In this document: in pieces, positions 1-64,000 of the stretch | Numbering within the stretch: the stretch's first letter is position 1 | How the letters are laid out: each line of letters starts with the position of its first letter | Source: a virus | Strand: one strand, 5' to 3' | Length of the DNA stretch: 64,000 nucleotides | Virus record (IMG/VR): IMGVR_UViG_3300006033_000025 | Notes under the pieces: model-generated | Seen by the model: the letters and a program-made list of their open reading frames with translations, nothing else | What the model was told of the DNA's origin: nothing | Databases searched by the model: none | Translations under genes and position numbers: made by a program

Positions 1-311
1 GAGATCTCCTTGCGACGATCGCCGTTGCCGTTGGCGCCGACGATGCGTGCAAGTTCGTCCTGGTTCTTGATCTGTTCATCGAGCGGAAAGTCGATCGCGA
101 TGACGCGGTGGATCAGCTCGCAGAGGTCGTCCTCGTCGAAGAAGAACTCCAGGTCAGTCGCGTGCTCGTGGCAGGCCGCCTGGATCTTGGTGAGGTCCGT
201 GAGGATCTCTTCGCTCTCGATCTTGAGGTTGCGCCCAGACCAGCTGCCGTGCATGCACTCGTGGTAGATACCATCGAGGTCCATGTCACCGACGACGTCG
301 TCGACCGGCAT
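1..311 (-). CDS. hypothetical protein, N-terminal part only (gene runs past window start)
   Basis: ATG at 311..309; GC3-rich frame MPVDDVVGDMDLDGIYHECMHGSWSG... runs open to position 1; absent from ORF track because truncated. Confidence 0.5.
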   Translation of the reverse strand, partial: MPVDDVVGDMDLDGIYHECMHGSWSGRNLKIESEEILTDLTKIQAACHEHATDLEFFFDEDDLCELIHRVIAIDFPLDEQIKNQDELARIVGANGNGDRRKEI

Positions 312-358
312 CAGGATGTCGTAGCTGACTTTGACGCGCTTCAGCTTCAGTTCAGGAT

Positions 359-691
359 TCACCGGGCCTCCGGCTGGTCTTTGTTCTCTGGCACCTCATC
401 GTCTTCGACGGGCACCTGGGCCTCCAGCGGCGGCATGATGTCGCGGAAGACGATCTCTTCCGGGACAAGGAAGTTGACCTGTCGCTCCTTGCGTGTGTTC
501 ACGTAGAGGCGACGCAGCTTGTTCGCACCGAGGTCACGGCACAGCAGGATGGTGTTGTAACCCTCCTTGGTTCGCGAGATGGCGATGAACGCCGACTCGG
601 TCTCCTTGCCATTGGTGAAACGGAAGAACTCGCCCGGCTGCACCTGACCGATGCCGACAGAGACGATGGGATCTTTGATAGTGATCTTCAC
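359..691 (-). CDS. hypothetical protein
   Basis: track ORF 359..784; N-terminus is R-rich junk, likely GTG start at 691 overlapping upstream stop (GTGA); VKITIKDPIVSVGIGQ... Confidence 0.5.
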   Translation of the reverse strand: MKITIKDPIVSVGIGQVQPGEFFRFTNGKETESAFIAISRTKEGYNTILLCRDLGANKLRRLYVNTRKERQVNFLVPEEIVFRDIMPPLEAQVPVEDDEVPENKDQPEAR

Positions 692-957
692 TTGCAGTGC
701 TCCTGGACATGGGACTTCGCGAGTCCGAGTGAATGGGCGATGTCTTTCAGCGGGGAGGCTTTGCCGTCCCACTCCCATCCACACTTGCGTGCGATGGCCT
801 CGTACCGCGTGATCGGGATCTTGTTCGCGTACACGAACTGCGCCGTCTCGAAGCGCAGACGACGCGTCAGTTCGAAGTGTCCTGCGCCCTCAGCTGCGTC
901 TACTGCGCAGATGAGAGCTTCGAGGACGTCTTCGTTCTCTTCGTTTTGGTTGCTCAC
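688..957 (-). CDS. small helix-turn-helix-like protein (possible DNA-binding regulator)
   Basis: 89 aa, GTG start with GTGA overlap; C-terminal KDIAHSLGLAKSHVQEH resembles an HTH. Confidence 0.5.
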   Translation of the reverse strand: MSNQNEENEDVLEALICAVDAAEGAGHFELTRRLRFETAQFVYANKIPITRYEAIARKCGWEWDGKASPLKDIAHSLGLAKSHVQEHCK

Positions 958-1571
958 CAGTACCTCATGCGCTTGATGGTTTGGGTTGTTTCGGCATTGA
1001 ACGTGTACGTGAGGCGTTCGCCGTCCGAGACCGCTTGTGCGTCCTGGATGACATCGGCGAGCACTTTCGAAAAGAGATGCAGCAGCGCGAGAGCCTCGGG
1101 AGGTGAGTTCTCTGCGGCAACACGGGTAACGTGGTGCGCAGCCTCTTTATCCGTATGGAAGCCATTCGGTTTCTCCGAGTCTTCGTCGATGCGCTCGATC
1201 TCTAGCACACCTGTGCTGTCGAGGTCGAAGATGTCCCAGCCGAGGCGATCGTGCCCAGGCGGGCACCAACGTTCCTTGATGAAGGCATCAGTCAGATCGA
1301 GCGACGCCTTCGGGTTGAAGGTGCGCAGCGTCGCAGCGCTGATCGGGCCGGCTACAGCGTGCTGCGCCAGCTCGTACGGCGGAACCACGATACCTTTCCA
1401 GGTCCAGTGGCAGCCGTTCTTGTCGTTGATGCGGCCCCAGTTGGCACGGTCTGCAAAACACAGAAGAGCCTGCCGGTGTGTCGCCGGCAGGCTCTGAAGT
1501 GCACGATCCCAGATCTGGCGCTCAGCAGCCTCAGTCGCTGGACTCTTTGGTGTGGACGTGTCGGTGCTCAT
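954..1571 (-). CDS. hypothetical protein
   Basis: 205-aa ORF in GC3-rich frame, ATG start. Confidence 0.6.
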   Translation of the reverse strand: MSTDTSTPKSPATEAAERQIWDRALQSLPATHRQALLCFADRANWGRINDKNGCHWTWKGIVVPPYELAQHAVAGPISAATLRTFNPKASLDLTDAFIKERWCPPGHDRLGWDIFDLDSTGVLEIERIDEDSEKPNGFHTDKEAAHHVTRVAAENSPPEALALLHLFSKVLADVIQDAQAVSDGERLTYTFNAETTQTIKRMRYW

Positions 1572-1678
1572 GCGTGTGTGTCTCGTTGCGTTTGATGATT
1601 TTGAACGGGCGCCACCGCGACAGTGCGATGGCGATCAGGAAGAAGAACAGCCAGTGCCACCATGGCGCGGCCATGAGG
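1499..1678 (-). CDS. possible small membrane protein (overlaps start of 954..1571)
   Basis: 59-aa ORF MGLAEYLMAAPWWHWLFFFLIAIAL... with a clear hydrophobic helix; heavy overlap lowers confidence. Confidence 0.25.
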
Positions 1679-1681
1679 TAT

Positions 1682-1978
1682 TCAGCGAGGCCCATGTTCT
1701 TGTTTCTCCCCGTTGTACTGCTTGCGCAGTTCTGCCAGCTCTGCGAACGTCGACGACGTGTCCGTGGCAGTGCCGGGTTTGTTGTGCCCCATCCAGCGGG
1801 CTTCGATGGCCTTCCGCTGGAAGACGTGGTGGCCGAAACCGAGCCAGAAGGCTGCGATGACGTACCACTGCGCTCCGATCGTCAGGCCGACCTTCTCACC
1901 GAAGGCCGACCCGAAGATCATGAGCACGAAGCCGATCAGGCACAGCAGATCGAAGATGAAGATGCGCGTACGGCTCAC
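1682..1978 (-). CDS. small membrane protein (2 predicted TM helices)
   Basis: GTG start overlapping upstream stop (GTGA); hydrophobic N-terminal half IFIFDLLCLIGFVLMIFG / WYVIAAFWLGFG. Confidence 0.55.
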   Translation of the reverse strand: MSRTRIFIFDLLCLIGFVLMIFGSAFGEKVGLTIGAQWYVIAAFWLGFGHHVFQRKAIEARWMGHNKPGTATDTSSTFAELAELRKQYNGEKQEHGPR

Positions 1979-2703
1979 GGCTTCTTCGGCGCCGTCATCG
2001 CCTTCTGGCGGAGATCAGCAGCGGTCTTCGCTGCCATCTCCTTGCGTTCCTTCTCACGCTTCTTCTCGTAGGCCACGCGCTCCTTTGCCTTCTTGGCGAT
2101 CGCGGCCTTGTCCTTCTTGATGCGCTCATCGTACATGATGTGCAGCGCCTCTTCGATCGGGATCGCCTTCAGACCTTCCATGGGCTTGAAGTCGGGGCGA
2201 CCATTGAAGTCGGTGAGGGCTCCCTGTGCAGCCAGCCACGGGACACCGACGATGTTGTTCTTCTTGTTCCAGCTGGCGACCATGCCGTAGATGCGCAGGC
2301 CGTCCATGAAGCGGCTCATGCCGAACATCTTCACAGCGATGGCATCCCAGGTTTCGAGGACCGGGAGCTTGGCCCACTCGTCGTTCATCTTGATCGAGTC
2401 AGGGTTACCAGCGACGTTCGCACGCGGGCGAATCCAGCGAACGTTCTTGTCTTCCTTCTCGACCCAGAGAGCAGCCTTCTCGCCGAGTGCAGCGCGGAAG
2501 TTCTGCCAGGACAGATCCTTCGGCGCGAAGCCGACGATGTAGGCATCGTTTGAGACGAGGTGGTAGTCTTTGGTCGGGAGCCACGTGTCGCCGAACTTCT
2601 TCGCCGCCTTGCGCTGCTTCTCGCGCGCAGCGATGTAGGTCTTGACGATCTCAGCAGCCGGGCTGCCGGGGATGATGCGATAGTAGGTGTATGGGGTGCT
2701 CAC
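1975..2703 (-). CDS. hypothetical protein with Lys-rich C-terminus
   Basis: track ORF 1975..2862 has a junk R/G-rich N-terminus; GTG at 2703 directly follows the stop of the 2706..2900 gene; C-terminal KKDKAAIAKKAKERVAYEKKREKERKE. Confidence 0.6.
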   Translation of the reverse strand: MSTPYTYYRIIPGSPAAEIVKTYIAAREKQRKAAKKFGDTWLPTKDYHLVSNDAYIVGFAPKDLSWQNFRAALGEKAALWVEKEDKNVRWIRPRANVAGNPDSIKMNDEWAKLPVLETWDAIAVKMFGMSRFMDGLRIYGMVASWNKKNNIVGVPWLAAQGALTDFNGRPDFKPMEGLKAIPIEEALHIMYDERIKKDKAAIAKKAKERVAYEKKREKERKEMAAKTAADLRQKAMTAPKKP

Positions 2704-2705
2704 GG

Positions 2706-2900
2706 TTATGCCTTTGCCATAGCGATGGCAGCTTGGATTTGTGCGTAGAGGGCCTTCTCGTTGGCCCGGTTCATCTGTTTCATCGCCTCGAACTGGGCGA
2801 TCTGAGCGTCGATCATCATGCGCTGTGGTCCGCGCACGTTGGAGGCGCTGGCGCGGAGCCATTCTTCATCGGTCGGTCCAGAGTCCATCAGCTCCCCCAT
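2706..2900 (-). CDS. hypothetical small protein
   Basis: 64-aa ORF, ATG start, GC3-rich. Confidence 0.5.
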   Translation of the reverse strand: MGELMDSGPTDEEWLRASASNVRGPQRMMIDAQIAQFEAMKQMNRANEKALYAQIQAAIAMAKA

Positions 2901-3349
2901 GCTGCGACTTGGGCAGCTCGCAGTTCATCGTTTTGAAGGATTCGGACCTCTTCACGACGGAAGCTGCCCACGATGAGCGGGCTTCCGGTCAGGATGTCGA
3001 CGCAGAGGCCGAGGCCCGCGAACTGTGGGTGCTTGGCGATGCACCACGTGAACCGCTGCTGTTCCCACGGCGACATGTATCGTTCTGGGAAGTAGAAGGC
3101 GAGGCTCTTGTCACACGACACCGGCCGCTTGTGCAGGATGTCGTCGATGGTGCCCGAGCCGAGTTCCTTGGTGTACTCGAACTGCGAGTCGCGAGCGCTG
3201 ATGTCCTTGGCGACAAGGCACCGCCAGAGGACCGTGCTGACATCGCCACGTTTCGCATCGGCGTTGACCTGCTGCATCACCGTACGGTGGTGCTCGTGCG
3301 TGCCGAATGCCTGATCGAACATGCTGGACGCCGAAAATGCCTCGATCAT
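2888..3349 (-). CDS. hypothetical protein
   Basis: 153-aa ORF, ATG start in ATGA overlap with upstream gene. Confidence 0.65.
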   Translation of the reverse strand: MIEAFSASSMFDQAFGTHEHHRTVMQQVNADAKRGDVSTVLWRCLVAKDISARDSQFEYTKELGSGTIDDILHKRPVSCDKSLAFYFPERYMSPWEQQRFTWCIAKHPQFAGLGLCVDILTGSPLIVGSFRREEVRILQNDELRAAQVAAWGS

Positions 3350-3741
3350 GAGATGCCCTCTCGCCCATAGGCGCGGTTGATGATGTCAGGCAGGTGATCT
3401 TGCGCGTTGCGCAGATCGGTGTGATCTCCGTGGATCGCAGTGAAGAAGTCGGCGCCAGTCGGTCCAGGCCGGATGCCGACCATGACGAAGGTCATGCCGC
3501 TGACGAGTAGCTGGAACGCTTTCTGCTGTGCAGGCGTCATCTCGACGGTAGTTCCGTCGGGCCGCTGCATGACCATGGCGACCTTCTCACCGTTCGGGTC
3601 AGCCGGATCGGTGGCAGCCTGCACCAGCTGTTCGTCAGTCGGTGCAGGCTCCGGGGACGGCTCAGCGGCCTTAACCTCGACAGCATCGGGCTTCTTGACG
3701 TGGCGGCCGGAGCCAGGGAACTGGATGATCTTATCGTTCAC
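3346..3741 (-). CDS. hypothetical protein
   Basis: track ORF 3346..3849 begins with an S/T/A-rich junk stretch; likely GTG at 3741 preceded by GAAAGAA; VNDKIIQFPGSGRHVKKPD... Confidence 0.45.
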   Translation of the reverse strand: MNDKIIQFPGSGRHVKKPDAVEVKAAEPSPEPAPTDEQLVQAATDPADPNGEKVAMVMQRPDGTTVEMTPAQQKAFQLLVSGMTFVMVGIRPGPTGADFFTAIHGDHTDLRNAQDHLPDIINRAYGREGIS

Positions 3742-3874
3742 GTGGTTCTTTCTGCTTCTCAGTGGAGTGGTGGAAGTTGCGCGCACAGTATTCGCAGTTG
3801 CGATCCCCGCACTGCTTGTGGCGCTTGCCGTGTTTATTCGTCGAACCACGGCGGCTGTTGTTGGATCTGCTCAT
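3731..3874 (-). CDS. small basic Cys-containing protein
   Basis: 47 aa MSRSNNSRRGSTNKHGKRHKQCGDRNCEYCARNFHH; GAAGGA SD-like about 12 nt upstream of ATG. Confidence 0.4.
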   Translation of the reverse strand: MSRSNNSRRGSTNKHGKRHKQCGDRNCEYCARNFHHSTEKQKEPRER

Positions 3875-3875
3875 G

Positions 3876-4235
3876 CTAGTAATAGTCCTTCGGCCTTCCG
3901 GTATATTCGAGCATCTCTTTTGCATGCATGTCGAGAATATGAAAAACGTAACCGTTGAATACGTTTCGAGCACGAACGGCGTCACAGAATGGATGACCCG
4001 TGATGTGGTATGCTATGTCATACCGACAGCCGTAGTGGTTGTGCCAGATGGCGAGACGAACACGACGAGCCTCTTCAGCAGTAAGCGGGCCAGACCTCAG
4101 TAGTCCACGGATTATCTCGATGTTCTTCTTCGTCCAACCACGACCTATGATCCAGCGGCCAAAGGATGGAAACAACTCGGCAACAGCTCGCTGTGTGAGT
4201 CGTTTGCAACTAGCTGCATCTGACATGTCTATCAT
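3876..4235 (-). CDS. hypothetical protein
   Basis: 119-aa ORF, ATGA overlap. Confidence 0.6.
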   Translation of the reverse strand: MIDMSDAASCKRLTQRAVAELFPSFGRWIIGRGWTKKNIEIIRGLLRSGPLTAEEARRVRLAIWHNHYGCRYDIAYHITGHPFCDAVRARNVFNGYVFHILDMHAKEMLEYTGRPKDYY

Positions 4236-4423
4236 GTTTCGTCCTCCCGTTGTCCGAACCGGCGCACGAGGTGCCCAGTCGTGTGTGGCTTGGCGAGCCG
4301 GCGCTCAGCCTTATGTGTCGCCTTCTTCGTCGCCTTCCCTGGCTGCCCGCCCTGCTTGTTGCCGGGGCGAGCAGTCCAGTACTCGTAGCCAGGGCCTTTG
4401 GCCCCGCGCTTGGATCTGCTCAT
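4232..4423 (-). CDS. small basic protein
   Basis: 63 aa, GGAG SD, ATGA overlaps at both ends. Confidence 0.55.
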   Translation of the reverse strand: MSRSKRGAKGPGYEYWTARPGNKQGGQPGKATKKATHKAERRLAKPHTTGHLVRRFGQREDET

Positions 4424-4623
4424 TGTTTCTCCGGGTGGTAAGGTCGCTCGCCACGGAAGTACTTCGCGATCTCTGCGTTGCGCTTCCGTCGACGAGCGAC
4501 TTTGATGCGAAGGTGGATCTTCTGGGCTTGGCGCTTCCGCGCCTTCTCTTTCTCGCGCGGAGCACCCGTGTGCTTCCGTCCGATTTTACACGGCTTGCTG
4601 CGCGTCGGGTGTGGGTTTCCCAT
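4420..4623 (-). CDS. small highly basic protein
   Basis: internal ATG at 4623 preceded by GAGAGGA; MGNPHPTRSKPCKIGRKHTGAPREKEKARKRQAQK...; upstream part of track ORF is junk. Confidence 0.5.
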   Translation of the reverse strand: MGNPHPTRSKPCKIGRKHTGAPREKEKARKRQAQKIHLRIKVARRRKRNAEIAKYFRGERPYHPEKQ

Positions 4624-5395
4624 TGGTGATCCTCTCAACGAGTTCGCGCATGGAGAACATCTGCTCGACTTCGTCACCGATGTAGTACATGTTCGTTCCG
4701 AGGCTGCGCATACCCCAGTGGATGTCTGTCGAAGGCCCGATCTTGTGCAGGAACGCCACCGTGTGGTGGACACCGGACTTGTCAACGAAGACCTTCACGC
4801 GATTGTTCCGTGGGTCCTTGTGCACTTTCTCGAAGTGCTCGCTGGTGTAGAGAGGCTGGCCACGGCCACAGTACCACTCATCGAGCGTGTTCCAGCGCAT
4901 CGTGAAGCACTCGCGGATCGTCCGCTCAAGTGCTGCCTTGGACGTGAAGCTGATGGTCTCGACCGTAGCGTGGTTCACGCGGAAGATTACGTCGCGAGCG
5001 AGGCACAGCTCGCGGCAGCGCTGCTCCGCGTGGTACTCAGCATTCGCAGCGTCTGACGCTTCGAGCATGAGCGCCTGGATCTGCGCGTCGTTGTAGTTCT
5101 TGTGCCAGCGACCATCCGAATCGAACGCGCCAACTCCCTCCGGGTGGTATTGGATAGCGATTTCGCCGTCGCGCACCTTCTCGTCGACGCCCTTGCGATG
5201 GATATGCTGGCGCGCGTAGTAGGAGTATGCTTCGGTGAGCGAGCGGAAGATAGACGTTCCAACCCTGGTTTTGTCTGCCTTCAGCTCTTCGATCTTGGCC
5301 TTCGCCGTGTTCTTGGCGAGACAGTGCTTCTGGAGTGTCGCCACAGCCTTTTCGTAGGCTGCGGCGATCAGTTCCAGCGTATTGCATGCAGTCAT
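4586..5395 (-). CDS. hypothetical protein
   Basis: 269-aa ORF, GC3-rich. Confidence 0.7.
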   Translation of the reverse strand: MTACNTLELIAAAYEKAVATLQKHCLAKNTAKAKIEELKADKTRVGTSIFRSLTEAYSYYARQHIHRKGVDEKVRDGEIAIQYHPEGVGAFDSDGRWHKNYNDAQIQALMLEASDAANAEYHAEQRCRELCLARDVIFRVNHATVETISFTSKAALERTIRECFTMRWNTLDEWYCGRGQPLYTSEHFEKVHKDPRNNRVKVFVDKSGVHHTVAFLHKIGPSTDIHWGMRSLGTNMYYIGDEVEQMFSMRELVERITNGKPTPDAQQAV

Positions 5396-5396
5396 G

Positions 5397-5915
5397 TCAG
5401 ACTTTCAGAATGCACCGCTCCTTGCGCCGGGCAATGTAGCGGAAGTGTGGGACGAGTTGGAGTGCTGCGTAGACATCGTTGTCGATGCCCCAGTCACACA
5501 TCTTGTACAGGTACAAGCACATCGCGAGCGGATCACCGTTCGTGTGCTTGAGGGCATGCAGGACATCCTTGGTGCCAGCTTCGACCTCTTCCTTCGCGTC
5601 AGACGTAAGATCCCGCTGCACAAGGTAGTCGTAGAGTAGCGCGGCAACTGACTCGATCTTCGGCGCCACAGCGTCGATCGGGTCACATGGGATTCCAGGC
5701 TCGACGACTTGCGTGTCGATCTGGAAGTCCTTCACGATTCCACTGTGCTGGCAGTCGCCGCATGCGCAGAACGAATGATCGTCCCAGTGAACGTCCTGCG
5801 TGTCGCCCGTTCCAGCGTCTTCAACGCTGAACGTCGTCGTGCCGTCGATCATGAAGTCGTCTTCATGCCCACATTCGGGGCAGCGGAACCCTTCGAGGCA
5901 GTTCTCGTTGGGCAC
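5397..5915 (-). CDS. zinc-ribbon protein
   Basis: CPECGH...CACGDC Cys4 arrangement at the N-terminus. Confidence 0.65.
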   Translation of the reverse strand: MPNENCLEGFRCPECGHEDDFMIDGTTTFSVEDAGTGDTQDVHWDDHSFCACGDCQHSGIVKDFQIDTQVVEPGIPCDPIDAVAPKIESVAALLYDYLVQRDLTSDAKEEVEAGTKDVLHALKHTNGDPLAMCLYLYKMCDWGIDNDVYAALQLVPHFRYIARRKERCILKV

Positions 5916-5917
5916 GG

Positions 5918-6343
5918 TCAGGCTGCCTTCTGCACGCAGACCAAGCCGGCGCCGATCATCTGCTTCTTCAGATCGTCAGGGAGGTGCGGCATGACGGTGT
6001 TGGGCGTCAAGAGCTTGAAGACGCCGAGGTGGACGCCGAGGGCCATGAAGCACATCGCCTCGCCCTGGTCGCCGATCCAGCCGCCCAGCTCCATGTAGCC
6101 GTGTTCGCCACCGTCGATCGGGTTGCAGTCGCAGTGGTGGCCTTTGTGTTCAGCCATCAGCTTCAGGTACTCGTCCTTGTTCGGCTCGCCGACGATGGCG
6201 ACCTTGAAGAACTCCATGTTGATGGTGTGTCGTCCCTGCTGCATGTAGAACTTCGACGTTCCGGCGTCAGGGATCGGCAGGCACTTGCCACAGATGCACT
6301 CGCCCTGCTGGGTGTGCTTGGCGACGTAGTCGTGGATGTTCAT
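5918..6343 (-). CDS. Cys/His-rich hypothetical protein
   Basis: internal ATG at 6343 in ATGA overlap with upstream stop; MNIHDYVAKHTQQGECICGKC...HKGHHCDCNPIDGGEHG. Confidence 0.6.
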   Translation of the reverse strand: MNIHDYVAKHTQQGECICGKCLPIPDAGTSKFYMQQGRHTINMEFFKVAIVGEPNKDEYLKLMAEHKGHHCDCNPIDGGEHGYMELGGWIGDQGEAMCFMALGVHLGVFKLLTPNTVMPHLPDDLKKQMIGAGLVCVQKAA

Positions 6344-6786
6344 GTGCACTCCTGGTGGTGTTGGCCGGCGATGAGCCGGGCGGTGGTGACGGCCATGTCG
6401 ATGGCCTCTTCGATCTTGTAGATCGACGGATCGCTGAGACGCCACTCGGCCTCGAATGACCCGAAGGCTTCGAGCTTCCCGAGTCCGCTGATGCGGCGGC
6501 ACTGGCCGGTGATCTTGATGTTCAGGAACGGCTTCACCGTGTAGTCACGGTGATCGACGCTGGACGAACAGCGCACCTCGACGCCGATGAACGCTGTGCT
6601 GATCCTGGAACGGATGCGCTTGGCGATGGTGTTGGCAACCTCACGGCCCTGCGTGTCCATCTTCTCGTGCAGCAGCCGCTTGTTGACCTCGTGGCGCCAG
6701 CCGGCTTCGCACTCTTCCTTGTAGTTGGTCATGTGCGACTGCATGGCCTCAGCGGCTTCACGCAGCTTGACGTCGAGCTTCTTCAC
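6340..6786 (-). CDS. hypothetical protein
   Basis: 148 aa, GTG start in GTGA overlap. Confidence 0.6.
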   Translation of the reverse strand: MKKLDVKLREAAEAMQSHMTNYKEECEAGWRHEVNKRLLHEKMDTQGREVANTIAKRIRSRISTAFIGVEVRCSSSVDHRDYTVKPFLNIKITGQCRRISGLGKLEAFGSFEAEWRLSDPSIYKIEEAIDMAVTTARLIAGQHHQECT

Positions 6787-7271
6787 GTGGTTTCCTTCAT
6801 GGTGTTGAGTCGTTCTTGGACTGCGGCTTCGATGGCAGCGTCGATGGCCGTGCGGATCTCGAACAGATCAGGCTCGGCGCCGAGCTTGAACAGCACGTGG
6901 CCAGCAGCCTTGTTGTAGAGCTTGCACAGGCACGTGGCATGATGTCGGAGGTCTTCTCGTGCCCTGTCACGAGCCTGCCAAAGCTCGCGTGCCTTCTTCA
7001 ACTCGTGTTCCAGGTTTCGGCGCGACTCCGTAATCGCACATTCGACTCGGTAGCCGAGTTCACCGATTGTGTATGCCGGATGGTTGTAGCCGAGTTTGTT
7101 CAACGCAGCTGTGACAGTCGCGACCTGCTTCTCAGCTGTCTCGGCTCGCTGCCGCCAGCTCGACTTCTCGTCGCAGTGGCGGTTTATGGCGTCGCGGTAC
7201 TGCTGGAGCTTCTCTTCTGACGGAACGATGTGCGTCTTGAGGACTTCGAGGGCGTCGAGTACAGCGCTCAT
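6783..7271 (-). CDS. hypothetical coiled-coil protein
   Basis: 162 aa, AGGAAA SD, ATG start. Confidence 0.65.
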   Translation of the reverse strand: MSAVLDALEVLKTHIVPSEEKLQQYRDAINRHCDEKSSWRQRAETAEKQVATVTAALNKLGYNHPAYTIGELGYRVECAITESRRNLEHELKKARELWQARDRAREDLRHHATCLCKLYNKAAGHVLFKLGAEPDLFEIRTAIDAAIEAAVQERLNTMKETT

Positions 7272-7411
7272 GGTTTTCCTATGTTCGGATGTGGGTGAAT
7301 CGTCTCGCGTTTCATCGGCCGCTTCGCGCCAGTCGCAGCAGCCTTCTTGGCTGCCGCGAGCTGCTTGGCGATGTTCGCCTTGATCAGCTCGCGGCGTTGG
7401 TCAGGCGTCAA
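7268..7411 (-). CDS. possible small basic protein
   Basis: TTG at 7411 overlapping upstream stop (TTGA); LTPDQRRELIKANIAKQLAAAKKAAATGAKRP...; weak. Confidence 0.25.
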   Translation of the reverse strand: MTPDQRRELIKANIAKQLAAAKKAAATGAKRPMKRETIHPHPNIGKP

Positions 7412-8046
7412 TCGACCATGCCCTTCGGCACCAGCCCGGTCGCCTCGATTTCGGCCCAGGTCTTGAAGAACGGCGAGTGCCGGCGGGCCATACGGTGGGT
7501 TGCCGGGACTGGGTAGCGCCCGCACAGCGGAGCGATGTCCTTGATGCGGAAGCTGCCACCACCGCCGAGGCGCTGGTCGCTCCAGTTGTCAGCGCTGAAG
7601 CCGCGCCACTCGACGGTACAGGTGGTCTTCTTCATCGCCGTCACGACGTAGTGGGCAGCGCCATCGCCGACAGGCACCGTGAAGTGTGAGCCGACGCCGA
7701 ACTCCTTCAGCTCATTGTCGATCTCGATGGCCTTGCTCAGCCAGTGGTCACGCCACGCGTCGGTGATGACCATGTATTCCGGCATGTAGCTCTTCTCGCC
7801 GAAGGCGCCCTTCGGCGGCTTGATCTCCTGCACGGCACCGATGCGCATCTTGTAGGGCGAGCCAGTGATGATGTCGGTGATGATGTAGCAGTTCTGCGCG
7901 TAGGCACGGTTCACATCGTCTTCGGGGTACGTCTCGATCTCGCCGAGGCGGTGCTTTCCGTACTGGTTCTTGAACAGGACCAGATCAGGAAGCCCAGTGC
8001 GCGGCAGGACACCAGAGCGTGGGGTTTCAACGGTTGCAGCGGGCAT
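7408..8046 (-). CDS. hypothetical protein
   Basis: 212-aa ORF, ATG start. Confidence 0.7.
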   Translation of the reverse strand: MPAATVETPRSGVLPRTGLPDLVLFKNQYGKHRLGEIETYPEDDVNRAYAQNCYIITDIITGSPYKMRIGAVQEIKPPKGAFGEKSYMPEYMVITDAWRDHWLSKAIEIDNELKEFGVGSHFTVPVGDGAAHYVVTAMKKTTCTVEWRGFSADNWSDQRLGGGGSFRIKDIAPLCGRYPVPATHRMARRHSPFFKTWAEIEATGLVPKGMVD

Positions 8047-8260
8047 TGGTTTTCCGTGTGGTTGTGCGCGGCCATAGGACCACGCGATGGAGTTGTATGT
8101 TGTCGATGTTCTTGTCAGTACAGTCGCGCTTCAGGAAGCGGATTTCAGTCCTGGCTCGCTCGCGCCGTTCGAAGTGCGCTGTGTACCAGTATGGTCCGCG
8201 TGAATAGATGACGATCCAACGCGTGATGAACGCGTCTTTGGTCTTCTTCGACACAGCCAT
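8027..8260 (-). CDS. hypothetical small protein
   Basis: internal ATG at 8260 with GAGGGG SD, adjacent to upstream stop; MAVSKKTKDAFITRWIVIYSRGPYWY... Confidence 0.5.
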   Translation of the reverse strand: MAVSKKTKDAFITRWIVIYSRGPYWYTAHFERRERARTEIRFLKRDCTDKNIDNIQLHRVVLWPRTTTRKTNARCNR

Positions 8261-8261
8261 A

Positions 8262-8675
8262 TCAACCCCTCTTCTTCTTCTTGCCGCCACGCAGGTCCAT
8301 GCGGATGGTTGCAGCAGTCTGTTTCGGGTCACTGAACACAGCTAGAGAGGGAACGCCATCATAGTTGTTGATGCAGACGACGAAGCCGACGTAGAGTCCT
8401 GGGAGCGCGATCTTCAGGCTCGATGGTTCGTGGCAGAGTTCCATCGCGAACGTCTTCGTCTTCCCAGTCCTCACATGGTCGGCTGCTGACAGGTAGAGCG
8501 TTGTCGGCACGTAGTCCGGCGCTTCCGCGTGGCACAGCGCCCCACATTCAGGGCACTGGCCATACGGCATGATCTCGCCTGCGCTCACACGCTCGTGGAA
8601 ATCGTCGATCTCCTTGCACTGGCTCTCTGTGCCCGTCCAGTCGCAATCCTGACATGCCACGTTGACTCCGCCCAT
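8262..8675 (-). CDS. zinc-ribbon protein
   Basis: ATG at 8675 with AAGGAG SD and TAATG overlap; CQDC...CPEC Cys4. Confidence 0.65.
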   Translation of the reverse strand: MGGVNVACQDCDWTGTESQCKEIDDFHERVSAGEIMPYGQCPECGALCHAEAPDYVPTTLYLSAADHVRTGKTKTFAMELCHEPSSLKIALPGLYVGFVVCINNYDGVPSLAVFSDPKQTAATIRMDLRGGKKKKRG

Positions 8676-9064
8676 TACTTCTTCTCCTTCGCGATCTGCA
8701 CCGCGTTGTAGAGTTCGATCAGGTCTGTGACGAGCCAAACGGCAGCATCGTGAACACTGTCAAACGTATTCGAGTGCGTGTACGCATCTTCAGAGATGCT
8801 CTGCATCGCGTAGTCACCCTTGTAGATGCACGGCGAATCTGATCGCCGCGCTTCACAGATGTAGTACGCAGTGTCTGACTTGAACATCGGCCACGCCAGG
8901 AAACCGTGTTCTCGTCCATTCTGGTAGCATTCGATGCAGATGCGAAAGTCTGAATGTTCCTTGGTGTACAGTTCAGCAGGCATGTTTTCATCGCTGTTGA
9001 TGATCTGCATGGCGATCTCGATGATCGCCTGTGCCGTGATCAGCGACGAGCATTTGTACATCAT
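8675..9064 (-). CDS. hypothetical protein
   Basis: ATG at 9064 with AAAGGAA SD; MMYKCSSLITAQAIIEIAMQ... Confidence 0.6.
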   Translation of the reverse strand: MMYKCSSLITAQAIIEIAMQIINSDENMPAELYTKEHSDFRICIECYQNGREHGFLAWPMFKSDTAYYICEARRSDSPCIYKGDYAMQSISEDAYTHSNTFDSVHDAAVWLVTDLIELYNAVQIAKEKK

Positions 9065-9080
9065 GGTGCTGTTCCTTTTC

Positions 9081-9605
9081 TCAGAACGCGCTGGTGGGAA
9101 CAGGCTTGTTGACGAGCTTGAGCTGCTCACCAAGCACCTTCAGGTACTCGATGGCCTTCTCTTCAGACCACGCGTGGACGCACGACGTGCTCTTGGTCAC
9201 TTCTTCGGTGGTCACAACGTGCCGGATCGACGTGTCGCTCCAGTCAATGGAGATGACGCGCTTGCGCCAGCCGATCTCGATCCAGCCGACTTCGGTCTTC
9301 ACGAACCACCAGGGGTATGCGCCATCAGGCAGATCACCCCAGTACTGGTTCTTGAGTTCGCGCACGTCGAGGATTCGGATGCCCGCCATCTCAAAGATGG
9401 CCTCCAGCTTCTTCTTGGACAGCTCGTAGCCACGCCACGGAGGCATGTTCGAGATCTGGCCCTTTGCCTCGCACGCCGGGTTCTGGCACTTGAACTTGGT
9501 TGTTCGCTTGCCGTGCATGCCGACACCCATCTCCGTGACCATCAGGCGCTCGGTGCCGCAGCAGAGACAGGTATGTTCTCTCTTCATCAGTCCATGCGGG
9601 TCCAT
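9081..9605 (-). CDS. zinc-ribbon protein
   Basis: CLCCG...KCQNPAC Cys4; AAAGGA SD. Confidence 0.7.
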   Translation of the reverse strand: MDPHGLMKREHTCLCCGTERLMVTEMGVGMHGKRTTKFKCQNPACEAKGQISNMPPWRGYELSKKKLEAIFEMAGIRILDVRELKNQYWGDLPDGAYPWWFVKTEVGWIEIGWRKRVISIDWSDTSIRHVVTTEEVTKSTSCVHAWSEEKAIEYLKVLGEQLKLVNKPVPTSAF

Positions 9606-9614
9606 GTGATCCTT

Positions 9615-9938
9615 TCAGTAGCGTTTTTCAGGGCTGAGCGGGCTGGCGTCAGGATCTTCATCCTTCTCCATGGCCTCTTCAGCATAGTGGTGGTTGAAGT
9701 CGCACTCGTTCTCGATCTCGACGGTCGGAGTCTTGAGCTTGCGCAGGTGGTCAAGGTTGACCTTCCACGCGTCCTTCGAGCTGCCGCAGGTGTGCGACGT
9801 GACGCCGCCACCTTCGTTCATGCTCGTTGCTGTGTCCTGCCAGAACGGCCACCACCACACGCGGTACTGCGGGATGTAGACGTTGTGCTGCGGCGGCGCG
9901 TGGCAGATGATCTTCACGCGGTACTTCGGGCGGCCCAT
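9615..9938 (-). CDS. hypothetical protein
   Basis: 107 aa; GGGAGG SD upstream of ATG. Confidence 0.65.
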   Translation of the reverse strand: MGRPKYRVKIICHAPPQHNVYIPQYRVWWWPFWQDTATSMNEGGGVTSHTCGSSKDAWKVNLDHLRKLKTPTVEIENECDFNHHYAEEAMEKDEDPDASPLSPEKRY

Positions 9939-9939
9939 G

Positions 9940-10497
9940 TCAGTGCCTCCCGTCGAAGTCGTCTTGGGCTGAGTCCGGCGCGACGAAGCACTCAGCGGTC
10001 ACGGTCCTTGTGAGACACATGCGAACCATCTTGCCACACGCATGACGGAGCGTGAACCCATAGTTCTGGTAGTTGTCGTGGTTTGCACGCACAACTTCCG
10101 GGATCGGGAACGGCTTCTGACAGTGTGGGCACAGTGGATCTGTGCCATCATCATCAGAGTCGGCTTCGAGTGCACGACCATCGACGTTGCCGTCATTGGT
10201 GCCGACATGCCCGAAGGCATCGCCGCTCTCTTCCGGCTTACCAGCGAGGCCGCGCAGCCGCTTCTGCATCGCATTGAACCGTTCGAGGAACGGAACATCG
10301 TCGAAGTTCTCGTGCTTGGACACGAGTGAAGCGACCACGTCGAAGTCATGGGTGTAAACCGGCGGTTCGAGACCGTCGGGGAGTTTCACACCTGCATCGA
10401 CGATGGCACGCCGCGCCTTCGGAAGCGTGTTCAGGTCGATCTTTCCATTCTTGTGTGCTTCGACGAGTTCGTTGGCAAACAGCGTTTCTTTCGACAT
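9940..10497 (-). CDS. hypothetical protein with C-terminal CxxC..HACGK zinc-binding-like motif
   Basis: internal ATG at 10497 with AAAGG SD (MSKETLFANELVEAHKNG...); earlier track start is S/R-rich junk. Confidence 0.6.
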   Translation of the reverse strand: MSKETLFANELVEAHKNGKIDLNTLPKARRAIVDAGVKLPDGLEPPVYTHDFDVVASLVSKHENFDDVPFLERFNAMQKRLRGLAGKPEESGDAFGHVGTNDGNVDGRALEADSDDDGTDPLCPHCQKPFPIPEVVRANHDNYQNYGFTLRHACGKMVRMCLTRTVTAECFVAPDSAQDDFDGRH

Positions 10498-10498
10498 G

Positions 10499-10702
10499 TC
10501 AGCCTTTCTTGTATTCGAATGTTTTGGTGGGGACGCCGACCTCGCGGTCACGGATTTCGCGGAGCGCTTCAATCGGCTTACCGTACTTCCGTTGGATCGA
10601 AGCCGCGAAGTAGCCGTCGCCCAAGCACGGGTTTGAGGGCTTGTCGTGCGGAGGCAGGCCGTCCAGCTTCGCCAGATCGTCCGTCAGAGCTACGATGTCC
10701 AT
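10499..10702 (-). CDS. hypothetical small protein
   Basis: 67 aa; AAGAAGGAAAC leader upstream of ATG. Confidence 0.6.
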   Translation of the reverse strand: MDIVALTDDLAKLDGLPPHDKPSNPCLGDGYFAASIQRKYGKPIEALREIRDREVGVPTKTFEYKKG

Positions 10703-10832
10703 CGGTTTCCTTCTTGGGTTTGGGTTTGTGAGCGTCGATGTAGGCGATGATCGCCTTGTTCACGCAGGAGGTGCAGAGACGATCCTCGTCGGGATCGTGG
10801 ATCGTCTTGCCGCAGACGGTGCAGCCGTACAT
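10578..10832 (-). CDS. possible small zinc-ribbon protein (overlaps 10499..10702)
   Basis: MYGCTVCGKTIHDPDEDRLCTSCVNKA...; ATG overlaps upstream stop (TAATG); C-terminal 40 aa R-rich and doubtful. Confidence 0.3.
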   Translation of the reverse strand: MYGCTVCGKTIHDPDEDRLCTSCVNKAIIAYIDAHKPKPKKETDGHRSSDGRSGEAGRPASARQALKPVLGRRLLRGFDPTEVR

Positions 10833-11029
10833 TACTTGCCACCTCCGCCGTAGCCCATGGCGAGGGCTTCGTGCTTCTTGATGACGCGGGCAGCAGCGAG
10901 CGTGGTCGACTTGCCGGGCGTCCGTGCATACACATGCTGCGCGAACTTCTTGTATGGGTCGATAGGCGGCGGCTGCGTGCCGAATGCGATACGCAGCAGC
11001 GTCCTCGACACGAGGCGACGCAACTTCAC
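10832..11029 (-). CDS. hypothetical small protein
   Basis: 65 aa, GTG start in GTGA overlap; GC3-rich. Confidence 0.4.
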   Translation of the reverse strand: MKLRRLVSRTLLRIAFGTQPPPIDPYKKFAQHVYARTPGKSTTLAAARVIKKHEALAMGYGGGGK

Positions 11030-11541
11030 GTCGCACCCGTGTCAGGATAGGCCGGATGCAGGAACTCGCGCGCCTTGCGCCATTCGCCGCCGTGCTCATG
11101 GGCCATCATGCACAGCGTTGTGAAGAACGCTTTGTCCTTCTCGAAGCGCGCCAGCCGCTGGCTGTCGAGCCCCTTCTGCCTGATGATGGCCTGGGGATCG
11201 CCCAGGTTCAGGATCAGGATGCGGCGCAGGTCGATGCGCGTCATGCCGCCGAGTTTGACCGTGTCGATGGTCTCGCGCGACGTCGTGATCGGATCATTGC
11301 GGCTGAGCACCTCGGTATCCGGTGCGCTCCAGTTCGCTGGGATCGTCTTGGTGTCACCAAACGATTCTTCGAACGCACGGATGCGTTCGCTGGTCAGCTC
11401 CCACTTCTCAGAGCCATCCGGGTAGCGGACGAGCTGGAAGAGCTGCGGGAGCTTGGTGCCATCGGGCAGTTCGGTGAAGATCGTCTTGTAGACGGCCTCC
11501 GGCGGGAGGCCGACCATCGTCTGTGCAGCGAGGTTGGTCAT
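11026..11541 (-). CDS. hypothetical protein
   Basis: 171 aa, ATGA overlap. Confidence 0.7.
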   Translation of the reverse strand: MTNLAAQTMVGLPPEAVYKTIFTELPDGTKLPQLFQLVRYPDGSEKWELTSERIRAFEESFGDTKTIPANWSAPDTEVLSRNDPITTSRETIDTVKLGGMTRIDLRRILILNLGDPQAIIRQKGLDSQRLARFEKDKAFFTTLCMMAHEHGGEWRKAREFLHPAYPDTGAT

Positions 11542-12035
11542 GATTTGCTCAGTGGTGGCGTCGTACGCGGCTCGCGGCCAGCGATCACGACGACTGGGTA
11601 GATACGGTTCGCGGCGCAGCCGACAGGCTGAGCGTCCAGGAAGCCCTTCGCAGCTTCCCAGGTGTGGAAGACCGCGAGATGGACAGACAGTTTCGGGCCG
11701 TCCTCACCGCGTGGTTCGCACGTGGCGCCGAACGACTTTTCCATCTTGTTGAAGGCACCGTTGACGTCGCCCTGCGACACGACCCACATGCAGCGGGTGT
11801 CACCGGGGCGTTCGACATGCTGCTCCAGCATGGCGACGGAATAGTCGAAACCCTGCGTGTCGAGTTCGTCGATGAGTTGGCAGGCATCATAGGCAAGCGC
11901 GACAAGCTGTTCGGGCTTCAGCGCCCTGAGCCCAGCGATGACATCGTCCTTGCGGGAGGCTTCGGAGTTCTTGACGTCAGCGTAGGCCGAGACGACCTTC
12001 TCGATGTCGTCAGCGAGCGGGTTGTTGGATCTCAT
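11538..12035 (-). CDS. hypothetical protein
   Basis: 165 aa, GGAG SD. Confidence 0.7.
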   Translation of the reverse strand: MRSNNPLADDIEKVVSAYADVKNSEASRKDDVIAGLRALKPEQLVALAYDACQLIDELDTQGFDYSVAMLEQHVERPGDTRCMWVVSQGDVNGAFNKMEKSFGATCEPRGEDGPKLSVHLAVFHTWEAAKGFLDAQPVGCAANRIYPVVVIAGREPRTTPPLSKS

Positions 12036-12316
12036 ACCGTGTGCTCCGTGGGTGGGTTGGTGGACCAGTCGACCAGGACATTCGTCGGAGCCTTTCCGAG
12101 CGTCTCATCTTCGAGACGCTGGTAGAGACCCTTCGGTGCATCGGCGTTGCAGACACCGATGCCGATGAACAGTTCGTCGATGCTCTTGGTGGTCCAAGAC
12201 TGGGACATGCGCCCAGCCCTGGACCATACCTGACAGAAGAACTCGCGCAGCGGCCTGTCATAGCCGACGATCAACTTTCCGAGCTTCCTGTTTCGCGGGA
12301 TGGTGTGCCGGCTCAT
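12032..12316 (-). CDS. hypothetical protein
   Basis: 94-aa C-terminal portion of track ORF 12032..12679; ATG at 12316 in ATGA overlap with pilin-like gene stop. Confidence 0.5.
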   Translation of the reverse strand: MSRHTIPRNRKLGKLIVGYDRPLREFFCQVWSRAGRMSQSWTTKSIDELFIGIGVCNADAPKGLYQRLEDETLGKAPTNVLVDWSTNPPTEHTV

Positions 12317-12621
12317 CGCCGTTCGACGTCCGGCGACCAGGGCTTCTTCGCTGCCGGCAGCTCCAGGACCAGTTCGGACCTGAAGAATCGCACTTCGGTG
12401 AAGCGCTCCTTGGCTTCCGGGCCGTTGTCGACCCGGCAGCTGTAGATGAGCTGGCCGCCCTGCGCTTCCTCGCGCATGATAACGACCTGTTGCCCAGTCG
12501 CCGAGACGTAGACCGTCGCGCCGACCTTCATCTTGTCGAACTTCGACATGGCGATGGCAGCGATGATGGCAATGATCGCGATGACGATCATCAGTTCGAT
12601 GAGGGTGAACGCGCGCTTCAC
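12313..12621 (-). CDS. type IV prepilin / pseudopilin-like protein (N-terminal methylation-type helix)
   Basis: N-terminus VKRAFTLIELMIVIAIIAIIAAIA matches the class III signal / N-terminal helix consensus (G/A)FTLIELMIV with Glu at +5; GTG start in GTGA overlap. Confidence 0.7.
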   Translation of the reverse strand: MKRAFTLIELMIVIAIIAIIAAIAMSKFDKMKVGATVYVSATGQQVVIMREEAQGGQLIYSCRVDNGPEAKERFTEVRFFRSELVLELPAAKKPWSPDVERR

Positions 12622-13313
12622 TTCTTGCCTTTCTTTGGCTTCGTCGCCTTCTTGATGGGTTTGGACATCGACTTCTCAACTTCGCCAGGGATCAGCTTGT
12701 CGATCTCGTCGACATAGGCATCGAATGCCTTGAGGCGTTCGACAGCACGGTTGAGGCATTCGTCTGCATTTTCCTTCGAGTACTTGATCTCGCGTGCAGC
12801 ATCTTCGAGCTTGGCAGCGCGGTACGACTCAACGCTGTCGTATTCCTTCTCCTGGTAGCAGCTGTTGAAATCGAATCCGATGGCACTGTTGACCTGCTCG
12901 ATAGCGAACTTCAAGACGCCAACGGTCACTTCGTGATTCGCTTCGTCGCGAATGTGACGCAGCTTGTTCAGCGCTGTACGATGGGCGCGTTCGCCAGCCT
13001 CGAACTCCTGACGACGCTTTTCATTCTCCTTGCGGACGCGCTCGGCGTCAGCGACGAATGACGTCTGCCACGCTGCGTTGGACATGTTCTGGTACTGCTG
13101 ATGCCGCTCGACAGCTTCGGTGAGCTTGGCCTTCTGCTTTTCAGCGTATTCGACGTGTTCGACCAGCTTGGCACGGATCTGGTTGCAGTTGAGGTCGTTG
13201 CTCTCATCGCGGAGCATGACGCAGACGCCGATGGCTCTGACGACGTCGTTGAGCAACCACGTCTTGATGTTGTAGTTGCGTTTGGCGAGTGCAGCGGTGT
13301 AGCCGGTGGGCAT
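12618..13313 (-). CDS. hypothetical coiled-coil protein
   Basis: 231 aa; AAGGAA SD; K/E-rich helical. Confidence 0.7.
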   Translation of the reverse strand: MPTGYTAALAKRNYNIKTWLLNDVVRAIGVCVMLRDESNDLNCNQIRAKLVEHVEYAEKQKAKLTEAVERHQQYQNMSNAAWQTSFVADAERVRKENEKRRQEFEAGERAHRTALNKLRHIRDEANHEVTVGVLKFAIEQVNSAIGFDFNSCYQEKEYDSVESYRAAKLEDAAREIKYSKENADECLNRAVERLKAFDAYVDEIDKLIPGEVEKSMSKPIKKATKPKKGKK

Positions 13314-13355
13314 GGTATGATTCCTTAGAGTACAGGGAGTAAAGTGGTTAGGACG

Positions 13356-13520
13356 TCAGACAGGTTTCTTGATCATGGCTTGGCCGTACCAGAAGTCGCC
13401 GCGTTCGCCGCCATGGACGTAGAACGGTCCTCCGATCGGACAGAAGCCGCAGAGCATGGCCTCGTTGACCTTCTCGGCGAGCAGCTTGGTGCCGATCGCC
13501 TCGATGATGATGTAGTTCAT
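13356..13520 (-). CDS. hypothetical small protein
   Basis: 54-aa ORF below track threshold: MNYIIIEAIGTKLLAEKVNEAMLCGFCPIGGPFYVHGG...; GAAAGAG SD; ATGA overlap. Confidence 0.45.
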   Translation of the reverse strand: MNYIIIEAIGTKLLAEKVNEAMLCGFCPIGGPFYVHGGERGDFWYGQAMIKKPV

Positions 13521-13834
13521 GTGTCCCAGCTCTTTCGTTCGGCAACGCGCGTGGCGTTCACCGTCAGGTTGAAGTAGCCCTCGTGCAGCAGGCGACGCGC
13601 CAGCCGGACATAGGCCACATGGGCAGCATCCTTGTGTTCTTCGAGGTTCAGATCACATGCGAGCGCACAGCTCGTTGGTGAACTGGCGTACTCATGTCCT
13701 TCGTTGCCGTATCGGGCGATGACCGAACCTGAGTCGCCATCACCTTGTGACTTCGGACAGAAGTAGGTGTCATACTGTCCATGCCTGCCCATGAATAAAC
13801 AGGCCGGACAGTCGTGCGTGTAGCGTGGCGTCAT
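13517..13834 (-). CDS. Cys-rich hypothetical protein
   Basis: internal ATG at 13834 in ATGA overlap; MTPRYTHDCPACLFMGRHGQYDTYFCPKS... Confidence 0.55.
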   Translation of the reverse strand: MTPRYTHDCPACLFMGRHGQYDTYFCPKSQGDGDSGSVIARYGNEGHEYASSPTSCALACDLNLEEHKDAAHVAYVRLARRLLHEGYFNLTVNATRVAERKSWDT

Positions 13835-14058
13835 ACAGAGCCCAGGCTGCGCCCACAGACTGCGCAATCACGCAGATCGTACGGATACCCCGGCGTGTCG
13901 ATTATGAAGCGGCGCTTCGTCGAACAGCTGCACACTTTGGTAAGCGCGAAGGCTTCCTTAGCCTTGATCAGTTCGACCACCGGGACTGTCTCAAGGTCAG
14001 AGGCCCAGACCATGTCTGGGCCTCCGTCGGTCACGACTTCGACAGTCGCTGTCGTCAT
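13831..14058 (-). CDS. small zinc-ribbon-like protein
   Basis: 75 aa; AGGAG SD; CSCS...CAVCG. Confidence 0.6.
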   Translation of the reverse strand: MTTATVEVVTDGGPDMVWASDLETVPVVELIKAKEAFALTKVCSCSTKRRFIIDTPGYPYDLRDCAVCGRSLGSV

Positions 14059-14768
14059 GCGGGGTCTCCTGTCTCAGTGAACTCGAACTCGTTGGACTCA
14101 GCCAGTTCATCGAAGTATGCATCCGTTTGCTTGCTCTCGATGATCTTGTCGGCTTCGACATCCAGTTCCTTCGAAGCATCGCGAACGTCGTCCTGGAGAT
14201 CTCGTTCGACGCGGTCAGCGAAGGATTCGATGAGATTCGCATCTTCTTCTGGCACCCCGTTGTACACGCGCGCATAGAGCGACACGGACATCGTGTTGTA
14301 GTGTGAATAATGCGACCCGTAGCTGTTCCTGGTGATGCTGATCTCAAGCTCGAAGCCGTCATTCAGGTACGTGTTGTACAGCCGATAGATCTGCTTCCGC
14401 TCGTCCTTGGTGTAGTTCTTCCAGAGGCCACGACGCCACCACACCTTCTCCAGGTTCACGCACGAACTCGCCTTGTCTGGTCCGTGGCAGTGCCATGCCC
14501 AGTCAAGCCGACTGTCCTTGCCTTTCGAGAAGTCAGGAGCGCAGCGACTGCCGGTGTAGAAGGCCATGCCATCACCCTGGCTGTAACTGTACCGGAAGCC
14601 AATGTCGCACGTTGGATAGCCCCACTCATGCAGGTAGGCGATGAAGCAGTGGTGCAGATCATCGCTGCTATCCGTATACCGTTCGTTCATCCACTCCTTC
14701 GCGCGTTCCTTGGCTTTGCCTGTCAGCTCCTTGTAGGTGAACAGAGTCACTTCTATGGTGCGCGGCAT
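14055..14768 (-). CDS. hypothetical protein (Tyr/Trp-rich; lower-GC gene)
   Basis: start at internal ATG 14768 (MPRTIEVTLFTYKEL...); locally lower GC. Confidence 0.6.
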   Translation of the reverse strand: MPRTIEVTLFTYKELTGKAKERAKEWMNERYTDSSDDLHHCFIAYLHEWGYPTCDIGFRYSYSQGDGMAFYTGSRCAPDFSKGKDSRLDWAWHCHGPDKASSCVNLEKVWWRRGLWKNYTKDERKQIYRLYNTYLNDGFELEISITRNSYGSHYSHYNTMSVSLYARVYNGVPEEDANLIESFADRVERDLQDDVRDASKELDVEADKIIESKQTDAYFDELAESNEFEFTETGDPA

Positions 14769-15403
14769 GCCATCCCCACAGAATCCTGTTTCTTCGCATT
14801 GATGACCGAGTCGAGCTGACACGCGACCTCAGCCAGCCCAGTGGGCTTGATCTTCGGTTCGTTGCCACGCACATATTCCATGAGCGAAACATCGCTGTCG
14901 ACACGGCGGAAGCCGTGCTTCTCGTAGAACGTGTACAGCTCGTAGTTGCTCATCGCACCGTGCGAGTTCGACGCGAGGTAGATGCGCTGGAACGGGGAAC
15001 CGCTCAGGATCTGCTTGAGCATCCAAGATCCGAGGCCCTTGCGACGGAACTCGCGGGCGACCCACAGATCACTGATGTAGCAGAAGCTGCCCTTGCCGCC
15101 GGTGAGCGCCTGCCAAAGCAGGTAGCAGCGCGGCAGCCCATCACCCATGAGATTCGAATCGTACTCGGCGTTGATGGTGCCGAGCGCACCTTCACGAGCG
15201 ACCAGTACGGTCGCACGGACAAACGAAGCGTCCCATAGCTCGATGGTGACACCATCGCGGTTGATGATGACCTGACGCGTCGGTGCGACCATGTCCGGGT
15301 TTCGTCCCCAGTACATCTGGTTGCGTTCATCGCTGCTGAGGCCGAACTTGGTCGGCTTCGACGGCTCGCAGCACTTTGATTCACTCAGCATTGGCGTTTC
15401 CAT
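14753..15403 (-). CDS. GNAT-family N-acetyltransferase
   Basis: acetyl-CoA binding motif A region WVAREFRRKGLGSWMLKQIL; ATG at 15403 with AAGGAA SD; upstream part of track ORF is junk. Confidence 0.65.
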   Translation of the reverse strand: METPMLSESKCCEPSKPTKFGLSSDERNQMYWGRNPDMVAPTRQVIINRDGVTIELWDASFVRATVLVAREGALGTINAEYDSNLMGDGLPRCYLLWQALTGGKGSFCYISDLWVAREFRRKGLGSWMLKQILSGSPFQRIYLASNSHGAMSNYELYTFYEKHGFRRVDSDVSLMEYVRGNEPKIKPTGLAEVACQLDSVINAKKQDSVGMACRAP

Positions 15404-15695
15404 ATTGTTCCTTGATGGTTTTGATGTGTTCGAGCCAGAAGTCGTGATCGACTTCGACGAGGCCCTGAATGACCTCGTCGAGAGTCGGCATTCGCATGAA
15501 GAGCGTCTCGTTGCGATCGGTCCAGTACCGTTCTGAAACACGTGCGTTCAACTTCCCGCATCGGTCGCAGCCCTCCATGTGTAAGTACTGTGACGGGTCC
15601 ATCTCGTCGTCGAGACCTCCGACCTTCAGATCAAACCCGTGTTCCTTCGTCAGCACTCGGAACTTGTGGAAGCCCAACAGGCAGCGCAGTGACAT
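15381..15695 (-). CDS. hypothetical protein with CDRCGK motif
   Basis: start uncertain (15695 or 15602); overlaps next gene. Confidence 0.4.
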   Translation of the reverse strand: MSLRCLLGFHKFRVLTKEHGFDLKVGGLDDEMDPSQYLHMEGCDRCGKLNARVSERYWTDRNETLFMRMPTLDEVIQGLVEVDHDFWLEHIKTIKEQYGNANAE

Positions 15696-15936
15696 GCTCG
15701 TTTTCTTTCTTGAGTGCGAGATCGAGAAGATCTCCGGGTGAGGTTTCCGCACATTCGTCTTGGTCCATGGTCTTGAAGATCTCGTGACATGTGGGGCATT
15801 CGTAGTTGGCGCAGAAGCCTTCCTCCCCCATCCCCGTCACATACCACAGCTTGGTCTTCTCCGGGAACTTCCGCCAGCAGCCGAAGCAGCGGTGCGGTTT
15901 CTTCGTGAGGACCAGCTTCTCACGGTAGAAGCTCAT
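15631..15936 (-). CDS. zinc-ribbon protein
   Basis: CFGC...CPTC Cys4; ATGA overlap with upstream gene. Confidence 0.55.
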   Translation of the reverse strand: MSFYREKLVLTKKPHRCFGCWRKFPEKTKLWYVTGMGEEGFCANYECPTCHEIFKTMDQDECAETSPGDLLDLALKKENEHVTALPVGLPQVPSADEGTRV

Positions 15937-17312
15937 GACTGCGCGATCTTTGCTTTGGCAGCGACAAGGGCCTGCCGTGCTGTTTGCACACCGACAGCCA
16001 GCTGGAGGAAGTCACTGCTCGCGAGAGCAGCGTCCAGCGTGGTGACAAGTTCGGCGTATGCGCCTCGCCAGTCAGAGTGCGTGCCGGCTTCGGCAAGCAT
16101 TTGCTCTGCAATGGCGTGCTCATCCTTCAGCCGCTTCAGTTCGACATCGACCGCATCCTTGGCGGTCTTCATGTCTTCGAGCTGGTCTTCGAGGGACGAC
16201 GCCCTCTCGAACAGCATGGCGTTGGCAGTCCCGAGTTCAGCCAGCTTGGCTGTTGGGTACGACGGCGACGGGAAGCTCGCCGAGTGCTCGGCGAGTGCTC
16301 GCACTTGCGTCATTGCCTCGTTCATCGTAGTCAGCAGCGGCCCGGTATGCTTCAGGAACGATCCACGGATGTCAGCCATGGCCTTGGCGAAGGCAGCAGG
16401 ATCGTCAGTGACGAGAGCCTGCGCATCTTGCTTGCTGACCTTCTGACGCTCGGCACGCGCAGCTTCACGAGCTTCGAGTTTGGCTCGCTTCTGTTCTTCT
16501 TCGATGGCCTCGTGGGTCTCGATGATGTCCTTCAGGGCATCCATGAACAGCTCGCACGACGAGTGCCGCACACCGAGTTCGTCGATGATGACCTTGTAGA
16601 CACGCTCAGCGACTTTCTCGCGTGACGCTGGATCGCCTGCGTCGATGTCAGACATCGACAGAGCCACGAGCCGTTTCACGACACTTCGTGCTGGCTGGCC
16701 TGTGACGTCCGATGCCTTCATCAGCAGCCGCTTCAGCGACGCGGCTTTGGCCTTCGGCGCTCCGATCAGGTCTTCGACGGCTTCGATACGATCACGAGCG
16801 TCCTTGCCATCTGGCCGCTCCGAATACTTGTCGGTGTGACGGGTCTCCAGCACCTCGTCTCGGAGTGCGAGCATGATCTCCTGCTCGTTGTTGAACGCAG
16901 TGCGATCCTCGTGCCTCTGGATGTACCTGTCGACGAGGTGGCAGCAGTAGTTTGCGATACGTGAGTATTCGAATCGGAATGCCTGCCTGACGTCACTTCC
17001 GAGGTTGAGTCGTGACTTCACATCGCCGGTCGACGAGGACATGGCGACGCGAAGCATCTTCAGCTTCGGGTGGCACAGCACGTAGCTGTGCGTTGTTCTC
17101 GGCAGTTCCACGAGGCCGTACGGTTCTGCCCATGCCTTCCACTCGTCGAAGTCCCAGGCCCTGACGAGTCCGGGTCGCGGCATCTCGGACATCCGGGGAA
17201 GCCCGAATGTCGATGCCACGAGATCGAGGTTCGCGTCGCCCGACGAATCGAGCAGTTTCTGTAGCACCGAGTTCAGTAGCGGTGCGTCTGACGCTGGTGA
17301 TGAAGTACTCAT
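15933..17312 (-). CDS. large hypothetical protein (459 aa)
   Basis: long GC3-rich ORF with GGAGAA SD; no motif recognised. Confidence 0.8.
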   Translation of the reverse strand: MSTSSPASDAPLLNSVLQKLLDSSGDANLDLVASTFGLPRMSEMPRPGLVRAWDFDEWKAWAEPYGLVELPRTTHSYVLCHPKLKMLRVAMSSSTGDVKSRLNLGSDVRQAFRFEYSRIANYCCHLVDRYIQRHEDRTAFNNEQEIMLALRDEVLETRHTDKYSERPDGKDARDRIEAVEDLIGAPKAKAASLKRLLMKASDVTGQPARSVVKRLVALSMSDIDAGDPASREKVAERVYKVIIDELGVRHSSCELFMDALKDIIETHEAIEEEQKRAKLEAREAARAERQKVSKQDAQALVTDDPAAFAKAMADIRGSFLKHTGPLLTTMNEAMTQVRALAEHSASFPSPSYPTAKLAELGTANAMLFERASSLEDQLEDMKTAKDAVDVELKRLKDEHAIAEQMLAEAGTHSDWRGAYAELVTTLDAALASSDFLQLAVGVQTARQALVAAKAKIAQS

Positions 17313-17539
17313 GCTGGTTCTCCGTTCGTGATCGGCCAGTCGTCAGGGCGAAGTTTTGCCTTGAAGCCGGACGCTAGGTTGGGGTGGGTGATCTCGCACT
17401 CGTTCGGGCCGTTCCAGTCGATGTCCCAGTCATCATCGTCTTTCGTCTTCCGTGAAATCCAGTTCGCGAGGTCCTGCTGGGTCGCATTCTCTTTGCTGAC
17501 GTACTTGCTGCCAGAGTGTTGATAGATGACTAGGAGCAT
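17309..17539 (-). CDS. hypothetical small acidic protein
   Basis: ATG at 17539 with GGAAAGG SD (MLLVIYQHSGSKYVS...); track start 17578 is TTG. Confidence 0.5.
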   Translation of the reverse strand: MLLVIYQHSGSKYVSKENATQQDLANWISRKTKDDDDWDIDWNGPNECEITHPNLASGFKAKLRPDDWPITNGEPA

Positions 17540-17732
17540 CTGGTGCCTTTCCAGGGTGATGCGAGTGGCCTTTGCCAACGCAGTTGATGCAGCGTATCGC
17601 CCACTTGCGGCGCTTCATTTTTACATGGAGCGCCGCGTGTTCGTTGGTCGCGTCGACCTTCTCGAAGAACCCCTGGCCCGCTGCCACCTCTGCATCGCAG
17701 CGGAGGCAGCGGCCTGGGAACTTGTTCCTCAC
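17433..17732 (-). CDS. possible zinc-ribbon protein
   Basis: GTG start in GTGA overlap with PARP-like gene stop; CLRCD...CINCVGKGH; 3' third overlaps next gene. Confidence 0.4.
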   Translation of the reverse strand: MRNKFPGRCLRCDAEVAAGQGFFEKVDATNEHAALHVKMKRRKWAIRCINCVGKGHSHHPGKAPDAPSHLSTLWQQVRQQRECDPAGPRELDFTEDERR

Positions 17733-18988
17733 GCAGCGAACTCGATCAGACGAACCACGTTGGTCTGGCTCGTCTTGTAGACGATCGCTTCATGCGCGCT
17801 GAATCCGGCGGCGCCTGGGACGACGTCGACAGAATCGTAGCCCGCAGGCGGGCTCTGGACGCGGGACTTCGGGATGAAGCCCTTGCCCATCGCGACTTCG
17901 ACCAGGAACATGTAGCAGCTGCGACGAACCGACGAGCGGAACTGCCCGGCGTAGCTCATGCTCTTGTGGCTCTGGCGGCTGGCATAGACGCCGTTGCCAA
18001 AGTTGCGACCGTTCGAGCAGTGGGCAGGGATGATGAGGCCCTTGGCGAAGATGGAGAGGACGTTGCCGACGCTGGTGCCGTGCCACATCTCTTCGACGTT
18101 GCCGATCTTCTTGCCCTCCTTGTCGAACGCCTTCTTCATATGGTTGATCGTCACGTCGTAGACGTTGCGAACATCCATGTCGGGGCGTCCGTACTCGTAG
18201 GTCTTCTTGAACTTGGTGCGGATGCGCTCGATCTCGGTCGTGTCGAGCATCTTCTTGATGTCAATGTCCCACACGCGAGGTGCCTTCGGTGCCTTCTTGC
18301 TCTTCACTGGCTTGGCAGCCATCTCCAGCGAACCTTCGAGGGATTCGAGGATGTCGTTCTGCTTCTGCACAGCGTCGAGGTTCGGAAACATCCGATTGAA
18401 CGTCGGCCGGTCACGGCCTATGTCCGTCGGGATGAGCATCATGTAGGCAGCAGCCAGCTTGTTGACATCAGCTTCCACTACCATACCCGGCGCTGTCAGC
18501 ACATGCTGAATCTCCGCGAGACGCTCGCGTGCTTCGTCGATCGAGTCCTGGCTGACGATGCCGAGCGGCGTGCTGAACAGGCCCGACACCTTGTCGTACT
18601 TCAGCGTAGTAGCCGACGAGATGTTGTGGACGTTCTGCTCGCTGAGGAAGGTAACCAGCTTGGCGATGGTCGGATCGCCTTTAGCGATCTCGTCGACGGC
18701 GGTCTTCGCCGTAGCAGCGCCCTTGGTCTGCGGCTGTGCTGGCTCTGCACCAGCGATCGCCACCTCCTTGTAGCCGTCCTTCAGCGCGCTCTTCAGCTTC
18801 GCGCGTGCCTTGCTCTCGCTGACGAGATGCGTGACGCCGGGGTCACCGACGCGTCCATAGCTGTGGAGGAACTGGCCGTCGGCCTGCTTCTCCCACTTAT
18901 GGAACTTGTTGCTGTTGTTCTTAGACGTTGAGGTCGCCTCAGTGCTCACGCACACGATGACGACCTTGTCCGGCATGACATCGACCAT
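17729..18988 (-). CDS. poly(ADP-ribose) polymerase-like protein (WGR domain + PARP catalytic domain)
   Basis: N-terminus FHKWEKQADGQFLHSYGRVGDPG = WGR-type motif; C-terminus WHGTSVGNVLSIFAKGLIIP...GNGVYAS...YMFLVEVAMGKGF...IVYKTSQTNVVRLIEF aligns to the PARP H-G-S / Y-Y-E catalytic core. Confidence 0.8.
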   Translation of the reverse strand: MVDVMPDKVVIVCVSTEATSTSKNNSNKFHKWEKQADGQFLHSYGRVGDPGVTHLVSESKARAKLKSALKDGYKEVAIAGAEPAQPQTKGAATAKTAVDEIAKGDPTIAKLVTFLSEQNVHNISSATTLKYDKVSGLFSTPLGIVSQDSIDEARERLAEIQHVLTAPGMVVEADVNKLAAAYMMLIPTDIGRDRPTFNRMFPNLDAVQKQNDILESLEGSLEMAAKPVKSKKAPKAPRVWDIDIKKMLDTTEIERIRTKFKKTYEYGRPDMDVRNVYDVTINHMKKAFDKEGKKIGNVEEMWHGTSVGNVLSIFAKGLIIPAHCSNGRNFGNGVYASRQSHKSMSYAGQFRSSVRRSCYMFLVEVAMGKGFIPKSRVQSPPAGYDSVDVVPGAAGFSAHEAIVYKTSQTNVVRLIEFAA

Positions 18989-19396
18989 TCAGTTCTTCTC
19001 TTTCTTGGCATTCTCGGCCGCGACGACCGAGTTGTGGTAGTCGATGGCCGCCTGACCAGCCTTCTTGAAGAGTTCGATGCACTCGTCGGTGTAGGCCCGG
19101 CCACGCGAGTCCCTGCCCGTGGCGTGGCCGACGCCGACCATGCCAGCGAGTGGACGCGGGCCCCGCGTGAAGACCGGGTCGTTGAAGAGGACGAAGTGGA
19201 ACTTCGTTCCAGGCGTGTCGGTCGATTCGAGCGGGTAGACCCAGATGCCTTCGACATCCTCTTGCTCGTCGGAGCCGGCCTTTCGCTTGCCGAGGTTCAC
19301 CTTCTCCAGCTTCTTGCTGGCACTCATCGCCTCGTACTCGTCAGTGGTGACGTAGCCGCGCTTGATGATGGTTTCAGGGATGATCTTGGTACTCAT
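18989..19396 (-). CDS. hypothetical protein adjacent to PARP-like gene
   Basis: ATG at 19396 with AAAGGA SD; 135 aa; stop abuts PARP start (TGAATG). Confidence 0.55.
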   Translation of the reverse strand: MSTKIIPETIIKRGYVTTDEYEAMSASKKLEKVNLGKRKAGSDEQEDVEGIWVYPLESTDTPGTKFHFVLFNDPVFTRGPRPLAGMVGVGHATGRDSRGRAYTDECIELFKKAGQAAIDYHNSVVAAENAKKEKN

Positions 19397-20237
19397 CGAG
19401 TTGGTCCTTTGGGAACTCACGGTTGTTGTCTTTGCACCAATCCCAGATCGTGTCGATCTGCGACTGGGTTGGCTTGGTGTGCCAATAGAGGTCAGCAGGC
19501 TTCTTGATGAGGCCCTGGTTTGCTTCCTGGACTTTCACCCATCCTTGTTTGAGCATCTCGTCACCGTTCTTGTACCCCAGCGCATCAGCGAGTGCGTCGT
19601 GCTGGAAGTACTTGCACGGGAAGAAGACCCCGTCCTTTTTGATCCAACCGCACCAGTTGCCCTTCAGTGGCCCTGGCTCTGGTTTGACGGTTTCAGCCGT
19701 AGCGCCCATGTACTGCATGAAGAACATGGCGTTCGGATCCTTCAGGATCTCACGCGGAACGAGGGCTCCGCCGATTCTGAAGCTATCGAGCTTGGGTTCT
19801 GCCACCGACTGGTCAGCGAACTGGATGGCCATGCGCACGCGCTGGTCACGCCGTCTCTCGTCCTCTTCTTCGATGGCAATGCTGAGCAGACGCAGCGGCT
19901 CGGCCAGCCGCTTCTCGGCGGCTTTGTCGATCATGCGCGTCAGCGTCTTGGACATCACGTCAGAGAACGACAGCAAGTTGCCATGCTCGCTCACTGTGAC
20001 GTTGTCATCTTCGAGGTGCATGTCGGAGTCGGGGCCACTCGACTTGCCTGCGAGCTTCAGAGAACCCGTCAGGATCTGGAAGATGCGCTGCATGCTGAAC
20101 TCGGGGAAAGCCGAGGTGAGCACCTTCACAGCGTGGAACGGCTCGTCTTCATCGGCCCACCGGGAGCGGCAGAAGTTCGTCAGCCACTCGCCATGGATCG
20201 TGAAGTAGAGCTTGCGTGTCGTGGTCGAAGTTGTCAT
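19374..20237 (-). CDS. hypothetical protein
   Basis: 287 aa, AAGAGG SD. Confidence 0.7.
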   Translation of the reverse strand: MTTSTTTRKLYFTIHGEWLTNFCRSRWADEDEPFHAVKVLTSAFPEFSMQRIFQILTGSLKLAGKSSGPDSDMHLEDDNVTVSEHGNLLSFSDVMSKTLTRMIDKAAEKRLAEPLRLLSIAIEEEDERRRDQRVRMAIQFADQSVAEPKLDSFRIGGALVPREILKDPNAMFFMQYMGATAETVKPEPGPLKGNWCGWIKKDGVFFPCKYFQHDALADALGYKNGDEMLKQGWVKVQEANQGLIKKPADLYWHTKPTQSQIDTIWDWCKDNNREFPKDQLDEYQDHP

Positions 20238-20449
20238 TCCAGCCTCTTTGCTACGTCGATAGCACTGCCTTCGACGTCGATGCTCACGCTGTCGCGCATC
20301 ACGATGGTGCTCACCTTGTCTCGCCGCAGTGGGTGAAGAGCCGGCGTCACGTACAGGACGTGACGCCGGACCACCATCACAGCGCGGCCAGGAGCTGCCA
20401 CTGGCCGGGGATCGGCCAGCGTCAGCTCAACGAAGCGCCGCTTGGCCAT
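20234..20449 (-). CDS. hypothetical small protein
   Basis: 71 aa, ATGA overlap. Confidence 0.45.
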   Translation of the reverse strand: MAKRRFVELTLADPRPVAAPGRAVMVVRRHVLYVTPALHPLRRDKVSTIVMRDSVSIDVEGSAIDVAKRLE

Positions 20450-20450
20450 G

Positions 20451-20753
20451 TCAGATCTTGACGATGGGCGCGGTGCTGTCGAAGAAGACGTGCTGGATGA
20501 TCGTGGTGTTGTGAAGGATCAGGATGCCAGCGTAGGTGTAGCCAGCGGGCGCCTTGCCGCCGGTGCCCACGATCTGGAACTTCACCTCGGCGCAGTCGCC
20601 CTCGACGTTCTCGGGCACGAGCGCCCAGGCACAGATCTGGGTCTCGCCGGTCTCCGCGTTGACCTGCGGGGCCACGTGGGTGATCTTGGCGCCGGCCGGC
20701 ATCTGCACGACAGAGCGGTTCTTGTGGGGGATGATGTACTTGAAGATGTTCAC
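20451..20753 (-). CDS. hypothetical protein
   Basis: C-terminal 100 codons of track ORF 20451..21050 are GC3-rich and protein-like; start GTG 20753 or ATG 20702. Confidence 0.5.
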   Translation of the reverse strand: MNIFKYIIPHKNRSVVQMPAGAKITHVAPQVNAETGETQICAWALVPENVEGDCAEVKFQIVGTGGKAPAGYTYAGILILHNTTIIQHVFFDSTAPIVKI

Positions 20754-20763
20754 GGTGAGCCTT

Positions 20764-21339
20764 TCAGTAGTGCTCGGGGTCGATGGTCTGTTCGAGCCAC
20801 CGGATGGCAGCATCGAGTTCGTCAAAGAGCGGCATGGTTGCGAGGCTCGAAACGGCAGACGACGTGATGCCGTTGTCCTCACTGAGAGCGTTGTACAGCA
20901 GCCGGGACTCGGACGCGTACAGACGCTTGAATGAATCAGCGAAGTGCCCCATCTCGCGCAGGTTATCAGCCCTGTCCGCGAGCTTGATGCACTTGGCTTC
21001 GAGGCTGACCTTTGACAGGTGCTCTCGATCGAGCTGCTTGCGGGCAGCACGATTCAGAGCCTTGTTCTCGGGCTTGTGCGACGGGTTCGTCAGTTCGAGA
21101 ACCAGCTGCATGGTTCCGAAGTTGAGGCTGTTGCCGATGTCGTTGGCCGGGACGGTGGTGTCTTCGAGAATGTCGTGACACCACGCGGCAGCGACCATCT
21201 CTTCGGTGGCGTTGTCGAGGCGCGAGATGCGTGCAGCGACGCGGCCAGGGTGGATGATGTACGGAAGGTCCATGCCCTTCCGCTTCTGCCCATGGTGGGC
21301 GATCTCAGCGAACTTGGCGGCCCGGAGGATGATGTTCAT
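20764..21339 (-). CDS. HD-domain small alarmone hydrolase (RelA/SpoT-type (p)ppGpp/(p)ppApp hydrolase)
   Basis: AEIAHHGQKRKGMDLPYIIHPGRVA...CHDILEDT matches the HD motif of RelA/SpoT/Mesh1 hydrolases. Confidence 0.75.
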   Translation of the reverse strand: MNIILRAAKFAEIAHHGQKRKGMDLPYIIHPGRVAARISRLDNATEEMVAAAWCHDILEDTTVPANDIGNSLNFGTMQLVLELTNPSHKPENKALNRAARKQLDREHLSKVSLEAKCIKLADRADNLREMGHFADSFKRLYASESRLLYNALSEDNGITSSAVSSLATMPLFDELDAAIRWLEQTIDPEHY

Positions 21340-21503
21340 GTGCTTTTCAGCTTTCCGGCCTTCACCTCGTCACGGTACTTCCGCGCTGCGCGCTTCAGTG
21401 CCGCGTTCGGTGGCTTCGGATCGTTGATGATCTTGAGGACTTGCTTGAATGCCTTCGGCGGGAGCTTGATGACGTTCTTCTTCAGCAGCTTGAGCTTCTT
21501 CAC
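21336..21503 (-). CDS. hypothetical small Lys-rich protein
   Basis: 55-aa ORF VKKLKLLKKNVIKLPPKAFKQVLKI...; GTGA overlap upstream and ATGA overlap downstream. Confidence 0.35.
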   Translation of the reverse strand: MKKLKLLKKNVIKLPPKAFKQVLKIINDPKPPNAALKRAARKYRDEVKAGKLKST

Positions 21504-21907
21504 GCGAGGGCGATGACGACGTCAGCCGGCAGCTGGAGGACGACGTAGTCACCAGCAACGGTGCCACGACCGGCCTTCAGGTTGTCGTAGGTGCGGATCG
21601 ACAGCGCGTCGGCCTTGACCAGCTTGGTCCAGCCGTGCTCCGTCGACCAGAACTTCGGCTCGCCGGTGTCGCTGTCGATCTGGTTGACGCCAGCGATCAC
21701 GTAGCGCGGCTTGTTGGACTGGCTGATAGCACATAGCTCGCTGGCGAGCACCTCGAACTCGGTGTATTCGCCTTCAGCGCACTTGCTCTTCAGCTTGTGG
21801 GTGACGGTGACCTTCTCGCCGTCTTCCTTGACGACGAAGACGTCGGCAGAGCAGCTGCCGGCGTCAGGATCTGACCAGTAGTACTGGCCGGACTTACGGA
21901 ATGCCAT
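21500..21907 (-). CDS. hypothetical protein
   Basis: 135 aa; AGGAA SD. Confidence 0.65.
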   Translation of the reverse strand: MAFRKSGQYYWSDPDAGSCSADVFVVKEDGEKVTVTHKLKSKCAEGEYTEFEVLASELCAISQSNKPRYVIAGVNQIDSDTGEPKFWSTEHGWTKLVKADALSIRTYDNLKAGRGTVAGDYVVLQLPADVVIALA

Positions 21908-21917
21908 GGTGATGTTC

Positions 21918-22691
21918 CTAACTGCCTAGACAGGCATCGGGGGTTTCGGGTGGTTTCTGCGTTTCACGAGCAATGGTCATGAGTTCTTCCGTCATCTCTC
22001 GGTATTCTCCGTCTGACGTCAGAAGTAACTTGAACGAGGACCAGTCAGCTATCCCGCCGCTAAAGCGGAGGGCAGAATGATTCTTCATGTTACAGAGTCG
22101 CTGTCCCATGTAGTTGAAGACGTGACCATGGTGCGTGAAAGCCATAGCTGTGGCGTCGTCGACGTAGAACGAGTACACACCGCGTCGTCCGAATGTCCGG
22201 CTGATCCAGTCCCACTCACGGCGCCCTTCGTCTTTGAAGAGCCTGCCCGTTATGTCAGAGCACAGCATGACTGCTGGTGGGCGAACGCCATGAAGCGGAG
22301 TGCCAACGAATCGCGTGTCGTTGACAACCGTGTTACGGTACTCGTACGCCTGCATGTATGCTTCGCTGATTTCCTTGTATTTGTTGTTGTAGATGTCTAA
22401 CTTCGTCTCGATGACGAACCAAGGAAACTGGCAAACACGACCGACGGCCTCGTCGGTCGGAATGACGAGCAGATCGTACCTCAAGCTACGGCCAGAGTAG
22501 TGGAAGGCATTCACCTGTGTATAGACCGTGAACCACTGCTTCAGCTTCGGAACGATGTACTCGATATATAGCTTTTCACTGAAATACGGAAGAGGATCAG
22601 CAGGACGCTGCATCGGATGCTTCGTCCCATACTCACGCAGCTTCTGGAGAAGTCGTTCGTTCTTCGCTTTCTCGTCCTCATCCGAGCCCAT
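21918..22691 (-). CDS. hypothetical protein in a lower-GC island; possible PD-(D/E)xK nuclease fold
   Basis: about 50% GC versus about 61% surroundings; YDLLVIPTDEAVG...PWFVIETKLD resembles a D...ExK motif; GAAGG SD. Confidence 0.65.
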   Translation of the reverse strand: MGSDEDEKAKNERLLQKLREYGTKHPMQRPADPLPYFSEKLYIEYIVPKLKQWFTVYTQVNAFHYSGRSLRYDLLVIPTDEAVGRVCQFPWFVIETKLDIYNNKYKEISEAYMQAYEYRNTVVNDTRFVGTPLHGVRPPAVMLCSDITGRLFKDEGRREWDWISRTFGRRGVYSFYVDDATAMAFTHHGHVFNYMGQRLCNMKNHSALRFSGGIADWSSFKLLLTSDGEYREMTEELMTIARETQKPPETPDACLGS

Positions 22692-23034
22692 GATGGACCT
22701 TCAGTTCTCGGATGATTCCGATGAGGGTTTGTTGATCGAGCTTGAAGAGCGCAGCCTCTTCGTTGGAACCGCCCAGCTTCACGAGATGGGCAGCGGTGTC
22801 GAAGGCATTGACGAGGTTCTGGAGACCGTCGATCAACTCCTTCGATGTGCGGACCTTGGCGCCATTGACCTTGTCGCGCTCGGCGCGATAGGCAGCGATG
22901 GCTTCTTCTGCCTTCTTCGAGAAGGCTTTCACGTATGGCACGTGGCTCGGCGCTCGGTCAGCCGTCACCTTGATGGTGAGCAGCGTGTCGACGAGCGTTT
23001 CGACCACGGGATGGTCGATGTTCAGCCGGAGCAT
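22678..23034 (-). CDS. hypothetical protein
   Basis: 118 aa. Confidence 0.6.
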   Translation of the reverse strand: MLRLNIDHPVVETLVDTLLTIKVTADRAPSHVPYVKAFSKKAEEAIAAYRAERDKVNGAKVRTSKELIDGLQNLVNAFDTAAHLVKLGGSNEEAALFKLDQQTLIGIIRELKVHHGLG

Positions 23035-23420
23035 GGCGTGTTCTCGTCGGGATCGGCGACCGAGAGGTCATCGACGTCTTCGCACTGGAGCGCCAGCATC
23101 TCCAGATTCTTGTGGAACGCGTCGAGGCCGCCCTGGCTGTCAGCCATGGCTGTGCAGTCCTTGTTCCCCCAGGTGCGCAGCGTCTCGACTTCGGTATCGA
23201 GCCCACGGACACGCGCGTCGTCGTACGGCTTGAAGCTCTTGGCATGGTGGCACGCCGCGATCATGTCCTGGTAGACCTTCTTGCGGAGTGGGCTGTCCTT
23301 CGGGTCTGGCTTGAAGCCAAGCGACGGCAGCAGCAGGTACGCCGTCATCTGGGTCAGGAACTCGTCGACTGCGGTGACGAGGTTGTTGTGCCGGTCGACG
23401 GTCTCTGCGATAGGCGGCAT
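23022..23420 (-). CDS. hypothetical protein
   Basis: ATG at 23420 with GAAGGAG SD (MPPIAETVDRHNNLV...); earlier part of track ORF is junk. Confidence 0.6.
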   Translation of the reverse strand: MPPIAETVDRHNNLVTAVDEFLTQMTAYLLLPSLGFKPDPKDSPLRKKVYQDMIAACHHAKSFKPYDDARVRGLDTEVETLRTWGNKDCTAMADSQGGLDAFHKNLEMLALQCEDVDDLSVADPDENTPCSG

Positions 23421-23421
23421 G

Positions 23422-23589
23422 TCAGTCTCCTTCGTGGGCATAGCAGGGGATGATGGGCGTCGGCGACTGGACGAGCCAGCTGCCGCAGATGCGATGTGGG
23501 GTGACCCACATGATCTGAGACCCACGACTGACGATGCGCCAGTGCGTGGTGAGCGACAGCGTAATGGCTGTCCAGTCGCTGATGAGCAC
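23422..23589 (-). CDS. possible small Trp-rich protein
   Basis: 55-aa GTG-initiated ORF filling the gap between flanking genes; weak. Confidence 0.2.
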   Translation of the reverse strand: MLISDWTAITLSLTTHWRIVSRGSQIMWVTPHRICGSWLVQSPTPIIPCYAHEGD

Positions 23590-23591
23590 GG

Positions 23592-23921
23592 TTATTGTCC
23601 TTTGAACGTGATGCGTGTGCAGACGTCGATTTCGAAGCCTTCGTGCCAGCTACCTGCCGTGTCGACATCGGCAGTGTTCTCGCCGACACGAACGAAGTAG
23701 TACAGATCGTCGTCGAGATCCAGGAGGTACTCGTGGATCGCACGACACTCCGGGAAGTAATCGGGCTCGTCGATGTACCACTTCAGGTGCTTATCGAAGA
23801 ACAGCTTGCCGTCTGGGCCTTCGTCAGCGTGGCTGAAGAGACTGCGCAGGTGCTTGAGGATAGCCGGAGGTACTTCGACCTCCGGCTTCAGGGCGACGAC
23901 AACCTGTGAGCGGTAGCCCAT
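23592..23921 (-). CDS. hypothetical protein
   Basis: 109 aa, acidic. Confidence 0.6.
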   Translation of the reverse strand: MGYRSQVVVALKPEVEVPPAILKHLRSLFSHADEGPDGKLFFDKHLKWYIDEPDYFPECRAIHEYLLDLDDDLYYFVRVGENTADVDTAGSWHEGFEIDVCTRITFKGQ

Positions 23922-24491
23922 CTACTTCTTTCCCTTCTTCATCTGCTTCTTGAACTGTTCGACGGTGCGGCTCGCCCAGCTGCTTGAGTTCATCCACTTG
24001 GCGCGGCGGTGCGTGAACACGACAGCGCCACCGTCGAACTCGTCGACGCGCATCTTGGAGCACGTGCACGCCCAGGTCATGTACCAGGGCGCAGCTGACT
24101 GCATCTCGGGAACGACGGTAGCCAGGAGCTGGAGGCAGCGGACAGCAGAGTCGACGTCGATGCTCTCGTCAGCCTTCACCCAGATGTCTTTGGCGTCGAG
24201 CTGCCAGTCGAATCCGAGGTATTCCCATTCGAGCTTCCAGCTCTTCACGACCTTCATGACGCGCTGAGCGCGCTTCTTCGTGTCGAGGTTGTCGAACAGG
24301 AGCGGCTTGTCGCCGGGAGGTTCGAGGCTCTTAATGAACGCATCGACATCGTCGACGGACTTGTCGTCCGGGTCGCCAGTCCCGTAGAGTTCGTGAGCCT
24401 TCTCGATCATGATCATAGCAGCCAGGATCGCGTTCTGGTCGGCGCCGCCGATGTCGATGCTCGACGACGACAGCATGTAGTTGTTAGCCAT
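23922..24491 (-). CDS. hypothetical protein
   Basis: ATG at 24491 overlaps thyX stop (TAATG); MANNYMLSSSSIDIGGADQNAILAAMIMIEKAHELYG...; upstream half of track ORF 23922..25070 is junk. Confidence 0.6.
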   Translation of the reverse strand: MANNYMLSSSSIDIGGADQNAILAAMIMIEKAHELYGTGDPDDKSVDDVDAFIKSLEPPGDKPLLFDNLDTKKRAQRVMKVVKSWKLEWEYLGFDWQLDAKDIWVKADESIDVDSAVRCLQLLATVVPEMQSAAPWYMTWACTCSKMRVDEFDGGAVVFTHRRAKWMNSSSWASRTVEQFKKQMKKGKK

Positions 24492-25585
24492 TAGACTGCC
24501 GACGGCCAGACTTCGTGGATGATGTTGACGATCTTCTCGTCGCTCACCAGCTTGCTGCGGCGCAGCTTGCCAGCGAACTCGTCGAAGCGGCGCTTGGTCC
24601 ACCCGCTGCTCGTCACAGCGTTGAGTTCGAAGCCGTTGAGTATGCCGTTGAGGACGATCAGCTCCTTGCCGGAGAAGTTCACCCCGTCGATGAAGTTGTC
24701 CTTGTGGCTCTCCCAGCTGCGCGGGAACAGGGCGTCGACCACACGGGCCATGGCGTCGGCGAAGACGCGGATCTCGTACTGGGCATGCTTGTCGGTGCGC
24801 AGCTTCAGGTAGTGCAGCATGTTCTTCAGGTCGATCTTCCACACGCACTGCGTGTAGATGTTGACGCCGAGCACGGCACGGGCCTGCTCTCGGGCGATCG
24901 GCACCTTGGCGAGCAGCTGATCGAGCGGGCTCTGGCCGTTGAACGGCTGCGCGTTGCTGGAACCGCCATAGCGCGAATCGCCGAGTTCGCCGTCGAGCGA
25001 CCCTTCGAGGAACTGCTGGTAGAGGCTGTAGGACAGGTCGTTGTGCTTCTTCAGCATGTCGTGCAGGCACTGCGCCTGGAGCGGCGAGATGCTGTACTTG
25101 ACGGTTGCCTGCTTGTCAGCTGCCGTGTTCAGCGCCCAGTCCTTGGCATCCGGGATGTAGAAGTCAGAGGCCAGCTCACTGTAGCGCGCGGACTCTTCGT
25201 TCAGGCTCGCCGTGCGGTGACGCACGTGCTGCCGCATCACGAAGATCGGCAGACGGATGTGGAACTTCAGCTCGCCCATCTCGATTGGGCTGGTGTGTTG
25301 GTTGCGGATGAGGTGGTCGATCAGGCCAGCATCAGCGCTGACCTTGCGGGTGCCCTTCTGGTAGCTGATGCGAGCGGCGTCAGCGATGGCAAAGTCGCAG
25401 GACGGCACGCCGTTGTCGTTGGGGCCTCCGCCGTCGACCTTTGGCAGCGGCACGAGGCGCGGCATGCAGTCCAGGATCTTGACGAAGCCGTGGTCCAGGC
25501 ACTTCTGGTTCAGCAGCTCAGGCGCGATGGTAGCGAGGACGTCGACCATCTGGTCGCCGGTCACCGGGTCGGTGAGAGTGTTCAC
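24491..25585 (-). CDS. thyX: flavin-dependent thymidylate synthase ThyX (long form)
   Basis: ThyX signature RHRX7S present as RHRTASLNEES; 364 aa. Confidence 0.8.
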   Translation of the reverse strand: MNTLTDPVTGDQMVDVLATIAPELLNQKCLDHGFVKILDCMPRLVPLPKVDGGGPNDNGVPSCDFAIADAARISYQKGTRKVSADAGLIDHLIRNQHTSPIEMGELKFHIRLPIFVMRQHVRHRTASLNEESARYSELASDFYIPDAKDWALNTAADKQATVKYSISPLQAQCLHDMLKKHNDLSYSLYQQFLEGSLDGELGDSRYGGSSNAQPFNGQSPLDQLLAKVPIAREQARAVLGVNIYTQCVWKIDLKNMLHYLKLRTDKHAQYEIRVFADAMARVVDALFPRSWESHKDNFIDGVNFSGKELIVLNGILNGFELNAVTSSGWTKRRFDEFAGKLRRSKLVSDEKIVNIIHEVWPSAV

Positions 25586-25818
25586 TTGGGTTTCTCCGAT
25601 CGTTTCAGGATCTCTTCGAGGTGTTGTTGGAGGCCGAGCATCTCCACGCGGAGCATGTAGTCGTCTCCATTGCCACGATTGACATAATCGAGGCCGAGTT
25701 GTTGCAGGCTGTGCATCTTGCGCGTCAGCGACATGATGTCGTTCTTCGAGACGCTCCGTGGCGGCATGGGCCGTCGTAGCGCTGTGAAGACATCTTCAGG
25801 GTCTATCTCTTCGCTCAC
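25582..25818 (-). CDS. hypothetical small protein
   Basis: 78 aa, ATGA overlaps. Confidence 0.5.
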   Translation of the reverse strand: MSEEIDPEDVFTALRRPMPPRSVSKNDIMSLTRKMHSLQQLGLDYVNRGNGDDYMLRVEMLGLQQHLEEILKRSEKPK

Positions 25819-26378
25819 AGCTTCACGCCGCTGATGCGGTCGTCGTGCGCACGCAGGTGTGCGCGCAGATAGAAGACCATCTCGTTTGGGTCAGCGTTGG
25901 CACGCAGCCGGTTCCAGGGCCGTGGAAACAGGATGAAGCAGCCGCCGGCTTCAGCCCAGTCGTCCTCGTAGTGCTCGCTGTCGTCGATGAGCACACGGCC
26001 AGGGCCGCTGAGGTCTTCCTTGCGCTTGGTGAAGATGTAGCGATTGGCATGCTCTGGGTAGTAGGCTTGCAGCCACTTCAGCTTGCCCGAACAGGCCAGC
26101 GGGCTCTCGGACGGCGAGGTCAGAAAACGGAAGCTGGGATCGAACGAGTGGCAGATGTCGACGACAGCGTCGCTCCACGGGTATCGCTTCAGCCCAGTCC
26201 AGAAGCTCTCGCCCTTCAGGTTGAGAATGTCCCAGAACTGGCGGTAGCTGTAGCCGAGGTAGTCATCGACGCGCGAGTTGGTGAAGTTGGCTTCGTCGAC
26301 ATCCTTCATGTTGAAGGCTGACATGACGCCGTTCACCCAGTTCGCGATCACACCGTCCATGTCGAGGTAGATTCTCAT
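25815..26378 (-). CDS. 5'(3')-deoxyribonucleotidase, NT5C-like HAD phosphatase
   Basis: HAD motif I DMDGV at MRIYLDMDGVIANW; C-terminal RVLIDD; ATG at 26378 with AAGGA SD just downstream of a terminator hairpin. Confidence 0.65.
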   Translation of the reverse strand: MRIYLDMDGVIANWVNGVMSAFNMKDVDEANFTNSRVDDYLGYSYRQFWDILNLKGESFWTGLKRYPWSDAVVDICHSFDPSFRFLTSPSESPLACSGKLKWLQAYYPEHANRYIFTKRKEDLSGPGRVLIDDSEHYEDDWAEAGGCFILFPRPWNRLRANADPNEMVFYLRAHLRAHDDRISGVKL

Positions 26379-26384
26379 GTTGTC

Positions 26385-26424
26385 CTTGGAAAAGGTGGCG
26401 CCGGCAGCTTTCACTGCCGGCGCC
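26385..26424 (-). terminator. intrinsic terminator after SPFH gene
   Basis: 11-bp perfect stem GGCGCCGGCAG/CTGCCGGCGCC (26397..26424), 6-nt loop, then CCUUUUCC on the minus strand. Confidence 0.6.
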
Positions 26425-26431
26425 GTTGTTG

Positions 26432-27715
26432 TTACTTCTTCGGCGCCTGGACGTGCGGATCGAGGGCCATCTCCTTGGCTGCCTTGATGCCGATGAAGTC
26501 CATCACCGTTGCAGCGCTGTCACGGCCAGCACCGCCCATCATCACACCAGGGACGTTCTGGCGAGCATAGGCGTCAGCCCACTTCGCGTTCACATCCTTG
26601 AATGCTTCGAGCTTCTTGTCGAGCGCGCCGTCAGCAGCGAGGATCAGCTCGCGGCTCTTGGCTTCGGCCTGCGCCAGCTCCAGCGTGCGAGCGGCCTGGA
26701 GCTTCGCAGCATCCAGTTCCAACTGCGCGACCATCTTGAGCTGCTCGCCCTTGACCTTGGCCTGCTCGGCACCGAGCTTGGCGACGTCGACTTCCTTCTG
26801 AGCAGCGATGTTGGCGACGGCGGCTTCACGCTGTGCGTTGACCGTATCCTTCTCCTTCACCTGCTCGGCTTCGTACTTGACCGTCATCACCTTGGCCTCG
26901 CCCTGTGCCTTGATGGTCTTGGCTTCCTGCTCGGCCTGAAGGCTCTTGGCCTTCGCGGTCTGAACAGCCATCACGGCTTCCTGCTGGGCCTTCATCTGGT
27001 TGACGACGCGTTCCTCGTAGTGCCAGTCCTTGATCTCCAGGCCGTAGGCACGGAGGCCGAACTGGGTGAACGGGCTCGGTTCGCGCTGCGGCTTGCCGTC
27101 CTTGTCGACCACCGGGACCTTCTTGATCCTGGTGACTTCCTGGCCGCTGACGGGATCGGTCTCCTTGACGGCTTCGTCCTTGGTGACGTAGACGCCGTTC
27201 TCGATCTGATCCTTTGCCAGCCGGAGGAAGTCAGCACGGCGCTCGCTGTACGAGTCGCGGCTGCTCATCAGGTTGGCCGTCATGTTCAGCGCGTTGCGCA
27301 GTGACCGCAGAATCAGCTTGGATTCGAGCTGATCGAACGTGCGGAAGCCGTGATCCACGACGAGATCCACAGCTTCCTTCTCCGAACGGGGAAGGTCGAT
27401 GCGGATGGTGCCGGACAGCTGAGCGGTCGCACCGTCATTGAAGGTGACGGTGATGCGATCGTCCTGCGGGCCGTCCTTGTCAGGATCGGTGAACTCGTAG
27501 GACTCGCCGACAGGCCACACCGTGATGTTGTGGAAGTTCTGCTGGTACGATCCGGGCTGCATCTGTGCACGCACTGAGCTGCCGAACGGGGACTGGGTGA
27601 TGTGGTAAGTACCCGCATCGACGTACTCGTACATGTTCGTGGTCACCACGAACGCGGCGATGATGGAGAGTATGACTCCAATGATGAAGATGAGGGCCTT
27701 GCCTGACAGTTCCAT
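26432..27715 (-). CDS. SPFH/band-7 (stomatin/prohibitin/HflK-like) membrane protein
   Basis: N-terminal TM helix ALIFIIGVILSIIAAFVV, SPFH-like core, long Ala/Gln/Glu/Lys coiled-coil tail; ATG at 27715 with AAAGGA SD; upstream Pro-rich extension has poor codon usage. Confidence 0.7.
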   Translation of the reverse strand: MELSGKALIFIIGVILSIIAAFVVTTNMYEYVDAGTYHITQSPFGSSVRAQMQPGSYQQNFHNITVWPVGESYEFTDPDKDGPQDDRITVTFNDGATAQLSGTIRIDLPRSEKEAVDLVVDHGFRTFDQLESKLILRSLRNALNMTANLMSSRDSYSERRADFLRLAKDQIENGVYVTKDEAVKETDPVSGQEVTRIKKVPVVDKDGKPQREPSPFTQFGLRAYGLEIKDWHYEERVVNQMKAQQEAVMAVQTAKAKSLQAEQEAKTIKAQGEAKVMTVKYEAEQVKEKDTVNAQREAAVANIAAQKEVDVAKLGAEQAKVKGEQLKMVAQLELDAAKLQAARTLELAQAEAKSRELILAADGALDKKLEAFKDVNAKWADAYARQNVPGVMMGGAGRDSAATVMDFIGIKAAKEMALDPHVQAPKK

Positions 27716-27865
27716 GGGTGTCCTTTCGGGACGATGAGGCCGCCAGGGTGGCGGCTCAGGTGGTTGTGGTGGCCGTGGCGGCGATCGCCGCACAGGGCCT
27801 TCGTCGAAGGGCCAGTTGGCCCCCGACTTGAAGCGCCCGTCTGGGCCTCTGTTCGTAGCCACGGG

Positions 27866-28120
27866 CTACAAACCGCTGGACGTGATCTGTCGCTCGACTT
27901 CGTTCAGGCGATACCGGAGATCACGGATCTCCTTCTCGTCCGACAGCTCGGTCAGCTTCTGGTTGAGTTCAGCACGCAGCTTCAGCAGCTCGTCGTGGCG
28001 CGTCGGCGGCTTCGGGGCCTCCGGCGGCAGTGCATGCTTCTTGAACATCTTGGTGTAGACCACCAGGATGCCGATGAGAAGCGGGACAAAGATCAGCACG
28101 AACATGAGGATGTTGCGCAT
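27866..28120 (-). CDS. small single-pass membrane protein upstream of SPFH gene
   Basis: MRNILMFVLIFVPLLIGILVVY TM helix plus charged helical tail; AAAGGAG SD. Confidence 0.65.
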   Translation of the reverse strand: MRNILMFVLIFVPLLIGILVVYTKMFKKHALPPEAPKPPTRHDELLKLRAELNQKLTELSDEKEIRDLRYRLNEVERQITSSGL

Positions 28121-28129
28121 TGGCTCCTT

Positions 28130-28516
28130 TCAGCCTGAGATGTACTGGCCCTGGTTGAGCCAGTTGTCGTAGCGCATCTCCGCAGCGTCTGCGGCTTGCG
28201 CACGAATGGTTGCGAGTGGGAGCTGTTCGATGATGCCGCCCTGATCGTGGTTCTCGCCACAATAGATCGGATCATCGTGCCGGTTGAACCACTCCAGAGG
28301 CCCGCCCTTGCGGTAGGTCTTGTAGTAGCTCTTCGAGGCGCCGCGCTCGAAGGCGTCGGGGCCATCGTCACGGTACGGCTCGACAGTCTCTGCTGCACAG
28401 AAGGCTTCGAGAGCCTCCTTGCTGTGGCTCCAGGCCACGATGCAGCGGTTCTCGGTGTTCCCCTGCATGGGGTTCAGCACGAGAATGAAGATCGGCTTGT
28501 TCGGATCGTAGATCAT
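28130..28516 (-). CDS. hypothetical protein
   Basis: ATG at 28516 in ATGA overlap (MIYDPNKPIFILVLNPMQG...). Confidence 0.6.
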   Translation of the reverse strand: MIYDPNKPIFILVLNPMQGNTENRCIVAWSHSKEALEAFCAAETVEPYRDDGPDAFERGASKSYYKTYRKGGPLEWFNRHDDPIYCGENHDQGGIIEQLPLATIRAQAADAAEMRYDNWLNQGQYISG

Positions 28517-28698
28517 GACTTCTGCTGCTCGTCGTCGTCGTGCAGGCGCCAGACGGGGTTCGTCTTGTGCGCATGCGCCAGAGCCACAGCCTGCGCTGTC
28601 TTGCGATCGGCTGCCTTGATGCTCAGGGTCATGAACCGGCACCCAGTCTTGGCGCCGTCGGGGTTGGTGAGCTTGATCTTGAACGTCTTGTCAGCCAT
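28513..28698 (-). CDS. hypothetical small protein
   Basis: 61 aa, AAAGG SD. Confidence 0.55.
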   Translation of the reverse strand: MADKTFKIKLTNPDGAKTGCRFMTLSIKAADRKTAQAVALAHAHKTNPVWRLHDDDEQQKS

Positions 28699-28699
28699 C

Positions 28700-29290
28700 T
28701 CAGCCTTTCTGTCCCCATGGGTTGAGGAACACGAGTTGTGGGATCGTCAGCTTGGGTTCTTCGACGCACCACTTCCCTCGCCAGAGCTTGGCGAGAGTTG
28801 CTTGCACGTCTTGTTCAATGAGAGCAGCTTCTTTCACGACGCCGCGCTCATACTCCTGCCAGTTCTTCCACAGCGGTATCGGGCGGAACCCAGGACGGAC
28901 GAACTTGTCGTCTGGCTTGAGAACCCGTGACCGCTTGTAGTTGTCGTCGATGGCAGCCTGCTGTTTCTGTCGCCATTCACTCCAGAACGTTCCGAGCTGT
29001 TCGACGAAACGTGCGCCGCCATCGTGTGGCTCGCTGCCTTCGTCGAACTCATGCATCGCATCAGCTTTTCGCCAATACTTGATGGTCCAGACTTCAGCGT
29101 CTGGATCCCACGATATGTGCATGTGCCCGGTGACACCTGCCGCGTGGCCGTTACCGAGGAATCGGAAACGAACCAGCGGCAGGTACGCGTTCTGTGCTTC
29201 GTCTAGCGCGGATTGAACCCGAGTTTGAGTCCAGCGGCTCGCGCTGCATTCTTCGACAGCATCAGTGCCATGTCCTTGTTCAGCTTCCAT
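28700..29290 (-). CDS. hypothetical protein (lower-GC gene)
   Basis: 196 aa; GAGGA SD at 29290; overlaps 3' end of upstream gene by about 88 nt; A/T-ending codons more frequent than neighbours. Confidence 0.5.
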   Translation of the reverse strand: MEAEQGHGTDAVEECSASRWTQTRVQSALDEAQNAYLPLVRFRFLGNGHAAGVTGHMHISWDPDAEVWTIKYWRKADAMHEFDEGSEPHDGGARFVEQLGTFWSEWRQKQQAAIDDNYKRSRVLKPDDKFVRPGFRPIPLWKNWQEYERGVVKEAALIEQDVQATLAKLWRGKWCVEEPKLTIPQLVFLNPWGQKG

Positions 29291-30243
29291 AGATCCTCGC
29301 GGTCATTCTTGGTCGGCAGCAGCGGCTGCATCTCACGGATGATAGCTCCCATGTCTTCATTGCTGAGTGTTCCAAAGACTTCGAACACGGCCTTTCGGCC
29401 ATAACAGGCAGAGCGTCCTGCACGGTTCTCTTCGTCGCGTTCGCGCTGTGCCAGAACCTTCTGAGCATGCGTGCTCAGATCCTCGGGCATGCAGTGCAGG
29501 CGTTCAGCGCCGGTGAAGCGCTGGTAGTCACCGAGCTTCTCGCAGTCATCGGGATACTGGCTGCGAATCCAGTCCTGGAACTTGCCGATCATCCGCCGCT
29601 GCTTGTCGCGGCTGCGATTCTCAGAGTTCGTCGCGTCCGGCATGAACATCGCCGGGTGCACCAGCTCTGACGACATGACGTAGGTCCACATGTTGTGGTA
29701 CGTCTTGAACGTCTCAGCATCTGGCATCGTCTTGAAGCCAAGCAGATCCAGCGCCCGCACCATCTTCACCGGGAGCTTGATGTCTTCGAGAATCCCGCGT
29801 TCATGATCAGCACGCAGTCGGAAGCCGTTGGTCGCGAAGGTATAACCCTTTGCAGCCGCGATGCGACCAACGAGCGAGCCGAGGTCGCCGCCAGCATAGT
29901 AGAACATCGAGAACGGCATGTCCTCGTCTGGCGTCGTGATGAAATCGACCTGGATCTTCAGCTTGGAATCGTATGGCACGGCCACGCTGATGACGTTGCC
30001 GTTGGTGCTCATCTCGTTCTCAGCGATTCCGAAGTTGTGCTTCATGAAGCACGCCACGCCACCTGGGACGTAGTCGGTGAGCACGTCGATGTCACCATGG
30101 TCATCCTTCTCTTCGACCCACGGAACGAGATGCAGTCGCATCCCGTAGAGGGCGCCGAGCCGGCAGATCCGGTTGTAGAGGTTGATCACGGTCCTGGTGT
30201 CGGCTCTGCCGACACCGAGGTGGGCGAGAGCATTACCGCCCAT
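29203..30243 (-). CDS. hypothetical protein (possible nucleotidyltransferase-like GG...hGDIDVL motif)
   Basis: 346-aa ORF; N-terminal GGNALAHLG...HGDIDVL; assignment tentative. Confidence 0.7.
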   Translation of the reverse strand: MGGNALAHLGVGRADTRTVINLYNRICRLGALYGMRLHLVPWVEEKDDHGDIDVLTDYVPGGVACFMKHNFGIAENEMSTNGNVISVAVPYDSKLKIQVDFITTPDEDMPFSMFYYAGGDLGSLVGRIAAAKGYTFATNGFRLRADHERGILEDIKLPVKMVRALDLLGFKTMPDAETFKTYHNMWTYVMSSELVHPAMFMPDATNSENRSRDKQRRMIGKFQDWIRSQYPDDCEKLGDYQRFTGAERLHCMPEDLSTHAQKVLAQRERDEENRAGRSACYGRKAVFEVFGTLSNEDMGAIIREMQPLLPTKNDREDLWKLNKDMALMLSKNAARAAGLKLGFNPR

Positions 30244-30727
30244 GGGCCACCTCAGGAACAGCCGTCTTGCTCATGCCGAGCTGCATCTGCCAGTCAGTGT
30301 GTTCCTGGGCTTGCTCGCGGAACTTCTTGGCATAGTCGGCATGCAGCCGACGCAGCCGCTCGATGATCTCGGGATCGAGATCACTCGCGCGTCCCATGCG
30401 AGCAGCGTCGTACTCGGCATAGTGCTTCAGGCCGCCGATAGTGAGCCACAGGTCGTACTTGAAGGCGCTGCCATAGCAGCACATCGGAGCACGGACTGCG
30501 ATCCAGCGACAGATAGCGTGGAAGCCTCGCTTGTTTTCGAGGTCGGCGTCAGTCGACGCTCTCGTCGCGTCACCAGAGACGACCTTTTCGAGAAAGCCGC
30601 CGAGGGGTTGCCCCTCGGCGATGTACATGCGCAGCGAGTACAGCGTGTGTTCGGGGATCAGTCCATAGCCGTCGGGATCGTCGGGCGTGATCGGCATCAT
30701 GAACTGGTGTGTGTTGAACATGGTCAT
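30233..30727 (-). CDS. hypothetical protein
   Basis: 164 aa. Confidence 0.65.
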   Translation of the reverse strand: MTMFNTHQFMMPITPDDPDGYGLIPEHTLYSLRMYIAEGQPLGGFLEKVVSGDATRASTDADLENKRGFHAICRWIAVRAPMCCYGSAFKYDLWLTIGGLKHYAEYDAARMGRASDLDPEIIERLRRLHADYAKKFREQAQEHTDWQMQLGMSKTAVPEVAHGR

Positions 30728-31128
30728 GGTCCTGTGGTGTTGGATGTGTCAGGTGGTACAGGTGGTACAGTCGGTGCTTCAGGCACCTCAGGAATCCCGA
30801 GGGCCTTCAGGTATGCAGACTTGTGTCCGTTCTTCTTGGCGATCTCGATCAGCTTCACGGTCAGAGCGTCGATGTTGCCGCCGCACCGGAAAGCCAGAGC
30901 GCCGAGTTGGAACGCAAAGGTCATATCCTTTGTGTAGTAGCTGGCTTCGGCCGTGTTGTTGGTCAGCTCGACGAAGGCCGCGAAGCTGATGTTGTGCTTT
31001 TTGCAGATGGCAGCGGCCTTGGTCAGCAGTGGTGCAACCTCGATCTCGAAGAGCGAGGTCTTTTCGTCATCAGGTGCTTGCTGGCTCATTGGGCACATCC
31101 GGTGCTGCGATGGCGCTGAACATGTCAT
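30724..31128 (-). CDS. hypothetical protein
   Basis: track start 31134 is TTG; first ATG at 31128. Confidence 0.55.
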   Translation of the reverse strand: MTCSAPSQHRMCPMSQQAPDDEKTSLFEIEVAPLLTKAAAICKKHNISFAAFVELTNNTAEASYYTKDMTFAFQLGALAFRCGGNIDALTVKLIEIAKKNGHKSAYLKALGIPEVPEAPTVPPVPPDTSNTTGP

Positions 31129-31540
31129 CGCCAATCATGGTTTTGAACTCTGACGTCAGTCGTTTGCAGTGACGAACATGGAACCAGCGCTCCCACTTGT
31201 CGTTCCCAGGCGCCTGGATCGGGAGGGCCTTAGCCTCTGCTGAAGCGCCGACAGCGACAATCTTGGTGACCATGAAGTCGATGATGTCGCTGACCGTTGG
31301 CGCTGGCTTTATTGACGACCAGTCCATGTAGAACGGGAGCGGCTTCATGCCTTCTGTGCCATTCCCGCTGTCGAACAGGAGTTCGACCTGAAAGTCAATG
31401 TCACCGCTCGGTCCATAGCGGTATGGATTGCAGCGGACGCGCGAGATGCTGGCCTTGAACGGGCCATCACTGCCTTCCGCGAGCTTCCAATCGTTCTCAA
31501 CGACTTCTTCGACGGCATCCTTCGTCTTACGTTTAGCCAT
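31070..31540 (-). CDS. hypothetical protein
   Basis: 156 aa. Confidence 0.65.
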   Translation of the reverse strand: MAKRKTKDAVEEVVENDWKLAEGSDGPFKASISRVRCNPYRYGPSGDIDFQVELLFDSGNGTEGMKPLPFYMDWSSIKPAPTVSDIIDFMVTKIVAVGASAEAKALPIQAPGNDKWERWFHVRHCKRLTSEFKTMIGDDMFSAIAAPDVPNEPAST

Positions 31541-31817
31541 TATTGCGCGCCTCCCGCATCTCGCCGATCATGAGTGCGATGTCCGTCGAGTCATAGCCAG
31601 CGCAGCTCTTGTAGTCGTTTCCCTCGCGGTGCTGATCAACATAGACGATGACATCATCGTCCTGCTCAGCCGACCCGCTGATCATCCCCTTGATGAACAG
31701 CAGGGCTTCTGCGAGATCTTCGACGTACTTGTAGGTGCGGACGTCGCCGAAGCCGCTGACCGTGAAGCGCTCACGATCCGTGTGGTAGACGTTGATGTGC
31801 TTCACTTCTTGATCCAC
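31533..31817 (-). CDS. hypothetical small protein
   Basis: 94 aa, GTG start. Confidence 0.5.
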   Translation of the reverse strand: MDQEVKHINVYHTDRERFTVSGFGDVRTYKYVEDLAEALLFIKGMISGSAEQDDDVIVYVDQHREGNDYKSCAGYDSTDIALMIGEMREARNNG

Positions 31818-31951
31818 TTGTCATAGGCCCACTTGCCGGCGACGCCGACGGCAACCGCTGCGGCTGCTACGACGACGATGACAGCCTCAGCCTTCTTCTC
31901 GGCTTCGGCCTTGCCGGTGTTGTAGCCATGTCCCCATTGCTTGTCGCTCAT
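31802..31951 (-). CDS. small membrane protein
   Basis: 49-aa ORF below track threshold: MSDKQWGHGYNTGKAEAEKKAEAVIVVVAAAAVAVGVAGKWAYDKWIKK; AAGGA SD. Confidence 0.45.
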   Translation of the reverse strand: MSDKQWGHGYNTGKAEAEKKAEAVIVVVAAAAVAVGVAGKWAYDKWIKK

Positions 31952-31955
31952 AGAA

Positions 31956-33869
31956 CTATCCTTCTACGCCAAGGACGGCGTTATGGACGGTGGTCTGGAA
32001 CTTCCACATGTTCTCCAGCTGCTGACGGACGGCGGCGTCGAAGCCCTCGCCACGGATCAGCTTGCGGACCATGTGCAGTTGGAACTCGCCGAACATGAGG
32101 TCGTAGTGGTTGCAGGGCCGCTCTTGGCCTCCGCGATACGTACGAGCCATGAACTGCGTGTAGGTCGCCGGAATCCACGCATGCTCGACGAGCATGGAGT
32201 TCGCAGCGCGTGTGAGTTCGATGGATTCGGAGCCAGCGCGCTGCTGCATGAGCATCACGCGAGCACGCCCTTCCTGGAAATCGGCGATGAACGTCTTGCG
32301 ATCCTGTCGCGGTGTCCCGCCACGGATGATGCGGTGTTTGATGCCGAGCTTGGTGAACTGGTCAGAGATGAGCTGAACAGTCTCCTTGTGGTAGGCAGCG
32401 ACGACGAGCGGCTCATCCGGGTTATCCCGCAGCCAGTTGAGCACCCACGTGATCTTCGGGCCGATCGGTGGCGCGAGCGGGTCGTTGTTGGCGTACCGGA
32501 ACTCGTAGTGCGGCATGCCGTCAGACTTCAGAGTCTTGACGATGCAACGATCGTAGATGCCTTCCTTGCGGAGCGCGCTCAGCACGCGGGCCAGCGACGG
32601 CAGCTCAGGACCGCCTTCGCCTTCAACGCCAAGCGGAATGCCAGCGTCAGCACGGTACTGTTCTGCTTCGGCCTTCTCAGCTTCCGTCGGTTCACTGTCG
32701 GGCTCTTCGGTGTCCTCGATCTGCTGAGCGAGGGCGAGCGTGAAAGCACCGATATAGAGACGAGCAGCGTTGCCTGTGAGGTTCCCAGGCCACCAGACGC
32801 GGTTGTCACTGTTCTCTTTGAGCATGGTAGCCCGGAGATCGGTGATCCACTTGGGCTCTTCCCAGGTGTCGACGCCGATAGACGTCAGACCGGGCAGCTT
32901 GAGAACGTCGGCGACGTCGGGCGACGACTCGGACAGCGACTTCACGAACCGAGCCATGTAGCTACAGAACGGTCCCTGCTTATCTGCGGGCGGGATGACG
33001 AGGGACTTCTTCTTCTGCCTGCCGAACTTCGTCTCGACAATGCAGTTGAAGGCATCGCCGAATGCCCACTTATCGAAGAAGCGGGATGAACCGGGCAGAA
33101 CAATGTCCTGCACCTGGAGGATGCCTTCGGGGCCTGCATGGAGCAGCGTGCCAGTGAGGCCGACGCACCACTGGAAGGCTGCACGGATTTTGGCTATCGC
33201 TTGCGAGCGGCGGCGCTCTTCGCCCTTCGTGTTGTGCAGCTCGTCGATGATCATGGCGCCACCAAGATGGCGAGGCAGCCCAGTCCAGCGGTGTGCGCTG
33301 TCGATCGACAGAATCTTCACGTCCTTGTAGACCGTGCGCAGATCAGCGCAGTAGGATTCCCAAGTCCCCATGGCATTGAGCGGCGCGAAGATGTAGCAGC
33401 GGTCAGTGCTGCACTTGCCCAGTTTGGCGGCACCGATGGCCGCTGCGGTCGCCGTGAGCGTCTTGCCGACGCCACAGGAGAGCGCCAGGATCGAGCCAAG
33501 CCTGGATGCCGACCAGACTGCGGACTCGTGCTGGTACGGTCGGAGCGTGAAGCCCTTGTATTCGAGGAACGACGGCACGAGACCGAGCGGGTCGGTCATG
33601 GTCGTGTATTCGAGGTTGATGGATTCGGCCCAGTCGAGCACCCGCTGCACATCGACGCCGTGTTCCTTGCAGCCCTCTTCGAGCTTCTGCGTGAGCGTCT
33701 CCATCGGGTAGTCAGCTGCCGGCCCTGTCAGCGGCGTACCTGACAGCAGGTACGCCGCGTACAGGGTGAGAACAGCTACCGGCCTCGTGGCATCCTGACA
33801 GCTCTGAATCTTCGACGGCACCTCGGGCCAAGCCCGATGCGGGTCGATCATGATAGCCGGTAGTCCCAT
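31956..33869 (-). CDS. SF2 helicase, SNF2/DExH-like
   Basis: motif I SCGVGKT, motif II IIDELH, motif III LTGT, C-terminal helicase lobe; AAGGGG SD. Confidence 0.8.
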   Translation of the reverse strand: MGLPAIMIDPHRAWPEVPSKIQSCQDATRPVAVLTLYAAYLLSGTPLTGPAADYPMETLTQKLEEGCKEHGVDVQRVLDWAESINLEYTTMTDPLGLVPSFLEYKGFTLRPYQHESAVWSASRLGSILALSCGVGKTLTATAAAIGAAKLGKCSTDRCYIFAPLNAMGTWESYCADLRTVYKDVKILSIDSAHRWTGLPRHLGGAMIIDELHNTKGEERRRSQAIAKIRAAFQWCVGLTGTLLHAGPEGILQVQDIVLPGSSRFFDKWAFGDAFNCIVETKFGRQKKKSLVIPPADKQGPFCSYMARFVKSLSESSPDVADVLKLPGLTSIGVDTWEEPKWITDLRATMLKENSDNRVWWPGNLTGNAARLYIGAFTLALAQQIEDTEEPDSEPTEAEKAEAEQYRADAGIPLGVEGEGGPELPSLARVLSALRKEGIYDRCIVKTLKSDGMPHYEFRYANNDPLAPPIGPKITWVLNWLRDNPDEPLVVAAYHKETVQLISDQFTKLGIKHRIIRGGTPRQDRKTFIADFQEGRARVMLMQQRAGSESIELTRAANSMLVEHAWIPATYTQFMARTYRGGQERPCNHYDLMFGEFQLHMVRKLIRGEGFDAAVRQQLENMWKFQTTVHNAVLGVEG

Positions 33870-33872
33870 TGG

Positions 33873-35255
33873 TTACCCCTTGGGGATGAGGGCCTGGAGG
33901 CGACGGCGCGCGTCCATACCCGTGTTCTCGATCTTCTCGATCATCGCGATGGCGTCACGGACGACCACACGCGTGTTGCTTGCCTCGATGCTGATGCAGT
34001 CATTGACGGCCTCGACGAGCTGGTCGAGATCACCAACCTTGCAGTGGTAGTCCAGCGTCTTGAGCTTGGTGGAGCCCTTGACAGCACACTGGATCTTGAT
34101 CAGTGTCGAGCGGTAGGCGCGCAGTGCCTCACAGCTCGCTTTGATCGACGTCAGCAGCGTGCCAGCCGTCTTCACGGTCGGCCATCCGAGATCATTCAGC
34201 CCATCGCCAGCGTGCGTGCGGCAGCTGTCGGTGAACACGTCCATGTTGATGGTGAACTCGGCCTGCTTCCGTCCCTGTGCAGCGATGCGGTTGGCTTCGA
34301 TGAGGCAGTCCTCCATCGTCTTGGTCTCGTCGTTGAAGAACGCGATGCCGAGCTTTCCCCAGCCTTCGCGCTCGAACTCCAGCTCTTCGCGCAGGCGATC
34401 GCGCTCGGCAACGACCTCTTCTATCGTCCTGACTCGCGCGTCGAGGCGAGCGTCCTTGTTCTCAATCGTCTTGAAGCTGGCACGGATCGCGTCATGCAGC
34501 TGACCGAACAGCAGGCGCAGGTTGTCGCGCGGATGATTGGTCTCCGTGACGAGTGCCTTGCCGAGCAGCTGTGTGTTCGTCGAGGCCATGTCCTTGACGA
34601 ACTTCAGATCCGCGAACTTGCGGTCTTCGATGTTCTTGCGCAGCTTCTCGTCGAGCGCCGTGAGCGTATGGAGGATGAACTCGCGCACAGGCCGTGAGAT
34701 GTCGTACTGGATTGGCAGGTCGAACCGGGTCACGATGCTGCGAGCCGTGTCGATCATGACACCGGAGATGGTGCGGTGCTCCGTCTGGCACTGCCATGCC
34801 TGGATGCGCTTGAACGCCTCCAGAATCGTCTCCTTCTTGGTCTGCGTGAACGGAGAGTCGATGCCGAGCACCTTGAGGGTCTCGTACGCGGCCTTCTCCA
34901 TCTCGATGAACGACGGGTTGTAGTCCCGCAGCTCCGCGCGCAGGCCATCGCAGGTCTTCGCGAGTTCCTTCAGGTTGTCGTGAATCCGGTCGTTGGCGTC
35001 GGACTCGTCCTTGCATCGCTTCTGGAGATGTGCGATGAACTCGTCTTGTTTCACCAGCTTGGCACGCAGCTCGGTGTTGAGGCGCTCGACTGCCACCTTG
35101 GCATCATGCGATTGACCCGTCAGCTCGCGCTGCGTCTTGCTGGTCTGCTTCTCCTGCTCCAGCTCATGCGCCAGTCTCTCGTTGGTCATCTGAAGATCGC
35201 GCACCTGGATCTTCAGCTTCTCCATCGTCACTTCGATGTCGTTAGATGCGGTCAT
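33873..35255 (-). CDS. large coiled-coil protein (460 aa)
   Basis: long GC3-rich ORF; ATG immediately preceded by the AACGAAAACGAAAAC leader motif. Confidence 0.75.
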   Translation of the reverse strand: MTASNDIEVTMEKLKIQVRDLQMTNERLAHELEQEKQTSKTQRELTGQSHDAKVAVERLNTELRAKLVKQDEFIAHLQKRCKDESDANDRIHDNLKELAKTCDGLRAELRDYNPSFIEMEKAAYETLKVLGIDSPFTQTKKETILEAFKRIQAWQCQTEHRTISGVMIDTARSIVTRFDLPIQYDISRPVREFILHTLTALDEKLRKNIEDRKFADLKFVKDMASTNTQLLGKALVTETNHPRDNLRLLFGQLHDAIRASFKTIENKDARLDARVRTIEEVVAERDRLREELEFEREGWGKLGIAFFNDETKTMEDCLIEANRIAAQGRKQAEFTINMDVFTDSCRTHAGDGLNDLGWPTVKTAGTLLTSIKASCEALRAYRSTLIKIQCAVKGSTKLKTLDYHCKVGDLDQLVEAVNDCISIEASNTRVVVRDAIAMIEKIENTGMDARRRLQALIPKG

Positions 35256-35272
35256 GTTTTCGTTTTCGTTGG
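35255..35272 (-). promoter_or_regulatory. recurrent leader motif CCAACGAAAACGAAAAC directly upstream of ATG
   Basis: plus-strand TGTTTTCGTTTTCGTTGG; identical 17-mer recurs at 56645..56661. Confidence 0.5.
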
Positions 35273-35277
35273 AAGGT

Positions 35278-35301
35278 CCCTGCCGGCTTTCGCCGGCAGG
35301 G
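35278..35301 (-). terminator. hairpin CCCTGCCGGC-TTTC-GCCGGCAGGG between two genes
   Basis: perfect 10-bp stem, 4-nt loop, just downstream of stop of 35310..35816; no strong U-tract. Confidence 0.45.
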
Positions 35302-35309
35302 TGCGTTGT

Positions 35310-35816
35310 TCAGGCTGGCTTGGTCGACTCGTTGCGAACCGCCGGAGCGGTGTACTTCGTCATGCGGTAGCTGTCGACCCACATCACGCGCATGCTCTTG
35401 TCGGATGCGATCTGGGCCACACAGAGATCGAGAACCTGTCCCCACAGCGGGGTGCCGGGCTCGAAGTTGTCGCCGTCCGCTGAGGACAGCACGTGGCCCT
35501 TCATGCGTTCGACAACCTTCAGCACGATGAAGGGACCGTACGAGCGGCGATCCTTGAAGATCTCACCCTTCCAATCCACGACGTCGTACTGCTGGAACGG
35601 TTCGGGGTTGGTGAAGTAGGTCCGTGCCATCGCGTCGAGGGCCTCGGGCGTGTTCAGGGTGCGCGTCAGCGACGCCTCAGCAGCCATGGCTGCTTCGCGC
35701 TTAGCCATCTCTTCCTGGGCACGCTTCTTCATGGCTGCCTCAGCTCCGGCGATCATCTTGGCGAGGTCCGACTGGGCCTCGCGTTCGACGTTGTCGCTCT
35801 CGGGATCATCGCTCAT
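35310..35816 (-). CDS. hypothetical protein
   Basis: 168 aa; AAGGAG SD. Confidence 0.7.
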   Translation of the reverse strand: MSDDPESDNVEREAQSDLAKMIAGAEAAMKKRAQEEMAKREAAMAAEASLTRTLNTPEALDAMARTYFTNPEPFQQYDVVDWKGEIFKDRRSYGPFIVLKVVERMKGHVLSSADGDNFEPGTPLWGQVLDLCVAQIASDKSMRVMWVDSYRMTKYTAPAVRNESTKPA

Positions 35817-35827
35817 GTTCGTCTCCT

Positions 35828-36226
35828 TCAGTGTTTGTGGCCGTTGGGCGGGAGCATCACGCGGCCACCGGCCGCGAGCATGGCTTTCCGCTGTGCTTCT
35901 TCCATGTTCTTGATCTCGGCCTGGGCCGATTCGTCGAAGCGGTCGAAGGCTTCGGCGAGATTGGTGGCTTCGATCTTGAAGCGGAAGGGCTGCTCCTGGC
36001 GGCGTGCACCCTGCGGGGTGTTCACGATGCCAGTTACGAAGCCCTGTCCGACGTAGTCGGGAATCGACACCGACATGCCGAACGGAGCCGCCGGATCGAA
36101 CTCGGTGAAGACCTCGATCATGCGGCCCATGTTGTCGATGAAACGCTCGATCCGGCGGATCGTGCGCGGCGTCGGGACTTCCTTCAGGACTTCGTCTCCC
36201 GACATGCTGACAGGCTCGTCGGCCAT
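35828..36226 (-). CDS. hypothetical protein
   Basis: ATG at 36226 overlaps upstream stop (TAATG) (MADEPVSMSGDEVLKEVPTP...). Confidence 0.6.
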   Translation of the reverse strand: MADEPVSMSGDEVLKEVPTPRTIRRIERFIDNMGRMIEVFTEFDPAAPFGMSVSIPDYVGQGFVTGIVNTPQGARRQEQPFRFKIEATNLAEAFDRFDESAQAEIKNMEEAQRKAMLAAGGRVMLPPNGHKH

Positions 36227-36690
36227 TAGAGACCCCGCGCCTTGTCGGTCACGCCGGCCCACAGCTCGTAGCAGTCGGTCTCGTTGATCTGACCGAGCTT
36301 GACGAGGTGGGCGAAGACCGCGAACGGGGTGCGGCCGAACATCTTGCCGAGGACGACGAGATCCTTGTTGCCGCACTGGAACTTCGAGCAGAGGCTCTGA
36401 TCGGCATTGTAGTCCCAGCGGGCGCCGTGGTTCTTGGCGTCGTAGCTGATGTGGCCGAGCTGGAAGTGGGTGTGGCTGTTGCTCATGCGCTCGGCCAGGA
36501 AGTCGCGGAGCGACTTGGGCTTCGAGCGCTCGGCCTCCAGCTTGGTGATGCGGTCGTTGAGGCGCTGGATGAGGCAGGCCGTCTCGGCGTCCATGATGGG
36601 AGCGACGAGCTTGACCTTCGGCTTCTTCTTCTGCTCACGCTTCAGCGCAGCGAGCTTCGCCTTGGGGGACTTGGCTTTGGGAATGGACAT
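36226..36690 (-). CDS. hypothetical protein with basic N-terminus
   Basis: 154 aa; GAAAGGAAC leader. Confidence 0.65.
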   Translation of the reverse strand: MSIPKAKSPKAKLAALKREQKKKPKVKLVAPIMDAETACLIQRLNDRITKLEAERSKPKSLRDFLAERMSNSHTHFQLGHISYDAKNHGARWDYNADQSLCSKFQCGNKDLVVLGKMFGRTPFAVFAHLVKLGQINETDCYELWAGVTDKARGL

Positions 36691-36713
36691 GCGTTCCTTT
36701 CGAACGGATGGGT

Positions 36714-38996
36714 TCAGGTGAGGTTGAGGAACATGTCGGGCTCGTTGCGCAGGATCTTACCCCAGCGATCGTTGCCTTCGGACATCTTTCCGGTTTCTTT
36801 GTTCAGCTTGGGCACAGCGACGTCCATCTCGTCTTCGTACATGGACTCGGTGACCGTGATCTCTTCAGGCTTGATGAGGATAGCCCAGTTCATCGGGTGG
36901 TTGTTCCCAGGCCCGAAGACGTCGATGAGGTGCTGCCGTGCCTGGAGCACAGCCTCACGCTTCCGATCGGTGATGATCATGACTTCGTCGTGGATGTGCA
37001 GGATGTCCACGACGCCGCGCTTCTTGAGTTCGAGAAGCCCGTAGCAGAGCGCGTTGCGCGCTGCCGACTGGGTGACGTTCTCAATCGCGAGCTGCTTGGT
37101 GAACGGCTTCTCTTCGCCGGTCGCCTTGAGGATGGTGAGCCTTGGTTCCGAGTGGTTGTTCGTGAAGATCGAACGGACGAGCGGCTGACGCCAGCACACC
37201 GTCGGAGTCCACGGGCCACAACGAACGCGAAGGCTAACTCCTGTTGTTTCGTCGGGATCGAGTTCGATGCCGATCTTGTTTCGATCAGGAGCATAGTGCG
37301 ACTGGTACATCCGGTCGATTTCGTACTGTGCGTTGGCAGCACTGTCGCCGCACGCAGAGACGTTCTCAACCAAGCGGAGCAGCCAATCAGCCACGCGGGT
37401 GTACTCGGGGTACGCTTCGTTGAACAGACGGTGAATGTGATATGCAGCGAGAGCTGTAATCTCGGTGCAGTTGGTCTTCTCCATGATGTAGTTGAGCCGC
37501 TTGCTCTTCTCCCACCCAAGAGACAGACGCATCTCATTCAACTTCTCTTCAGTCACCTTGCTCTTCTTGTCCGCGAGAACGCCCAGTAGGACGTTTGCGT
37601 AGCCTGCGGCACCCATGCAGTAGCCGAGGCCGAGCACAGCAGACTTGGCGACCTGACGAACGGGATCCTTCTTGGTGATCGCGATCGACGTCATGGCCTT
37701 CCACGTCATGCAGTACGGATCGTTGTTGATGTCGCCGCCAAGGGCAGGGTCGAACATCTTGAACACATTCTTGGAGTCCGTCAGCCATCCTTCGACGCGG
37801 AACTCGACGTTCGCGAGGTCACCACGCACCAGACACTTGTCTGGCGGCATGCGGAACACGCGACGGATCGGTTCAGCAACCGACTTGTCGTGCTTCGGCA
37901 CGTTGTGCAGGTTCAGGCCCTTGCCAGATGATGGAGAGCTGAAGCGGAACGTGTGAGCACGGGCAAAGCCAAGCTCAACGTCGACTTCAGGAACGCCACG
38001 GAAGATCTTGGATCGACGACCGTGGCTGATCATCTTGTTGGCACGGCTGGTCTGCTTCAGCAGGTTCGTCACCTCCGGGTACTTGGCCTGGAGGATCGGG
38101 CTGAGCTTCTTCAGGCTCGTCGTCGGAAGCGTGACGTTCCACTTCTCGGTGATGAGCTTGCTCAGGCGCTGAACACGTACGGAACGGAGGGACCCGTCGC
38201 CCGTGTTGCGGTTGAACACTTCTGCGAGCTGCTCCATAGAGAGCAGTTCGGACGCGTTCTCCTGAGCATCGTTGGCATTCAAGTCCAGCTTCTCAATGAG
38301 CTTCACGAGCGCATCTGGATCTACGACGAAGTTGAACTGACGGACGTGGTGCGTCATCAGTGCGATCTCCTGCTCCCGTGCAGAGAGGCAGGCGATCTGG
38401 TAGTAGTAGATCTCTCGCATCGAATCGACGTCGCGGGTGTTGTACTGGGCCATTTCGGCACCAGTCAGCTGCTCCAGCGTCTTGCCAAAAGCCTCTTCGA
38501 CGTCGATCTTCAGCATGTGGACAGGAAGCTGAAGGAACGCGCCGAGCGCCTTCAGGCTGTAGCCACCAACGCACTCAGGCCACGCACCCATAGCGCCCTC
38601 GACGGTGCACCACACGTTCTTCGGCTGCGGGATGCCCAGCATGAAGCGGAGCACACGAATGTCGAAGGCCGCATTGTGACAGACGAAGACGTAGCGCGGG
38701 TCCTTAGCCAGCTCAGTGAGTAGCGCGATGAGGTCTTTGGGCGCCTCACCGTTCGGCGTCAGCCACACCTCAGTCGCGCTGTCTGCAATGGCAACAGCGA
38801 TTGACGTGAGATAGCTGTTCTTGATGTACTGCCTGAGCGTCATCGACGACAGCGAGATGCCGCGTCGCTCATTCATGTACGTTTCAACGTCGACGAAGAC
38901 TGGAATCAGCGTCGACAGTGGTCCCTCGGTCGCGTAGCGCCGACGGGCGCACGTGACCGAGGCCACGGTTTGCACCGTGGTCGGTTCAGTCAGCAT
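36714..38996 (-). CDS. DNA polymerase, family A, with 3'-5' exonuclease domain
   Basis: exo I VDVETY, exo II HNAAFD, exo III YNTRD; pol motif A DLANVEFRV, motif B RQVAKSAVLGLGY, motif C IHDEV. Confidence 0.9.
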   Translation of the reverse strand: MLTEPTTVQTVASVTCARRRYATEGPLSTLIPVFVDVETYMNERRGISLSSMTLRQYIKNSYLTSIAVAIADSATEVWLTPNGEAPKDLIALLTELAKDPRYVFVCHNAAFDIRVLRFMLGIPQPKNVWCTVEGAMGAWPECVGGYSLKALGAFLQLPVHMLKIDVEEAFGKTLEQLTGAEMAQYNTRDVDSMREIYYYQIACLSAREQEIALMTHHVRQFNFVVDPDALVKLIEKLDLNANDAQENASELLSMEQLAEVFNRNTGDGSLRSVRVQRLSKLITEKWNVTLPTTSLKKLSPILQAKYPEVTNLLKQTSRANKMISHGRRSKIFRGVPEVDVELGFARAHTFRFSSPSSGKGLNLHNVPKHDKSVAEPIRRVFRMPPDKCLVRGDLANVEFRVEGWLTDSKNVFKMFDPALGGDINNDPYCMTWKAMTSIAITKKDPVRQVAKSAVLGLGYCMGAAGYANVLLGVLADKKSKVTEEKLNEMRLSLGWEKSKRLNYIMEKTNCTEITALAAYHIHRLFNEAYPEYTRVADWLLRLVENVSACGDSAANAQYEIDRMYQSHYAPDRNKIGIELDPDETTGVSLRVRCGPWTPTVCWRQPLVRSIFTNNHSEPRLTILKATGEEKPFTKQLAIENVTQSAARNALCYGLLELKKRGVVDILHIHDEVMIITDRKREAVLQARQHLIDVFGPGNNHPMNWAILIKPEEITVTESMYEDEMDVAVPKLNKETGKMSEGNDRWGKILRNEPDMFLNLT

Positions 38997-39006
38997 GCAT
39001 GCTCCG

Positions 39007-41829
39007 TTACTTGTTGCGGTTCGGCTGCGGCTTGTCGCTGCCGTACTTGTCGGGGTTCTGCGCCACGTCCTTGATGTCTGAGGCCGTGTCGCGCTTCAGG
39101 TTGTCCTTGATGACGTCGGCCTGCGTTCCAGTCGGAGCCTGTGCGGCCACGGGGGCTTCGCCGGCCTTGAAGTGCGCGTTCAGTTCCTCAGCAGACGGAG
39201 CCGTGGGATCACAGTTGAAGTTGCCGCGCACCATGCGGTAGTAGCGGCGCTTCTCGGTCGGGGAGCGCGGGTCGTGGTACGACTCGATCTTCCAACCGTC
39301 GATCACCATCTTGCCGTCCTTCACAGCGTTGCAGAACTTCTGCACCGCCGTGCTCTCCTTGATGTGGTACTCGCGGAGAACGTCGGAATAGCGGCGCTGA
39401 TCCTGGTCTTCGACCATCTTGCGCAGCATTTCGGCAGCGCCCCACATCTTGCCATCGTTGCGAGCGATGATCTCCAGCGTGCTGACGGTGCACTGGCTGA
39501 AGAAGTGGCGGGCCGAGAACTCGCCGTTCGCACCGATCTCATCAGCCAGTCCGCTTTCGGTGGCCTTGAGATGCTGGTCCTCACACTTGTTGGCACATGC
39601 CTCGAAGTAGTCGTAGACCTCCTTCTCAGTGCCACCAGCAGCCTGACACAGAGCCACGGCAACTGCGATGAACGCAGAGAAGCGGTTGTGCTTGCTGGCC
39701 TTCGGGACGATGGTGTTCAGCTTCTCGACGAAGCCGATGCGGTCCATCCACGCGAGCGCGTTCATGCGCACGGTGCTGGCAGCGACGCCAGTGCCGATGA
39801 TCGTCAGCTCTTCGTCGGTGCACCGCGACTTGTCGTCGATAGTGTCCATGAAGAAGCAGAACGAACGGTTGCGGATGTCGACAGGGAACGCGCTGATCTT
39901 CGCGCAGATGACCATGGAGTGCTTGAGCTTGACGCCCTTGCTGTTTTCCATGGCGCGGCCCGGCGTGACCGTGCCACCCGTTGCCAGCGACTGGAGTCCG
40001 GCCTGAGCCAGGAAGTGCTCATGGCTCGACGGCAGCTGGAACTCGTCGTAGATCGCGGTGCCGTAGTCGTCGAGCGGCGAAGCCGCAGCGCGCTGAGCAG
40101 GTGCGCTCGACGAGCGCGACGGGATGATGACAGGAACGTTCGGGCAGATCGTGTGCAGCATGATGCGGCCCAGATTGGTCTTGCCCTGATTGGTCGTCTC
40201 TTCCTTCGTATGACCCATGGGGAGGATCATGCCGATAGGGTACTCGTTCACCATGGAGTTGCCGAGCTTCGTACCAGCCAGCTTGGGGCGAGCCAGATTC
40301 AGCAGGATCCAGGTGTCGAAGATCGCGTTGCGTGCCCGGACCATGCCCAGGTCATTGCAGTTGCGGATGTACTTGAAGACGGTTTCGGACGGGAGCATCG
40401 GCTTCACCTCTTTCGGGAGACAGGACTTCCAGGTCATGAGTTCGGACTTCGTGAGCGCGCCTTCAGGCCACTGGATCGCACCGATGTCGAGACCCGTGAG
40501 GATCTCTTCGATCACGACCTTTCCGCTGTCGTAGTCGATGTGTGCGACGTTGGTCGCGCCGATGCCGTAATCGACGAACATGTATTCCCCGATGTACTTC
40601 ATGGTGGGGACCAGTTCGACAGCCCGTGGAACAGCGAGGTGAATCAGATCATCGAGCGAACGAAGCTCGCACAGATCAGTCGGGCGCAGCATGTCGAAGA
40701 TGCCCAGGACGCTCGTCGACGGCGGCGGGAAGTCAGCATTGACTGACGTCGGCAGGCCGAGGGCCTTGAGAACGTCGATGCGCAGCTTGGTGTTCTGCGA
40801 CATACCGAACGATGCCCGCAGCTGTGTTGCGTCGAGGTAGAACAGGTTGCGACGCCCGTCGCGGATCACCTGCACGACGGGGCAGCCACGGTCACTGACA
40901 TGGCTGAACCGCGCGTACTTCAGGATGTGCGTGAGGATGACGAGCGTGAACCAGTCACCGGGAGCACACGAACGGCGTTCGAGGAACGCAGTCAGCTTTG
41001 CACCGTCGACGCGCAGCAGACCCATGGGGTAGCCATGGATTCGGCGTGCGACCATAGCGGACTCACGCAGCTGGTCTTCGTGGCAGGTCTCCCAGAAGTC
41101 GAGGCCCTCGTAGTAGTCCTTCAGCCGGCTTGCGACAGCACGAACGACACCGAAGCCGAGGCCCGTGAGCAGGCACAGATGCTTCCCATAACGAAACTCG
41201 GCGTCGAGATACTCGGCGCCGAGAGGCTTGAACCAGAAGCGATGGAGCTTGGCGAGCTGGTCGACGATCTCTCCGAGTGTCACGATGTCTTCAGTCACCA
41301 TCGTGCCGATCGCGGAGTGTGCCAGCGTGTTGCCAGCAGCTCCGAGACCTGTTGAGGCGCCGAATGGGCAGTCCTCTTTGAGCATCTTGACGAATGCCTC
41401 TTGGCATCCTGCATTGTCAGCGAGTGGAGATCCAGCGTTGCTACGGTTCCATGACGTCGGGCGATCATCGCTCTTATTCACGAATCCCGGCAGCCACGGG
41501 TTGGTCTCATCGAGACGACGCGAGAGGTTCAGGTTGCACTTCTTCGCGAACTGTTCCCAGGTCTCGCCTGGGCTGATTCCGCGAATGGCGCGCACAGCCG
41601 GAACATCGAACGGCGTCAGCTCTTCGACCTTCGGGAGCGTGGGGTTCTGCTGCGTGTGGTAGTGCCATGTCGAGGCACGACGAACAACAGCGAGCCAGGG
41701 CTCCTTCGAGAACTTCTGAAACTCTTCGATCACTTCCCGGCTGAACATCGGGCCGGTGTAATCATCCGGGTGCTTGATGACGGGTTCGCCACTTGGTGCC
41801 GGTTCCGGCACCGTGTTCACGGCATTCAT
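39007..41829 (-). CDS. large replication protein (940 aa), putative primase/helicase
   Basis: Walker-A-like NQGKT and hhhhDE-like AIYDEF in central region; position between DNA polymerase and exonuclease genes; domain call tentative. Confidence 0.85.
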   Translation of the reverse strand: MNAVNTVPEPAPSGEPVIKHPDDYTGPMFSREVIEEFQKFSKEPWLAVVRRASTWHYHTQQNPTLPKVEELTPFDVPAVRAIRGISPGETWEQFAKKCNLNLSRRLDETNPWLPGFVNKSDDRPTSWNRSNAGSPLADNAGCQEAFVKMLKEDCPFGASTGLGAAGNTLAHSAIGTMVTEDIVTLGEIVDQLAKLHRFWFKPLGAEYLDAEFRYGKHLCLLTGLGFGVVRAVASRLKDYYEGLDFWETCHEDQLRESAMVARRIHGYPMGLLRVDGAKLTAFLERRSCAPGDWFTLVILTHILKYARFSHVSDRGCPVVQVIRDGRRNLFYLDATQLRASFGMSQNTKLRIDVLKALGLPTSVNADFPPPSTSVLGIFDMLRPTDLCELRSLDDLIHLAVPRAVELVPTMKYIGEYMFVDYGIGATNVAHIDYDSGKVVIEEILTGLDIGAIQWPEGALTKSELMTWKSCLPKEVKPMLPSETVFKYIRNCNDLGMVRARNAIFDTWILLNLARPKLAGTKLGNSMVNEYPIGMILPMGHTKEETTNQGKTNLGRIMLHTICPNVPVIIPSRSSSAPAQRAAASPLDDYGTAIYDEFQLPSSHEHFLAQAGLQSLATGGTVTPGRAMENSKGVKLKHSMVICAKISAFPVDIRNRSFCFFMDTIDDKSRCTDEELTIIGTGVAASTVRMNALAWMDRIGFVEKLNTIVPKASKHNRFSAFIAVAVALCQAAGGTEKEVYDYFEACANKCEDQHLKATESGLADEIGANGEFSARHFFSQCTVSTLEIIARNDGKMWGAAEMLRKMVEDQDQRRYSDVLREYHIKESTAVQKFCNAVKDGKMVIDGWKIESYHDPRSPTEKRRYYRMVRGNFNCDPTAPSAEELNAHFKAGEAPVAAQAPTGTQADVIKDNLKRDTASDIKDVAQNPDKYGSDKPQPNRNK

Positions 41830-41940
41830 TGAGTTTTTCCTTCGTCGGGTGAGAAGCCGGAGGCCAAGCCGGCTTTGGATAGCGGGCAGTGTGTGCTGCC
41901 GGGACCTGTAAGCCTAGCTGATGGGCAAGGCCGTCAAGCC

Positions 41941-41955
41941 GCCACATGTTGTGGC
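41941..41955. repeat. palindrome GCCACATGTTGTGGC in intergenic region
   Basis: 6-bp arms around a TGT centre. Confidence 0.5.
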
Positions 41956-42010
41956 GTCATAAGTGCAGACCACCACGGGTAGCACGCGTGCATTACGCTG
42001 CATTCCCTGG

Positions 42011-42060
42011 TATTGCCCGCTATTGCCGTGTATTGGCCTATATTCCGGCTATTCGCGGTC
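42011..42060. repeat. array of five phased 10-bp direct repeats (TATTGCCCGC TATTGCCGTG TATTGGCCTA TATTCCGGCT ATTCGCGGTC)
   Basis: exact 10-bp periodicity of a TATTSC core; intergenic, upstream of the primase/helicase-polymerase block. Confidence 0.7.
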
Positions 42061-42702
42061 TGCTCCATCGTCCGCAGGCGCTGCGCGCATGCCTTCGCCG
42101 CTGAGCATCCACTTGAGCCCAGCGATTGAAGCGCGGCAGTCGTACTTCGCGTCGTGAGCCTTCTCGATGTTGTAGCCCGCGTACTTCGCGAGCGTGCCGA
42201 GGTTGTTCTTGCCGTTCACGAGTGCGCCCGTTGCCGGATCGCGCACCTTCAGCATGTTGTTCTTCTTGCGCCACTCCTTGAACTCGACGAGGGTGTCGAC
42301 CATGTCCGGTGAGAACATCATCGCGCACATCGGGAAGAACTTCTGGAGGAACGTCACGTCGAAGCGACGGATGTTGTGCCCGATGCTGACGGGCTTCTGG
42401 TCGGGGAACCACTGCCGGATGTACTTCGCGAAGAAGACTTCGGCTTCCTTCAGCGGCATGGCGTTCGCCCAGCCAGCTTCGGTGTAGCCGTTCACAGCAG
42501 CAGCTCCGGGCTCGATGATGAGGCCGGGCACCGGCTTGATCTTCACGCTGAGCGCGTCGATCTCGTCGAGCGCAGCAGTCACGACGACCATGGCGAGCTG
42601 GAGCGGCGGATTCTTCTCCGGGCTGAGGCCGCCGGTCTCGAAGTCGTAGGCGATGCCATAGGCGCCGGACGTTGCAGTGGGGACAGATGCGAGTTCAGAC
42701 AT
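42049..42702 (-). CDS. DnaQ-like 3'-5' exonuclease (DEDDh)
   Basis: exo I YDFETGG, exo II HNIRRFD, exo III HDAKYD; ATG at 42702; earlier part of track ORF is junk. Confidence 0.75.
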   Translation of the reverse strand: MSELASVPTATSGAYGIAYDFETGGLSPEKNPPLQLAMVVVTAALDEIDALSVKIKPVPGLIIEPGAAAVNGYTEAGWANAMPLKEAEVFFAKYIRQWFPDQKPVSIGHNIRRFDVTFLQKFFPMCAMMFSPDMVDTLVEFKEWRKKNNMLKVRDPATGALVNGKNNLGTLAKYAGYNIEKAHDAKYDCRASIAGLKWMLSGEGMRAAPADDGADRE

Positions 42703-43504
42703 GGTGATTTCCGTACTTCTGAGCGAGACGCTTGAGACTGGCTCCAGCGACTTCATCGAGGGTGAGGCCGGCGCTGATGGCGACGGCATTGAGGTAGAAC
42801 AATGCGTTGCCGAGTTCGACGCACAGAACGTCTTTCGGGATGCCGTTGGCGTCGCGCGTGGCTTTCTTGATGAGGGACGCGATCTCACCGGACTTACCGG
42901 CGAGGCCGAGCGCACTATAGCCGAGCGACCCGAGCGCAGTGTTCGGCAGCTTCGGGACGCCCTGTGCGTAGGCATTGAACGTCATCGTCGTATCGGAGTC
43001 AGCCTTGAGCTGCACGTTCTTGTGCACCGTCACGACGTTGTCTTCGACGACGATCGTGCCGACGTCGCCGGTCTCTTCGCCTTGCCAGATGAACTGGCCG
43101 TTGGCCTTGATGCCCCATGGCTTGAAGAGCTTCTCGATGAGGTATTCGAGCCACTCGGTGTACTTGTAGAACTTCTCGCCGCCATTCCAGACGAGATCGC
43201 CGTCATCGTCGATGATCCACTGACACCAGAGGCCGGGCTGCGTGCCCGGTGGGCGGTTGTTGTCGAGGACTGACTTGAAGTGGTCGCCCTGGCCGAAGTC
43301 GCCGGGTTCGCCGACGAAGAACTCGCCCTCGTCACCGGGCGGAAGCCCGACGGCTTCACGAATCGGATCAGGAACGCCGACGAGCCGCATGAAGCTACGC
43401 TTCATGCGGCGGGTGTCGGCGAGCTTGTTGATGAAGGCAGCCTGTGCGTCGCTCAGCTTTGGCGACAGCACGAGGTTGCCCTCGAAGTTGGTGGTGTATC
43501 CCAT
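42695..43504 (-). CDS. two-domain protein with C-terminal MazG-like NTP pyrophosphohydrolase domain
   Basis: ATG at 43504 overlaps upstream stop (TAATG); C-terminal LCVELGNALFYLNAVAISAGLTLDEVAGASLKRL is MazG/HisE-like. Confidence 0.65.
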   Translation of the reverse strand: MGYTTNFEGNLVLSPKLSDAQAAFINKLADTRRMKRSFMRLVGVPDPIREAVGLPPGDEGEFFVGEPGDFGQGDHFKSVLDNNRPPGTQPGLWCQWIIDDDGDLVWNGGEKFYKYTEWLEYLIEKLFKPWGIKANGQFIWQGEETGDVGTIVVEDNVVTVHKNVQLKADSDTTMTFNAYAQGVPKLPNTALGSLGYSALGLAGKSGEIASLIKKATRDANGIPKDVLCVELGNALFYLNAVAISAGLTLDEVAGASLKRLAQKYGNHHV

Positions 43505-43764
43505 TAGAGCCGCTTCTCGGGAAGGTCGACGCGAAGCGCTTGGGCTTCGGGCCGGTAGTTGATGTCGTTGGCGATCGCGTTCACCGCATCCTCCGGGTAG
43601 GTGCATCCACCAACCCGGAAGAAGTGAATGAAGGCTTCTTTGTTGGCTGCGACGAACTTCTGAACGATGATGCGCTCTTCGATGATCTCGTCGATGCGCT
43701 GGTTGTGCCGACGATCGAGTTCGCGCTGGAGTTCGTCTTCACTGAATGTGCTGAGGTCAGTCAT
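43504..43764 (-). CDS. hypothetical small protein
   Basis: last 86 codons of track ORF 43504..44559; ATG overlaps upstream stop (TGATG); MTDLSTFSEDELQRELDRRHNQRIDE... Confidence 0.55.
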   Translation of the reverse strand: MTDLSTFSEDELQRELDRRHNQRIDEIIEERIIVQKFVAANKEAFIHFFRVGGCTYPEDAVNAIANDINYRPEAQALRVDLPEKRL

Positions 43765-44645
43765 CAGTACCTTGAGTTGTTGTAGAGTTTGTAGCCCCAA
43801 CCCCAGACGTGCTTGTGCGTCGCGGAGAGGTGCTCGAAGATGCCGCCGTCGTCGTACTTGCCGCTGACGCCATTCCAGATGTCGAGCAGCACGGAGTCGT
43901 ACTTGGTCGCCGGGTCCCAGAGCGTGGGCGGGACCGTCTTCACTGCCTGCCGGCGCAGATAGCCAGAGCGCTGCGTGATCGCTCCGAGTGCATCGGCCAG
44001 CAGCGTGTCCGTCAGCCCCGTGAGGACACGGTAGACGTCGCTGTGGAGGATGGTGACACGATCGCCGAAGTCCTCCTTCAGCGATGGGCCGACGAGGTCG
44101 ATGACGGCCTTGTCGATCTCGACGACGGTGACGTGCTTCACGGTCTTCTTCATCAGTGCCTTTCGGGCGATGATGCCGAGGCCGAGGCCACCGACGAGTA
44201 CATGCCCCCTGGCACGCTTCCAGCCCTGACGCATGGAGAGGATCTCCATCGGCGTGTAGGACATGACGACGTCGCCGTTGTCCGCGATCACCGGGATGTT
44301 CACCTCGGCATCGAAGTAGACACAGGCTCGACGGCCGCCGGGGTAGACGTCGAGAGTGTTCTGCGCGTCGTAGCCCGTGAAGTCGAAGCGATGGCGGAAG
44401 TGCTTGCCAGCCGTCGGGAACGGACGCAGACCGAACTTCTTGCGGTCGCCCAGGCTGATGGCCTCGCCCCACGCCGACGAACTCGACAGCGGCTTGTGGT
44501 TCTTCAGCCACGGCAGCAGCTCGTACATGCTGGCTGTGAACGACTTGGCGTCGATGCACAGGCGGTCATTCGGCTCGATGGTGAACGTGTCGACGTCAAA
44601 GTGATGCGCCTGCATGGCAGGCTTTTCGAGAGTTGCGGTGCTCAC
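43764..44645 (-). CDS. class I SAM-dependent methyltransferase-like / spermidine synthase-like protein
   Basis: GxGxG motif HVLVGGLGLGIIA followed by acidic VVEID; fold assignment from motif only. Confidence 0.65.
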   Translation of the reverse strand: MSTATLEKPAMQAHHFDVDTFTIEPNDRLCIDAKSFTASMYELLPWLKNHKPLSSSSAWGEAISLGDRKKFGLRPFPTAGKHFRHRFDFTGYDAQNTLDVYPGGRRACVYFDAEVNIPVIADNGDVVMSYTPMEILSMRQGWKRARGHVLVGGLGLGIIARKALMKKTVKHVTVVEIDKAVIDLVGPSLKEDFGDRVTILHSDVYRVLTGLTDTLLADALGAITQRSGYLRRQAVKTVPPTLWDPATKYDSVLLDIWNGVSGKYDDGGIFEHLSATHKHVWGWGYKLYNNSRY

Positions 44646-44878
44646 AGTGGTCCTGTCTTGGCTGGCGGGTTCGGGATGGTAGGACAGTTAGGCGGGTCAT
44701 ATTTCGGGAATGCACGCTTGCAGCACGGAACACAGACGTTGTTGACCATCAGTGTCGTGCCTTCGTGCTCGCCTGGGCCAGCTGGCCGCTCGTCGAGCAC
44801 GCGCTTGCATGTGTCGCAGATGCGTCTGGCGATCAGACCATCCGGTCTGTCTGAGATGCGAAGGATCTGGATGCTCAC
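44642..44878 (-). CDS. small zinc-finger-like protein
   Basis: CDTC...CVPCC; ATGA overlap. Confidence 0.55.
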   Translation of the reverse strand: MSIQILRISDRPDGLIARRICDTCKRVLDERPAGPGEHEGTTLMVNNVCVPCCKRAFPKYDPPNCPTIPNPPAKTGPL

Positions 44879-45315
44879 GAAGCCCTCTGCCGAGCGATCT
44901 CAGCGTCGATGCGCCGCTTCTTCGCTTCCAGTTCTCGGAGGTGCTCGGCCTTGCACTTCTCGGCGTAGCTGCGCATCGCCTCTTCGCGAACTGCGCGAAC
45001 TTCGGACGGCTTCACAGCCACCGGCTCCGTCGTGAGCACGCGGCGGATCTGCTTCACCTCGATGTGGTCGGCACGCAGCGTCGTCTCCAGGGCTGCCCGG
45101 CCTTCGATGCAGTAGATGGTGTCCTCATAGGTCACGTAGCCGTCGTCACGTCCCATGAAGGAACCGGAACTGACGTGCTTGACGCGCGCATCGACGAGGT
45201 ACAGCTCGGGCATGTCATCGTCGTACAGAGGCGGAAGCCCCTGGTTGACCAGATCACTGTTCGGCGGGACTTCGCCGACGCCACCATAGTTGATCCACTT
45301 CTGTTGACGGTTCAT
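44875..45315 (-). CDS. hypothetical protein
   Basis: 146 aa; ACGGAG SD just downstream of a terminator. Confidence 0.65.
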   Translation of the reverse strand: MNRQQKWINYGGVGEVPPNSDLVNQGLPPLYDDDMPELYLVDARVKHVSSGSFMGRDDGYVTYEDTIYCIEGRAALETTLRADHIEVKQIRRVLTTEPVAVKPSEVRAVREEAMRSYAEKCKAEHLRELEAKKRRIDAEIARQRAS

Positions 45316-45325
45316 GGTTGCTCCG

Positions 45326-45362
45326 TGGAAACGAAACAGCCGGCGTCTTGCGACGCCGGCTG
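45326..45362 (-). terminator. intrinsic terminator after DUF932-like gene
   Basis: 11-bp perfect stem CAGCCGGCGTC/GACGCCGGCTG (45337..45362), loop TTGC, followed on the minus strand by UUUCGUUUCC; also T-rich on the plus side. Confidence 0.65.
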
Positions 45363-45390
45363 TCTCTTGTGTTTACGAACAGCGTCGAGG

Positions 45391-46458
45391 TTACGACGCG
45401 ATGGCGAGCTGAAGGGCGCGCTCGGTGATGCGCTGGTTGCCGCCGAAGAGGCTGCTCTCCAGGCGCTTGGCACGCTCCAGCGTGACGCGCTCGTCCTGGC
45501 CGATCTTCTTGGTGTCCACGCCCTTGATTGCCGTGCGGCTCTCGTGGGTGAGGTACTGGGTGACCGCGTTGGCCGCAGCCCAGTAGCTGCCGCGCACGCT
45601 CTTCTCGGCATTGCCGTAGCCGACCTGGAACAGCTCGATGAGGCGTTCCTCACGGTTCTTCAGCTGCGTGCTGAAGGTATCGGCGTCGCCCTCGACATCG
45701 AAGACGCTGCGGAAGTAGTTCTTCAGGATGGTCTCGCTGCCGACCTGCTTGCGGGTCAGGACGCGGCTGGTGCTGACGAACTCGTTGAAGGTCTCACCGG
45801 CCCAGGTGAACAGGCTGCGGGTCGCTTCCAGGCGCTCCTGGAGATTCCTGGTGTGCTTGATCGAGCTGCTGGTCTCGCGCTTCTTGCCGTCGCGGCTGAT
45901 CGCAGCAGCGAAGGTGTTCTGGCAGATCACGCGGATGCTGGTCAGCATGACGCGCACAGCCAGGGAGCCGTCGTGGCCGTTGGCGAGCAGGAAGTAGGGC
46001 TGCACCGTATCACCTGGAGCGATCTCGGTCGCGCCCAGGCCGCCGTCCTTGTCGTTCAGCTTGCACTGGATGAAGATGCGCTTGCCGTCGCTGAACTGGC
46101 CAGCGCTCAGGAACTCCATGCGGCCGGTGTCGACGAGGCTGTCAGCGAAGCTGAATGCCTCGGCGTTCTGGAGCGGGGTGTAGCCGTCGCCCACCACGCC
46201 CAGCAGCGCGTTGGTGTCGCTGCGCAGCAGGGCCTTGTGCGTGGGGATCGCGATGCCGTCCTTGGTGAACAGCTCGTGCTGATCGACGCGCCAGTCGAGG
46301 TTGGACTTCTCCATGACCTCGGCAGCGGTGTGGGTGCCGCGCGCATCACGCGCGACGCCATTGAAGGGAGACTGCGGGCCGTTGGCGGCCATCGCGGAGG
46401 ACGCGCGGTCGTTCGCGACGACGTCGCGATCCGCGTGGTAGATCTTCATCTTGCTCAT
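45391..46458 (-). CDS. DUF932-like phage/plasmid-related protein
   Basis: N-terminal region LDWRVDQHELF...ALLRSDTNALLGVVGDGYTPLQNAEAFSFADSLVD matches my recollection of the DUF932 family. Confidence 0.7.
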   Translation of the reverse strand: MSKMKIYHADRDVVANDRASSAMAANGPQSPFNGVARDARGTHTAAEVMEKSNLDWRVDQHELFTKDGIAIPTHKALLRSDTNALLGVVGDGYTPLQNAEAFSFADSLVDTGRMEFLSAGQFSDGKRIFIQCKLNDKDGGLGATEIAPGDTVQPYFLLANGHDGSLAVRVMLTSIRVICQNTFAAAISRDGKKRETSSSIKHTRNLQERLEATRSLFTWAGETFNEFVSTSRVLTRKQVGSETILKNYFRSVFDVEGDADTFSTQLKNREERLIELFQVGYGNAEKSVRGSYWAAANAVTQYLTHESRTAIKGVDTKKIGQDERVTLERAKRLESSLFGGNQRITERALQLAIAS

Positions 46459-47099
46459 GTGGTTGGTGCTTCTTCCTCGATGCCGAGGACTGTGGTGTTG
46501 AGGCGGGAGGCGAACGCACCGACTTGGTCGCGTTCGTAGGCGATGATAGTCTTGTCGAAGACAGCATCGCTGTTGGCGAGGCTGACGACCATCTTGCGCG
46601 GCTGTGCCTTCATCAGGTACATGGCACGTTCGAGGATCGCAACCTTCTGCGCGTGGATGCGCTCAAGCGCGAGGTCCACGGTCTCACCGTACTTCTTCTC
46701 GTACTCAGCGACGGTGATCGTCTGAGCGAGGTCGTCAGGATCTTCACGGATCAGTCGGCGCCCGTCGGTCAGGAACAGAATCGAGGCGATGGGCGGGCAG
46801 AAGACGAAAACTTCGTCGAGGATGTCTTCGATTTTGAACGGAGCATTCTTCGACGGCTTCGGGCGCTTGGCATTCGAGTGAGCGACGAGTTCCTCGTAGC
46901 GGGCCTTCAGCTTCTTGTCGAGGCGGATCATGGTCATCAGCTGCGACGCCGACTTGGGCGTCAGGTTCGTCATAATGTCGATGGCCCGATCAGGATCATC
47001 GCGCATCAGAGCTTCAGCCATCTCTAGGGTGAAGAAGCCCTCGAAGGGCGGATCACCGGCAGTCACGACGCGGTTGGAAACGAGACGGAGAGCTTTCAT
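46455..47099 (-). CDS. hypothetical protein (possibly ParB-like partner of DUF932)
   Basis: 214 aa; AAAGG SD; ATGA overlap with DUF932-like gene; ParB-like call is weak. Confidence 0.65.
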   Translation of the reverse strand: MKALRLVSNRVVTAGDPPFEGFFTLEMAEALMRDDPDRAIDIMTNLTPKSASQLMTMIRLDKKLKARYEELVAHSNAKRPKPSKNAPFKIEDILDEVFVFCPPIASILFLTDGRRLIREDPDDLAQTITVAEYEKKYGETVDLALERIHAQKVAILERAMYLMKAQPRKMVVSLANSDAVFDKTIIAYERDQVGAFASRLNTTVLGIEEEAPTT

Positions 47100-47111
47100 G
47101 TGGCTACCTTT

Positions 47112-47699
47112 TCAGAAGCGGTTGGACCCGAGGACAGGGACGGACGGCCCCTGCTGCCCTTGGGTGTACACTCCATCATATGCAGCCGGCGGCGTGAGCG
47201 AGGTCAGGAGTGGCACGAAGCTCACCTGACCGATGCGCATGCCAGCGTAGAGCTTGACAGACATCTGCACGGCGATTTCCAGGGTGAAATACCCATGGAA
47301 GCCGTAGTCGCCATAGCCTGCCGTCATGTGCGACTGGATGCCGAGGCGACCGACCGTGCTGCGACCGTCGTAGAGCTGCGTCACGTAAACCGGATAGCCG
47401 GTGAACATGAACGAGTTCCGCGTGTCGAAGCGCTCGCGAACGCTGCCGAGCATGAAAGAGCCAGGGTGAACCACCAAGCCGTCGACGTTGAACTGCACGG
47501 CGGTGAAGCTATCGGGGTCACGCGGGTCGAGGAAGGCATTGCCCCTCGGCTGCAAGACCGTGACGATGTCACCGAGCGTCACGTCGATGCTGTGTGGATT
47601 GATCTTGAGGTCCGAGCTGGCGACTGGCTTGTCTTGACGGAAAGCCTTCCAGACGCCAGTGTCGAACTGGCGTTTGATCAGATCTGCTGCTACAAGCAT
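47112..47699 (-). CDS. dcd: dCTP deaminase family protein
   Basis: SIDVTLGD and GYGDYGFHGYFTLEIAVQMSVKLYAGMRIGQVSF match the dCTP deaminase/dUTPase-fold motifs. Confidence 0.75.
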   Translation of the reverse strand: MLVAADLIKRQFDTGVWKAFRQDKPVASSDLKINPHSIDVTLGDIVTVLQPRGNAFLDPRDPDSFTAVQFNVDGLVVHPGSFMLGSVRERFDTRNSFMFTGYPVYVTQLYDGRSTVGRLGIQSHMTAGYGDYGFHGYFTLEIAVQMSVKLYAGMRIGQVSFVPLLTSLTPPAAYDGVYTQGQQGPSVPVLGSNRF

Positions 47700-48440
47700 T
47701 TATTCTCCGGTGTTTTCTGATTCGACAATGAAGACACGGATGCTGTGCGTTCCGTACTTCTGTGCCCAACCAGTGGTTCGGAATCGGAGGTCGATGTGAA
47801 CGACTCCTTTATTCCGGGTGTTGCGACTGATGGTCGAGCCTGTGTCATCGACAGTGAACACGCGGTTTGTACGCGTGCTAAGGTATCCGCTTTCAACAGG
47901 GACGATCATCTTGGTGCCGTAGCGCCAACGGGGCTTGCCACGCGTGTGCGGGACTGCGATTCCGTACGGCTCTTCGAGCACATTGGTTTCACCATCAGCG
48001 GTGATCCAACGCCACTTACCTTTCGTGGCGTGGTAGTTGCCGTCGATGGGATCATGCGGGCTGTAGCCTGTGGCGACAACATCGACCCAGCGGCCGATGT
48101 AGCCGTCATAGACCTCCTGGCCGGGCTTCAGAACAGGAGCCGGTGCAGCCGGCGGTGCCTCGACAACCGGCGTGTGCACCATCGCGTAGAGCGCTGCTGC
48201 ATCGACTGCCGGCAGCGGGGCCGGCTCCTGCTTCTTGACAGCTGCAACGATCACCGGCGCCGGCTCGGGCCGGGCGAAGCGATCGAGGAAGAAGAAGGTA
48301 GTGGCTGCCACGGCCAGGGCCGCGATCAGCCATGCAGTTGCACGCAGGTAGTCGAAAGAAAACCCCCGAGCCTGCACTCGGGGGTATTCAGTGCTGGTGG
48401 CGCCAGCTAAGAGCCCGACGAAGGAACTCGCTCGTATCAT
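47700..48440 (-). CDS. 3D-domain cell-wall hydrolase (MltA-like) with N-terminal membrane anchor
   Basis: TM segment WLIAALAVAATTFFFL; C-terminal ATGYSPHDPIDG...GIAVPH...YGTKMIVPV...TVDDTGSTI...GVVHIDLRF matches the 3D domain. Confidence 0.7.
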   Translation of the reverse strand: MIRASSFVGLLAGATSTEYPRVQARGFSFDYLRATAWLIAALAVAATTFFFLDRFARPEPAPVIVAAVKKQEPAPLPAVDAAALYAMVHTPVVEAPPAAPAPVLKPGQEVYDGYIGRWVDVVATGYSPHDPIDGNYHATKGKWRWITADGETNVLEEPYGIAVPHTRGKPRWRYGTKMIVPVESGYLSTRTNRVFTVDDTGSTISRNTRNKGVVHIDLRFRTTGWAQKYGTHSIRVFIVESENTGE

Positions 48441-48470
48441 GGGGTATTCCAGGGTGAGTCAACGAAAGAA

Positions 48471-48520
48471 GGTGACAGGAGAGGGCAGGAGCTGGCAGGA
48501 GAGGACTGGAGCTGACAGGA
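48471..48520. repeat. array of five phased 10-bp repeats (GGTGACAGGA GAGGGCAGGA GCTGGCAGGA GAGGACTGGA GCTGACAGGA)
   Basis: NNNGRCWGGA core every 10 bp in the intergenic region upstream of the 3D-domain gene. Confidence 0.65.
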
Positions 48521-48587
48521 GGGGCTGGCCGGCGGGACGACTATTCTTGACTTGTGACGTCCGAATGGAAGTCCCGCCTACCCCTTG

Positions 48588-49532
48588 TTACTTCAGGTGT
48601 TGCGACAGGCAGGCCATGGCCGCGATTTGGCCGAGCACTGGATCGGCGTCGCCGAGATCCTTGCGGATCTGCCGGGCCTTGGCGCAGGCAGCGTCGAAGG
48701 CCGCCATGCGCTCCTTCTGCTCCTGCTCGATCTGCTTCAGGCAGCCGTCGATGCCGAGGATCTTGGTGACCTTGGCGAAGAGCGCGTCGCCGCCCATGGT
48801 GCTGGAGCAGTAGCCGATGTCCTTGAACTGCTCTACGCGATCAGGGTGCACGCCACCGTAGACGAGCGCCTCATAGGCCGCGATGTGTGGCGAGAGGTTC
48901 ATGCCACAGCCGAACAGGTGGACGAAGTTATCGTCGCTCTCGTACTTGCCACCGTCGAGGAAGCGGCCGGTGCCGAGGCCAGCCTCTTCGGCTGCATCCT
49001 CATCGAAGCGCCGGTAGATCCAGACCGTGTTCCACATGCACTCGTTGGTCTCGGGGCCACGACGATAGCAGCGCTTCAGCTCGTCGTGGTAGTCGTCGGC
49101 CTCCCGCTGTGCCTTCTCCAGCTCAGCGAGCTTGGCCTTGGCTGCCTCCAGCTCGATGGCCTTCTCAGCTTCGGGCATGGTCGGGTGGTCTTCGATCTCG
49201 GTGATGATGTCTTCCTGCTCGCCGACGGCGTCGTCAGCCTCGTCGAGCTTCTCCTTGGCAGCTTCGATGGCATCTTCCATGCGATCAGCGCGGATCTCAG
49301 GACCGTCGTCGGGCTTGTAGTAGGCGCCAAGCTCGTAGTCCTCGCCGTAGGACATGTCGCTGATGTCGACTGCCGTGATGTCCATCTCGCACACCTTGAT
49401 AAGGGCGCGGAAGTTGAACTTGTTGTGCTCCTTCAGTACTTTGAAGAAGTCGTCAACGATCTCGCGCATCGCCGGCGTATGGGCGAGATTACGGATGTGA
49501 TCGTGGTCGTTTTCAATCTGGCTCTGGGGCAT
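48588..49532 (-). CDS. hypothetical acidic protein
   Basis: ATG at 49532 has AGGAAGAAG SD (MPQSQIENDHDH...); track start 49544 lacks SD. Confidence 0.7.
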   Translation of the reverse strand: MPQSQIENDHDHIRNLAHTPAMREIVDDFFKVLKEHNKFNFRALIKVCEMDITAVDISDMSYGEDYELGAYYKPDDGPEIRADRMEDAIEAAKEKLDEADDAVGEQEDIITEIEDHPTMPEAEKAIELEAAKAKLAELEKAQREADDYHDELKRCYRRGPETNECMWNTVWIYRRFDEDAAEEAGLGTGRFLDGGKYESDDNFVHLFGCGMNLSPHIAAYEALVYGGVHPDRVEQFKDIGYCSSTMGGDALFAKVTKILGIDGCLKQIEQEQKERMAAFDAACAKARQIRKDLGDADPVLGQIAAMACLSQHLK

Positions 49533-50337
49533 CTTCTTCCTCATCTGCTTTGAGCAGGCCGAGTTCTTTCAGGAGGGGACGTACTTCCTCTTCGCTCGGG
49601 TAAAGCTCTTCTATCGTACTGTTGTTGCCATCTTCGATGAGTGCAGTGTACAGTTGACTCGCCCAGTCTTCGGGCGGATTGTCGATGAGTAAGTTGCGGC
49701 AGATGTAAGGTAGGTGTTTGAGGCTCAGCTCTTCAGCGAGTTCTGAGCAGTCTGCGTCGTCTGCGATCCCGTAGTCACGGAGACCGTCGAACCAGCCTTT
49801 GATGAAGCGGAAGATGCGCGTCGGCTTGCGTGGCGTCTCAGCGAGGGCCTCGCGACGTTCGCGAACCTGTGTCACAAGCGAATGCAGCTCGTTCCAGACG
49901 GTGCTCTGGGATTCGAGGACGATGGTCTCCATCGCCCGGTCGTCTGAGCTGCTGGTGCTTTCGAGCGTCTCGATGAGGCGGTCGAGCACCTCGATCTGCT
50001 TCACGATCTCAGGATCGACATCCTCGACGGCACGGAATGACAGGTGGTCGACCCAGCCGCACGCCCAGTGGCTGCATCCAGTGATCCTCCAGTCGTCCTT
50101 GAGCGTCGGGTCGCTTTCCAGCTTCTTGATGAGCACACGGGCGTTCGACTGCTGGATGCATTCGGAATCCCGTGTGCGGATCACCGGGCCGAGTGCCCAG
50201 GTGTCGAACATCTTCTCTTCGCCACGCGACTTGAAGTAGGCGAAGTTACTCGGTTCCTTGAGCGCTTCCTTGATGTCCTTTTCCGTGATGTCGACGTTTT
50301 TGTCGTCGAGCAGCTCGGGTTCGGTTGTTTCAGGCAT
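49513..50337 (-). CDS. hypothetical acidic protein (lower-GC gene)
   Basis: 274 aa; region visibly AT-richer than flanks. Confidence 0.65.
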   Translation of the reverse strand: MPETTEPELLDDKNVDITEKDIKEALKEPSNFAYFKSRGEEKMFDTWALGPVIRTRDSECIQQSNARVLIKKLESDPTLKDDWRITGCSHWACGWVDHLSFRAVEDVDPEIVKQIEVLDRLIETLESTSSSDDRAMETIVLESQSTVWNELHSLVTQVRERREALAETPRKPTRIFRFIKGWFDGLRDYGIADDADCSELAEELSLKHLPYICRNLLIDNPPEDWASQLYTALIEDGNNSTIEELYPSEEEVRPLLKELGLLKADEEEDAPEPD

Positions 50338-50557
50338 TCTTGTCTTTCTGCGATGCGCGATGTGCGAGGATCACACGATGCCCTTCAGCTGAGACCATGC
50401 AGCGGATCTTGTCGTCCACTGAGAGGCGTTCGCGCAGCTTGTTGGCGTAGTCGTATGCCTCCTTAGGTGAGTCGAAGTGGAACACCTCACGACCGTTCTT
50501 CAGGTAACTGAAGAGACAGTCGATGCGGGAGTAGGCGCCGGCAACGGCAGATCCCAT
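50330..50557 (-). CDS. hypothetical small protein
   Basis: 75 aa. Confidence 0.45.
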   Translation of the reverse strand: MGSAVAGAYSRIDCLFSYLKNGREVFHFDSPKEAYDYANKLRERLSVDDKIRCMVSAEGHRVILAHRASQKDKNA

Positions 50558-51093
50558 GGTTTGTCCTTGATGCAGTAGCGGGCAGCTCCGAAGCAGCTGC
50601 CAGCCCGTTTCTTCTCGTACATGCGCTTGAACAGGTCAGCCCCATAGTCGCGCACGACGGTTGAGTTGCACGTGTTGTGTCCGTCGCTCTTAGCCCATGC
50701 GAGATGCACGGGTTCAGGAACGACCTCGAAGTGTTTGTCCAACCACGTGCGAAGGTTGGTGAACGACCCGAGTTGCTTGATGAGGTCAATCTCAGCGGTG
50801 GTGTGTGGCAAGCCGTCACCGCCGAGCGAACCGCTGGCAGAGAGCTTGATACCTCCGACGCGAGCATGGCCCATCATCCAGTGACCGAGTTGGTGCAGCG
50901 GGACATACCGTACAGTGGCGTAAATCTGGGTGTAGAACGGTTCAGTGCTGGCCATGTCGACATAATCGGCCGGCTTCTCGTTGAAGAGCCAGCTATCCTT
51001 GTAGATCGAGAGCCAGTACATGAAGAAGCCGCGAGCGACCTGTTCGCTGTCGCGGTTGTAGCCCGACCAGAATCTGGTCTTCGAGATGAACAT
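50500..51093 (-). CDS. hypothetical protein with HQLGHWMMGH metal-binding-like motif
   Basis: 197 aa; leader CACGAAAAGCAAGGAAAC upstream of ATG. Confidence 0.6.
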   Translation of the reverse strand: MFISKTRFWSGYNRDSEQVARGFFMYWLSIYKDSWLFNEKPADYVDMASTEPFYTQIYATVRYVPLHQLGHWMMGHARVGGIKLSASGSLGGDGLPHTTAEIDLIKQLGSFTNLRTWLDKHFEVVPEPVHLAWAKSDGHNTCNSTVVRDYGADLFKRMYEKKRAGSCFGAARYCIKDKPWDLPLPAPTPASTVSSVT

Positions 51094-51161
51094 GAAGCGT
51101 TTCCTTGCTTTTCGTGAGTGTTAGGGGACCATTCAGGGGACAACCCAACCCTGGAGATCCC

Positions 51162-51932
51162 ATGCGGTACGTCTTCCTGCTGTTCCTGGCGTGTGCCGCG
51201 TTCGCGGCCGAGGCCAATCCCTTCACCGTGCCGGCAGCGCCGGCTCCTGTGGTCGCAGCGCCTGCGGCGCCGGCTCCGGTGGCAGCGGCTCCGGCCGTTG
51301 TCTCTAGTGAACCGGCTGTCCACCCCACACAACCGGCCTCGCCTGTAGCTGGCACGACACAAGAGGCGCCCAAGACGTGGTGGACCGAGATCATCGTCAT
51401 GCTGGCGGGCCTCGCGGCTGTCTGGCTGCGCAAGAAGATCAACGACTACACCAGTGCGCAGATCACCAAGGCCGAGGCCGAGGCCGAGGTTGCCGGCATC
51501 GACGCCAAGCAGCGGCTTGTTGCGCGTGCGAAGACATATGTCTGGCGGTGCGTCGAGAACTACAACCAGAAGTACCTGCCTGAGCTGTGTGAGGCCATCG
51601 CTCGTGGTCAGGTGAAGGACATCACGACCGTGAAGGAGCGCCTGAAGGGGCTCGGAACCATGCTGCTGAACGACGTGGTGGTGTACTTCAAGGGCCAGGA
51701 CATCGACCTCATCAAAGAGGTCGGCGAGGACCAGATCATGAGCTGGATCCGCAGCGCTGTCGACGAGATGAGCCCGTTCCAGAAGTACCCGACTGCCAAG
51801 GCCCTGGTCGAGGGCGGCGCTGAGATGGCCGTGAAGTACGGCCTGAACGTTGGTGCGAAGAAGTTCACGGAGTACCTGGAGAAGCAGGCCGAGGCCGAGA
51901 TCCAGTCGAAGCTCAGCGCGAAGGCGGGGTAA
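51162..51932 (+). CDS. secreted/membrane protein (signal peptide, Ala/Pro-rich linker, TM helix); first gene of putative lysis cassette
   Basis: ATG 51162 with GGAG SD; MRYVFLLFLACAAFAAEA signal-like; APAPVVAAPAAPAP linker; WWTEIIVMLAGLAAVWL TM. Confidence 0.65.
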   Translation: MRYVFLLFLACAAFAAEANPFTVPAAPAPVVAAPAAPAPVAAAPAVVSSEPAVHPTQPASPVAGTTQEAPKTWWTEIIVMLAGLAAVWLRKKINDYTSAQITKAEAEAEVAGIDAKQRLVARAKTYVWRCVENYNQKYLPELCEAIARGQVKDITTVKERLKGLGTMLLNDVVVYFKGQDIDLIKEVGEDQIMSWIRSAVDEMSPFQKYPTAKALVEGGAEMAVKYGLNVGAKKFTEYLEKQAEAEIQSKLSAKAG

Positions 51933-51935
51933 GCC

Positions 51936-52172
51936 ATGACGTTCCTGCTGACCCTCTTCGGACCCATCGTGAAGTCGCTCCTGGAGCTGCTCGTCGGCAA
52001 GACCGTCGATGGCGTCAAGGAGCGCAATGCCGTGAAGGCAGAGACGAAGGCGCTCGAAGCGAAGATGCGCTCGATCGCTGAGGACGCTGAAGCTCAGCGT
52101 CGCATTCACGAGGCCATGCGCCTCGGGCACGACGTGTCGTCGCCCGCTGCCTGGAACGCGGTGACCAAGTGA
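51936..52172 (+). CDS. small membrane protein (holin/antiholin-like candidate)
   Basis: 78 aa with hydrophobic N-terminus MTFLLTLFGPIVKSLLELLVG. Confidence 0.55.
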   Translation: MTFLLTLFGPIVKSLLELLVGKTVDGVKERNAVKAETKALEAKMRSIAEDAEAQRRIHEAMRLGHDVSSPAAWNAVTK

Positions 52173-52543
52173 AGATCCCCGGCATCAACCTGAACCTCGC
52201 CAAGATGCCGGCGGCTGCCTGGATCATCATCTCGGTCGGGCTCCTGTTCGTGCTGACGGCGATCAGCCTGAAGATCCTGATCAGCGACAACATCGCCATC
52301 GGCTCCGATGGCATGTCGCTCCAGGATCTCTCGACTGCGGACGGCGAGACGCTCACGCGTCCTGACGTCATTGAAGGCGTCGAGACCGAACTGGCCAAGG
52401 CCAAGGATCCAGAGGTGATCGAGCAGCTGACCGAGATCCGGTCGAAGCAGCACCAGCAGATCCAGCAACAGCAACAGCAAGGCGTCCAGCAGCAACAGCA
52501 GCAAGCTGCCCCGCACTGGGCTCCCACGAAAGGACACCGATGA
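52169..52543 (+). CDS. i-spanin-like protein (N-terminal TM, periplasmic coiled-coil, Gln-rich)
   Basis: GTG start in GTGA overlap; TM AAWIIISVGLLFVLTAISL; followed by lipoprotein gene. Confidence 0.55.
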   Translation: MKIPGINLNLAKMPAAAWIIISVGLLFVLTAISLKILISDNIAIGSDGMSLQDLSTADGETLTRPDVIEGVETELAKAKDPEVIEQLTEIRSKQHQQIQQQQQQGVQQQQQQAAPHWAPTKGHR

Positions 52544-52896
52544 AATACCTCGTGCTCCTGCTCGCCATCCTGCTCAGCGGATGCTGCGAGAACCGCATGG
52601 TCTACGAGCGCCTGCCGATGGTTCCGATGCCTGAGATTCCGGTCATGCTGCCGGATGACAAGACAGCGGCTACCTGGGAGGCAAACTACGTGAAGGCCGC
52701 GACGTTCGGGCTGAAGCTGTACCTTGGTGTACGCGAGCACGCCAAGATCTGCATCGAGCGCAACGTGGCACGGGGAACGATGACCCGCAAGGAAGCCGAA
52801 GTAGCTTGGGCCGAGTACCGACTCGAAGGCACACTGGCCCCGGATGATGAGCTGAAGAAACGGTATCCAGAGCAGCCGCCCGACGTAAAGGAATAG
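52540..52896 (+). CDS. o-spanin-like outer-membrane lipoprotein
   Basis: lipobox LLSGC at residues 12-16 after signal peptide; AAAGGA SD; ATGA overlap with preceding gene. Confidence 0.6.
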   Translation: MKYLVLLLAILLSGCCENRMVYERLPMVPMPEIPVMLPDDKTAATWEANYVKAATFGLKLYLGVREHAKICIERNVARGTMTRKEAEVAWAEYRLEGTLAPDDELKKRYPEQPPDVKE

Positions 52897-52910
52897 CGTG
52901 CGTCTGACAC

Positions 52911-52951
52911 CGGAGCCGGCAGCGATCGCTGCCGGCTCCGTTGTTTTTCAG
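52911..52951 (+). terminator. intrinsic terminator at convergent junction
   Basis: perfect 30-nt palindrome CGGAGCCGGCAGCGA/TCGCTGCCGGCTCCG followed by TTGTTTTTCAG. Confidence 0.75.
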
Positions 52952-53652
52952 ATGTGGTAGTCGACGACGATGGCGTAGGCGTTCGGGTTCTTAGCCAAGT
53001 AGTCGACACAGAGCGCGATGTACTTAGTGTCCCAGTCGTCGCTCTCGTTCGAGACGCACCCAAACCAGCCGAGCTGTCCACGCTCGTGCCATTCACCACT
53101 CGTCATGAGGGCGAAGGTCCGTGCGTCCGGCTTGCCTTCTTCGTCCACTGCGGTCTTGATCCATTCGATGATCTCAGACAGCGGCGCCTCATTACGCTCT
53201 CCGGGGAGCATCTTGTCCCAGCGACCACCGACCGAGTACCAGTCCCACTTGGACTTCGGGTTGCTGGTCGAGATGACCGTCCCGCTTCCCTTGCAGTCCT
53301 CGCATGTCGGATCGACCTTGTCGAACAGCGGGTGTGCCTTCTCGGCTTCGCGCTGCCGTGCATCGCTCTCGTCGCAGATTTTCTTCCAGTCGCGACGCTG
53401 CTCCTTCGACTGTTCGAATGGCCGGACATCCGGGTACTTGGCGTGGTATGCGGCACGCTGAAGCTCGAACACCGGCTTCTCAGCAGCGTGTGCCTCGTTT
53501 GAAGCGATGCGACCGACACAGAAGCACTTCTCTGTGTACGGCGCGACTTCCTTGTCTTCGTTGTACGGCTCCATGGCGACGCTGAGCAGATCGTCGACAT
53601 CATCGGGTTTCTGTGGGGTGAGAACGAGTACGGTAGCGTGCGACATGGTCAT
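52948..53652 (-). CDS. hypothetical protein
   Basis: ATG 53652 (or 53646) after junk R-rich track N-terminus; MTMSHATVLVLTPQKPDD... Confidence 0.65.
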   Translation of the reverse strand: MTMSHATVLVLTPQKPDDVDDLLSVAMEPYNEDKEVAPYTEKCFCVGRIASNEAHAAEKPVFELQRAAYHAKYPDVRPFEQSKEQRRDWKKICDESDARQREAEKAHPLFDKVDPTCEDCKGSGTVISTSNPKSKWDWYSVGGRWDKMLPGERNEAPLSEIIEWIKTAVDEEGKPDARTFALMTSGEWHERGQLGWFGCVSNESDDWDTKYIALCVDYLAKNPNAYAIVVDYHI

Positions 53653-61772: not shown

Positions 61773-63005
61773 TTACTTGGCCGCTGCGTCGTCGCCAGCG
61801 CCCTCGTTCTTCTCTTCCTCAGTCTCGGCCTCCAGCGGCTGGTCCTTCAGCCACACGAGGTGCTTCAGCACGTCAGCGGCGCCGAACTTGCGGATCAGCT
61901 TCAGCAGGCCGAGATGGATCGAGCGCGTCTTGCGATCGAAGCCCTCGCGGACCTTCAGCGGCTGCGGGCGCATCTTGAAGCCGCCGTCCTGCACCTGCTT
62001 GAACCACGTCGGCTGGGCCGCCGCGATCTTGGCACAGATGAAGTCCTCACCGAGCTGCACCCAGTTGGTGGTGCCCTTGACGACGTCCTCCAGCTTGGCG
62101 ATGGCCTTGACGAACTCGGCCGGCAGCCACGTGCTGCGGTCGGTGCCGGTCACGATGTTGGCGGGCTCGTCGGCGACGATGATCTTGTAGCTCTCGTCGA
62201 AGCCGGCGTTCAGCGCCGCATCGACGAAGTCCTTCCAGCCGGGCTGGCTCTCGAACTGGGCGAAGGCATAGGCCCGCGCCTGCTGGATCGCCGCGATCTC
62301 CTTGGCGCGGCGGGCCTCGTTCGCCTTGCGCTGTGCCTCACGGCGCGAGAGGTGCTTCTGCCAGTCAGCTTCGGCATTGGCCGTCTCCAGGCTGCGGCCT
62401 TCGATGCCGTCAGGGAGGCGCACCAGCGGCTGGCAGTCGCTGTCGAACCACGCGGGCTGGAGAGCCAGCAGGTTCTCGGTCGCGCCCTCACGGAACAGGA
62501 CCATGGTCGGGTCCGTGACCGGGATTGAGGCCGGATCGTAGATGTCGAGGATGCCGCCGAGGCCGAGGGCCTCGAAGGTCGCGCTGCGGTAGTTCTCGAT
62601 GCCGCCGAGGCCGAGGAAGTTGATCTTCGACGCGATCTCGCTGATCTTCGCAGCTTCCTCCTGCCACCGGGTCATCAGCGCCGGGTACTTGGTGGGCGGG
62701 TTGGGCTTGTGCCACGCCGACGGGACGGCGTGCAGGCCGAGCGACGAACGCAGCGAGGCCGTGAGCTTGAGCTTGCCGGTGGACGCGAGAGCGGTCACCA
62801 CGAACTCGATGGCCGAGGTCGGCTCGGCGAGGCGGTACTTCTCGCTGACGTCGACGAACTCGGCGATCTGGCCGGCGAGGACCGTCAGGCCGGCGACGAT
62901 GTCGGACTCGGCAGCGCCGGTGAGGTCGAGGCTGTCGAGCACGCCCTGTGGCTCGGAGCCCTCGACGATGGACTTGATCTTTTCGAACTGGTAGCGGGTC
63001 AGCAT
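61773..63005 (-). CDS. hypothetical protein (410 aa)
   Basis: long GC3-rich ORF. Confidence 0.75.
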   Translation of the reverse strand: MLTRYQFEKIKSIVEGSEPQGVLDSLDLTGAAESDIVAGLTVLAGQIAEFVDVSEKYRLAEPTSAIEFVVTALASTGKLKLTASLRSSLGLHAVPSAWHKPNPPTKYPALMTRWQEEAAKISEIASKINFLGLGGIENYRSATFEALGLGGILDIYDPASIPVTDPTMVLFREGATENLLALQPAWFDSDCQPLVRLPDGIEGRSLETANAEADWQKHLSRREAQRKANEARRAKEIAAIQQARAYAFAQFESQPGWKDFVDAALNAGFDESYKIIVADEPANIVTGTDRSTWLPAEFVKAIAKLEDVVKGTTNWVQLGEDFICAKIAAAQPTWFKQVQDGGFKMRPQPLKVREGFDRKTRSIHLGLLKLIRKFGAADVLKHLVWLKDQPLEAETEEEKNEGAGDDAAAK

Positions 63006-63014
63006 GGGTTGCCC

Positions 63015-64000
63015 TTAGGCGGTTTTGACGAGCTTCTGAATCTCGCCTTGGTGGATGATGAACTTGGTGGCAGCGATGCCGTCGAACGGCTTCTCATCTT
63101 CCAGCCGGCCACGAACGGTGCTGGTGATGACGGTGTGCTTGAAGAACGGGGTGATCTTGTTGAACACCCAGTCGATGAAGAGCTTCTTGTTGCGGTCGTC
63201 GAGAATGTCGGCCGCGTCGATGATGAGCAGCGGCGAGTTGACGGTGCGCGCGATGGCGGCCATGACGCAGACCTCGACGCGCCAGCGCTCGGACTTGCTC
63301 ATGTTCACGTCGATCGACGAGTTGTTCAGCAGGATGCCACGGTCACGGTCGAGCGTGAGCTTCCGGCCGTTGAGGATGCTGGCGCCAAACTCGGACACCA
63401 GTTCGGTGAACTGGTTGCCGGTCTTGGCTGAGTTCGCGGCTTCTGCTTCTGCGATGTGCTTGGCAGCGAGGTCCCAGCGCTGCCACTCGGCCAGCGCCTT
63501 GGCCTTTGCCTGCTCGTATTCGGGCATGGCCTTCTGGTACGCATCCCAGGCGCCGCGTTCACGGCTGACCTGCTCGCGGTGCTTGGTGGCTGCTTCGAAC
63601 GTGGTCTTGGCCGCGACGACCTTGGTGTTCAGCTCTGCGCGGGTGTCGTGTGTCCCGAGCAGCAGCCCCTTCACGGCCTCAGCGGTGAACTCGCCGAGCA
63701 GTGCCTTGAGATCGTTCATGGCAGCCTCGCCTTCCTTGGCGAGCACCGGGACGGCAGGCGCAGACGGAGGTTCAGGGCATGCCAGCAGCCGGTTGTGGGC
63801 GTCGACGATCCAGTTCGAGAACTGCGTCTTGCAGTCCAGGATCTGCTCGGCCATCTTGTCGGAGCCCTTGATCTGCGTGCGTGCGACCAGCGCGATGAAG
63901 CCATCGAAGGCATCGAGCTTGGTGGCAGCCAGAGCCTGGAGGGCGCGGCGGTTCGGCAGCTTGTCGACGATGCTGGCTGCTGCGGCCAGCTTCTCGTACT
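63015..64000 (-). CDS. SbcC/RecF/SMC-like ABC ATPase, C-terminal part only (gene starts beyond window end)
   Basis: frame open to position 64000; C-terminal MSKSERWRVEVC (degenerate signature) and LLIIDAADILDD (Walker B/D-loop). Confidence 0.6.
   Translation of the reverse strand, partial: YEKLAAAASIVDKLPNRRALQALAATKLDAFDGFIALVARTQIKGSDKMAEQILDCKTQFSNWIVDAHNRLLACPEPPSAPAVPVLAKEGEAAMNDLKALLGEFTAEAVKGLLLGTHDTRAELNTKVVAAKTTFEAATKHREQVSRERGAWDAYQKAMPEYEQAKAKALAEWQRWDLAAKHIAEAEAANSAKTGNQFTELVSEFGASILNGRKLTLDRDRGILLNNSSIDVNMSKSERWRVEVCVMAAIARTVNSPLLIIDAADILDDRNKKLFIDWVFNKITPFFKHTVITSTVRGRLEDEKPFDGIAATKFIIHQGEIQKLVKTA

Follow-up and report, generated by a model that had tools for sequence, protein, structure and literature searches.

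Type IV pilins and T2SS pseudopilins are made with a class III signal, in which a short basic leader and a small residue at the cleavage site are followed by Phe at +1, Glu at +5 and a hydrophobic alpha1N segment of ~20 residues. Class III signals insert N-in/C-out, and in canonical pilins alpha1 extends over ~50 residues, its C-terminal half being packed on a beta-sheet. Small membrane-tethered proteins of another kind are used by phages for exclusion or lysis control i.e., Sp, Imm and RI of T4, Llp of T5 and gp15 of HK97. These proteins are ~80-100 aa long and consist of an N-terminal anchor or signal and a domain that faces the periplasm; they are encoded by early or accessory genes, and lipoprotein variants are found among them.

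Several proteins that depart from the canonical pilin have been described. The modular pilins PilB and PilC of S. sanguinis combine a complete pilin module with a grafted domain, attached through a short linker (Raynaud et al. 2021, PMC8179133). There are now documented cases, too, of pilin-like proteins that are encoded by phages and have a blocking effect on other phages, i.e., P-FimU of F10-like Pseudomonas prophages and P-PilA of Xylella prophages (Sztanko et al., Cell Rep 2026, PMC12952977); virulent phages also carry PilA-like genes, including truncated forms of ~60 residues (PMC12952977). The role proposed or demonstrated for these mimics is the protection against pilus-dependent phages. 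That the imitation of pilus parts by phages is protective against rival phages was shown only recently, and that work covered full-length pilin copies in Pseudomonas prophages.

The protein described here has 102 aa and is encoded in a stretch of 64,000 nucleotides that was analysed as a whole (hereafter the window). It is most like a truncated pilin with a foreign head. Its leader, cleavage-site residue, Phe+1, Glu+5 and alpha1N are those of type IV pilins and T2SS pseudopilins; in contrast with these proteins, it lacks alpha1C and the alpha-beta head and has a predicted SH3-like barrel in the C-terminal position, the majority state at -1 in its family is Ala and not Gly, and it is encoded by a phage with no assembly genes nearby. 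The presence of a pilin-type N-terminus on a phage gene is shared with the phage mimics, and the N-terminal helix is likewise all that is retained in the truncated P-PilA forms. However, P-FimU and P-PilA are full-length homologues of host pilins that overlay pilin structures, whereas the 102-aa protein shares with them the signal and alpha1N only; similarity to a host pilin over the whole length is absent, the head being of a different fold. As in the modular pilins, the class III signal precedes a non-pilin module on a short linker; nevertheless, the complete pilin module of those proteins explains their polymerisation, whereas in the model predicted for the 102-aa protein the grafted domain and the linker are present and nothing but alpha1N is left of the pilin module. 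The likeness of the barrel to other SH3-like small barrels (KOW, Tudor, chromo, NdhS, PsaE and HspQ) is at the level of the fold only, with 10-26% identity, and no sequence relationship was detected between the barrel and any PDB chain or Pfam family. The likeness to the T4, T5 and HK97 proteins mentioned above is one of architecture only, and no sequence or fold relationship with them was found.

The gene starts with GTG and its product reads (M)KRAFTLIELMIVIAIIAIIAAIAMSKF; the predicted cleavage site divides the N-terminus into the leader M-K-R-A, with a GTG-encoded Met, and a mature protein that begins with FTLIELMIVIAIIAIIAAIA. An in-frame stop is located 20 codons 5' of the GTG and no ATG, GTG or TTG occurs between the two, therefore a longer N-terminus is excluded; in agreement with this, the homologues begin at the equivalent Met in the alignment. 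This disposes of an alternative upstream start, which the sequence-only reading of this DNA had named as a possible refutation. The start codon GTG and the TGA stop of the 231-aa upstream gene overlap (GTGA, 12618-12621), as do the TGA stop of the 102-aa gene (12313-12315) and the ATG of the 94-aa downstream gene (ATGA, 12313-12316), so that the gene belongs to a polycistronic block with tight coupling. A scan of the coding strand from 9 to 18 kb revealed neither a sigma-70-like promoter nor a terminator. That the ORF is read from the minus strand (Table 1) is a detail absent from the sequence-only reading.

Table 1. Positions in the window of the 102-aa gene, its parts and the adjoining genes.
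Feature	Position	Strand	Remarks
CDS, 102 aa and stop	12313..12621	minus	From the ORF listing and its translation; class III signal, linker, SH3-like barrel (predicted), short tail
Leader peptide, codons 1-4 (GTG-Met, Lys, Arg, Ala)	12610..12621	minus	Predicted prepilin-peptidase site after Ala(-1)
alpha1N-type hydrophobic segment, residues 5-26 (FTLIELMIVIAIIAIIAAIAMS)	12544..12609	minus	Phe+1, Glu+5; single predicted transmembrane helix
Basic linker, residues 27-33 (KFDKMKV)	12523..12543	minus	AF2 coil with lower pLDDT; variable in length and sequence in the alignment
SH3/Tudor/KOW-like five-stranded beta-barrel (predicted), residues 34-85	12367..12522	minus	Bears the family motif
C-terminal tail, residues 86-102, ...PDVERR	12316..12366	minus	From the alignments; AF2 pLDDT 69-73
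Upstream gene, 231 aa	12618..13313	minus	No family assignment; translationally coupled to the 102-aa gene
Downstream gene, 94 aa	12032..12316	minus	No family assignment; translationally coupled to the 102-aa gene

A comparison with a relative that is 82% identical (L089) gave a dN/dS of 0.16, which reveals a real coding gene under selection; the differences between both sequences were distributed as 14/7/34 over the three codon positions, with a clear dominance of the third. The relative also shares the GTGA start overlap and the gene order 102 aa, 94 aa and 165 aa. The 102-aa ORF is confirmed as a real gene.

All the sizeable ORFs of the window are located on the minus strand, the GC content is ~60% and no tRNA was found in the 64 kb. 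The recognisable genes encode a family-A DNA polymerase, a helicase, an ATP-dependent ligase, a polymerase-like protein and a GNAT acetyltransferase; most of the others are ORFans, and the larger ORFs that were scanned gave no match to a virion-structural family. The best phage matches of the DNA polymerase, i.e., the enzymes of Liberibacter phages, have an identity of only ~25% with it, and a megablast search with the 5 kb around the gene gave no match to GenBank phage DNA. A protein near-identical to that of the window (P0001), whose sole difference is a Val recorded for the Met at the GTG start, belongs to a protein cluster that includes a contig of 200,781 bp, and the other relatives are located on contigs of 87-198 kb. 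The source is a novel large phage. The assignment of the gene to a phage stands, given the phage-like window and the location of the relatives on phage-like contigs of 87-200 kb. As for the 'early region' in which it had been placed, this label is borne out in part, by the phage-like organisation on one strand and the replication genes; 'non-structural/replication region' describes it fairly, an early expression being putative. Neither the 64-kb window nor the related loci of 20 kb showed a T4P or T2SS gene, a prepilin peptidase or a second class III gene.

Residues 2-25 of the 102-aa protein matched Pfam PF07963 N_methyl with E 5.8e-8 and 32.4 bits (gathering score 21.2), and NCBIfam TIGR02532 IV_pilin_GFxxxE with E 7.8e-9 and 35 bits (cut-off 16.3). 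Sequence and both models bear out the earlier description of a 102-aa ORF with a pilin-type N-terminus, Phe+1 and Glu+5, and the N-terminus has the features by which the class III signal peptide of a type IV pilin or T2SS pseudopilin is recognised. The agreement with the models goes far beyond what chance would give and places the protein in the broad set with an N_methyl domain. It is also the sole prepilin motif in the six-frame translation of the window. Judged by these sequence matches, the N-terminus is a genuine and conserved class III (prepilin-type) signal. It departs from typical T4a pilins in having Ala in place of the usual Gly14, and it lacks Pro22; this last residue is missing from the window protein only, and the Pro22/IPNL motif is kept in most relatives. 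Among the genome and viral pilins that were retrieved, none had an 'IIAII' N-terminus. The matches in PHROGs, NCBIfam and the genomes all end near residue 30-40; those in PHROGs, a 'pilin' moron family among them, are N-terminal only.

AlphaFold2 (AF2) runs with 12 sequences (pLDDT 82) and 58 sequences (pLDDT 91) produced the same model. This model shows a coil at residues 1-6, one helix from residue 7 to 26, a short linker and then a barrel with strands at 36-39, 45-54, 57-65 and 74-80 and a short final strand. The predicted domain is a five-stranded, partly open small beta-barrel of the SH3-like type, and contains the motif G34 ... C-R63-x-D65-N-G67-P ... R73-[FY] ... E76 ... F79 ... E83-L84. 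The arrangement that defines the pilin fold, i.e., an alpha1 of ~50 residues packed on an antiparallel beta-sheet head, does not appear in the model, and no pilin structure matched it. By its predicted fold, the 102-aa protein is not a pilin, because alpha1C and the pilin alpha-beta head are missing. The description of the gene as pilin- or pseudopilin-like is then adequate for the first ~24 residues, and it fails beyond them, where the helix ends at 26 and gives way to an SH3-like barrel with no similarity to a pilin head. A PDB sequence-profile search with the protein gave no match, no Pfam family covered the barrel in any of the 58 family members scanned, BFVD returned only uncharacterised small barrels, and PADLOC gave no match. 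A likeness to YajC, which was considered for its TM segment and small barrel, was rejected (hhalign probability 1%).

A word-indexed search produced 11 relatives of 95-110 aa. Their alignment with the window protein showed a near-invariant N-terminus, M-[KR]-[KR]-[AG]-FTLIELMIVIAIIAIIAAIAIPNL, and a barrel motif that reads G ... C-R-I-D-N-G-P ... R-Y ... E-V ... F ... E-L. A profile of the barrel alone, with the window protein as its first row, was searched against 1.84 billion representative proteins and gave 63 matches; ~55-58 of these are proteins of 86-151 aa in which the barrel is C-terminal, behind a hydrophobic N-terminus. The near-invariant columns of the barrel are G34, R63, D65, G67, R73, F79 and E83, and a terminal V/I/L-E-K/R is frequent. 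We define the 'CRIDNG-barrel' family as proteins of ~86-151 aa in which a membrane anchor at the N-terminus is combined with a C-terminal barrel that reads G ... [CV]-R-[IV]-D-N-G ... R-[YF] ... E ... F ... E-L; the window protein is a member. Regarding the anchors, 28 members have the class III motif (18 with Ala and 10 with Gly at -1), ~6 have clear remnants of it (e.g. AFPLIGF, AFEIVEL and truncated forms), and ~24 in total have unrelated plain TM anchors; these last include one member with a lipoprotein-like signal (P0047) and another with a zinc ribbon, a basic stretch and a TM segment (P0048). Pfam N_methyl matches 27/58 members. The pilin-like designation therefore does not extend to the family, since it is the barrel that defines it and about half of its members have non-pilin anchors.

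The members of the family occur in small, tightly packed co-directional gene arrays, which are typical of phages. So far, the family has apparently been seen only on phage-like metagenomic contigs. No member was found in GenBank phages by tblastn of the protein, nor in IMG/VR by scans with the full-length or the barrel alignment; the full-length scan of IMG/VR gave 80 loci, and the ones that were examined encoded either ordinary pilins or different class III proteins, with a match at the N-terminus only. The sole match of the barrel alignment in IMG/VR (L085) was a chance 'RVDNGPE' inside a portal protein and was discarded. Among the matches listed from 185,579 species-representative genomes with the full-length alignment there was no family member; the matches listed were exclusively canonical pilins, covering residues 1 to ~60. 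No neighbour gene is common to all the lineages of the family; the window and the L004 locus alone share a distant 165/155-aa gene nearby. The barrel family, its apparent restriction to phage-like contigs, the interchangeable anchors and the bias for Ala(-1) appear to be new.

This bias, represented by 18/28 class III members, was compared with controls retrieved by patterns that leave position -1 unconstrained. The 64 distinct pilin-like N-termini from viral contigs have 63 Gly and 1 Ala at -1, and among the matches listed from bacterial genomes Gly is present in 83/83 and Ala in 0/83; the enrichment of Ala in the family relative to the viral set has a Fisher p of 4e-11. Previously, work in S. 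sanguinis showed that the G-1A change in PilE1 does not impair processing or assembly, and a similar result was reported for P. aeruginosa (PMC6497953). Ser at -1 blocked processing and was dominant negative, and unprocessed or E5A pilins are dominant negatives on filament formation (PMC6497953); likewise, the authors of PilFind indicated that cleavage occurs after Gly or Ala (PMC3244431). From the G-1A mutagenesis results, Ala at -1 is compatible with cleavage. The doubt over processing that the sequence-only reading had expressed on account of this residue is largely resolved, given this tolerance (PMC6497953) and the fact that Ala is the majority state of the family. The idea that Ala at -1 blocks or slows cleavage was accordingly downgraded, since the change had no effect in S. 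sanguinis and a similar outcome was reported for P. aeruginosa.

The first 24 codons were compared between the window, L001, L002 and L004, which represent at least three phage lineages i.e., that of L001/L002, that of L004 and that of the window; only a few distant genes are common to the window and L004, and the 102-aa gene is the sole one that the window has in common with L001 and L002. In the 20 of these codons that belong to the mature protein there are 0 non-synonymous versus 7-9 synonymous codon differences, and the sole amino-acid changes in the 24 codons are K/R swaps in the leader. In the 17 members of the FTLIELM type, the mean identity is 82% over mature residues 1-22 versus 35% in the barrel. 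These comparisons indicate that the class III segment, where it is kept, is under very strong and specific constraint. The plain anchors drift but alpha1N is invariant, which points to a partner that recognises this particular sequence. The prepilin peptidase and the assembly platform are evident candidates for it, and so are other pilins, which would be contacted via Glu+5 and the N-terminus.

With regard to the topology, the anchors of two relatives favour a periplasmic barrel, i.e., the lipoprotein-like signal of P0047 and the N-terminus of P0048, where a cytoplasmic-type zinc ribbon is followed by KPRRYR and then by the TM segment. In several of the members with plain anchors, basic residues are absent ahead of the TM segment but several follow it, and the positive-inside counts of these members are ambiguous; this charge pattern could be due to mis-called starts or to an opposite orientation. 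Given this ambiguity, the location of the barrel on the periplasmic face is likely, from the sequences, rather than proven.

The reading towards which we lean, tentatively and with slightly more doubt than conviction, is that of a membrane-tethered, probably periplasmic barrel effector that carries a genuine prepilin signal, enters the pool of host pilins and acts at the platform of a type IV filament. Beyond the motif, the selection on the coding sequence, the predicted fold, the architecture of the family and the constraint on alpha1N, we infer the topology, the cleavage, the contact with the pilus machinery and the role of the protein in the infection as follows. The product would be a small bitopic envelope protein formed by two modules, the class III signal and an SH3-like barrel of ~52 residues with a short tail, and it would be inserted N-in/C-out. 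The leader is probably removed by the host prepilin peptidase, because PilD enzymes tolerate Ala at -1. The mature protein would reside in the inner membrane among the host pilins or pseudopilins, with its barrel in the periplasm. Since alpha1C and the pilin head are absent, it should be unable to build a filament, and its most likely action would be exerted at the assembly platform, be it as a non-polymerisable competitor, as a terminator, or by presenting the barrel locally. The outcome would be a modified or impaired function of the type IV pilus or the T2SS, by which, for instance, superinfecting phages could plausibly be excluded. In the literature this reading finds support in P-FimU and the PilA-like genes with their 60-residue truncations (PMC12952977), in the dominant-negative behaviour of pilins that do not assemble (PMC6497953) and in the modular pilins (PMC8179133). 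Counted against this reading were the degenerate or plain TM anchors of about half of the family, the synteny of P0015 (see below), the interleaving of the anchors, the lack of T4P/T2SS genes nearby and the ambiguous positive-inside counts; also, no function is transferable by homology, as PADLOC, the PHROGs function categories, the PDB sequence search and BFVD were uninformative.

A broader version of this proposal, which we consider unlikely, is that the protein represents a class of 'mini-pilins' of large phages, in which a class III signal and alpha1N carry a small non-pilin effector. Such proteins would be delivered through the host peptidase and the pilin pool to the T4P/T2SS platform, where, as subunits that cannot polymerise, that terminate the chain or that block the platform, they would stop pili or secretion early in infection and exclude competing phages. 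If this were the case, the preference for Ala(-1) would tune the handling by the peptidase, and the strategy would be shared by further mini class III proteins of big viral contigs that are unrelated to the family.

A different explanation, which deserves serious attention even though we find it doubtful, is that the class III-like N-terminus is an interchangeable, possibly vestigial signal-anchor, and that the barrel performs a task unrelated to type IV filaments, such as binding of a periplasmic or cell-wall target, lysis timing, or a block of DNA entry like that of the small membrane-tethered exclusion proteins. The composition of the family agrees with this, since its definition rests on the barrel and about half of the N-termini are plain TM, degenerate or lipoprotein-like. 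P0015, which has a plain anchor, is found in the synteny Ro60/TROVE-like gene ... family gene ... DUF1643, as are the class III members P0004, P0007 and P0040; from this it follows that the anchors have been exchanged or have decayed among orthologues, and the persistence of P0015 indicates that the barrel is evidently able to work without pilin features. The anchor types are also interleaved in an average-linkage clustering of the barrel sequences, although for a domain of ~60 residues this inference is weak. Furthermore, no pilus or secretion genes are near, and small SH3-like barrel proteins are common uncharacterised products of phages. Nevertheless, a generic anchor should drift, and the mature N-terminus is invariant although the barrels are only ~35-45% identical; a buried Glu+5 and an exact FTLIELM... 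would be costly to keep without a specific partner, and most relatives also retain Pro22 and the IPNL motif. The GC-proxy composition of class III and plain-anchor members gives weak support for different hosts (p = 0.015).

It is distinctly unlikely that the protein is a true filament subunit, polymerised via alpha1N into the host T4P or T2SS pseudopilus so that the barrel, displayed on the filament or at its tip, masks receptors or alters the function of the pilus as P-FimU does. The canonical class III assembly interface with Glu+5 is present, and in two systems pilins with Ala at -1 can be processed and assembled (PMC6497953). There is also precedent for such a subunit: P-FimU is built into the pilus tip and blocks phages, truncated PilA-like genes of 60 residues occur in virulent phages (PMC12952977), and modular pilins with grafted domains are widespread (PMC8179133). 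However, the modular pilins described retain the complete pilin module (PMC8179133), whereas the 102-aa protein has neither alpha1C nor a pilin head, its helix stops at 26 and no pilin fold was matched. The replacement of the usual Gly14 by Ala, together with the loss of Pro22 in the window protein, is a further argument against this idea, and the plain-anchor orthologues cannot be polymerised, yet they persist. A role in the virion or in lysis, i.e., as a structural or injected component of the particle or as a holin, antiholin or spanin-like protein, is very improbable: a small single-pass membrane protein would suit it and large phages scatter their structural and lysis genes, so that position alone is not decisive, but the gene is surrounded by replication genes and ORFans that form a long co-directional block, with no structural or lysis genes detected nearby, no partner gene is conserved across the lineages, and neither PHROGs nor Pfam connects the protein with lysis or the virion.

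Phage pilin-like genes in general are no longer surprising; the twist of a foreign barrel is real and testable. The design is different from that of the described mimics, as large uncultivated phages have the assembly and targeting helix of pilins alone, in fusion with a barrel that is unrelated to pilins, and the orthologues in which an ordinary anchor replaces this helix provide a natural control within the family. If it is true that the helix directs the barrel to the machinery of pili or secretion, as proposed for an effector acting at the filament platform, the protein would be a compact and transferable tool with which the assembly of type IV filaments could be inhibited or probed, and a new kind of superinfection-exclusion factor. 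If the routing is false, the family is still a demonstration that phage genes with the N-terminal motif of pilins need not encode a pilin, which is relevant to automated annotation. Some of the relatives have been named automatically as 'prepilin-type N-terminal cleavage/methylation domain-containing protein'.

The 102-residue product, with its class III N-terminus and SH3-like barrel, may not be the only protein of this general design on viral contigs. A second family, unrelated to the one defined by the barrel, is formed by proteins of 76-94 residues that have a canonical class III N-terminus with Gly at -1, followed by a small C-terminal domain with two cysteines (...RC[IV][NE]GF.F ... G..R.I.D..G.G[VI].C). 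From their sequences, these proteins look like further "mini-pilins", i.e., viral proteins in which a class III signal and the α1N segment are joined to a non-pilin head. An identical class III protein of 128 residues is encoded at both L021 and L033, on viral contigs whose lengths are 189 and 365 kb; in the set of 64 viral controls, it showed the sole class III N-terminus with Ala at -1 outside the barrel family. The C-terminal part of this protein is unrelated. A search of IMG/VR with the barrel pattern gave a single match, in a portal-like protein of locus L085, where "VYIVRVDNGPEKTYSLNEVFHLRGF" resembles the family motif; this local match was judged to be due to chance, and the protein was rejected as a member. 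Within the family, the fusion to a zinc ribbon present in P0048 is unusual, and it provides a useful natural marker of topology.

Features of the window and of related or compared viral loci
Feature	Location	Strand	Description
Second-family proteins	L044:10001; L047:10001; L057:9995; L059:2751; L072:3410		IMG/VR contigs
128-aa class III protein	L021:10001-10387; L033:10001-10387		N-terminus MKKAFTLIELMIVVAILGLLAAIVVGGSGGCS
Portal-like protein	L085:2891-4297		
P0048, family member	L170:140-550		N-terminal zinc ribbon (CPEC...CRSC), basic stretch, TM segment
GNAT acetyltransferase domain	window 14753-15541	-	Pfam Acetyltransf_7/1, E ~5e-8
54-aa protein gene	window 13356-13520; L004:10527-10688	- (window)	"...GGPF...G...W.AQAM", likeness assessed by eye
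165-aa protein gene	window 11538-12035; L004:11887-12354	- (window)	27% identity, E 1e-11
Family-A DNA polymerase	window 36714-38996		
Downstream small-product genes	L001:10297-10491; L002:10321-10515; L004:10294-10530; L086:6293-6772		
tRNA array	L001:38-7724		20 tRNAs in first ~8 kb of locus (Rfam)
tRNA array	L002:119-7719		22 tRNAs in first ~8 kb of locus (Rfam)
tRNA array	L086:107-3880		10 tRNAs in first ~8 kb of locus (Rfam)

All the sizeable ORFs of window 1-64000 are carried by the minus strand, and the cumulative GC skew climbs steadily. No DNA match to GenBank phages was obtained by megablast with the 5 kb around the gene; the best matches of the DNA polymerase, with approx. 25% identity, are from Liberibacter phages, and P0001, a database protein near-identical to the 102-residue product, is encoded on a contig of ~200 kb. 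The GNAT domain is encoded ~2 kb upstream of the gene for the 102-residue product, within the same co-directional block. The genes for the 54- and 165-residue proteins lie close to the family gene in the window, as do their counterparts in the ~198-kb contig behind locus L004; the two phages, very divergent in other respects, have a loose, rearranged synteny here.

In several lineages, the gene directly downstream of the family gene (the second one in L086) also encodes a small protein that is membrane-associated or resembles a lipoprotein. Such products are hydrophobic proteins of 64 residues, apparently with two TM segments, or of 78 residues, apparently with one, and a protein of 159 residues with an LTAC lipobox; they show no homology to one another across lineages. 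In the window itself, no hydrophobic segment is obvious in the product of the downstream gene. The Rfam search of the window gave no match of any kind, and no tRNAs were found in it. Dense tRNA arrays were observed at L001, L002 and L086, which come from large relatives of the phage in which the family gene also occurs; directly downstream of these arrays there is a Ro60/TROVE-like gene (about 490-546 codons), and the family gene is located 0.2-0.4 kb past it.

Follow-up and report, generated by a model that had tools for sequence, protein, structure and literature searches.

A divergent WGR-type PARP gene of the recognised phage PARP group on a large phage-like element

Among bacterial poly(ADP-ribose) polymerases (PARPs), HaPARP of Herpetosiphon aurantiacus and CdPARP of Clostridioides difficile CD160 are compact enzymes of ~420-450 aa with the arrangement WGR – PARP_reg – PARP_cat, without zinc fingers and without a BRCT domain. 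Both modify themselves with poly(ADP-ribose) (PAR) in vitro when supplied with NAD+ and activated DNA, and HaPARP requires the DNA (PMC5966428; PMC8120803). Tyrosine is the commonest residue at the first position of the WGR signature in bacterial PARPs (PMC5966428). In the hosts of HaPARP and CdPARP the modification is undone by a PARG (DUF2263), which the same bacteria encode. Human PARP2 and PARP3, which belong to the DNA-dependent 'clade 1', have the same core of a WGR domain, a helical regulatory domain (HD) and an ADP-ribosyltransferase (ART) domain. The H-Y-E triad is needed but does not suffice for polymerisation, as PARP3 and PARP4, which contain it, are mono-transferases.

Bacteriophages encode ADP-ribosyltransferases as well. 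Alt, ModA and ModB of phage T4 are NAD+-dependent enzymes acting in infection. They belong to the R-S-E (cholera-toxin-like) type, lack WGR and HD, transfer single ADP-ribose units and act independently of DNA breaks. PARP (PART) is among the commonest viral ART families (PMC9503650), and several annotated phage genes have been cited as viral PARPs or PARTs (PMC7824862; PMC9503650). Phage PARPs were mentioned in papers of 2005, 2014 and 2021, and their listings range from 2005 to 2022. Annotated members of PHROG 23333 are found in XacN1 (BBA65562.1) and Xoo-sp13, listed as Xanthomonas phage PARP carriers, in Klebsiella phages 05F01, FBKp34 and KP13-16, and in Stenotrophomonas phages CM1 and RAS14; these phages are large or jumbo, and their PARP genes lie amid early genes for nucleotide metabolism. 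The literature that we searched contained no biochemical data on any phage PARP.

We analysed a 64-kb stretch of viral DNA, hereafter the window, for which a reading of the sequence alone had proposed a phage-borne WGR–PARP gene. The proposed gene is a real, ATG-started open reading frame (ORF) encoding 419 aa; the strand, which had been left unstated, is the minus strand (Table 1). Its ATG directly adjoins the stop codon of the gene upstream, forming a TGAATG junction. The GC content at the three codon positions (0.57/0.40/0.83) is like that of other genes in the window, nearly all of which lie on the same strand. An ORF on the plus strand that overlaps the PARP gene (17792..18931) was rejected as a high-GC antisense artefact. 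The protein is identical to P0001, which is encoded on a contig of 200,781 bp. All motif strings quoted earlier were recovered from the translation: SYGRVGDPG (residues 43-51), WHGTSVGN (302-309), GNGVYAS (331-337), YMFLVEVAMGKG (359-370) and IVYKT...LIEF (402-417).

Table 1. Positions in the window of the PARP-family gene, its domains and key residues, and the DUF7352 gene.
Feature	Position	Strand	Basis
PARP-family gene, WGR – helical regulatory – ART	17729..18988	-	ORF, Pfam, PHROG 23333
WGR-type domain, ~residues 6-78	18755..18973	-	Four beta strands and a helix; NKF(H) and Y-G-R-V-G signatures
Y44-G45-R46, 'WGR' signature with Tyr replacing Trp	18851..18859	-	Sequence, family alignment
PARP regulatory helical domain (HD), Pfam residues 106-234	18287..18673	-	PF02877; aligned to HD of PARP1/2/3
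ART catalytic domain, residues 242-418	17735..18265	-	PF00644; PARP4 alignment reaches residue 418; Foldseek
His303, H-Y-E triad, in WHGTS	18080..18082	-	Codon cac; invariant; aligns to HG of PARP1/2/3
Tyr335, H-Y-E triad, in GNGVYAS	17984..17986	-	Codon tat; invariant; aligns to GKGIYFA of PARP1/2
Glu400, catalytic glutamate, in AHEAIVY	17789..17791	-	Codon gaa; invariant; NE-IVY block versus NEYIVY of PARP2
DUF7352 gene, ~103 aa	20451..20762	-	PF24043, E 2.5e-16; PHROG 3848

The analysis confirmed that the protein is a three-domain PARP of the PARP1-3 type, consisting of a WGR, a helical regulatory and an ART domain. Pfam family PARP (PF00644) matched with 66.2 bits against a cut-off of 26.7 bits (E = 3.6e-18), in line with the C-terminal catalytic core that had been proposed, and PARP_reg (PF02877) with 39.1 bits against a cut-off of 26.8 bits (E = 9.5e-10). 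A profile of the family aligned end-to-end with the WGR-HD-ART region of human PARP2 (PARP2 residues 123-582, E = 1.9e-47), the alignment to the PARP2 WGR domain starting at position 6. PHROG 23333, a phage family labelled 'polymerase' that corresponds to PARP, covered residues 22-417 with positions 14-382 of its 383 profile positions (E = 2e-40). The AlphaFold2 model (pLDDT 82) had as its best Foldseek matches the WGR-HD-ART regions of PARP1 and PARP2 on DNA breaks (E ~1e-23, TM 0.65-0.69, ~475 aligned columns), and aligned to the PARP1 WGR+CAT chain 4opx_C over ~473 columns. Its ART fold was matched to the catalytic domains of PARP1/2/3/4 with a Foldseek probability of 1.00. The WGR+PARP architecture in the original proposal thus agrees with both the PARP2 profile alignment and the structural model. 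The HD helices span residues 92-225 of the model, and the hydrophobic core of the HD is invariant across the family. This helical domain between WGR and ART was overlooked in the sequence-only reading.

The WGR domain is divergent. Pfam WGR (PF05406), searched with the single sequence, scored only 16.3 bits (E = 0.011, residues 22-63), under its cut-off of 22 bits. Precomputed WGR matches are absent throughout the subclade P0001-P0017, and the domain carries a clade-specific insert, STEATSTSK. The motif had been given as Trp-Gly-Arg; an N-terminal WGR-type domain was indeed found, but its signature letters are Tyr-Gly-Arg. Residues N27, K28, G45 and R46 do not vary among 27 members of the family, and for most of these members a precomputed WGR match exists. 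The NKF and [W/Y]GRVG blocks are likewise invariant, and the alignment is continuous with relatives that have Pfam WGR matches. In the model, the region forms strands at residues 8-56 and a helix at 58-70. Judged from family-level homology and predicted fold, the presence of a WGR domain is therefore confirmed despite the sub-threshold Pfam score.

The H-Y-E triad is intact. Across 27 homologues, H303, G304, Y335, K342, Y346 and E400 do not vary; S343 is present too. In the alignment to PARP1/2/3 these positions fall in the blocks HG, GxGxY, KS..Y and NE.IVY. Accordingly, residue conservation predicts a catalytically competent enzyme. The triad residues are 32 (H to Y) and 65 (Y to E) positions apart, similar to the 37 and 69 of CdPARP (H322, Y359, E428). 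The loop before the catalytic glutamate lacks ~27 residues relative to PARP1/2, and in this short loop the phage PARP resembles CdPARP, a PAR maker. Like HaPARP and CdPARP, the protein has no zinc fingers and no BRCT domain; its tyrosine at the first WGR position is the usual state in bacterial PARPs. In common with human PARP2 and PARP3 it keeps the H-Y-E triad together with the NAD-site residues G, K, S and Y. However, its identity to these human enzymes is only ~20%, it has no N-terminal extension, its WGR domain is shorter, and HPF1 and other eukaryotic partners are absent. In contrast to T4 Alt, ModA and ModB, the protein belongs to the H-Y-E (diphtheria-toxin/PARP) clade.

Relatives of the gene are widespread. 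Seven GenBank phages have genes that are 29-33% identical, several of them annotated as PARP, and in IMG/VR relatives were detected on at least 108 contigs. Relatives at 43-83% identity retain length and motifs. The annotated phage PARPs are full-length matches (94-99% coverage) of the same family, but share just 29-33% identity with the protein in the window and have different neighbours. The clade of the 419-aa PARP has at most 42% identity to any PARP in 185,579 species-representative genomes, and positions 12-26 kb of the window gave no near-identical DNA match among GenBank phages. An exact 39-mer taken from the gene likewise matched no contig in IMG/VR or the JGI metagenomes. Hence, the gene is a new, divergent member of an already recognised phage PARP group. 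The rarity implied by the sequence-only reading was overstated, given the PHROG family, the annotated GenBank phages, the IMG/VR contigs and the papers since 2005.

The PARP gene belongs to an array that also includes genes for a family A DNA polymerase, an SNF2-like helicase, an ATP-dependent ligase, ThyX, a dCTP deaminase and an exonuclease, as well as a GNAT acetyltransferase and an HD_4 hydrolase. The element looks phage-like, with PHROG matches in DNA metabolism, dense one-directional genes and sister contigs that have T4-type portal genes. Structural phage genes are absent from the window, and the term 'phage' is based on the PHROG matches and the sister contigs. No tRNA genes occur in the window, and a promoter and terminator scan near the PARP gene yielded as many sites as expected from shuffled sequence, none of them on the coding strand. 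A Pfam search of 122 ORFs in the window (E ≤ 1e-4) detected no PARG, macrodomain, ARH, NADAR or NAD-salvage gene, and the PARG signature GGG-X6-8-QEE is absent from the six-frame ORFs. In contrast to the PARG-encoding hosts of HaPARP and CdPARP, a reversible PAR cycle is therefore not evident here.

The genes around PARP were compared with those in related loci. Neither Pfam nor PHROG gave a function for the nearby ORFs of 143, 287, 71, 99, 89 and 459 aa. The 143-aa and 287-aa ORFs lie upstream and the 89-aa and 459-aa ORFs downstream of PARP; the 99-aa ORF, which has a CxxC..CxxC pattern, overlaps the PARP stop. The immediate neighbours were rejected as conserved partners, since none of the other fetched loci has a homologue beside PARP. 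A weak match was obtained for the 287-aa ORF alone, in one locus (L007), ~1.6-2.4 kb downstream of PARP and on the opposite strand. In contrast, all 10 distinct loci of the PARP clade have a DUF7352 gene upstream of PARP in the same orientation, and no family other than DUF7352 and PARP is common to all of them. In the window it is located ~1.5 kb upstream, separated from PARP by three non-conserved ORFs (20234-20449, 19374-20237 and 18989-19420); its start codon is uncertain, as a public gene call reaches 20813. The DUF7352 model is all-beta (pLDDT 92), and we found no relative of it in the PDB. These results make DUF7352 the best candidate for a partner of PARP, putatively as regulator, cofactor or substrate. 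The companion gene and the WGR insert distinguish this clade from HaPARP and CdPARP. The earlier statement that no partner is recognisable by motif holds for known PAR-cycle partners in the window, but comparative genomics points to this clade-wide companion.

DUF7352 is a candidate companion specific to this clade. More distant DUF7352 members were found without PARP, and by annotation alone no DUF7352 gene lies within 6 kb on either side of PARP in 05F01 and XacN1. Most other PARP clades have a different unannotated gene (c2/c3) directly downstream. HMMs of c2/c3 gave no match at E ≤ 10 in the six-frame window, and a relationship between DUF7352 and c2/c3 was ruled out by hhalign. Another gene family near PARPs of other phages (cluster 7) appeared macrodomain-like by eye and had no Pfam match even at E ≤ 0.1. 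It is conceivable, but at this stage speculative, that phage and bacterial WGR-PARPs form two-gene modules with small unannotated partners (DUF7352; c2/c3) that set specificity or gating, as in HPF1-PARP1/2 or antitoxin-toxin pairs, and that they perform break-triggered ADP-ribosylation in conflicts between phage and host or between phages.

We consider it probable that the gene encodes a bacterial/phage WGR-PARP ('PART') enzyme gated by DNA ends or nicks, carried on a large phage-like element and co-directional with replication and nucleotide-metabolism genes. By analogy with PARP2/3, HaPARP and CdPARP, the small N-terminal WGR domain would bind a DNA end or nick. Binding of DNA would relieve autoinhibition by the HD and open the NAD+ pocket. 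The H303/Y335/E400 site would subsequently transfer ADP-ribose from NAD+ to the enzyme itself and to proteins near the break, and possibly to DNA ends; chains of poly(ADP-ribose) may be built as well. The analysis showed the arrangement of three domains, the preservation of the NAD+ and catalytic residues, the family membership and the phage-type context; activation by DNA, the choice between poly and mono activity, what the enzyme modifies and how the phage profits are inferred.

Several alternatives were weighed against this DNA-gated reading. The best single-sequence match in the PDB is PARP3 (E = 1.3e-15), which together with the short pre-Glu loop might indicate a PARP3-like mono-ART whose main substrates are nucleic-acid termini, capping phosphorylated DNA or RNA ends of phage or host and thereby blocking exonucleases or marking the ends for ligase-dependent repair. 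PARP1-3 are able to ADP-ribosylate DNA termini in vitro. In related phage loci, genes for T4-type RNA ligase, ATP-dependent DNA ligase and NADAR are repeatedly located a few kb or less from PARP (18, 10 and 7 of 83 loci, respectively), a theme of nucleic-acid ends that suits the DNA-gated reading as well; an ATP-dependent DNA ligase gene is also present in the window. However, this ligase lies ~41 kb from PARP, the window has no NADAR or macrodomain gene, and ligase associations are seen in only a handful of lineages (5 of 28 groups at 50% identity). Moreover, CdPARP and HaPARP are members of the same family, resemble the protein in the spacing of the triad and synthesise PAR on protein in vitro, and we regard action on nucleic-acid ends as a possible but doubtful main function. 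It is also unlikely that the enzyme acts independently of DNA in host takeover, like T4 Alt, ModA and ModB, by early modification of host RNA polymerase, translation factors or defence proteins, with a degenerate WGR domain as scaffold only. Iyer et al. suggested that phage PARPs may resemble the T4 ARTs in action but add polymers (PMC7824862), and the GNAT acetyltransferase and HD_4 hydrolase in the array would suit a host-manipulation region. DNA binding is indeed not assured, because the WGR domain is divergent in its Pfam score and its insert. Yet the invariant WGR signature residues and HD hydrophobic core favour a retained sensor and autoinhibition mechanism, and the model superposes on DNA-bound PARP1 WGR-HD-ART. 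The gene stands among replication genes rather than near head or portal genes, so that virion packaging is not indicated.

PARP hyperactivation depletes NAD+ in eukaryotes. A conflict module could exploit this effect if massive DNA breakage, caused for instance by a host nuclease or a rival phage, hyperactivated PARP and drained NAD+, so that PARP would serve as a toxin or in superinfection exclusion with DUF7352 as its inhibitor. Conservation of the cassette of PARP and a small protein across varied genomic contexts is consistent with such a module, as is the lack of an eraser or NAD-salvage gene in the window. We consider it improbable nonetheless: a search of PADLOC-DB 2.0 (E ≤ 1e-3) with PARP, DUF7352 and eight neighbours matched no defence model, other genes lie between the two in the window, loss of NAD+ would harm the phage too, and the literature searched offered no experimental precedent. 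Nor does anything in the window specifically favour action against NAD-dependent defence, a role that had been raised from the sequence alongside a putative modification of host or phage proteins triggered by DNA breaks. That the gene is an inactive remnant or pseudo-enzyme seems highly improbable. Nothing specific points that way apart from a WGR domain that has diverged and a loop that is absent, whereas the ORF is full-length with a coding signature typical of the genome, the NAD-site and catalytic residues are all invariant, relatives that are 43-83% identical keep length and motifs, and the fold model is confident.

The PARP family to which this gene belongs is common in large phages. As a compact WGR-HD-ART enzyme of 419 aa, the protein would offer a minimal model for break-activated ADP-ribosylation, for which the candidate partners, DUF7352 in the clade of the window and c2/c3 elsewhere, provide practical leads. 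It would also reveal what a bacterial virus gains from break-triggered signalling.

The PARP gene is an ATG-initiated reading frame on the minus strand of the window, which carries almost all window genes. Its translation contains every motif that had been quoted in the sequence-only reading, and its codon-position GC content (0.57/0.40/0.83) resembles that of the remaining window genes. The PARP start codon follows the stop codon of its upstream neighbour without a gap (TGAATG), and from 15500 to 22000 the coding strand has no terminator-like site. Hence, the gene lies inside a long co-directional array. On the other strand, a long ORF (17792..18931) was rejected as the usual high-GC antisense artefact. 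The PARP stop codon shares the sequence GTGA with a putative ORF that begins with GTG. The first ~55 residues of this ORF contain a zinc-ribbon-like CxxC...CxxC pattern. Its tail runs into the ORF that follows (17309-17578), it shows a weak codon-position GC signature, and related loci gave no homologue.

Coordinates of the PARP gene, its neighbours and recurrent candidate partner genes in related loci (window positions unless a locus is named)
Feature	Coordinates	Strand	Details
PARP ORF	17729..18988	minus	419 codons, ATG start
Putative ORF	17433-17732	minus	GTG start
DUF7352 gene	20451..20762		PF24043, E 2.5e-16
HD_4 (RelA/SpoT-type hydrolase-like)	20764-21339	minus	191 aa; 1.8 kb upstream of PARP
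Nucleotide-metabolism-rich regions	23900-25600, 42695-43606, 59035-59934, 60223-61470	minus	
c2/c3 examples	L017:11319-11981; L031:11799-12401; L096:6254-6964		

The gene product has a three-domain architecture with an intact active site. Pfam searches recovered the proposed PARP catalytic domain (66.2 bits, E 3.6e-18; residues 251-387) and, in addition, a PARP regulatory helical domain (39.1 bits, E 9.5e-10; residues 106-234) that the sequence-only reading had not listed, both above the curated cut-offs. The WGR domain claimed for the N-terminus scored just 16.3 bits, below the 22-bit cut-off, and its signature is Y-G-R rather than W-G-R. Tyr is the commonest residue at the first position of this motif in bacterial PARPs (Garcia-Saura et al., PMC5966428). 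Across an alignment of the protein and 26 homologues, the majority with precomputed WGR matches, the signature blocks N27-K28 (NKF) and G45-R46 ([W/Y]GRVG) were invariant, and the family-alignment profile (6-421) matched human PARP2 (123-582) from the WGR domain through the C-terminus with an E-value of 1.9e-47. The AlphaFold2 model (mean pLDDT 82, pTM 0.68) predicts an N-terminal beta-sheet-plus-helix unit (residues 8-70), followed after a disordered linker by a helical domain (92-225) and an ART fold (242-418). In Foldseek, the model matched best to PARP1 and PARP2 chains that span WGR-HD-ART and are in complex with DNA double-strand breaks (E about 1e-23 and TM 0.65-0.69 over roughly 475 aligned columns). 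Alignment, profile and predicted structure thus establish the N-terminal domain as WGR despite its sub-threshold Pfam score.

The expected H-Y-E triad is present as H303, Y335 and E400, which together with G304, K342 and Y346 are invariant across the family. These six residues align to the HG, GxGxY, KS..Y and NE.IVY blocks of PARP1/2/3; the PARP1 counterparts of H303, G304, Y335, K342, Y346 and E400 are H862, G863, Y896, K903, Y907 and E988, respectively. The one clear structural difference from PARP1/2 is the loop preceding the catalytic Glu, which is ~27 residues shorter. With 32 residues from H to Y and 65 from Y to E, the triad is spaced much like that of CdPARP from Clostridioides difficile CD160 (H322, Y359, E428). 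Both CdPARP and HaPARP, the Herpetosiphon aurantiacus enzyme, automodify with PAR in vitro when given NAD+ and activated DNA (PMC5966428, PMC8120803).

The sequence-only reading was right in identifying a WGR-PARP homologue, but overstated its novelty. PHROG 23333 matches the protein over its whole length (E 2e-40), and 29-33% identical proteins occur in seven GenBank phages (Klebsiella 05F01, FBKp34 and KP13-16; Xanthomonas XacN1 and Xoo-sp13; Stenotrophomonas CM1 and RAS14), several of them annotated 'poly(ADP-ribose) polymerase' or 'ADP-ribosylation'. A PARP in phage Aeh1 was noted in 2005 (Otto et al., PMC1266365), phage PARPs were listed in 2014 (Perina et al., PMC4245714), XacN1 BBA65562.1 was cited as a jumbo-phage example by Iyer et al. 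(PMC7824862), and the same group counts PART/PARP with the ART families found most often in viruses (PMC9503650). Relatives were found on at least 108 viral contigs in IMG/VR, many of 100-545 kb, at about 80 loci in cellular genomes and MAGs (at most 42% identity), and among 199 proteins of a large database, including a subclade at 43-83% identity. The query is a new, divergent member of a known, catalogued family of phage and bacterial WGR-PARPs. The open-access papers and bioRxiv literature searched yielded no biochemistry of any phage PARP.

The window encodes replication genes (a family A DNA polymerase with 3'-5' exonuclease domain, a SNF2-like helicase and an ATP-dependent DNA ligase), a nucleotide-metabolism set (ThyX, dCTP deaminase, NT5C, MazG-like pyrophosphatase, DHH/DHHA1 phosphoesterase and the ligase), and DUF932, RNase T-type exonuclease, SPFH, GNAT and HD_4 proteins. 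One window ORF carries a prokaryotic N-terminal methylation (pilin-like) motif. Two long ORFs (940 aa, 39007-41829; 460 aa, 33873-35255) had no Pfam or PHROG match, and the window contains no tRNA genes. A 200,781-bp metagenomic contig encodes the identical protein. Pfam detected no structural phage genes in the window. T4-type portal genes are present on sister contigs (43-44% identity), and the gene is therefore probably phage-borne. One sister contig (L003; MVZY01000002.1, GCA_002068545.1, 80.6 kb), deposited in the MAG 'Firmicutes bacterium ADurb.Bin506', encodes a T4-type portal, ParB-like proteins, a DNA methylase and PARP OPZ65996.1. This contig has the look of phage DNA that was binned with a bacterial genome, and published 'bacterial PARPs' may thus include some phage genes.

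The Pfam survey of 122 window ORFs agreed that no partner is recognisable by motif: PARG, macrodomain, ARH, NADAR, Nudix, Sir2 and NAD-salvage genes were all absent, as was the PARG signature GGG-X6-8-QEE from all frames of the window. PADLOC gave no defence-system match for PARP or nine neighbours. Comparative genomics added two candidate companions. DUF7352 lies upstream of PARP on the same strand in all ten distinct loci of the query's clade (window, L087, L089, L090, L002, L024, L007, L006, L004 and L092), at distances from about 10-30 nt up to about 1.5 kb, and is the only other family common clade-wide within 10 kb on either side. In the window, three non-conserved ORFs separate the two genes. 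More distant DUF7352 proteins occur without PARP, so the link is specific to a subfamily. The flanks vary among PolA/GNAT, IS605 TnpB, T4 portal/DEAD helicase and NAD-dependent ligase. In L089, a relative at 55% identity, IS605/TnpB (Cas12f-like) genes (2085-3263 and 6243-6788) flank the pair, which fits a mobile or variable region.

Most other PARP clades have instead an unannotated gene family of ~180-230 aa (our clusters c2 and c3), starting 0-900 nt downstream of PARP on the same strand. The two clusters have an N-terminal domain of ~65 aa in common (hhalign probability 96.6%), have no Pfam or PHROG match, and are unrelated to DUF7352 by hhalign. Their HMMs matched 54 of 80 viral PARP loci (L005-L084, IMG/VR) and 14 of 80 cellular ones (L096-L175), with no match in the window. 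This family looks like a widespread, undescribed candidate partner of PARP. T4-type RNA ligase (18 loci), ATP-dependent DNA ligase (10), NADAR (7) and HD_4 (6, window included) also recur near phage PARPs, in fewer lineages than c2/c3. In 14 of the 18 RNA ligase loci (L058-L078, L033, L042 and others), the Rnl1-type enzyme (PF09511) lies within ~1.1 kb upstream of PARP. Other genes seen repeatedly in the vicinity are NADAR (PF08719) and a putative 2H phosphoesterase, which suggests that some phage PARPs are linked to RNA or DNA end repair, in only 5 of 28 PARP lineages at 50% identity. Besides the window, five phage loci that are distantly related (L014, L015, L017, L026, L053) have HD_4 within 1-5 kb of PARP, which could be chance co-location in accessory regions.

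The best-supported reading is that of an ADP-ribosyltransferase gated by DNA ends or nicks. Architecture and active site are direct results of this analysis, whereas the gating by DNA, the polymerisation, the targets and the role in biology are extrapolated from PARP2/3, HaPARP and CdPARP. On this analogy, the helical domain would keep the enzyme autoinhibited until WGR binds a DNA break; the H-Y-E site, once released, would modify PARP itself and nearby proteins, possibly with polymers. PARP3 and PARP4 have the same triad yet are mono-transferases, so its presence is no proof of polymerase activity. One alternative is a PARP3-like mono-transferase acting on nucleic-acid ends, which gains slight support from the ligase and NADAR genes near PARPs of other phages. 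The enzyme might also act independently of DNA in host takeover, like the T4 Alt/Mod ARTs, or be a conflict module that is triggered by breaks and drains NAD+, with DUF7352 as its regulator. The conservation pattern of PARP argues strongly against an inactive remnant.

The PARP gene by itself would not surprise a specialist. The pairings with DUF7352 and c2/c3 are concrete, testable leads.

Follow-up and report, generated by a model that had tools for sequence, protein, structure and literature searches.

A recurring A-rich word upstream of start codons

The locus described here holds a 460-aa coiled-coil ORF whose start codon is directly preceded by the A-rich 16-mer CAACGAAAACGAAAAC. Within the window, by which we mean the whole 64-kb stretch of phage DNA that was analysed, this 16-mer has exactly two copies, both on the minus strand, the second of them upstream of a gene for a repeat protein. 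The identity of the two extends to 17 nt with the next A, CAACGAAAACGAAAAC(A), and a preliminary description of this DNA, which had reported the pair, is thus borne out. Since the window contains seven exact direct-repeat pairs of at least 17 nt, however, a repeated 17-mer by itself could be due to chance, and the idea that it is significant in itself was dropped.

The real recurring unit is the 8-mer GAAAACGA, which has seven copies on the coding strand of the window and none on the opposite strand. Six of the seven sit 0-20 nt 5' of an ORF-opening ATG (Table 1). The word is A-rich, contains no U/T at all and is often lengthened to GAAAACGAAAAC or GAAAACGAGA, with its hexamers in tandem at some sites.

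Table 1. Copies of the motif and associated hairpins in the window.
Feature	Position	Strand	Sequence and context
Site a	35256-35271	minus	CAAC-GAAAAC-GAAAAC adjoining ATG 35255 of the 460-aa coiled-coil ORF 33873-35255; core GAAAACGA at 35260-35267; no Shine-Dalgarno core; predicted unpaired
Site b	56646-56661	minus	16-mer identical to site a, then ACGGAAGC and ATG 56637, the start of the 273-aa reading of the repeat protein; core at 56650-56657
Site e	58968-58975	minus	GAAAACGA(GA), 20 nt 5' of ATG 58947 of a 30-aa basic peptide ORF; followed by the Shine-Dalgarno-holding hairpin GAGAUC-GAAAG-GAUCUC
Site f	58849-58856	minus	TGAAAACGAGAAGGAAC; overlaps the TGA stop of the peptide ORF, 13 nt 5' of ATG 58835 of a 141-aa K/A-rich basic protein; Shine-Dalgarno sequence AAGGAA present
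Site g	61470-61477	minus	AAGAAA-GAAAACG-ATG; adjoins the ATG of gene 60223-61470 for an ATP-dependent DNA ligase, the last A of the 8-mer being the A of the ATG; no Shine-Dalgarno core
Site h	15698-15705	minus	AAGAAA-GAAAACGA-GC-ATG before the clearly coding 104-aa ORF 15381-15695; within the 3' end of the Zn-ribbon-like ORF 15631-15936
Non-leader copy	49507-49514	minus	GAAAACGA encoding ..I-E-N-D.. in the N-terminus of a 318-aa gene; overlaps the TGA of gene 49513-50337
Hairpin at site a	35278-35301	minus	GC-rich, CCCUGCCGGC-GAAA-GCCGGCAGGG; directly follows the stop codon of gene 35310-35816; 6 nt 5' of site a
Palindrome	about 59006-59028		AT-richer, 8 bp, within a larger predicted fold
Sister hairpins	45336-45363; 52911-52940		T-rich tails present

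Two of these sites, g and h, had been missed earlier. Conversely, only part of a set of four 'variants' proposed in the preliminary description could be retained. The variant at 58967-58980 and the one before the 141-aa basic protein both carry the core, as GAAAACGA(GA); those before 50500-51093 and before a 940-aa ORF, then called a primase/helicase, do not have it and are each an ordinary Shine-Dalgarno sequence together with an A-rich spacer (AAGGAAAC, GAAGGAAAAAC).

Two copies required closer assessment of the reading frames around them. First, in public gene calls the repeat protein starts at 56553, and the motif of site b is taken as the codons HNENEN of a 147-aa ORF (56559-57002), in whose tail the copy lies. 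Frame tests favour ATG 56637, 8 nt from the copy, over 56553, so that site b is both a leader and an out-of-frame-looking tail of the upstream ORF. Codon statistics, together with an N-terminal extension that matches the internal repeat of the protein, led us to reject the view that the copy merely encodes part of the 147-aa ORF. Second, the copy at 49507 is the sole sense-strand exception in the window that does not lie in a leader; the possibility that it precedes a mis-called start was dropped, as that N-terminus is clearly coding.

The distance from the motif to the ATG ranges overall from 0 to 21 nt, on one strand only, with 3' ends at 0, 0, 3, 5, 7, 10, 13-18 and 21 nt, to which one related phage (relC, see below) adds four at 0 nt. 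This distance is not fixed; it is bimodal, with preferred positions at +7 and about +20-28 counted from the first G. Two classes of leader can be told apart. In class I the spacer is formed by the motif (GAAAACG-AUG, or at most 5 nt from AUG), usually without a GGA/GGAG core, and at six sites it directly adjoins the ATG. In class II it lies 7-21 nt 5' of AUG, often preceding a normal Shine-Dalgarno sequence (GAAAGGA, AAGGAA, CGGAAG).

Enrichment in leaders and recurrence in related phages

Among 192 leaders the heptamer GAAAACG is the commonest 7-mer. It is found in 13 of them, about 8% of leaders carrying the motif, a frequency similar to that of the Shine-Dalgarno heptamer GAAAGGA (10 leaders), which occupies the same place directly 5' of start codons. 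Shuffles that preserve the composition of each leader gave GAAAACG in a mean of 0.94 leaders and a maximum of 5, and in 1000 such shuffles no 7-mer of any kind exceeded 8 leaders. Leaders are A-rich (33%, against 23% overall) and T-poor (12%); the k-mers most enriched at -30 to -1 are GAAAA, AAAAC and GAAAAC, the last of these heading the hexamers. When all loci are pooled, 17 of 26 occurrences of GAAAACG fall in leader windows, which make up only ~2% of the sequence. The eighth position of the motif, although not used in selection, is A in 17 of 17 cases, and the ATG of GAAAACG-ATG (GAAAACGATG) is a true start in all six cases, as opposed to none of 7 for HAAAACGATG; the full 8-mer therefore matters.

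The window belongs to the 200,766-bp contig ENA ERZ27247451 k141_1839023 of an uncultured phage, of whose 200-kb genome ~92 kb were examined. In held-out flanks of this contig we found two more motif leaders, those of a 562-aa AAA ATPase and of a 220-aa gene; the latter lies on the opposite arm, and the motif there is oriented like the gene. Three related phages, termed relA, relB and relC, with ligases 44-55% identical, have two, three and four motif leaders, respectively, and all four in relC are of the form GAAAACG-ATG. In relA and relB alone, GAAAACG is found in five leaders against 0.40 expected. The 8-mer is invariant across the four phages, including its eighth A, whether or not this is the A of AUG. 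In the leader of the 220-aa gene, GAAAACGAAAA(A)CGAGAAA is kept between the source phage and relB, although the proteins are only 55% identical and the flanking non-coding DNA cannot be aligned. Strand bias (7 versus 0), shuffle tests and replication in independent sequence together place the motif beyond chance.

Motif presence is not kept gene by gene. Only the source phage has it at the ligase gene and only relA at the 410/434-aa gene, and it is missing from the AAA ATPase leader of relB. The leader of the 460-aa gene itself cannot be footprinted, because the protein has no homologue except itself and is not at the syntenic position in relA. Megablast of the region against GenBank phages gave no match, tblastn with PolA gave only ~25% identity, to Liberibacter phages, and IMG/VR searched with PolA and the 460-aa protein gave no match. 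The alignments of the 220-aa protein (A1) and of the AAA ATPase (A2) gained no further relatives from species genomes or IMG/VR, and JGI metagenomes returned only relB again. L008 (PolA 85%) has a different gene context and was left out as a relative; further relatives of ~200 kb have PolA ~50% identical. Rfam 15 at gathering score gave zero matches across the whole window.

In the source phage, relA and relB, the sites cluster in replication-side genes within ~10 kb of the divergent junction, and none of the structural-type genes examined has the motif in its leader, which speaks against the earlier proposal that it marks middle or late genes. As for highly expressed genes, the other class suggested, codon bias gives weak support, being slightly higher in the six motif genes of the window (p = 0.02-0.05, small sample).

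Leader structure and the Shine-Dalgarno sequence

The motif is unpaired in all six predicted minimum-free-energy folds. Over positions -20 to +3, the mean predicted unpaired probability is 0.67 in the small sample of motif leaders, 0.51 at other starts and 0.42 inside genes (p = 0.002). A Shine-Dalgarno core at -18 to -4 is missing from 8 of 13 motif leaders, compared with 47 of 179 others (odds ratio 4.5, p = 0.011; this test and those of accessibility and codon bias cover 6-13 motif leaders), and hence the motif is over-represented where such a core is missing.

The motif is itself no Shine-Dalgarno sequence of the usual kind. GAAAACGA contains no GGA, GAGG or AGG that would be complementary to the CCUCC core, its bimodal distances are not Shine-Dalgarno-like, and the abutting class is too near AUG for pairing of this type. 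The GAAA of the motif could pair with UUUC of a CCUCCUUUCU-3' 16S tail; a hint at the host comes only from a Phycisphaerae MAG label on one relative. An extended anti-Shine-Dalgarno, that is, a 16S tail complementary to GAAAACGAGAAAGGAGG, was considered and set aside, since the class that lies 0-5 nt from ATG does not suit it geometrically.

A putative element of the translation-initiation region

Weighing these results, we lean towards GAAAACGA being a cis-acting RNA element of the translation-initiation region, which acts alongside or replaces the Shine-Dalgarno sequence in a clade of uncultured ~200-kb phages. Most likely, it aids the ribosome in starting translation and is not a promoter. 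The translation-enhancer reading, already one of two offered in the preliminary description, agrees with strand-specific placement at 0-21 nt from starts, predicted lack of pairing, the excess of leaders without a Shine-Dalgarno core and leader conservation in relatives. We infer that the motif raises initiation efficiency, and likewise the ribosomal contacts through which it may do so. An A-rich, U-free element unable to pair with itself would keep the 20-25 nt before the start codon single-stranded in a 60% GC transcript, and a leader of this kind could be accessible to the 30S subunit as a surface for landing or standby, contacted probably by ribosomal protein bS1 and the mRNA channel, both of which favour A-rich sequence near starts.

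Known initiation signals provide partial parallels. Initiation is promoted by A-rich sequence in the ~15 nt before starts, whether or not there is Shine-Dalgarno pairing, and changing its A's to C's abolishes reporter expression (PMC7043885). Motif leaders share with these 'Kozak-like' signals (Baez et al. 2019; Saito, Green & Buskirk 2020, PMC7043885) A-enrichment within ~15-20 nt 5' of AUG, reduced structure at the start site (by prediction), putative action without Shine-Dalgarno pairing, and prominence where the Shine-Dalgarno sequence is weak or absent. However, the 'Kozak-like' signals are a position-wise A bias, whereas here an invariant 8-mer, often in tandem, recurs in four phage genomes, at two preferred distances from ATG and in ~8% of genes, most genes still using a Shine-Dalgarno sequence. 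The bS1-dependent A/U-rich enhancers and standby sites (Boni 1991, Komarova 2005, cited in PMC7043885; Sterk et al. 2018, PMC5934652) are also single-stranded and lie 5' of or beside the ribosome-binding site. With bS1 binding A-rich single-stranded sites of 10-12 nt (PMC1702504), the 8-12 nt of the motif would approximate one S1 footprint, and site e, which flanks a hairpin-held Shine-Dalgarno sequence, appears standby-like. These enhancers are classically A/U-rich, unlike the wholly U-free motif, for which S1 binding and a standby role are putative.

Some observations count against the initiation-element reading, namely the bimodal distance to the ATG, the uneven presence of the motif among orthologous genes and its occurrence in just ~8% of leaders. 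An invariant 8-mer is also more specific than expected of a purely structure-avoiding or bS1-type enhancer, which hints at a dedicated reader. It is thus conceivable, though we consider it unlikely, that GAAAACGA is the site of a sequence-specific RNA-binding factor of phage or host, controlling translation or mRNA stability of a junction-proximal and probably early regulon, in the form of a translational repressor operator like that of T4 RegA or of a cleavage/activation site like the T4 RegB-S1 target. Invariance in four phages down to the eighth A, the requirement for the leading G and the clustering near the divergent junction speak for such a factor. Like the motif, the T4 sites are short, single-stranded, A-rich consensus sequences in initiation regions of a subset of early-side phage genes, the RegB/S1 site being 11 nt long, and the motif could, as they do, define a post-transcriptional regulon. 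The RegB/S1 target GGAGRAYARAA, however, has an invariant 5' GGA followed by seven A-rich nucleotides from which C is excluded (PMC1702504), while the motif starts with GAAAAC, has no GGA triplet and carries an invariant C at position 6. Moreover, the ~25 proteins profiled in ~92 kb of the 200-kb genome include no candidate binder and no RegA or RegB homologue; turnover of the motif between orthologous genes is less readily reconciled with a fixed regulon than with a generic signal for expression; and variable distance to AUG and tandem copies fit a passive enhancer equally well. Sequence-specific reading in a wider sense, either by a phage RNA-binding protein or nuclease that switches junction-proximal (early) genes or by base pairing to a host or phage RNA, seems to us similarly doubtful.

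Other RNA signals that could be recognized in such leaders were rejected. RNase E prefers U-containing sites, and the motif has no U; lambda nut-like boxA/boxB elements would be in the wrong order, with the hairpin 5' of the linear element, and the sites are too many; and only alternate triplets fit the (ARN)n motif of Hfq.

Less probable still is a signal at the DNA level. A phage-specific RNA polymerase or sigma factor would then use the motif as its promoter, or as a conserved stretch at the beginning of the transcript, and the hairpins would terminate the preceding units. The layout of hairpin, motif and ATG is found at site a, at site d and at the AAA ATPase gene of relA, and more weakly at sites e and i, and the junction near which the sites cluster is where early promoters are expected. 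The stable hairpins claimed in the preliminary description are, however, of unequal quality. That at site a is strong (10-bp GC stem, GAAA loop, about -24 kcal/mol, z = -3.3); it resembles a terminator or insulator, but its tail, ACCUUCC, has no U-run, for which reason the terminator scan leaves it out. Its two sister hairpins do have T-rich tails. The one near site e is only the palindrome listed in Table 1. The promoter reading fares poorly on other grounds. No sigma-70-like hexamers are predicted at any motif site, with totals at or below shuffle expectation, and the 40 nt upstream of 17 aligned sites have no conserved column and no information content. Consensus scans could miss short promoters of phage polymerases of a new kind, but T7-like single-subunit polymerases have promoters conserved over ~17-23 bp, whereas here 8 nt are invariant, the next 2-4 nt show a weak preference and the flanks are unconserved. 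At the six sites where the motif adjoins ATG a transcription start could not be accommodated, as one 5-8 nt downstream would already belong to the ORF. A mere ~110 nt separates sites e and f, and several sites lie in 19-27-nt intercistronic gaps or in the 3'-terminal part of the preceding ORF, where co-directional genes are tightly packed. Finally, the lack of any T and the tandem hexamers suggest constraint at the RNA level.

That there is no dedicated element, the recurrence arising just from leaders generally rich in A and poor in T, from repeats by chance and from words imposed by codons (GAA AAC GAx, Glu-Asn-Glu/Asp), would accommodate the seven exact repeat pairs, the 20% of composition-matched 8-mers that already lie upstream of starts in 4% of the sequence, the copies b and h inside upstream ORFs and the 9 of 28 occurrences outside leaders, but this very improbable reading is already largely refuted by the shuffle maxima of 5 for the word and 8 for any word against 13 observed, by replication in three other genomes and the held-out flanks, by the 7:0 strand bias and by overlapped ORF tails that look out of frame by codon usage.

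Implications for the phage clade

At the level of annotation, automated callers misplace or miss motif starts, as with 56637 versus 56553 and with gene 15381-15695, and the unusually long gene overlaps of 65-79 nt are accounted for by motif-bearing starts. The genes by the junction, encoding the ligase, an SbcC-like ATPase, and basic DNA-binding-type, coiled-coil and repeat proteins, constitute a candidate co-regulated set. The motif leader itself could serve as a compact, Shine-Dalgarno-independent leader for GC-rich systems, and it provides a test case for the question of whether A-rich enhancers act solely by avoiding structure or are specifically recognized, given that an invariant word, and not a compositional bias, is conserved here. 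If GAAAACGA is functional, this clade would mark its start sites by two codes in parallel, one being the Shine-Dalgarno sequence and the other a fixed A-rich 8-mer; and were the 8-mer to be read sequence-specifically, these phages would possess a private ribosome-recruitment or translational-control code that runs parallel to Shine-Dalgarno.

A recurrent 8-mer ahead of start codons

The window lies in ENA contig k141_1839023 (200,766 bp; record coordinate = 190224 minus window coordinate), has a GC content of about 60% and encodes a phage-type replication module. Nearly all of its genes are on the minus strand, the exception being a four-gene plus-strand block (51105-52896), set inside the minus-strand arm and closed by a terminator hairpin (52911-52940) with a strong 13-bp stem and a T-rich tail. 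The sole hint of a host comes from one distant relative that was binned as a Phycisphaerae MAG. On the 11-kb contig k141_78108 (ENA ERZ27280282; L008), a PolA with 85% identity to that of the window sits among different neighbours, namely, a UmuC/IMS polymerase, an S24 peptidase and an HTH protein, which suggests mobility of the polymerase gene between elements that are quite unlike each other.

The preliminary description had reported an A-rich motif recurring upstream of genes, and this we could confirm and extend. The 16-mer CAACGAAAACGAAAAC has exactly two copies, both on the minus strand, within 35301-35253 (CCCUGCCGGC-GAAA-GCCGGCAGGG-ACCUUC-CAACGAAAACGAAAAC-AUG) and 56661-56635 (CACACCCACA-CAACGAAAACGAAAAC-ACGGAAGC-AUG); allowing up to three mismatches adds 58964-58979 and 937-952 (four matches in total versus 0.47 expected). 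The 17-mer repeat is not significant by itself, since the window holds seven exact direct-repeat pairs of at least 17 nt. The informative unit is shorter, namely, the 8-mer GAAAACGA, with seven copies on the coding strand of the window and none on the opposite strand. Six of these lie 0-20 nt upstream of an ORF-opening ATG, and the seventh (49507) is a genuine coding occurrence. Two of the four variants proposed earlier held up, the other two being ordinary ribosome-binding sites.

Motif leaders and associated features; a slash marks a motif abutting ATG.
Feature	Location	Gene or type	Leader or remark
Site a	window	460-aa ORF	GAAAACGAAAAC/ATG
Site b	window	repeat protein	...GAAAACGAAAAC-ACGGAAGC-ATG
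Site c	right flank, same contig	562-aa SMC/AAA-type ATPase	ccgtGAAAACGAAAACGAGACAAC-ATG
Site d	right flank	220-aa gene, opposite strand and arm	caccGAAAACGAAAAACGAGAAAGAGACC-ATG; small hairpin just 5'
Site e	window	30-aa basic peptide	motif leader
Site f	window	141-aa K/A-rich basic protein	motif leader
Site g	window	DNA ligase	GAAAACG/ATG
Site h	window	ORF 15381-15695	GAAAACGAGC-ATG
relA	related phage	PolA 71%, ligase 55% identity	GAGAAA-GAAAACG/ATG; TGAAAACGAAAGACCCGGAAGCATC-ATG; variant GAAACGAGAACGAG-ATG
relB	related phage	ligase 48% identity	GAAAACGAAAACGAGAAACACCC-ATG at orthologous 220-aa gene; two other leaders
relC	related phage	ligase 44% identity	GAAAACG/ATG at four genes
Replication module	36714-38996	family-A DNA polymerase
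Replication module	31956-33869	helicase
Replication module	24491-25585	Thy1-type thymidylate synthase
Replication module	60223-61470	ATP-dependent ligase
Replication module	window	DHH protein
Replication module	window	DUF932 protein
GCCGGC-based repeats	26400-26421, 35282-35297, 45339-45360, 52915-52936	intergenic stem-loops	directly 3' of stop codons; GNRA-like/short loops
Further GCCGGC-based repeats	48208-48225, 51230-51244, 62871-62894

Within 9 kb past the window edge, the right flank holds two further sites (c and d) and the left flank none; at site d, motif orientation tracks gene orientation. The motif also recurs in relatives identified via PolA and ligase homologues, with relA and relB alone having five motif leaders versus 0.40 expected. 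Across the four phages (~164 kb), 17 of 26 loci of GAAAACG, the first 7 nt of the motif, lie in leaders, which make up ~2% of both-strand sequence. When 17 sites are aligned the 8-mer is invariant, including its eighth A (17/17), which in the abutting class is the A of AUG; a weak R-A-A/C preference follows on the 3' side, and the 40 nt upstream have zero information content. The sequence GAAAACGATG marks a real start in six of six cases, the same 9-mer without its leading G in none of seven. Unusual RNA-related proteins are found in the relatives, namely, a Ro60/TROVE plus vWA protein in relC (L017 479-1960) and a Thg1-like tRNA-His guanylyltransferase in relA (L007 4921-5742).

Enrichment beyond leader composition

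Because leaders are generally rich in A and poor in T (33% and 12%, versus 23% and 17% overall), a composition-preserving test was needed; composition-matched 8-mers already fall upstream in 20% of cases, against the 4% of sequence that is upstream. The top enriched hexamer in -30..-1 is GAAAAC (9 of 17 occurrences there). In 192 pooled leaders, GAAAACG was the commonest 7-mer, present in 13, with the Shine-Dalgarno (SD) heptamer GAAAGGA in 10. Over 1000 rounds of per-leader, composition-preserving shuffles, GAAAACG averaged 0.94 leaders (maximum 5), and no 7-mer ever exceeded eight.

Genes that carry the motif

Sites cluster near the divergent junction of the genome arms: all those of relA and relB, and six of the eight in the window phage, are no more than ~10 kb from it. 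Along ~17 kb of the leftward arm, including Laminin_G-type structural genes, the motif appears only at the junction-proximal 220-aa gene. This gene is also the exception to motif turnover between orthologues, where the ligase has it only in the window phage and a 410/434-aa gene only in relA. Codon bias is slightly raised in motif genes (GC3 0.84 versus 0.79, p = 0.02, n = 6). Together, these observations argue against a late-gene marker, and hence against the middle/late role first proposed, and are compatible with an early-side or high-demand set. The junction, a 575-bp non-coding region outside the window (L003 6832-7407; record ~124.05-124.6 kb), is AT-rich in places and contains numerous CCCACCTC and GGTGGG(T/G)A repeats, oriented both ways, making it a candidate early-promoter or origin region.

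A candidate translation-initiation element

The motif is unpaired in every predicted fold tried, and the mean predicted unpaired probability over -20..+3 is 0.67 at motif starts, compared with 0.51 at other starts and 0.42 in gene-internal windows (p = 0.002). A-rich sequence upstream of starts favours initiation without SD pairing, an effect abolished by changing A's to C's (PMC7043885), and bS1 binds A-rich single strands of 10-12 nt (PMC1702504). Given this predicted accessibility and these precedents, the best-supported mechanism is that of a candidate RNA-level translation-initiation element, which would offer an open, A-rich docking surface. First, where it abuts or lies within 5 nt of AUG (class I), it may stand in place of SD and spacer. 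Second, where it lies 7-21 nt upstream (class II), it may act as an enhancer or standby site upstream of the SD. At site e, the SD is enclosed in a predicted hairpin, GAGAUC-GAAAG-GAUCUC. A-rich SD-independent initiation elements are a known kind of signal, of which the motif is a new form, set apart by being unusually word-like. The translation-enhancer role suggested earlier thus gains support from the predicted unpaired state, from strand and start linkage and from the over-representation of SD-less leaders, the SD core being absent from 8 of 13 motif leaders versus 47 of 179 others (OR 4.5, p = 0.011).

The invariance of the full 8-mer exceeds what structure avoidance needs, and both the required leading G and the clustering at the junction are more specific than it needs. 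This makes a dedicated reader of the motif a live, if unlikely, alternative, be it a factor that represses or activates translation, a nuclease assisted by S1 as in T4 RegB, or a pairing RNA. A short promoter for a polymerase not yet known is less probable still, and the promoter role initially proposed fared poorly: the motif touches ATG in six sites, sites e and f are ~110 nt apart, and several sites fall in 19-27-nt intercistronic gaps or within the preceding ORF's end. Sigma-70-type prediction gave no promoter at any motif site, with counts at or below shuffle expectation, and the upstream sequence lacks the conservation that a phage-polymerase promoter would need. Nor is the motif itself an SD, as it contains neither GGA nor GGAG and its leaders often lack the SD core. 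An Rfam search of the window gave zero matches.

The typical SD of the clade is GAAAGGA or AGAAAG(A/G) (leaders of the window and of relatives L007, L009 and L010), which implies that it would pair with a 16S tail of the ...CCUCCUUUCU-3' type. Stops and starts are commonly arranged as TGAAAGGA or TGAAAGACAAC-ATG, with CTGAAA upstream in 9 of 18 occurrences.

Hairpins and an operator-like palindrome

The upstream hairpins belong to a GC-rich inverted-repeat family, GCCGGC...GCCGGC (seven matches in the window versus 0.28 expected). Those at 35278-35301, before site d and before the relA ATPase may serve as terminators or insulators for the cistron ahead of each. Some GCCGGC-based hairpins have T-rich, terminator-like tails; that at 35278-35301 has none. 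At ~59006-59028 (minus sense), ahead of the genes for the basic peptide and the basic protein, the perfect palindrome GTCAACAA-n7-TTGTTGAC shares positions with an exact TTGACA hexamer and, judged by sequence, resembles an operator covering a -35 element; the promoter scan found no acceptable -10 for this TTGACA. The two genes (58410-58947) encode a 30-aa Lys/Ala/Thr-rich peptide and, directly after it, a 141-aa Lys/Ala-rich protein of H1-like composition with no Pfam match. They have the 16-mer AAGGCCAAGGCCACCA in common (58757-58772, 58872-58887) and a separate GAAAACGAGA leader each.

Start sites and overlapping ORFs

In public gene calls the repeat protein starts at ATG 56553 (245 aa), and an upstream 147-aa ORF reads across the second copy of the 16-mer as H-N-E-N-E-N. 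Two lines of evidence favour ATG 56637. First, in the stretch from 56637 to 56554, codon usage is in-frame-like for the repeat protein (+0.33 bits per codon) and looks out of frame for the 147-aa tail (-0.19). Second, the 28-residue N-terminal extension matches the protein's internal repeat (LQRLIIAQVQESIGDAV versus LEKIVEQQVERQIGDEV; shuffle p ~0.002). Copy 2 (site b) is most likely a true leader overlapping the upstream ORF's tail. Site h repeats this arrangement. At +0.88 bits per codon, ORF 15381-15695 is plainly coding, and across a 63-nt overlap its frame scores +0.28 versus -1.04 for the other. The two long same-strand overlaps span 79 and 65 nt (56553-56637; 15631-15695), with the motif at the downstream start in both. 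Gene 15381-15695 was omitted by our own codon-based model, and the later start 56553 was the choice of the public caller. The practical use of the motif lies in start-codon annotation in this phage clade.

Follow-up and report, generated by a model that had tools for sequence, protein, structure and literature searches.

What does the long intergenic gap ahead of the replication genes in this DNA do: is its array of short repeats, spaced one helical turn apart, part of an origin of replication, part of a regulated promoter, or both? We addressed this within the window, that is, the whole 64,000-nt (64 kb) stretch analyzed, and by comparison with relatives of the genes that border the gap.

A gap at the head of a phage replication module

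The window has a G+C content of ∼60%, and essentially all of its plausible genes lie tightly packed on the minus strand. Their content is that of a phage nucleotide-metabolism and replication module, with ThyX-like, dCTP deaminase, DUF932, MazG-like, DnaQ-like exonuclease, SNF2-type helicase, ATP-dependent ligase, and polymerase genes. The gap and its neighbors are as follows:

41830..42048, 219 nt: intergenic gap, from the exonuclease stop codon to the start codon of the gene for a 940-aa protein
42049..42702, minus strand: DnaQ/RNase T-like 3′–5′ exonuclease gene, upstream of the gap (217 aa as called in relatives)
39007..41829, minus strand: gene for the 940-aa protein (predicted D5-like SF3 helicase fold), downstream of the gap (start ATG at 41829..41827)
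36714..38996, minus strand: family-A DNA polymerase gene with a 3′–5′ exonuclease domain, 10 nt 3′ of the 940-aa gene

These coordinates bear out the first-pass annotation, made from the sequence, in placing the gap just upstream of the 940-aa gene and the polymerase gene. Its further statement that this is the only long gap holds in part: the length is indeed 219 nt and no clearly non-coding gap nearby is longer, but the window has others (e.g. 48441..48587, 147 nt).

Neither the window DNA nor the 940-aa protein had a match in the GenBank phage collection, in which the family-A polymerase found only matches of ∼25% identity, and scans of IMG/VR with two DNA patterns and two proteins returned no match. 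The cluster to which the 940-aa protein belongs is recorded on a 200,781-bp contig, and the source of the DNA is probably a large uncultivated phage. Pfam and NCBIfam searches gave no DNA-binding domain in the small neighboring ORFs, Rfam and tRNA scans of the gap gave nothing (no Rfam match at gathering or E-value thresholds), and the gap motifs CTACCNNNGGTRG, TTACNGGTCCCGGC, and GGCAATAGCG showed no above-chance recurrence elsewhere in the window.

The downstream gene models as a D5-like helicase

Searches with the 940-aa protein against Pfam, PHROGs, NCBIfam, and PDB sequences found no match. An AlphaFold model built from 55 family sequences reached a pLDDT of 89 and a pTM of 0.81 (with four sequences, pLDDT was only 35). 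Its best PDB matches by Foldseek were ASFV PrimPol, the NrS-1 helicase region, SCCmec Cch, the SaPI5 primase-helicase, poxvirus D5/E5, PriRep1 with dsDNA, and AAV Rep40, with probabilities near 1 and low global TM-scores, the latter being expected because the query has multiple domains. A Walker A-like GK (549–550) and a Walker B-like DE (595–596) are invariant in the family. On this structure prediction, the protein models as a D5-like SF3 helicase. An earlier “primase/helicase” label for the gene therefore stands in its helicase half, for which the confident model matches D5-like SF3 primase-helicases, the primase half being putative. As a by-product, these comparisons outline a family of predicted D5-like helicases of 800–950 aa, with about 200 clusters at 50% identity, that no sequence library recognizes.

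Syntenic relatives

Among 5.8 billion proteins, close relatives of the 940-aa protein are very few, and so are those of the exonuclease. Three syntenic loci with the gap were recovered (L005, L008, and L006). The gap of L005 is identical to that of the window and hence uninformative. Protein identity to the window is 93% for the exonuclease and 79% for the helicase N-terminus in L008, and 64% and 56%, respectively, in L006. A farther syntenic locus, L007 (exonuclease 36% and downstream gene 29% identical; hhalign probability 100%), has no gap, its downstream gene overlapping the exonuclease stop codon. Four non-syntenic homologues (L001, L002, L003/L004, and L009) are preceded by a small gene of AlpA-like HTH type and by a terminator-like hairpin. 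No comparable tandem array was found in the DNA fetched around these four or around L007.

A first metagenome pattern scan for similar loci found nothing. A second, looser scan yielded 35 loci, all of which we rejected as chance, since they had neither tblastn homology to the flanking proteins nor the upstream promoter block. The only match in a genome scan was a Planctomycetota-binned contig that duplicates L003/L004. We also rejected a small ORF at 41762..41947, which by manual translation is not kept in L006 and in which all three differences between the window and L008 would change the amino acid.

A near-invariant island resembles a promoter and leader

The gene-proximal part of the gap holds these features:

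41830..41938, minus strand: conserved island of 109 nt, predicted promoter and 5′ leader, reaching from CTTGACG up to, but not into, the start codon
41931..41937, minus strand: −35-like TTGACGG, matching Caulobacter RpoD TTGaCgS at 7/7 positions; kept in L008, TTGACGA in L006
41911..41918, minus strand: −10-like GCTAGGCT, with the hexamer TAGGCT (41916..41911) 15 nt after TTGACG; matches 4/7 specified consensus positions
41898..41911, minus strand: conserved block TTACAGGTCCCGGC, around the predicted transcription start at ∼41904
41885..41900, minus strand: leader hairpin 1, GGCAG-CACACA-CUGCC; L006 has CGGCU-AGCAG-AGCCG in the same place
41855..41874, minus strand: leader hairpin 2, AGCCGG-CUUGGCCU-CCGGCU; partly kept in L006
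41834..41849, minus strand: putative ribosome-binding block CCCGACGAAGGAAAAA; identical in the window, L008, and L006

Between the window and L008, the island differs at 3 of 109 positions, compared with 104 of 312 flanking third codon positions (33%; Fisher p = 1.7e-12) and with a flanking coding difference of 17% over all positions (p = 1.6e-5). Against L006, identity is 74% in the island and 60% in adjacent coding DNA, a weaker comparison because a gap-optimized global alignment gives even the unconstrained upstream half 68%, with 55 gap columns. The blocks kept in L006 are CTTGACG, a 15-nt spacer of other sequence, TAGnnT, TTACnGGTCCCGGC, the two leader hairpins, and CCCGACGAAGGAAAAA.

The promoter-like match reads TTGACGG-N12-GCTAGGCT in the window and L008 and TTGACGA-N12-AGTAGAGT in L006, where the −10-like hexamer is TAGAGT at the same spacing behind an unlike spacer. 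Fixed hexamers around a spacer of fixed length and variable sequence are the classic comparative signature of a promoter, seen here in the one relative diverged enough to show it. The Caulobacter RpoD consensus, as quoted in PMC8144410, is TTGaCgS at −35 and GCtANAWC at −10, and the promoter scan described there allowed separations of 10–19 bp. Within the 64 kb, the coding strand has no such site other than TTGACGG-N12-GCTAGGCT; the number of consensus matches in the window is by itself not above chance. In the original description, the separation of the two Caulobacter elements was presumably 10–14 nt. A standard sigma-70 scan, with 16–18-nt spacers, did not call the site, and a sigma-54 reading of GGCAGC...CTGC was rejected on manual inspection, since in both lineages the spacing exceeds the required one by a base.

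Comparison with L008 and L006 thus supports a promoter in the gap, one of the two functions first suggested for it (as a strongly regulated promoter); its activity and a start near 41904 are predictions from the sequence. In leader hairpin 1, one pair changes from A-U to U-A in L006 by manual pairing, and the alignment tool counts the columns as broken. The stability of the leader RNA is not unusual (z = +0.3 and +1.3), so it does not explain the near-invariance of the island.

A 10-bp-phased array conserved in position but not in sequence

Upstream of the island lie the array and several inverted repeats, one of which reaches into the leader:

41989..42056, minus strand: seven-unit 10-bp-phased array with an AAT[A/G] core and predicted curvature; arrays in the same place in L008 and L006
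41941..41955, no strand assigned: palindrome GCCACAACATGTGGC; GCCACCATATGTGCC in L008, nothing comparable in L006
41970..41982, minus strand: small inverted repeat CTACCCGTGGTGG (CTACC-N3-GGTGG), with hairpin potential in all three lineages
41879..41888, no strand assigned: downstream arm of an exact 10-nt inverted repeat (plus strand ATAGCGGGCA), whose partner TGCCCGCTAT lies in the array at 42014..42023

On the coding strand, the units read cgcGAATAgc, cgGAATAtag, gcCAATAcac, gGCAATAgcg, gGCAATAcca, ggGAATGcag, and cGTAATGcac. Taken as [C/T]ATT, they start at 41991, 42001, 42011, 42021, 42031, and 42041, six at exact 10-bp spacing, and at 42050, a step of 9 bp. The first-pass annotation had described five copies of TATTSC at exact periodicity. 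The sequence that it quoted is exact and the 10-bp phasing is confirmed, but there are seven units, the core is [C/T]ATT (TATT in five units and CATT in the degenerate units at 41991 and 42001), and the last step is short. The shared core, AAT[A/G] on the minus strand, carries ∼7 bits in the window and L008 units, with little information elsewhere apart from a weak GG upstream. The exonuclease stop codon (TAG, 42051..42049, minus strand) falls inside the first coding-strand unit, and the one or two units of highest coordinate overlap this codon and the 3′ end of the gene.

The periodicity of the array is far beyond chance. The window contains just two period-10 runs, each in a non-coding gap, and the six ATT at exact 10-bp spacing are one of them; the period-12 runs of the window are all within coding DNA. 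We determined the longest 3-mer run over periods 7–13 in each of 40 first-order Markov simulations. It comprised 4 copies in 38 simulations and 5 in another, and the last simulation stayed under the reporting cutoff of 4; a run of 6 did not arise.

The first-pass annotation had named close relatives as the place to look for the repeats, and 10-bp arrays do lie in the same place in L008 and L006. Measured from the first T of TTGACG, the AA cores occupy −116..−57 in the window, −116..−66 in L008, and −130..−80 in L006, and the phase to the −35 element differs by 1–3 bp between lineages. The L008 array has six to seven units, with gain or loss relative to the window. Both share the AAT[A/G] core and differ in flanks and unit number, and they align with 20% mismatches and 21 gap columns, near the neutral rate. 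The L006 unit, CGTCRAAC (5.5 copies, 88% matches), is unlike that of the window and L008. In sequence, the three arrays have nothing in common beyond the 10-bp period and an A-rich core.

A palindrome had also been pointed out beside the repeats. It is present at 41941..41955 but is not conserved even in L008, where three changes break its symmetry without compensation, and the stretch between the array and the −35 element in which it lies diverges by 36% between the window and L008, about the third-codon-position rate. To judge from this comparison, the palindrome probably has no specific role. At the small inverted repeat (CTACC..GGTRG), L008 has a 7-bp stem with a 7-nt loop and L006 has CTACCACTGGTAG, the loops being 3, 7, and 3 nt in the window, L008, and L006. 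The inverted repeat that links array and leader extends to 14 nt in L008, at 93% complementarity, and its leader arm could be a looping partner for an array-binding protein.

Predicted curvature is shared by arrays of unlike sequence

Curvature was calculated as helix-axis deflection under a dinucleotide wedge model, with angles of the Bolshoy–Trifonov type, on which all figures in degrees rest. The window array is predicted to deflect by 31.8 degrees over 31 bp (99.2nd percentile of the window) and by 49 degrees over 52 bp (99.8th percentile). Over 52 bp, predictions are 59 degrees for the L008 array and 77 degrees for that of L006, both above every position in the window and each the maximum of its own locus. 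The bending first read from the in-phase A/T cores is thus what the curvature prediction returns.

Because any 10-bp repeat tends to sum its bends, we used nulls that preserve the period, namely column permutations keeping period and composition. Permuted arrays reached the observed curvature with p = 0.16 for the window, which places this array only in the top 16%, p = 0.03 for L008, and p = 0.003 for L006. Nor is curvature automatic from the period, since the second period-10 array of the window (48473..48525) has none predicted (72nd percentile). That period, A-rich core, and predicted curvature are kept while the repeat sequence is not argues for a function based on shape over one based on sequence, and predicted curvature common to arrays of unlike sequence is the strongest argument that selection acts on DNA shape rather than on a specific binding sequence, as far as the wedge model describes that shape.

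A proposed control region for the replication operon

Our preferred reading, held tentatively and with slightly less than even confidence, is that a promoter-associated upstream array of curved or architectural DNA is joined to the promoter and leader of the replication operon, both of which are under strong constraint. To the features described above (the array with its periodicity, conserved position, and predicted curvature; the conserved island; and the match to a promoter consensus), this reading would add that the promoter fires, that transcription starts at the predicted position, and that curvature or protein binding modulates it.

The gap would then be the transcription and translation control region of an operon comprising the 940-aa helicase gene followed by the family-A polymerase gene. 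One part would be the 109-nt island (41938..41830), supplying a host-type promoter that fits the alphaproteobacterial/Caulobacter RpoD consensus, the start site, a ∼75-nt leader with two hairpins, and a ribosome-binding site. The other would be the array with its 10-bp phasing, set 57 to 116 bp ahead of the −35 element. Of its properties, the period, the A-rich core, and the predicted curvature alone are conserved; the flanking bases and the number of units vary between lineages. The array may act as upstream curved or wrapping DNA that aids RNA polymerase, as phased A-tracts do elsewhere, or alternatively as a phased platform for an architectural or regulatory protein; by either route, it would set the output of the replication-gene promoter.

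This locates a probable control region, and with it a candidate origin, for the replication module of an uncultivated phage of ∼200 kb without a close sequenced relative.

Origin, operator, RNA, and slippage as alternatives

The array may instead serve as an origin of replication, either by itself or together with an autoregulatory operator, a possibility that we rate as somewhat unlikely. The downstream D5-like SF3 helicase would bind the units as short iterons and load itself, in the manner of SaPI Rep, SCCmec Cch2, PriRep1, and P4 alpha on short repeats adjoining their genes, and the adjacent promoter could add transcriptional activation. Since SaPI Rep and SCC Cch2 bind arrays of short intergenic iterons beside their own genes, those of the SCC helicase being 5-nt units (PMC7581432), this is a real rival. 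The repeats here are likewise adjoined by an initiator-like gene, the 940-aa model best matching SF3 primase-helicases and initiators (SaPI5, SCCmec Cch, PriRep1, and ASFV PrimPol), and the locus stands at the head of the replication genes. Repeats that might serve as iterons are present, with a 4-nt core in the window and L008 and well-defined units in L006, and this lineage specificity (window/L008 versus L006) is what co-evolving initiator–iteron pairs would show. An inverted copy of one array unit also lies 125 nt away, inside the conserved island.

Several features nevertheless speak against an origin. The gap has no AT-rich unwinding element, as the lowest GC fraction in any of its 60-nt windows is 0.53, a value matched in coding DNA, and no DnaA box, as TTATNCACA (≤1 mismatch) is absent from 41830..42060 and its total in the window is below chance expectation. 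Cumulative GC skew climbs steadily through the locus with no switch, although this is weak evidence because all genes lie on one strand and many phages show no such signal. No comparable tandem array occurs in the fetched DNA near five other helicase homologues, L007 lacking the gap altogether, and the low-information units drift near-neutrally between the window and L008 despite the closeness of the two helicases. Moreover, SaPI and SCC origins lie downstream of the helicase gene, and this array lies upstream of it. The origin and promoter readings are compatible, not mutually exclusive; iterons ahead of an initiator gene often double as its operator.

A bolder combination of the two, which we regard as doubtful, would make the array and the 109-nt island a combined origin–promoter of a new type. 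The self-loading D5-like helicase would recognize curved “mini-iterons”, with a 4-nt core per turn, ahead of its own gene, and transcription from the adjacent promoter, or the highly conserved leader RNA itself, would assist in opening the origin or in priming it for the linked family-A polymerase, with no need for an AT-rich element.

It is more doubtful still that the array is an operator or centromere-like site, on which a small phage or host protein would bind cooperatively to one face of the helix and repress or time the replication promoter, possibly looping to the inverted unit in the leader, in the manner of ParR on parC, TubR on tubC, omega on its heptads, or MetJ on its 8-bp boxes. 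The 10-bp phasing does set all cores on one helix face, and the inverted unit in the leader is kept, and longer, in L008. The L006 units, at 88% likeness, are more alike than curvature would require, a hint of recent slippage or of a protein that binds a specific sequence. However, the units of the window and L008, AAT apart, are highly degenerate. L006 lacks an inverted copy of its unit at the corresponding position, and its 11-nt inverted repeat is non-significant alone. Nor does the array cover the promoter: it lies far to the upstream side, at −57 to −116 relative to the −35 element. No partition genes or recognizable small DNA-binding proteins were found among the neighbors.

A structured RNA is very improbable. 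On this reading, the array in read-through transcripts would pair with 41855..41890 as the 5′ arm of a long, interrupted stem, forming a processing site or regulatory fold. The stem initially looked attractive, as the minus strand folds at −94.9 kcal/mol (z = −4.45 versus shuffles) and the exact 10-nt inverted repeat is kept in L008. It was rejected after a genome-background control and a look at the two relatives. Real same-strand segments of 231 nt also fold much better than shuffles do, and measured against them the z is only about −1.9; the opposite strand folds about equally well. L008 breaks the outer helices with no compensating change, and L006 lacks the stem. The Rfam scan, at either threshold, gave it no match, and a real promoter would leave the array outside, and upstream of, the transcript bearing the 3′ arm. 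Replication slippage leaving a functionless by-product in a non-coding spacer would fit the unit gain and loss and the near-neutral divergence between the window and L008, but it hardly accounts for arrays that persist in place, period, A-rich core, and high predicted curvature in three lineages with flanking proteins down to 56–64% identity, and we give it very little credence.

Comparison with known systems

Partition-type arrays (parC–ParR of R1, tubC–TubR of the c-st prophage, and the omega heptads) resemble the array in having many short units about one helical turn apart in association with a promoter; tubC units, for example, are 5-nt cores spaced by 6 bp (PMC6009700). They differ in that no partition motor or centromere-binding gene adjoins the array here, and in that this array, instead of covering the promoter, is situated well upstream.

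Classical iteron origins (lambda ori, P1 oriR, and RK2/R6K/pSC101) likewise place tandem direct repeats beside replication genes, and repeats ahead of the initiator gene may autoregulate its promoter. Their iterons, of 17–22 bp, recur roughly every two helical turns and are accompanied by an AT-rich unwinding element and, in many cases, by DnaA or IHF sites; the gap shows none of these features.

Closer are the iteron origins of SF3 helicases (the SaPI Rep ori, the SCCmec Cch2 site, PriRep1, and the P4 alpha ori/crr), with short intergenic repeats beside a D5-like helicase gene and, in SCCmec, a family-A polymerase gene (CCPol) linked to the helicase gene (PMC7581432). Unlike those, the array here is upstream, has no AT-rich region between or beside its very degenerate units, and has no comparable counterpart near five other members of this helicase family.

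A-tracts in phase with the helix are well established as elements upstream of promoters in bacteria and phages (PMC9825172), an example being the Alu156 promoter of Bacillus phage SP82 (McAllister & Achberger 1989, as cited in PMC9825172). The array departs from such elements in that its cores are AAT or AAA in G+C-rich DNA, shorter than the classical A4–6 tracts, that its seven units are unusually regular, that its phase to the −35 element is not strictly kept, and that its curvature is computed. It shares with them A/T-rich cores once per helical turn upstream of a −35 element, a position within roughly the −50 to −150 zone, and high predicted curvature that is kept across lineages while the sequence is not.

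Conserved island and inverted repeat at the array

The 109-nt promoter-plus-leader island (41830..41938) differs at only three positions from that of L008, a diverged syntenic relative locus with an array at the same place, and is more conserved than the proteins encoded on both sides. Predicted RNA stability did not account for this conservation; densely bound proteins, an operator acting on translation or a role in priming may lie behind it. An exact 10-nt inverted repeat has one arm in the leader (41879..41888, overlapping hairpin 1) and the other in one unit of the array (42014..42023). In the L008 counterpart (392..405 with 542..555), the array unit changes from AATAC to AATGT, extending complementarity to 13 of 14 positions, and the leader arm is unaltered. 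The repeat could support DNA looping or alternative RNA pairing.

At the other edge of the gap, the longest-ORF reading of the exonuclease gene (42049..42975, minus strand) gives 308 aa and overlaps the upstream MazG-like ORF (42695..43606, minus strand). Gene calls in relatives start at an internal ATG, giving 217 aa (42049..42702).

Other candidate control elements

Besides the array upstream of the 940-aa gene, the window holds only one period-10 run, and several further non-coding elements were recorded:

48473..48525, second array, period-10/20, within the non-coding gap 48441..48587
45316..45390, minus strand, G+C-rich hairpin followed by a short T-rich tail, intrinsic-terminator-like
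52900..52950, minus strand, the same
58124..58200, minus strand, the same

The second array reads CTCCTGYCAG five times on the coding strand (AGGAG-rich on the opposite strand), is preceded by a hairpin, GGCGGGAC...GTCCCGCC, and stops ∼35 nt short of the point where ORF 47700..48440 begins. No curvature is predicted for this array, which may therefore differ in mode of action from the array at the 940-aa gene; for example, its CUCCU repeats may act in RNA in an anti-Shine-Dalgarno-like manner.

The G+C-rich hairpins with T-rich tails, lying between same-strand genes, look like intrinsic terminators (e.g. AGCCGGCGTC-GCAA-GACGCCGGCT GTTTCGTTT). No terminator of this kind occurs in the gap 41830..42048. 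The predicted curvature maximum of the whole window lies near 58966, in a non-coding gap (58836..59034) that also holds a consensus TTGACA and may be another control region.

The 940-aa protein and its relatives

Sequence searches of Pfam, PHROGs, NCBIfam and PDB returned no matches for the 940-aa protein (39007..41829, minus strand), whose family comprises ∼200 clusters at 50% identity, with members of 800–950 aa. In the non-syntenic locus L002 (549..6217), a 914-aa helicase homologue (63% identical) occurs together with a family-A polymerase (83% identical to that of the window). The order of the two genes is swapped relative to the window, an AlpA-like HTH gene sits between them, and a UmuD/UmuC-like gene (Peptidase_S24 and IMS) lies close by. 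Because the pair recurs in another element in swapped order, it seems to be a module moving among phages and other mobile elements.

A confident AlphaFold model of the 940-aa protein (pLDDT 89) has structural matches among D5-like SF3 primase-helicases: ASFV PrimPol, NrS-1, SCCmec Cch, SaPI5 and poxvirus D5/E5. The protein and its kin appear to form an unrecognised helicase family.
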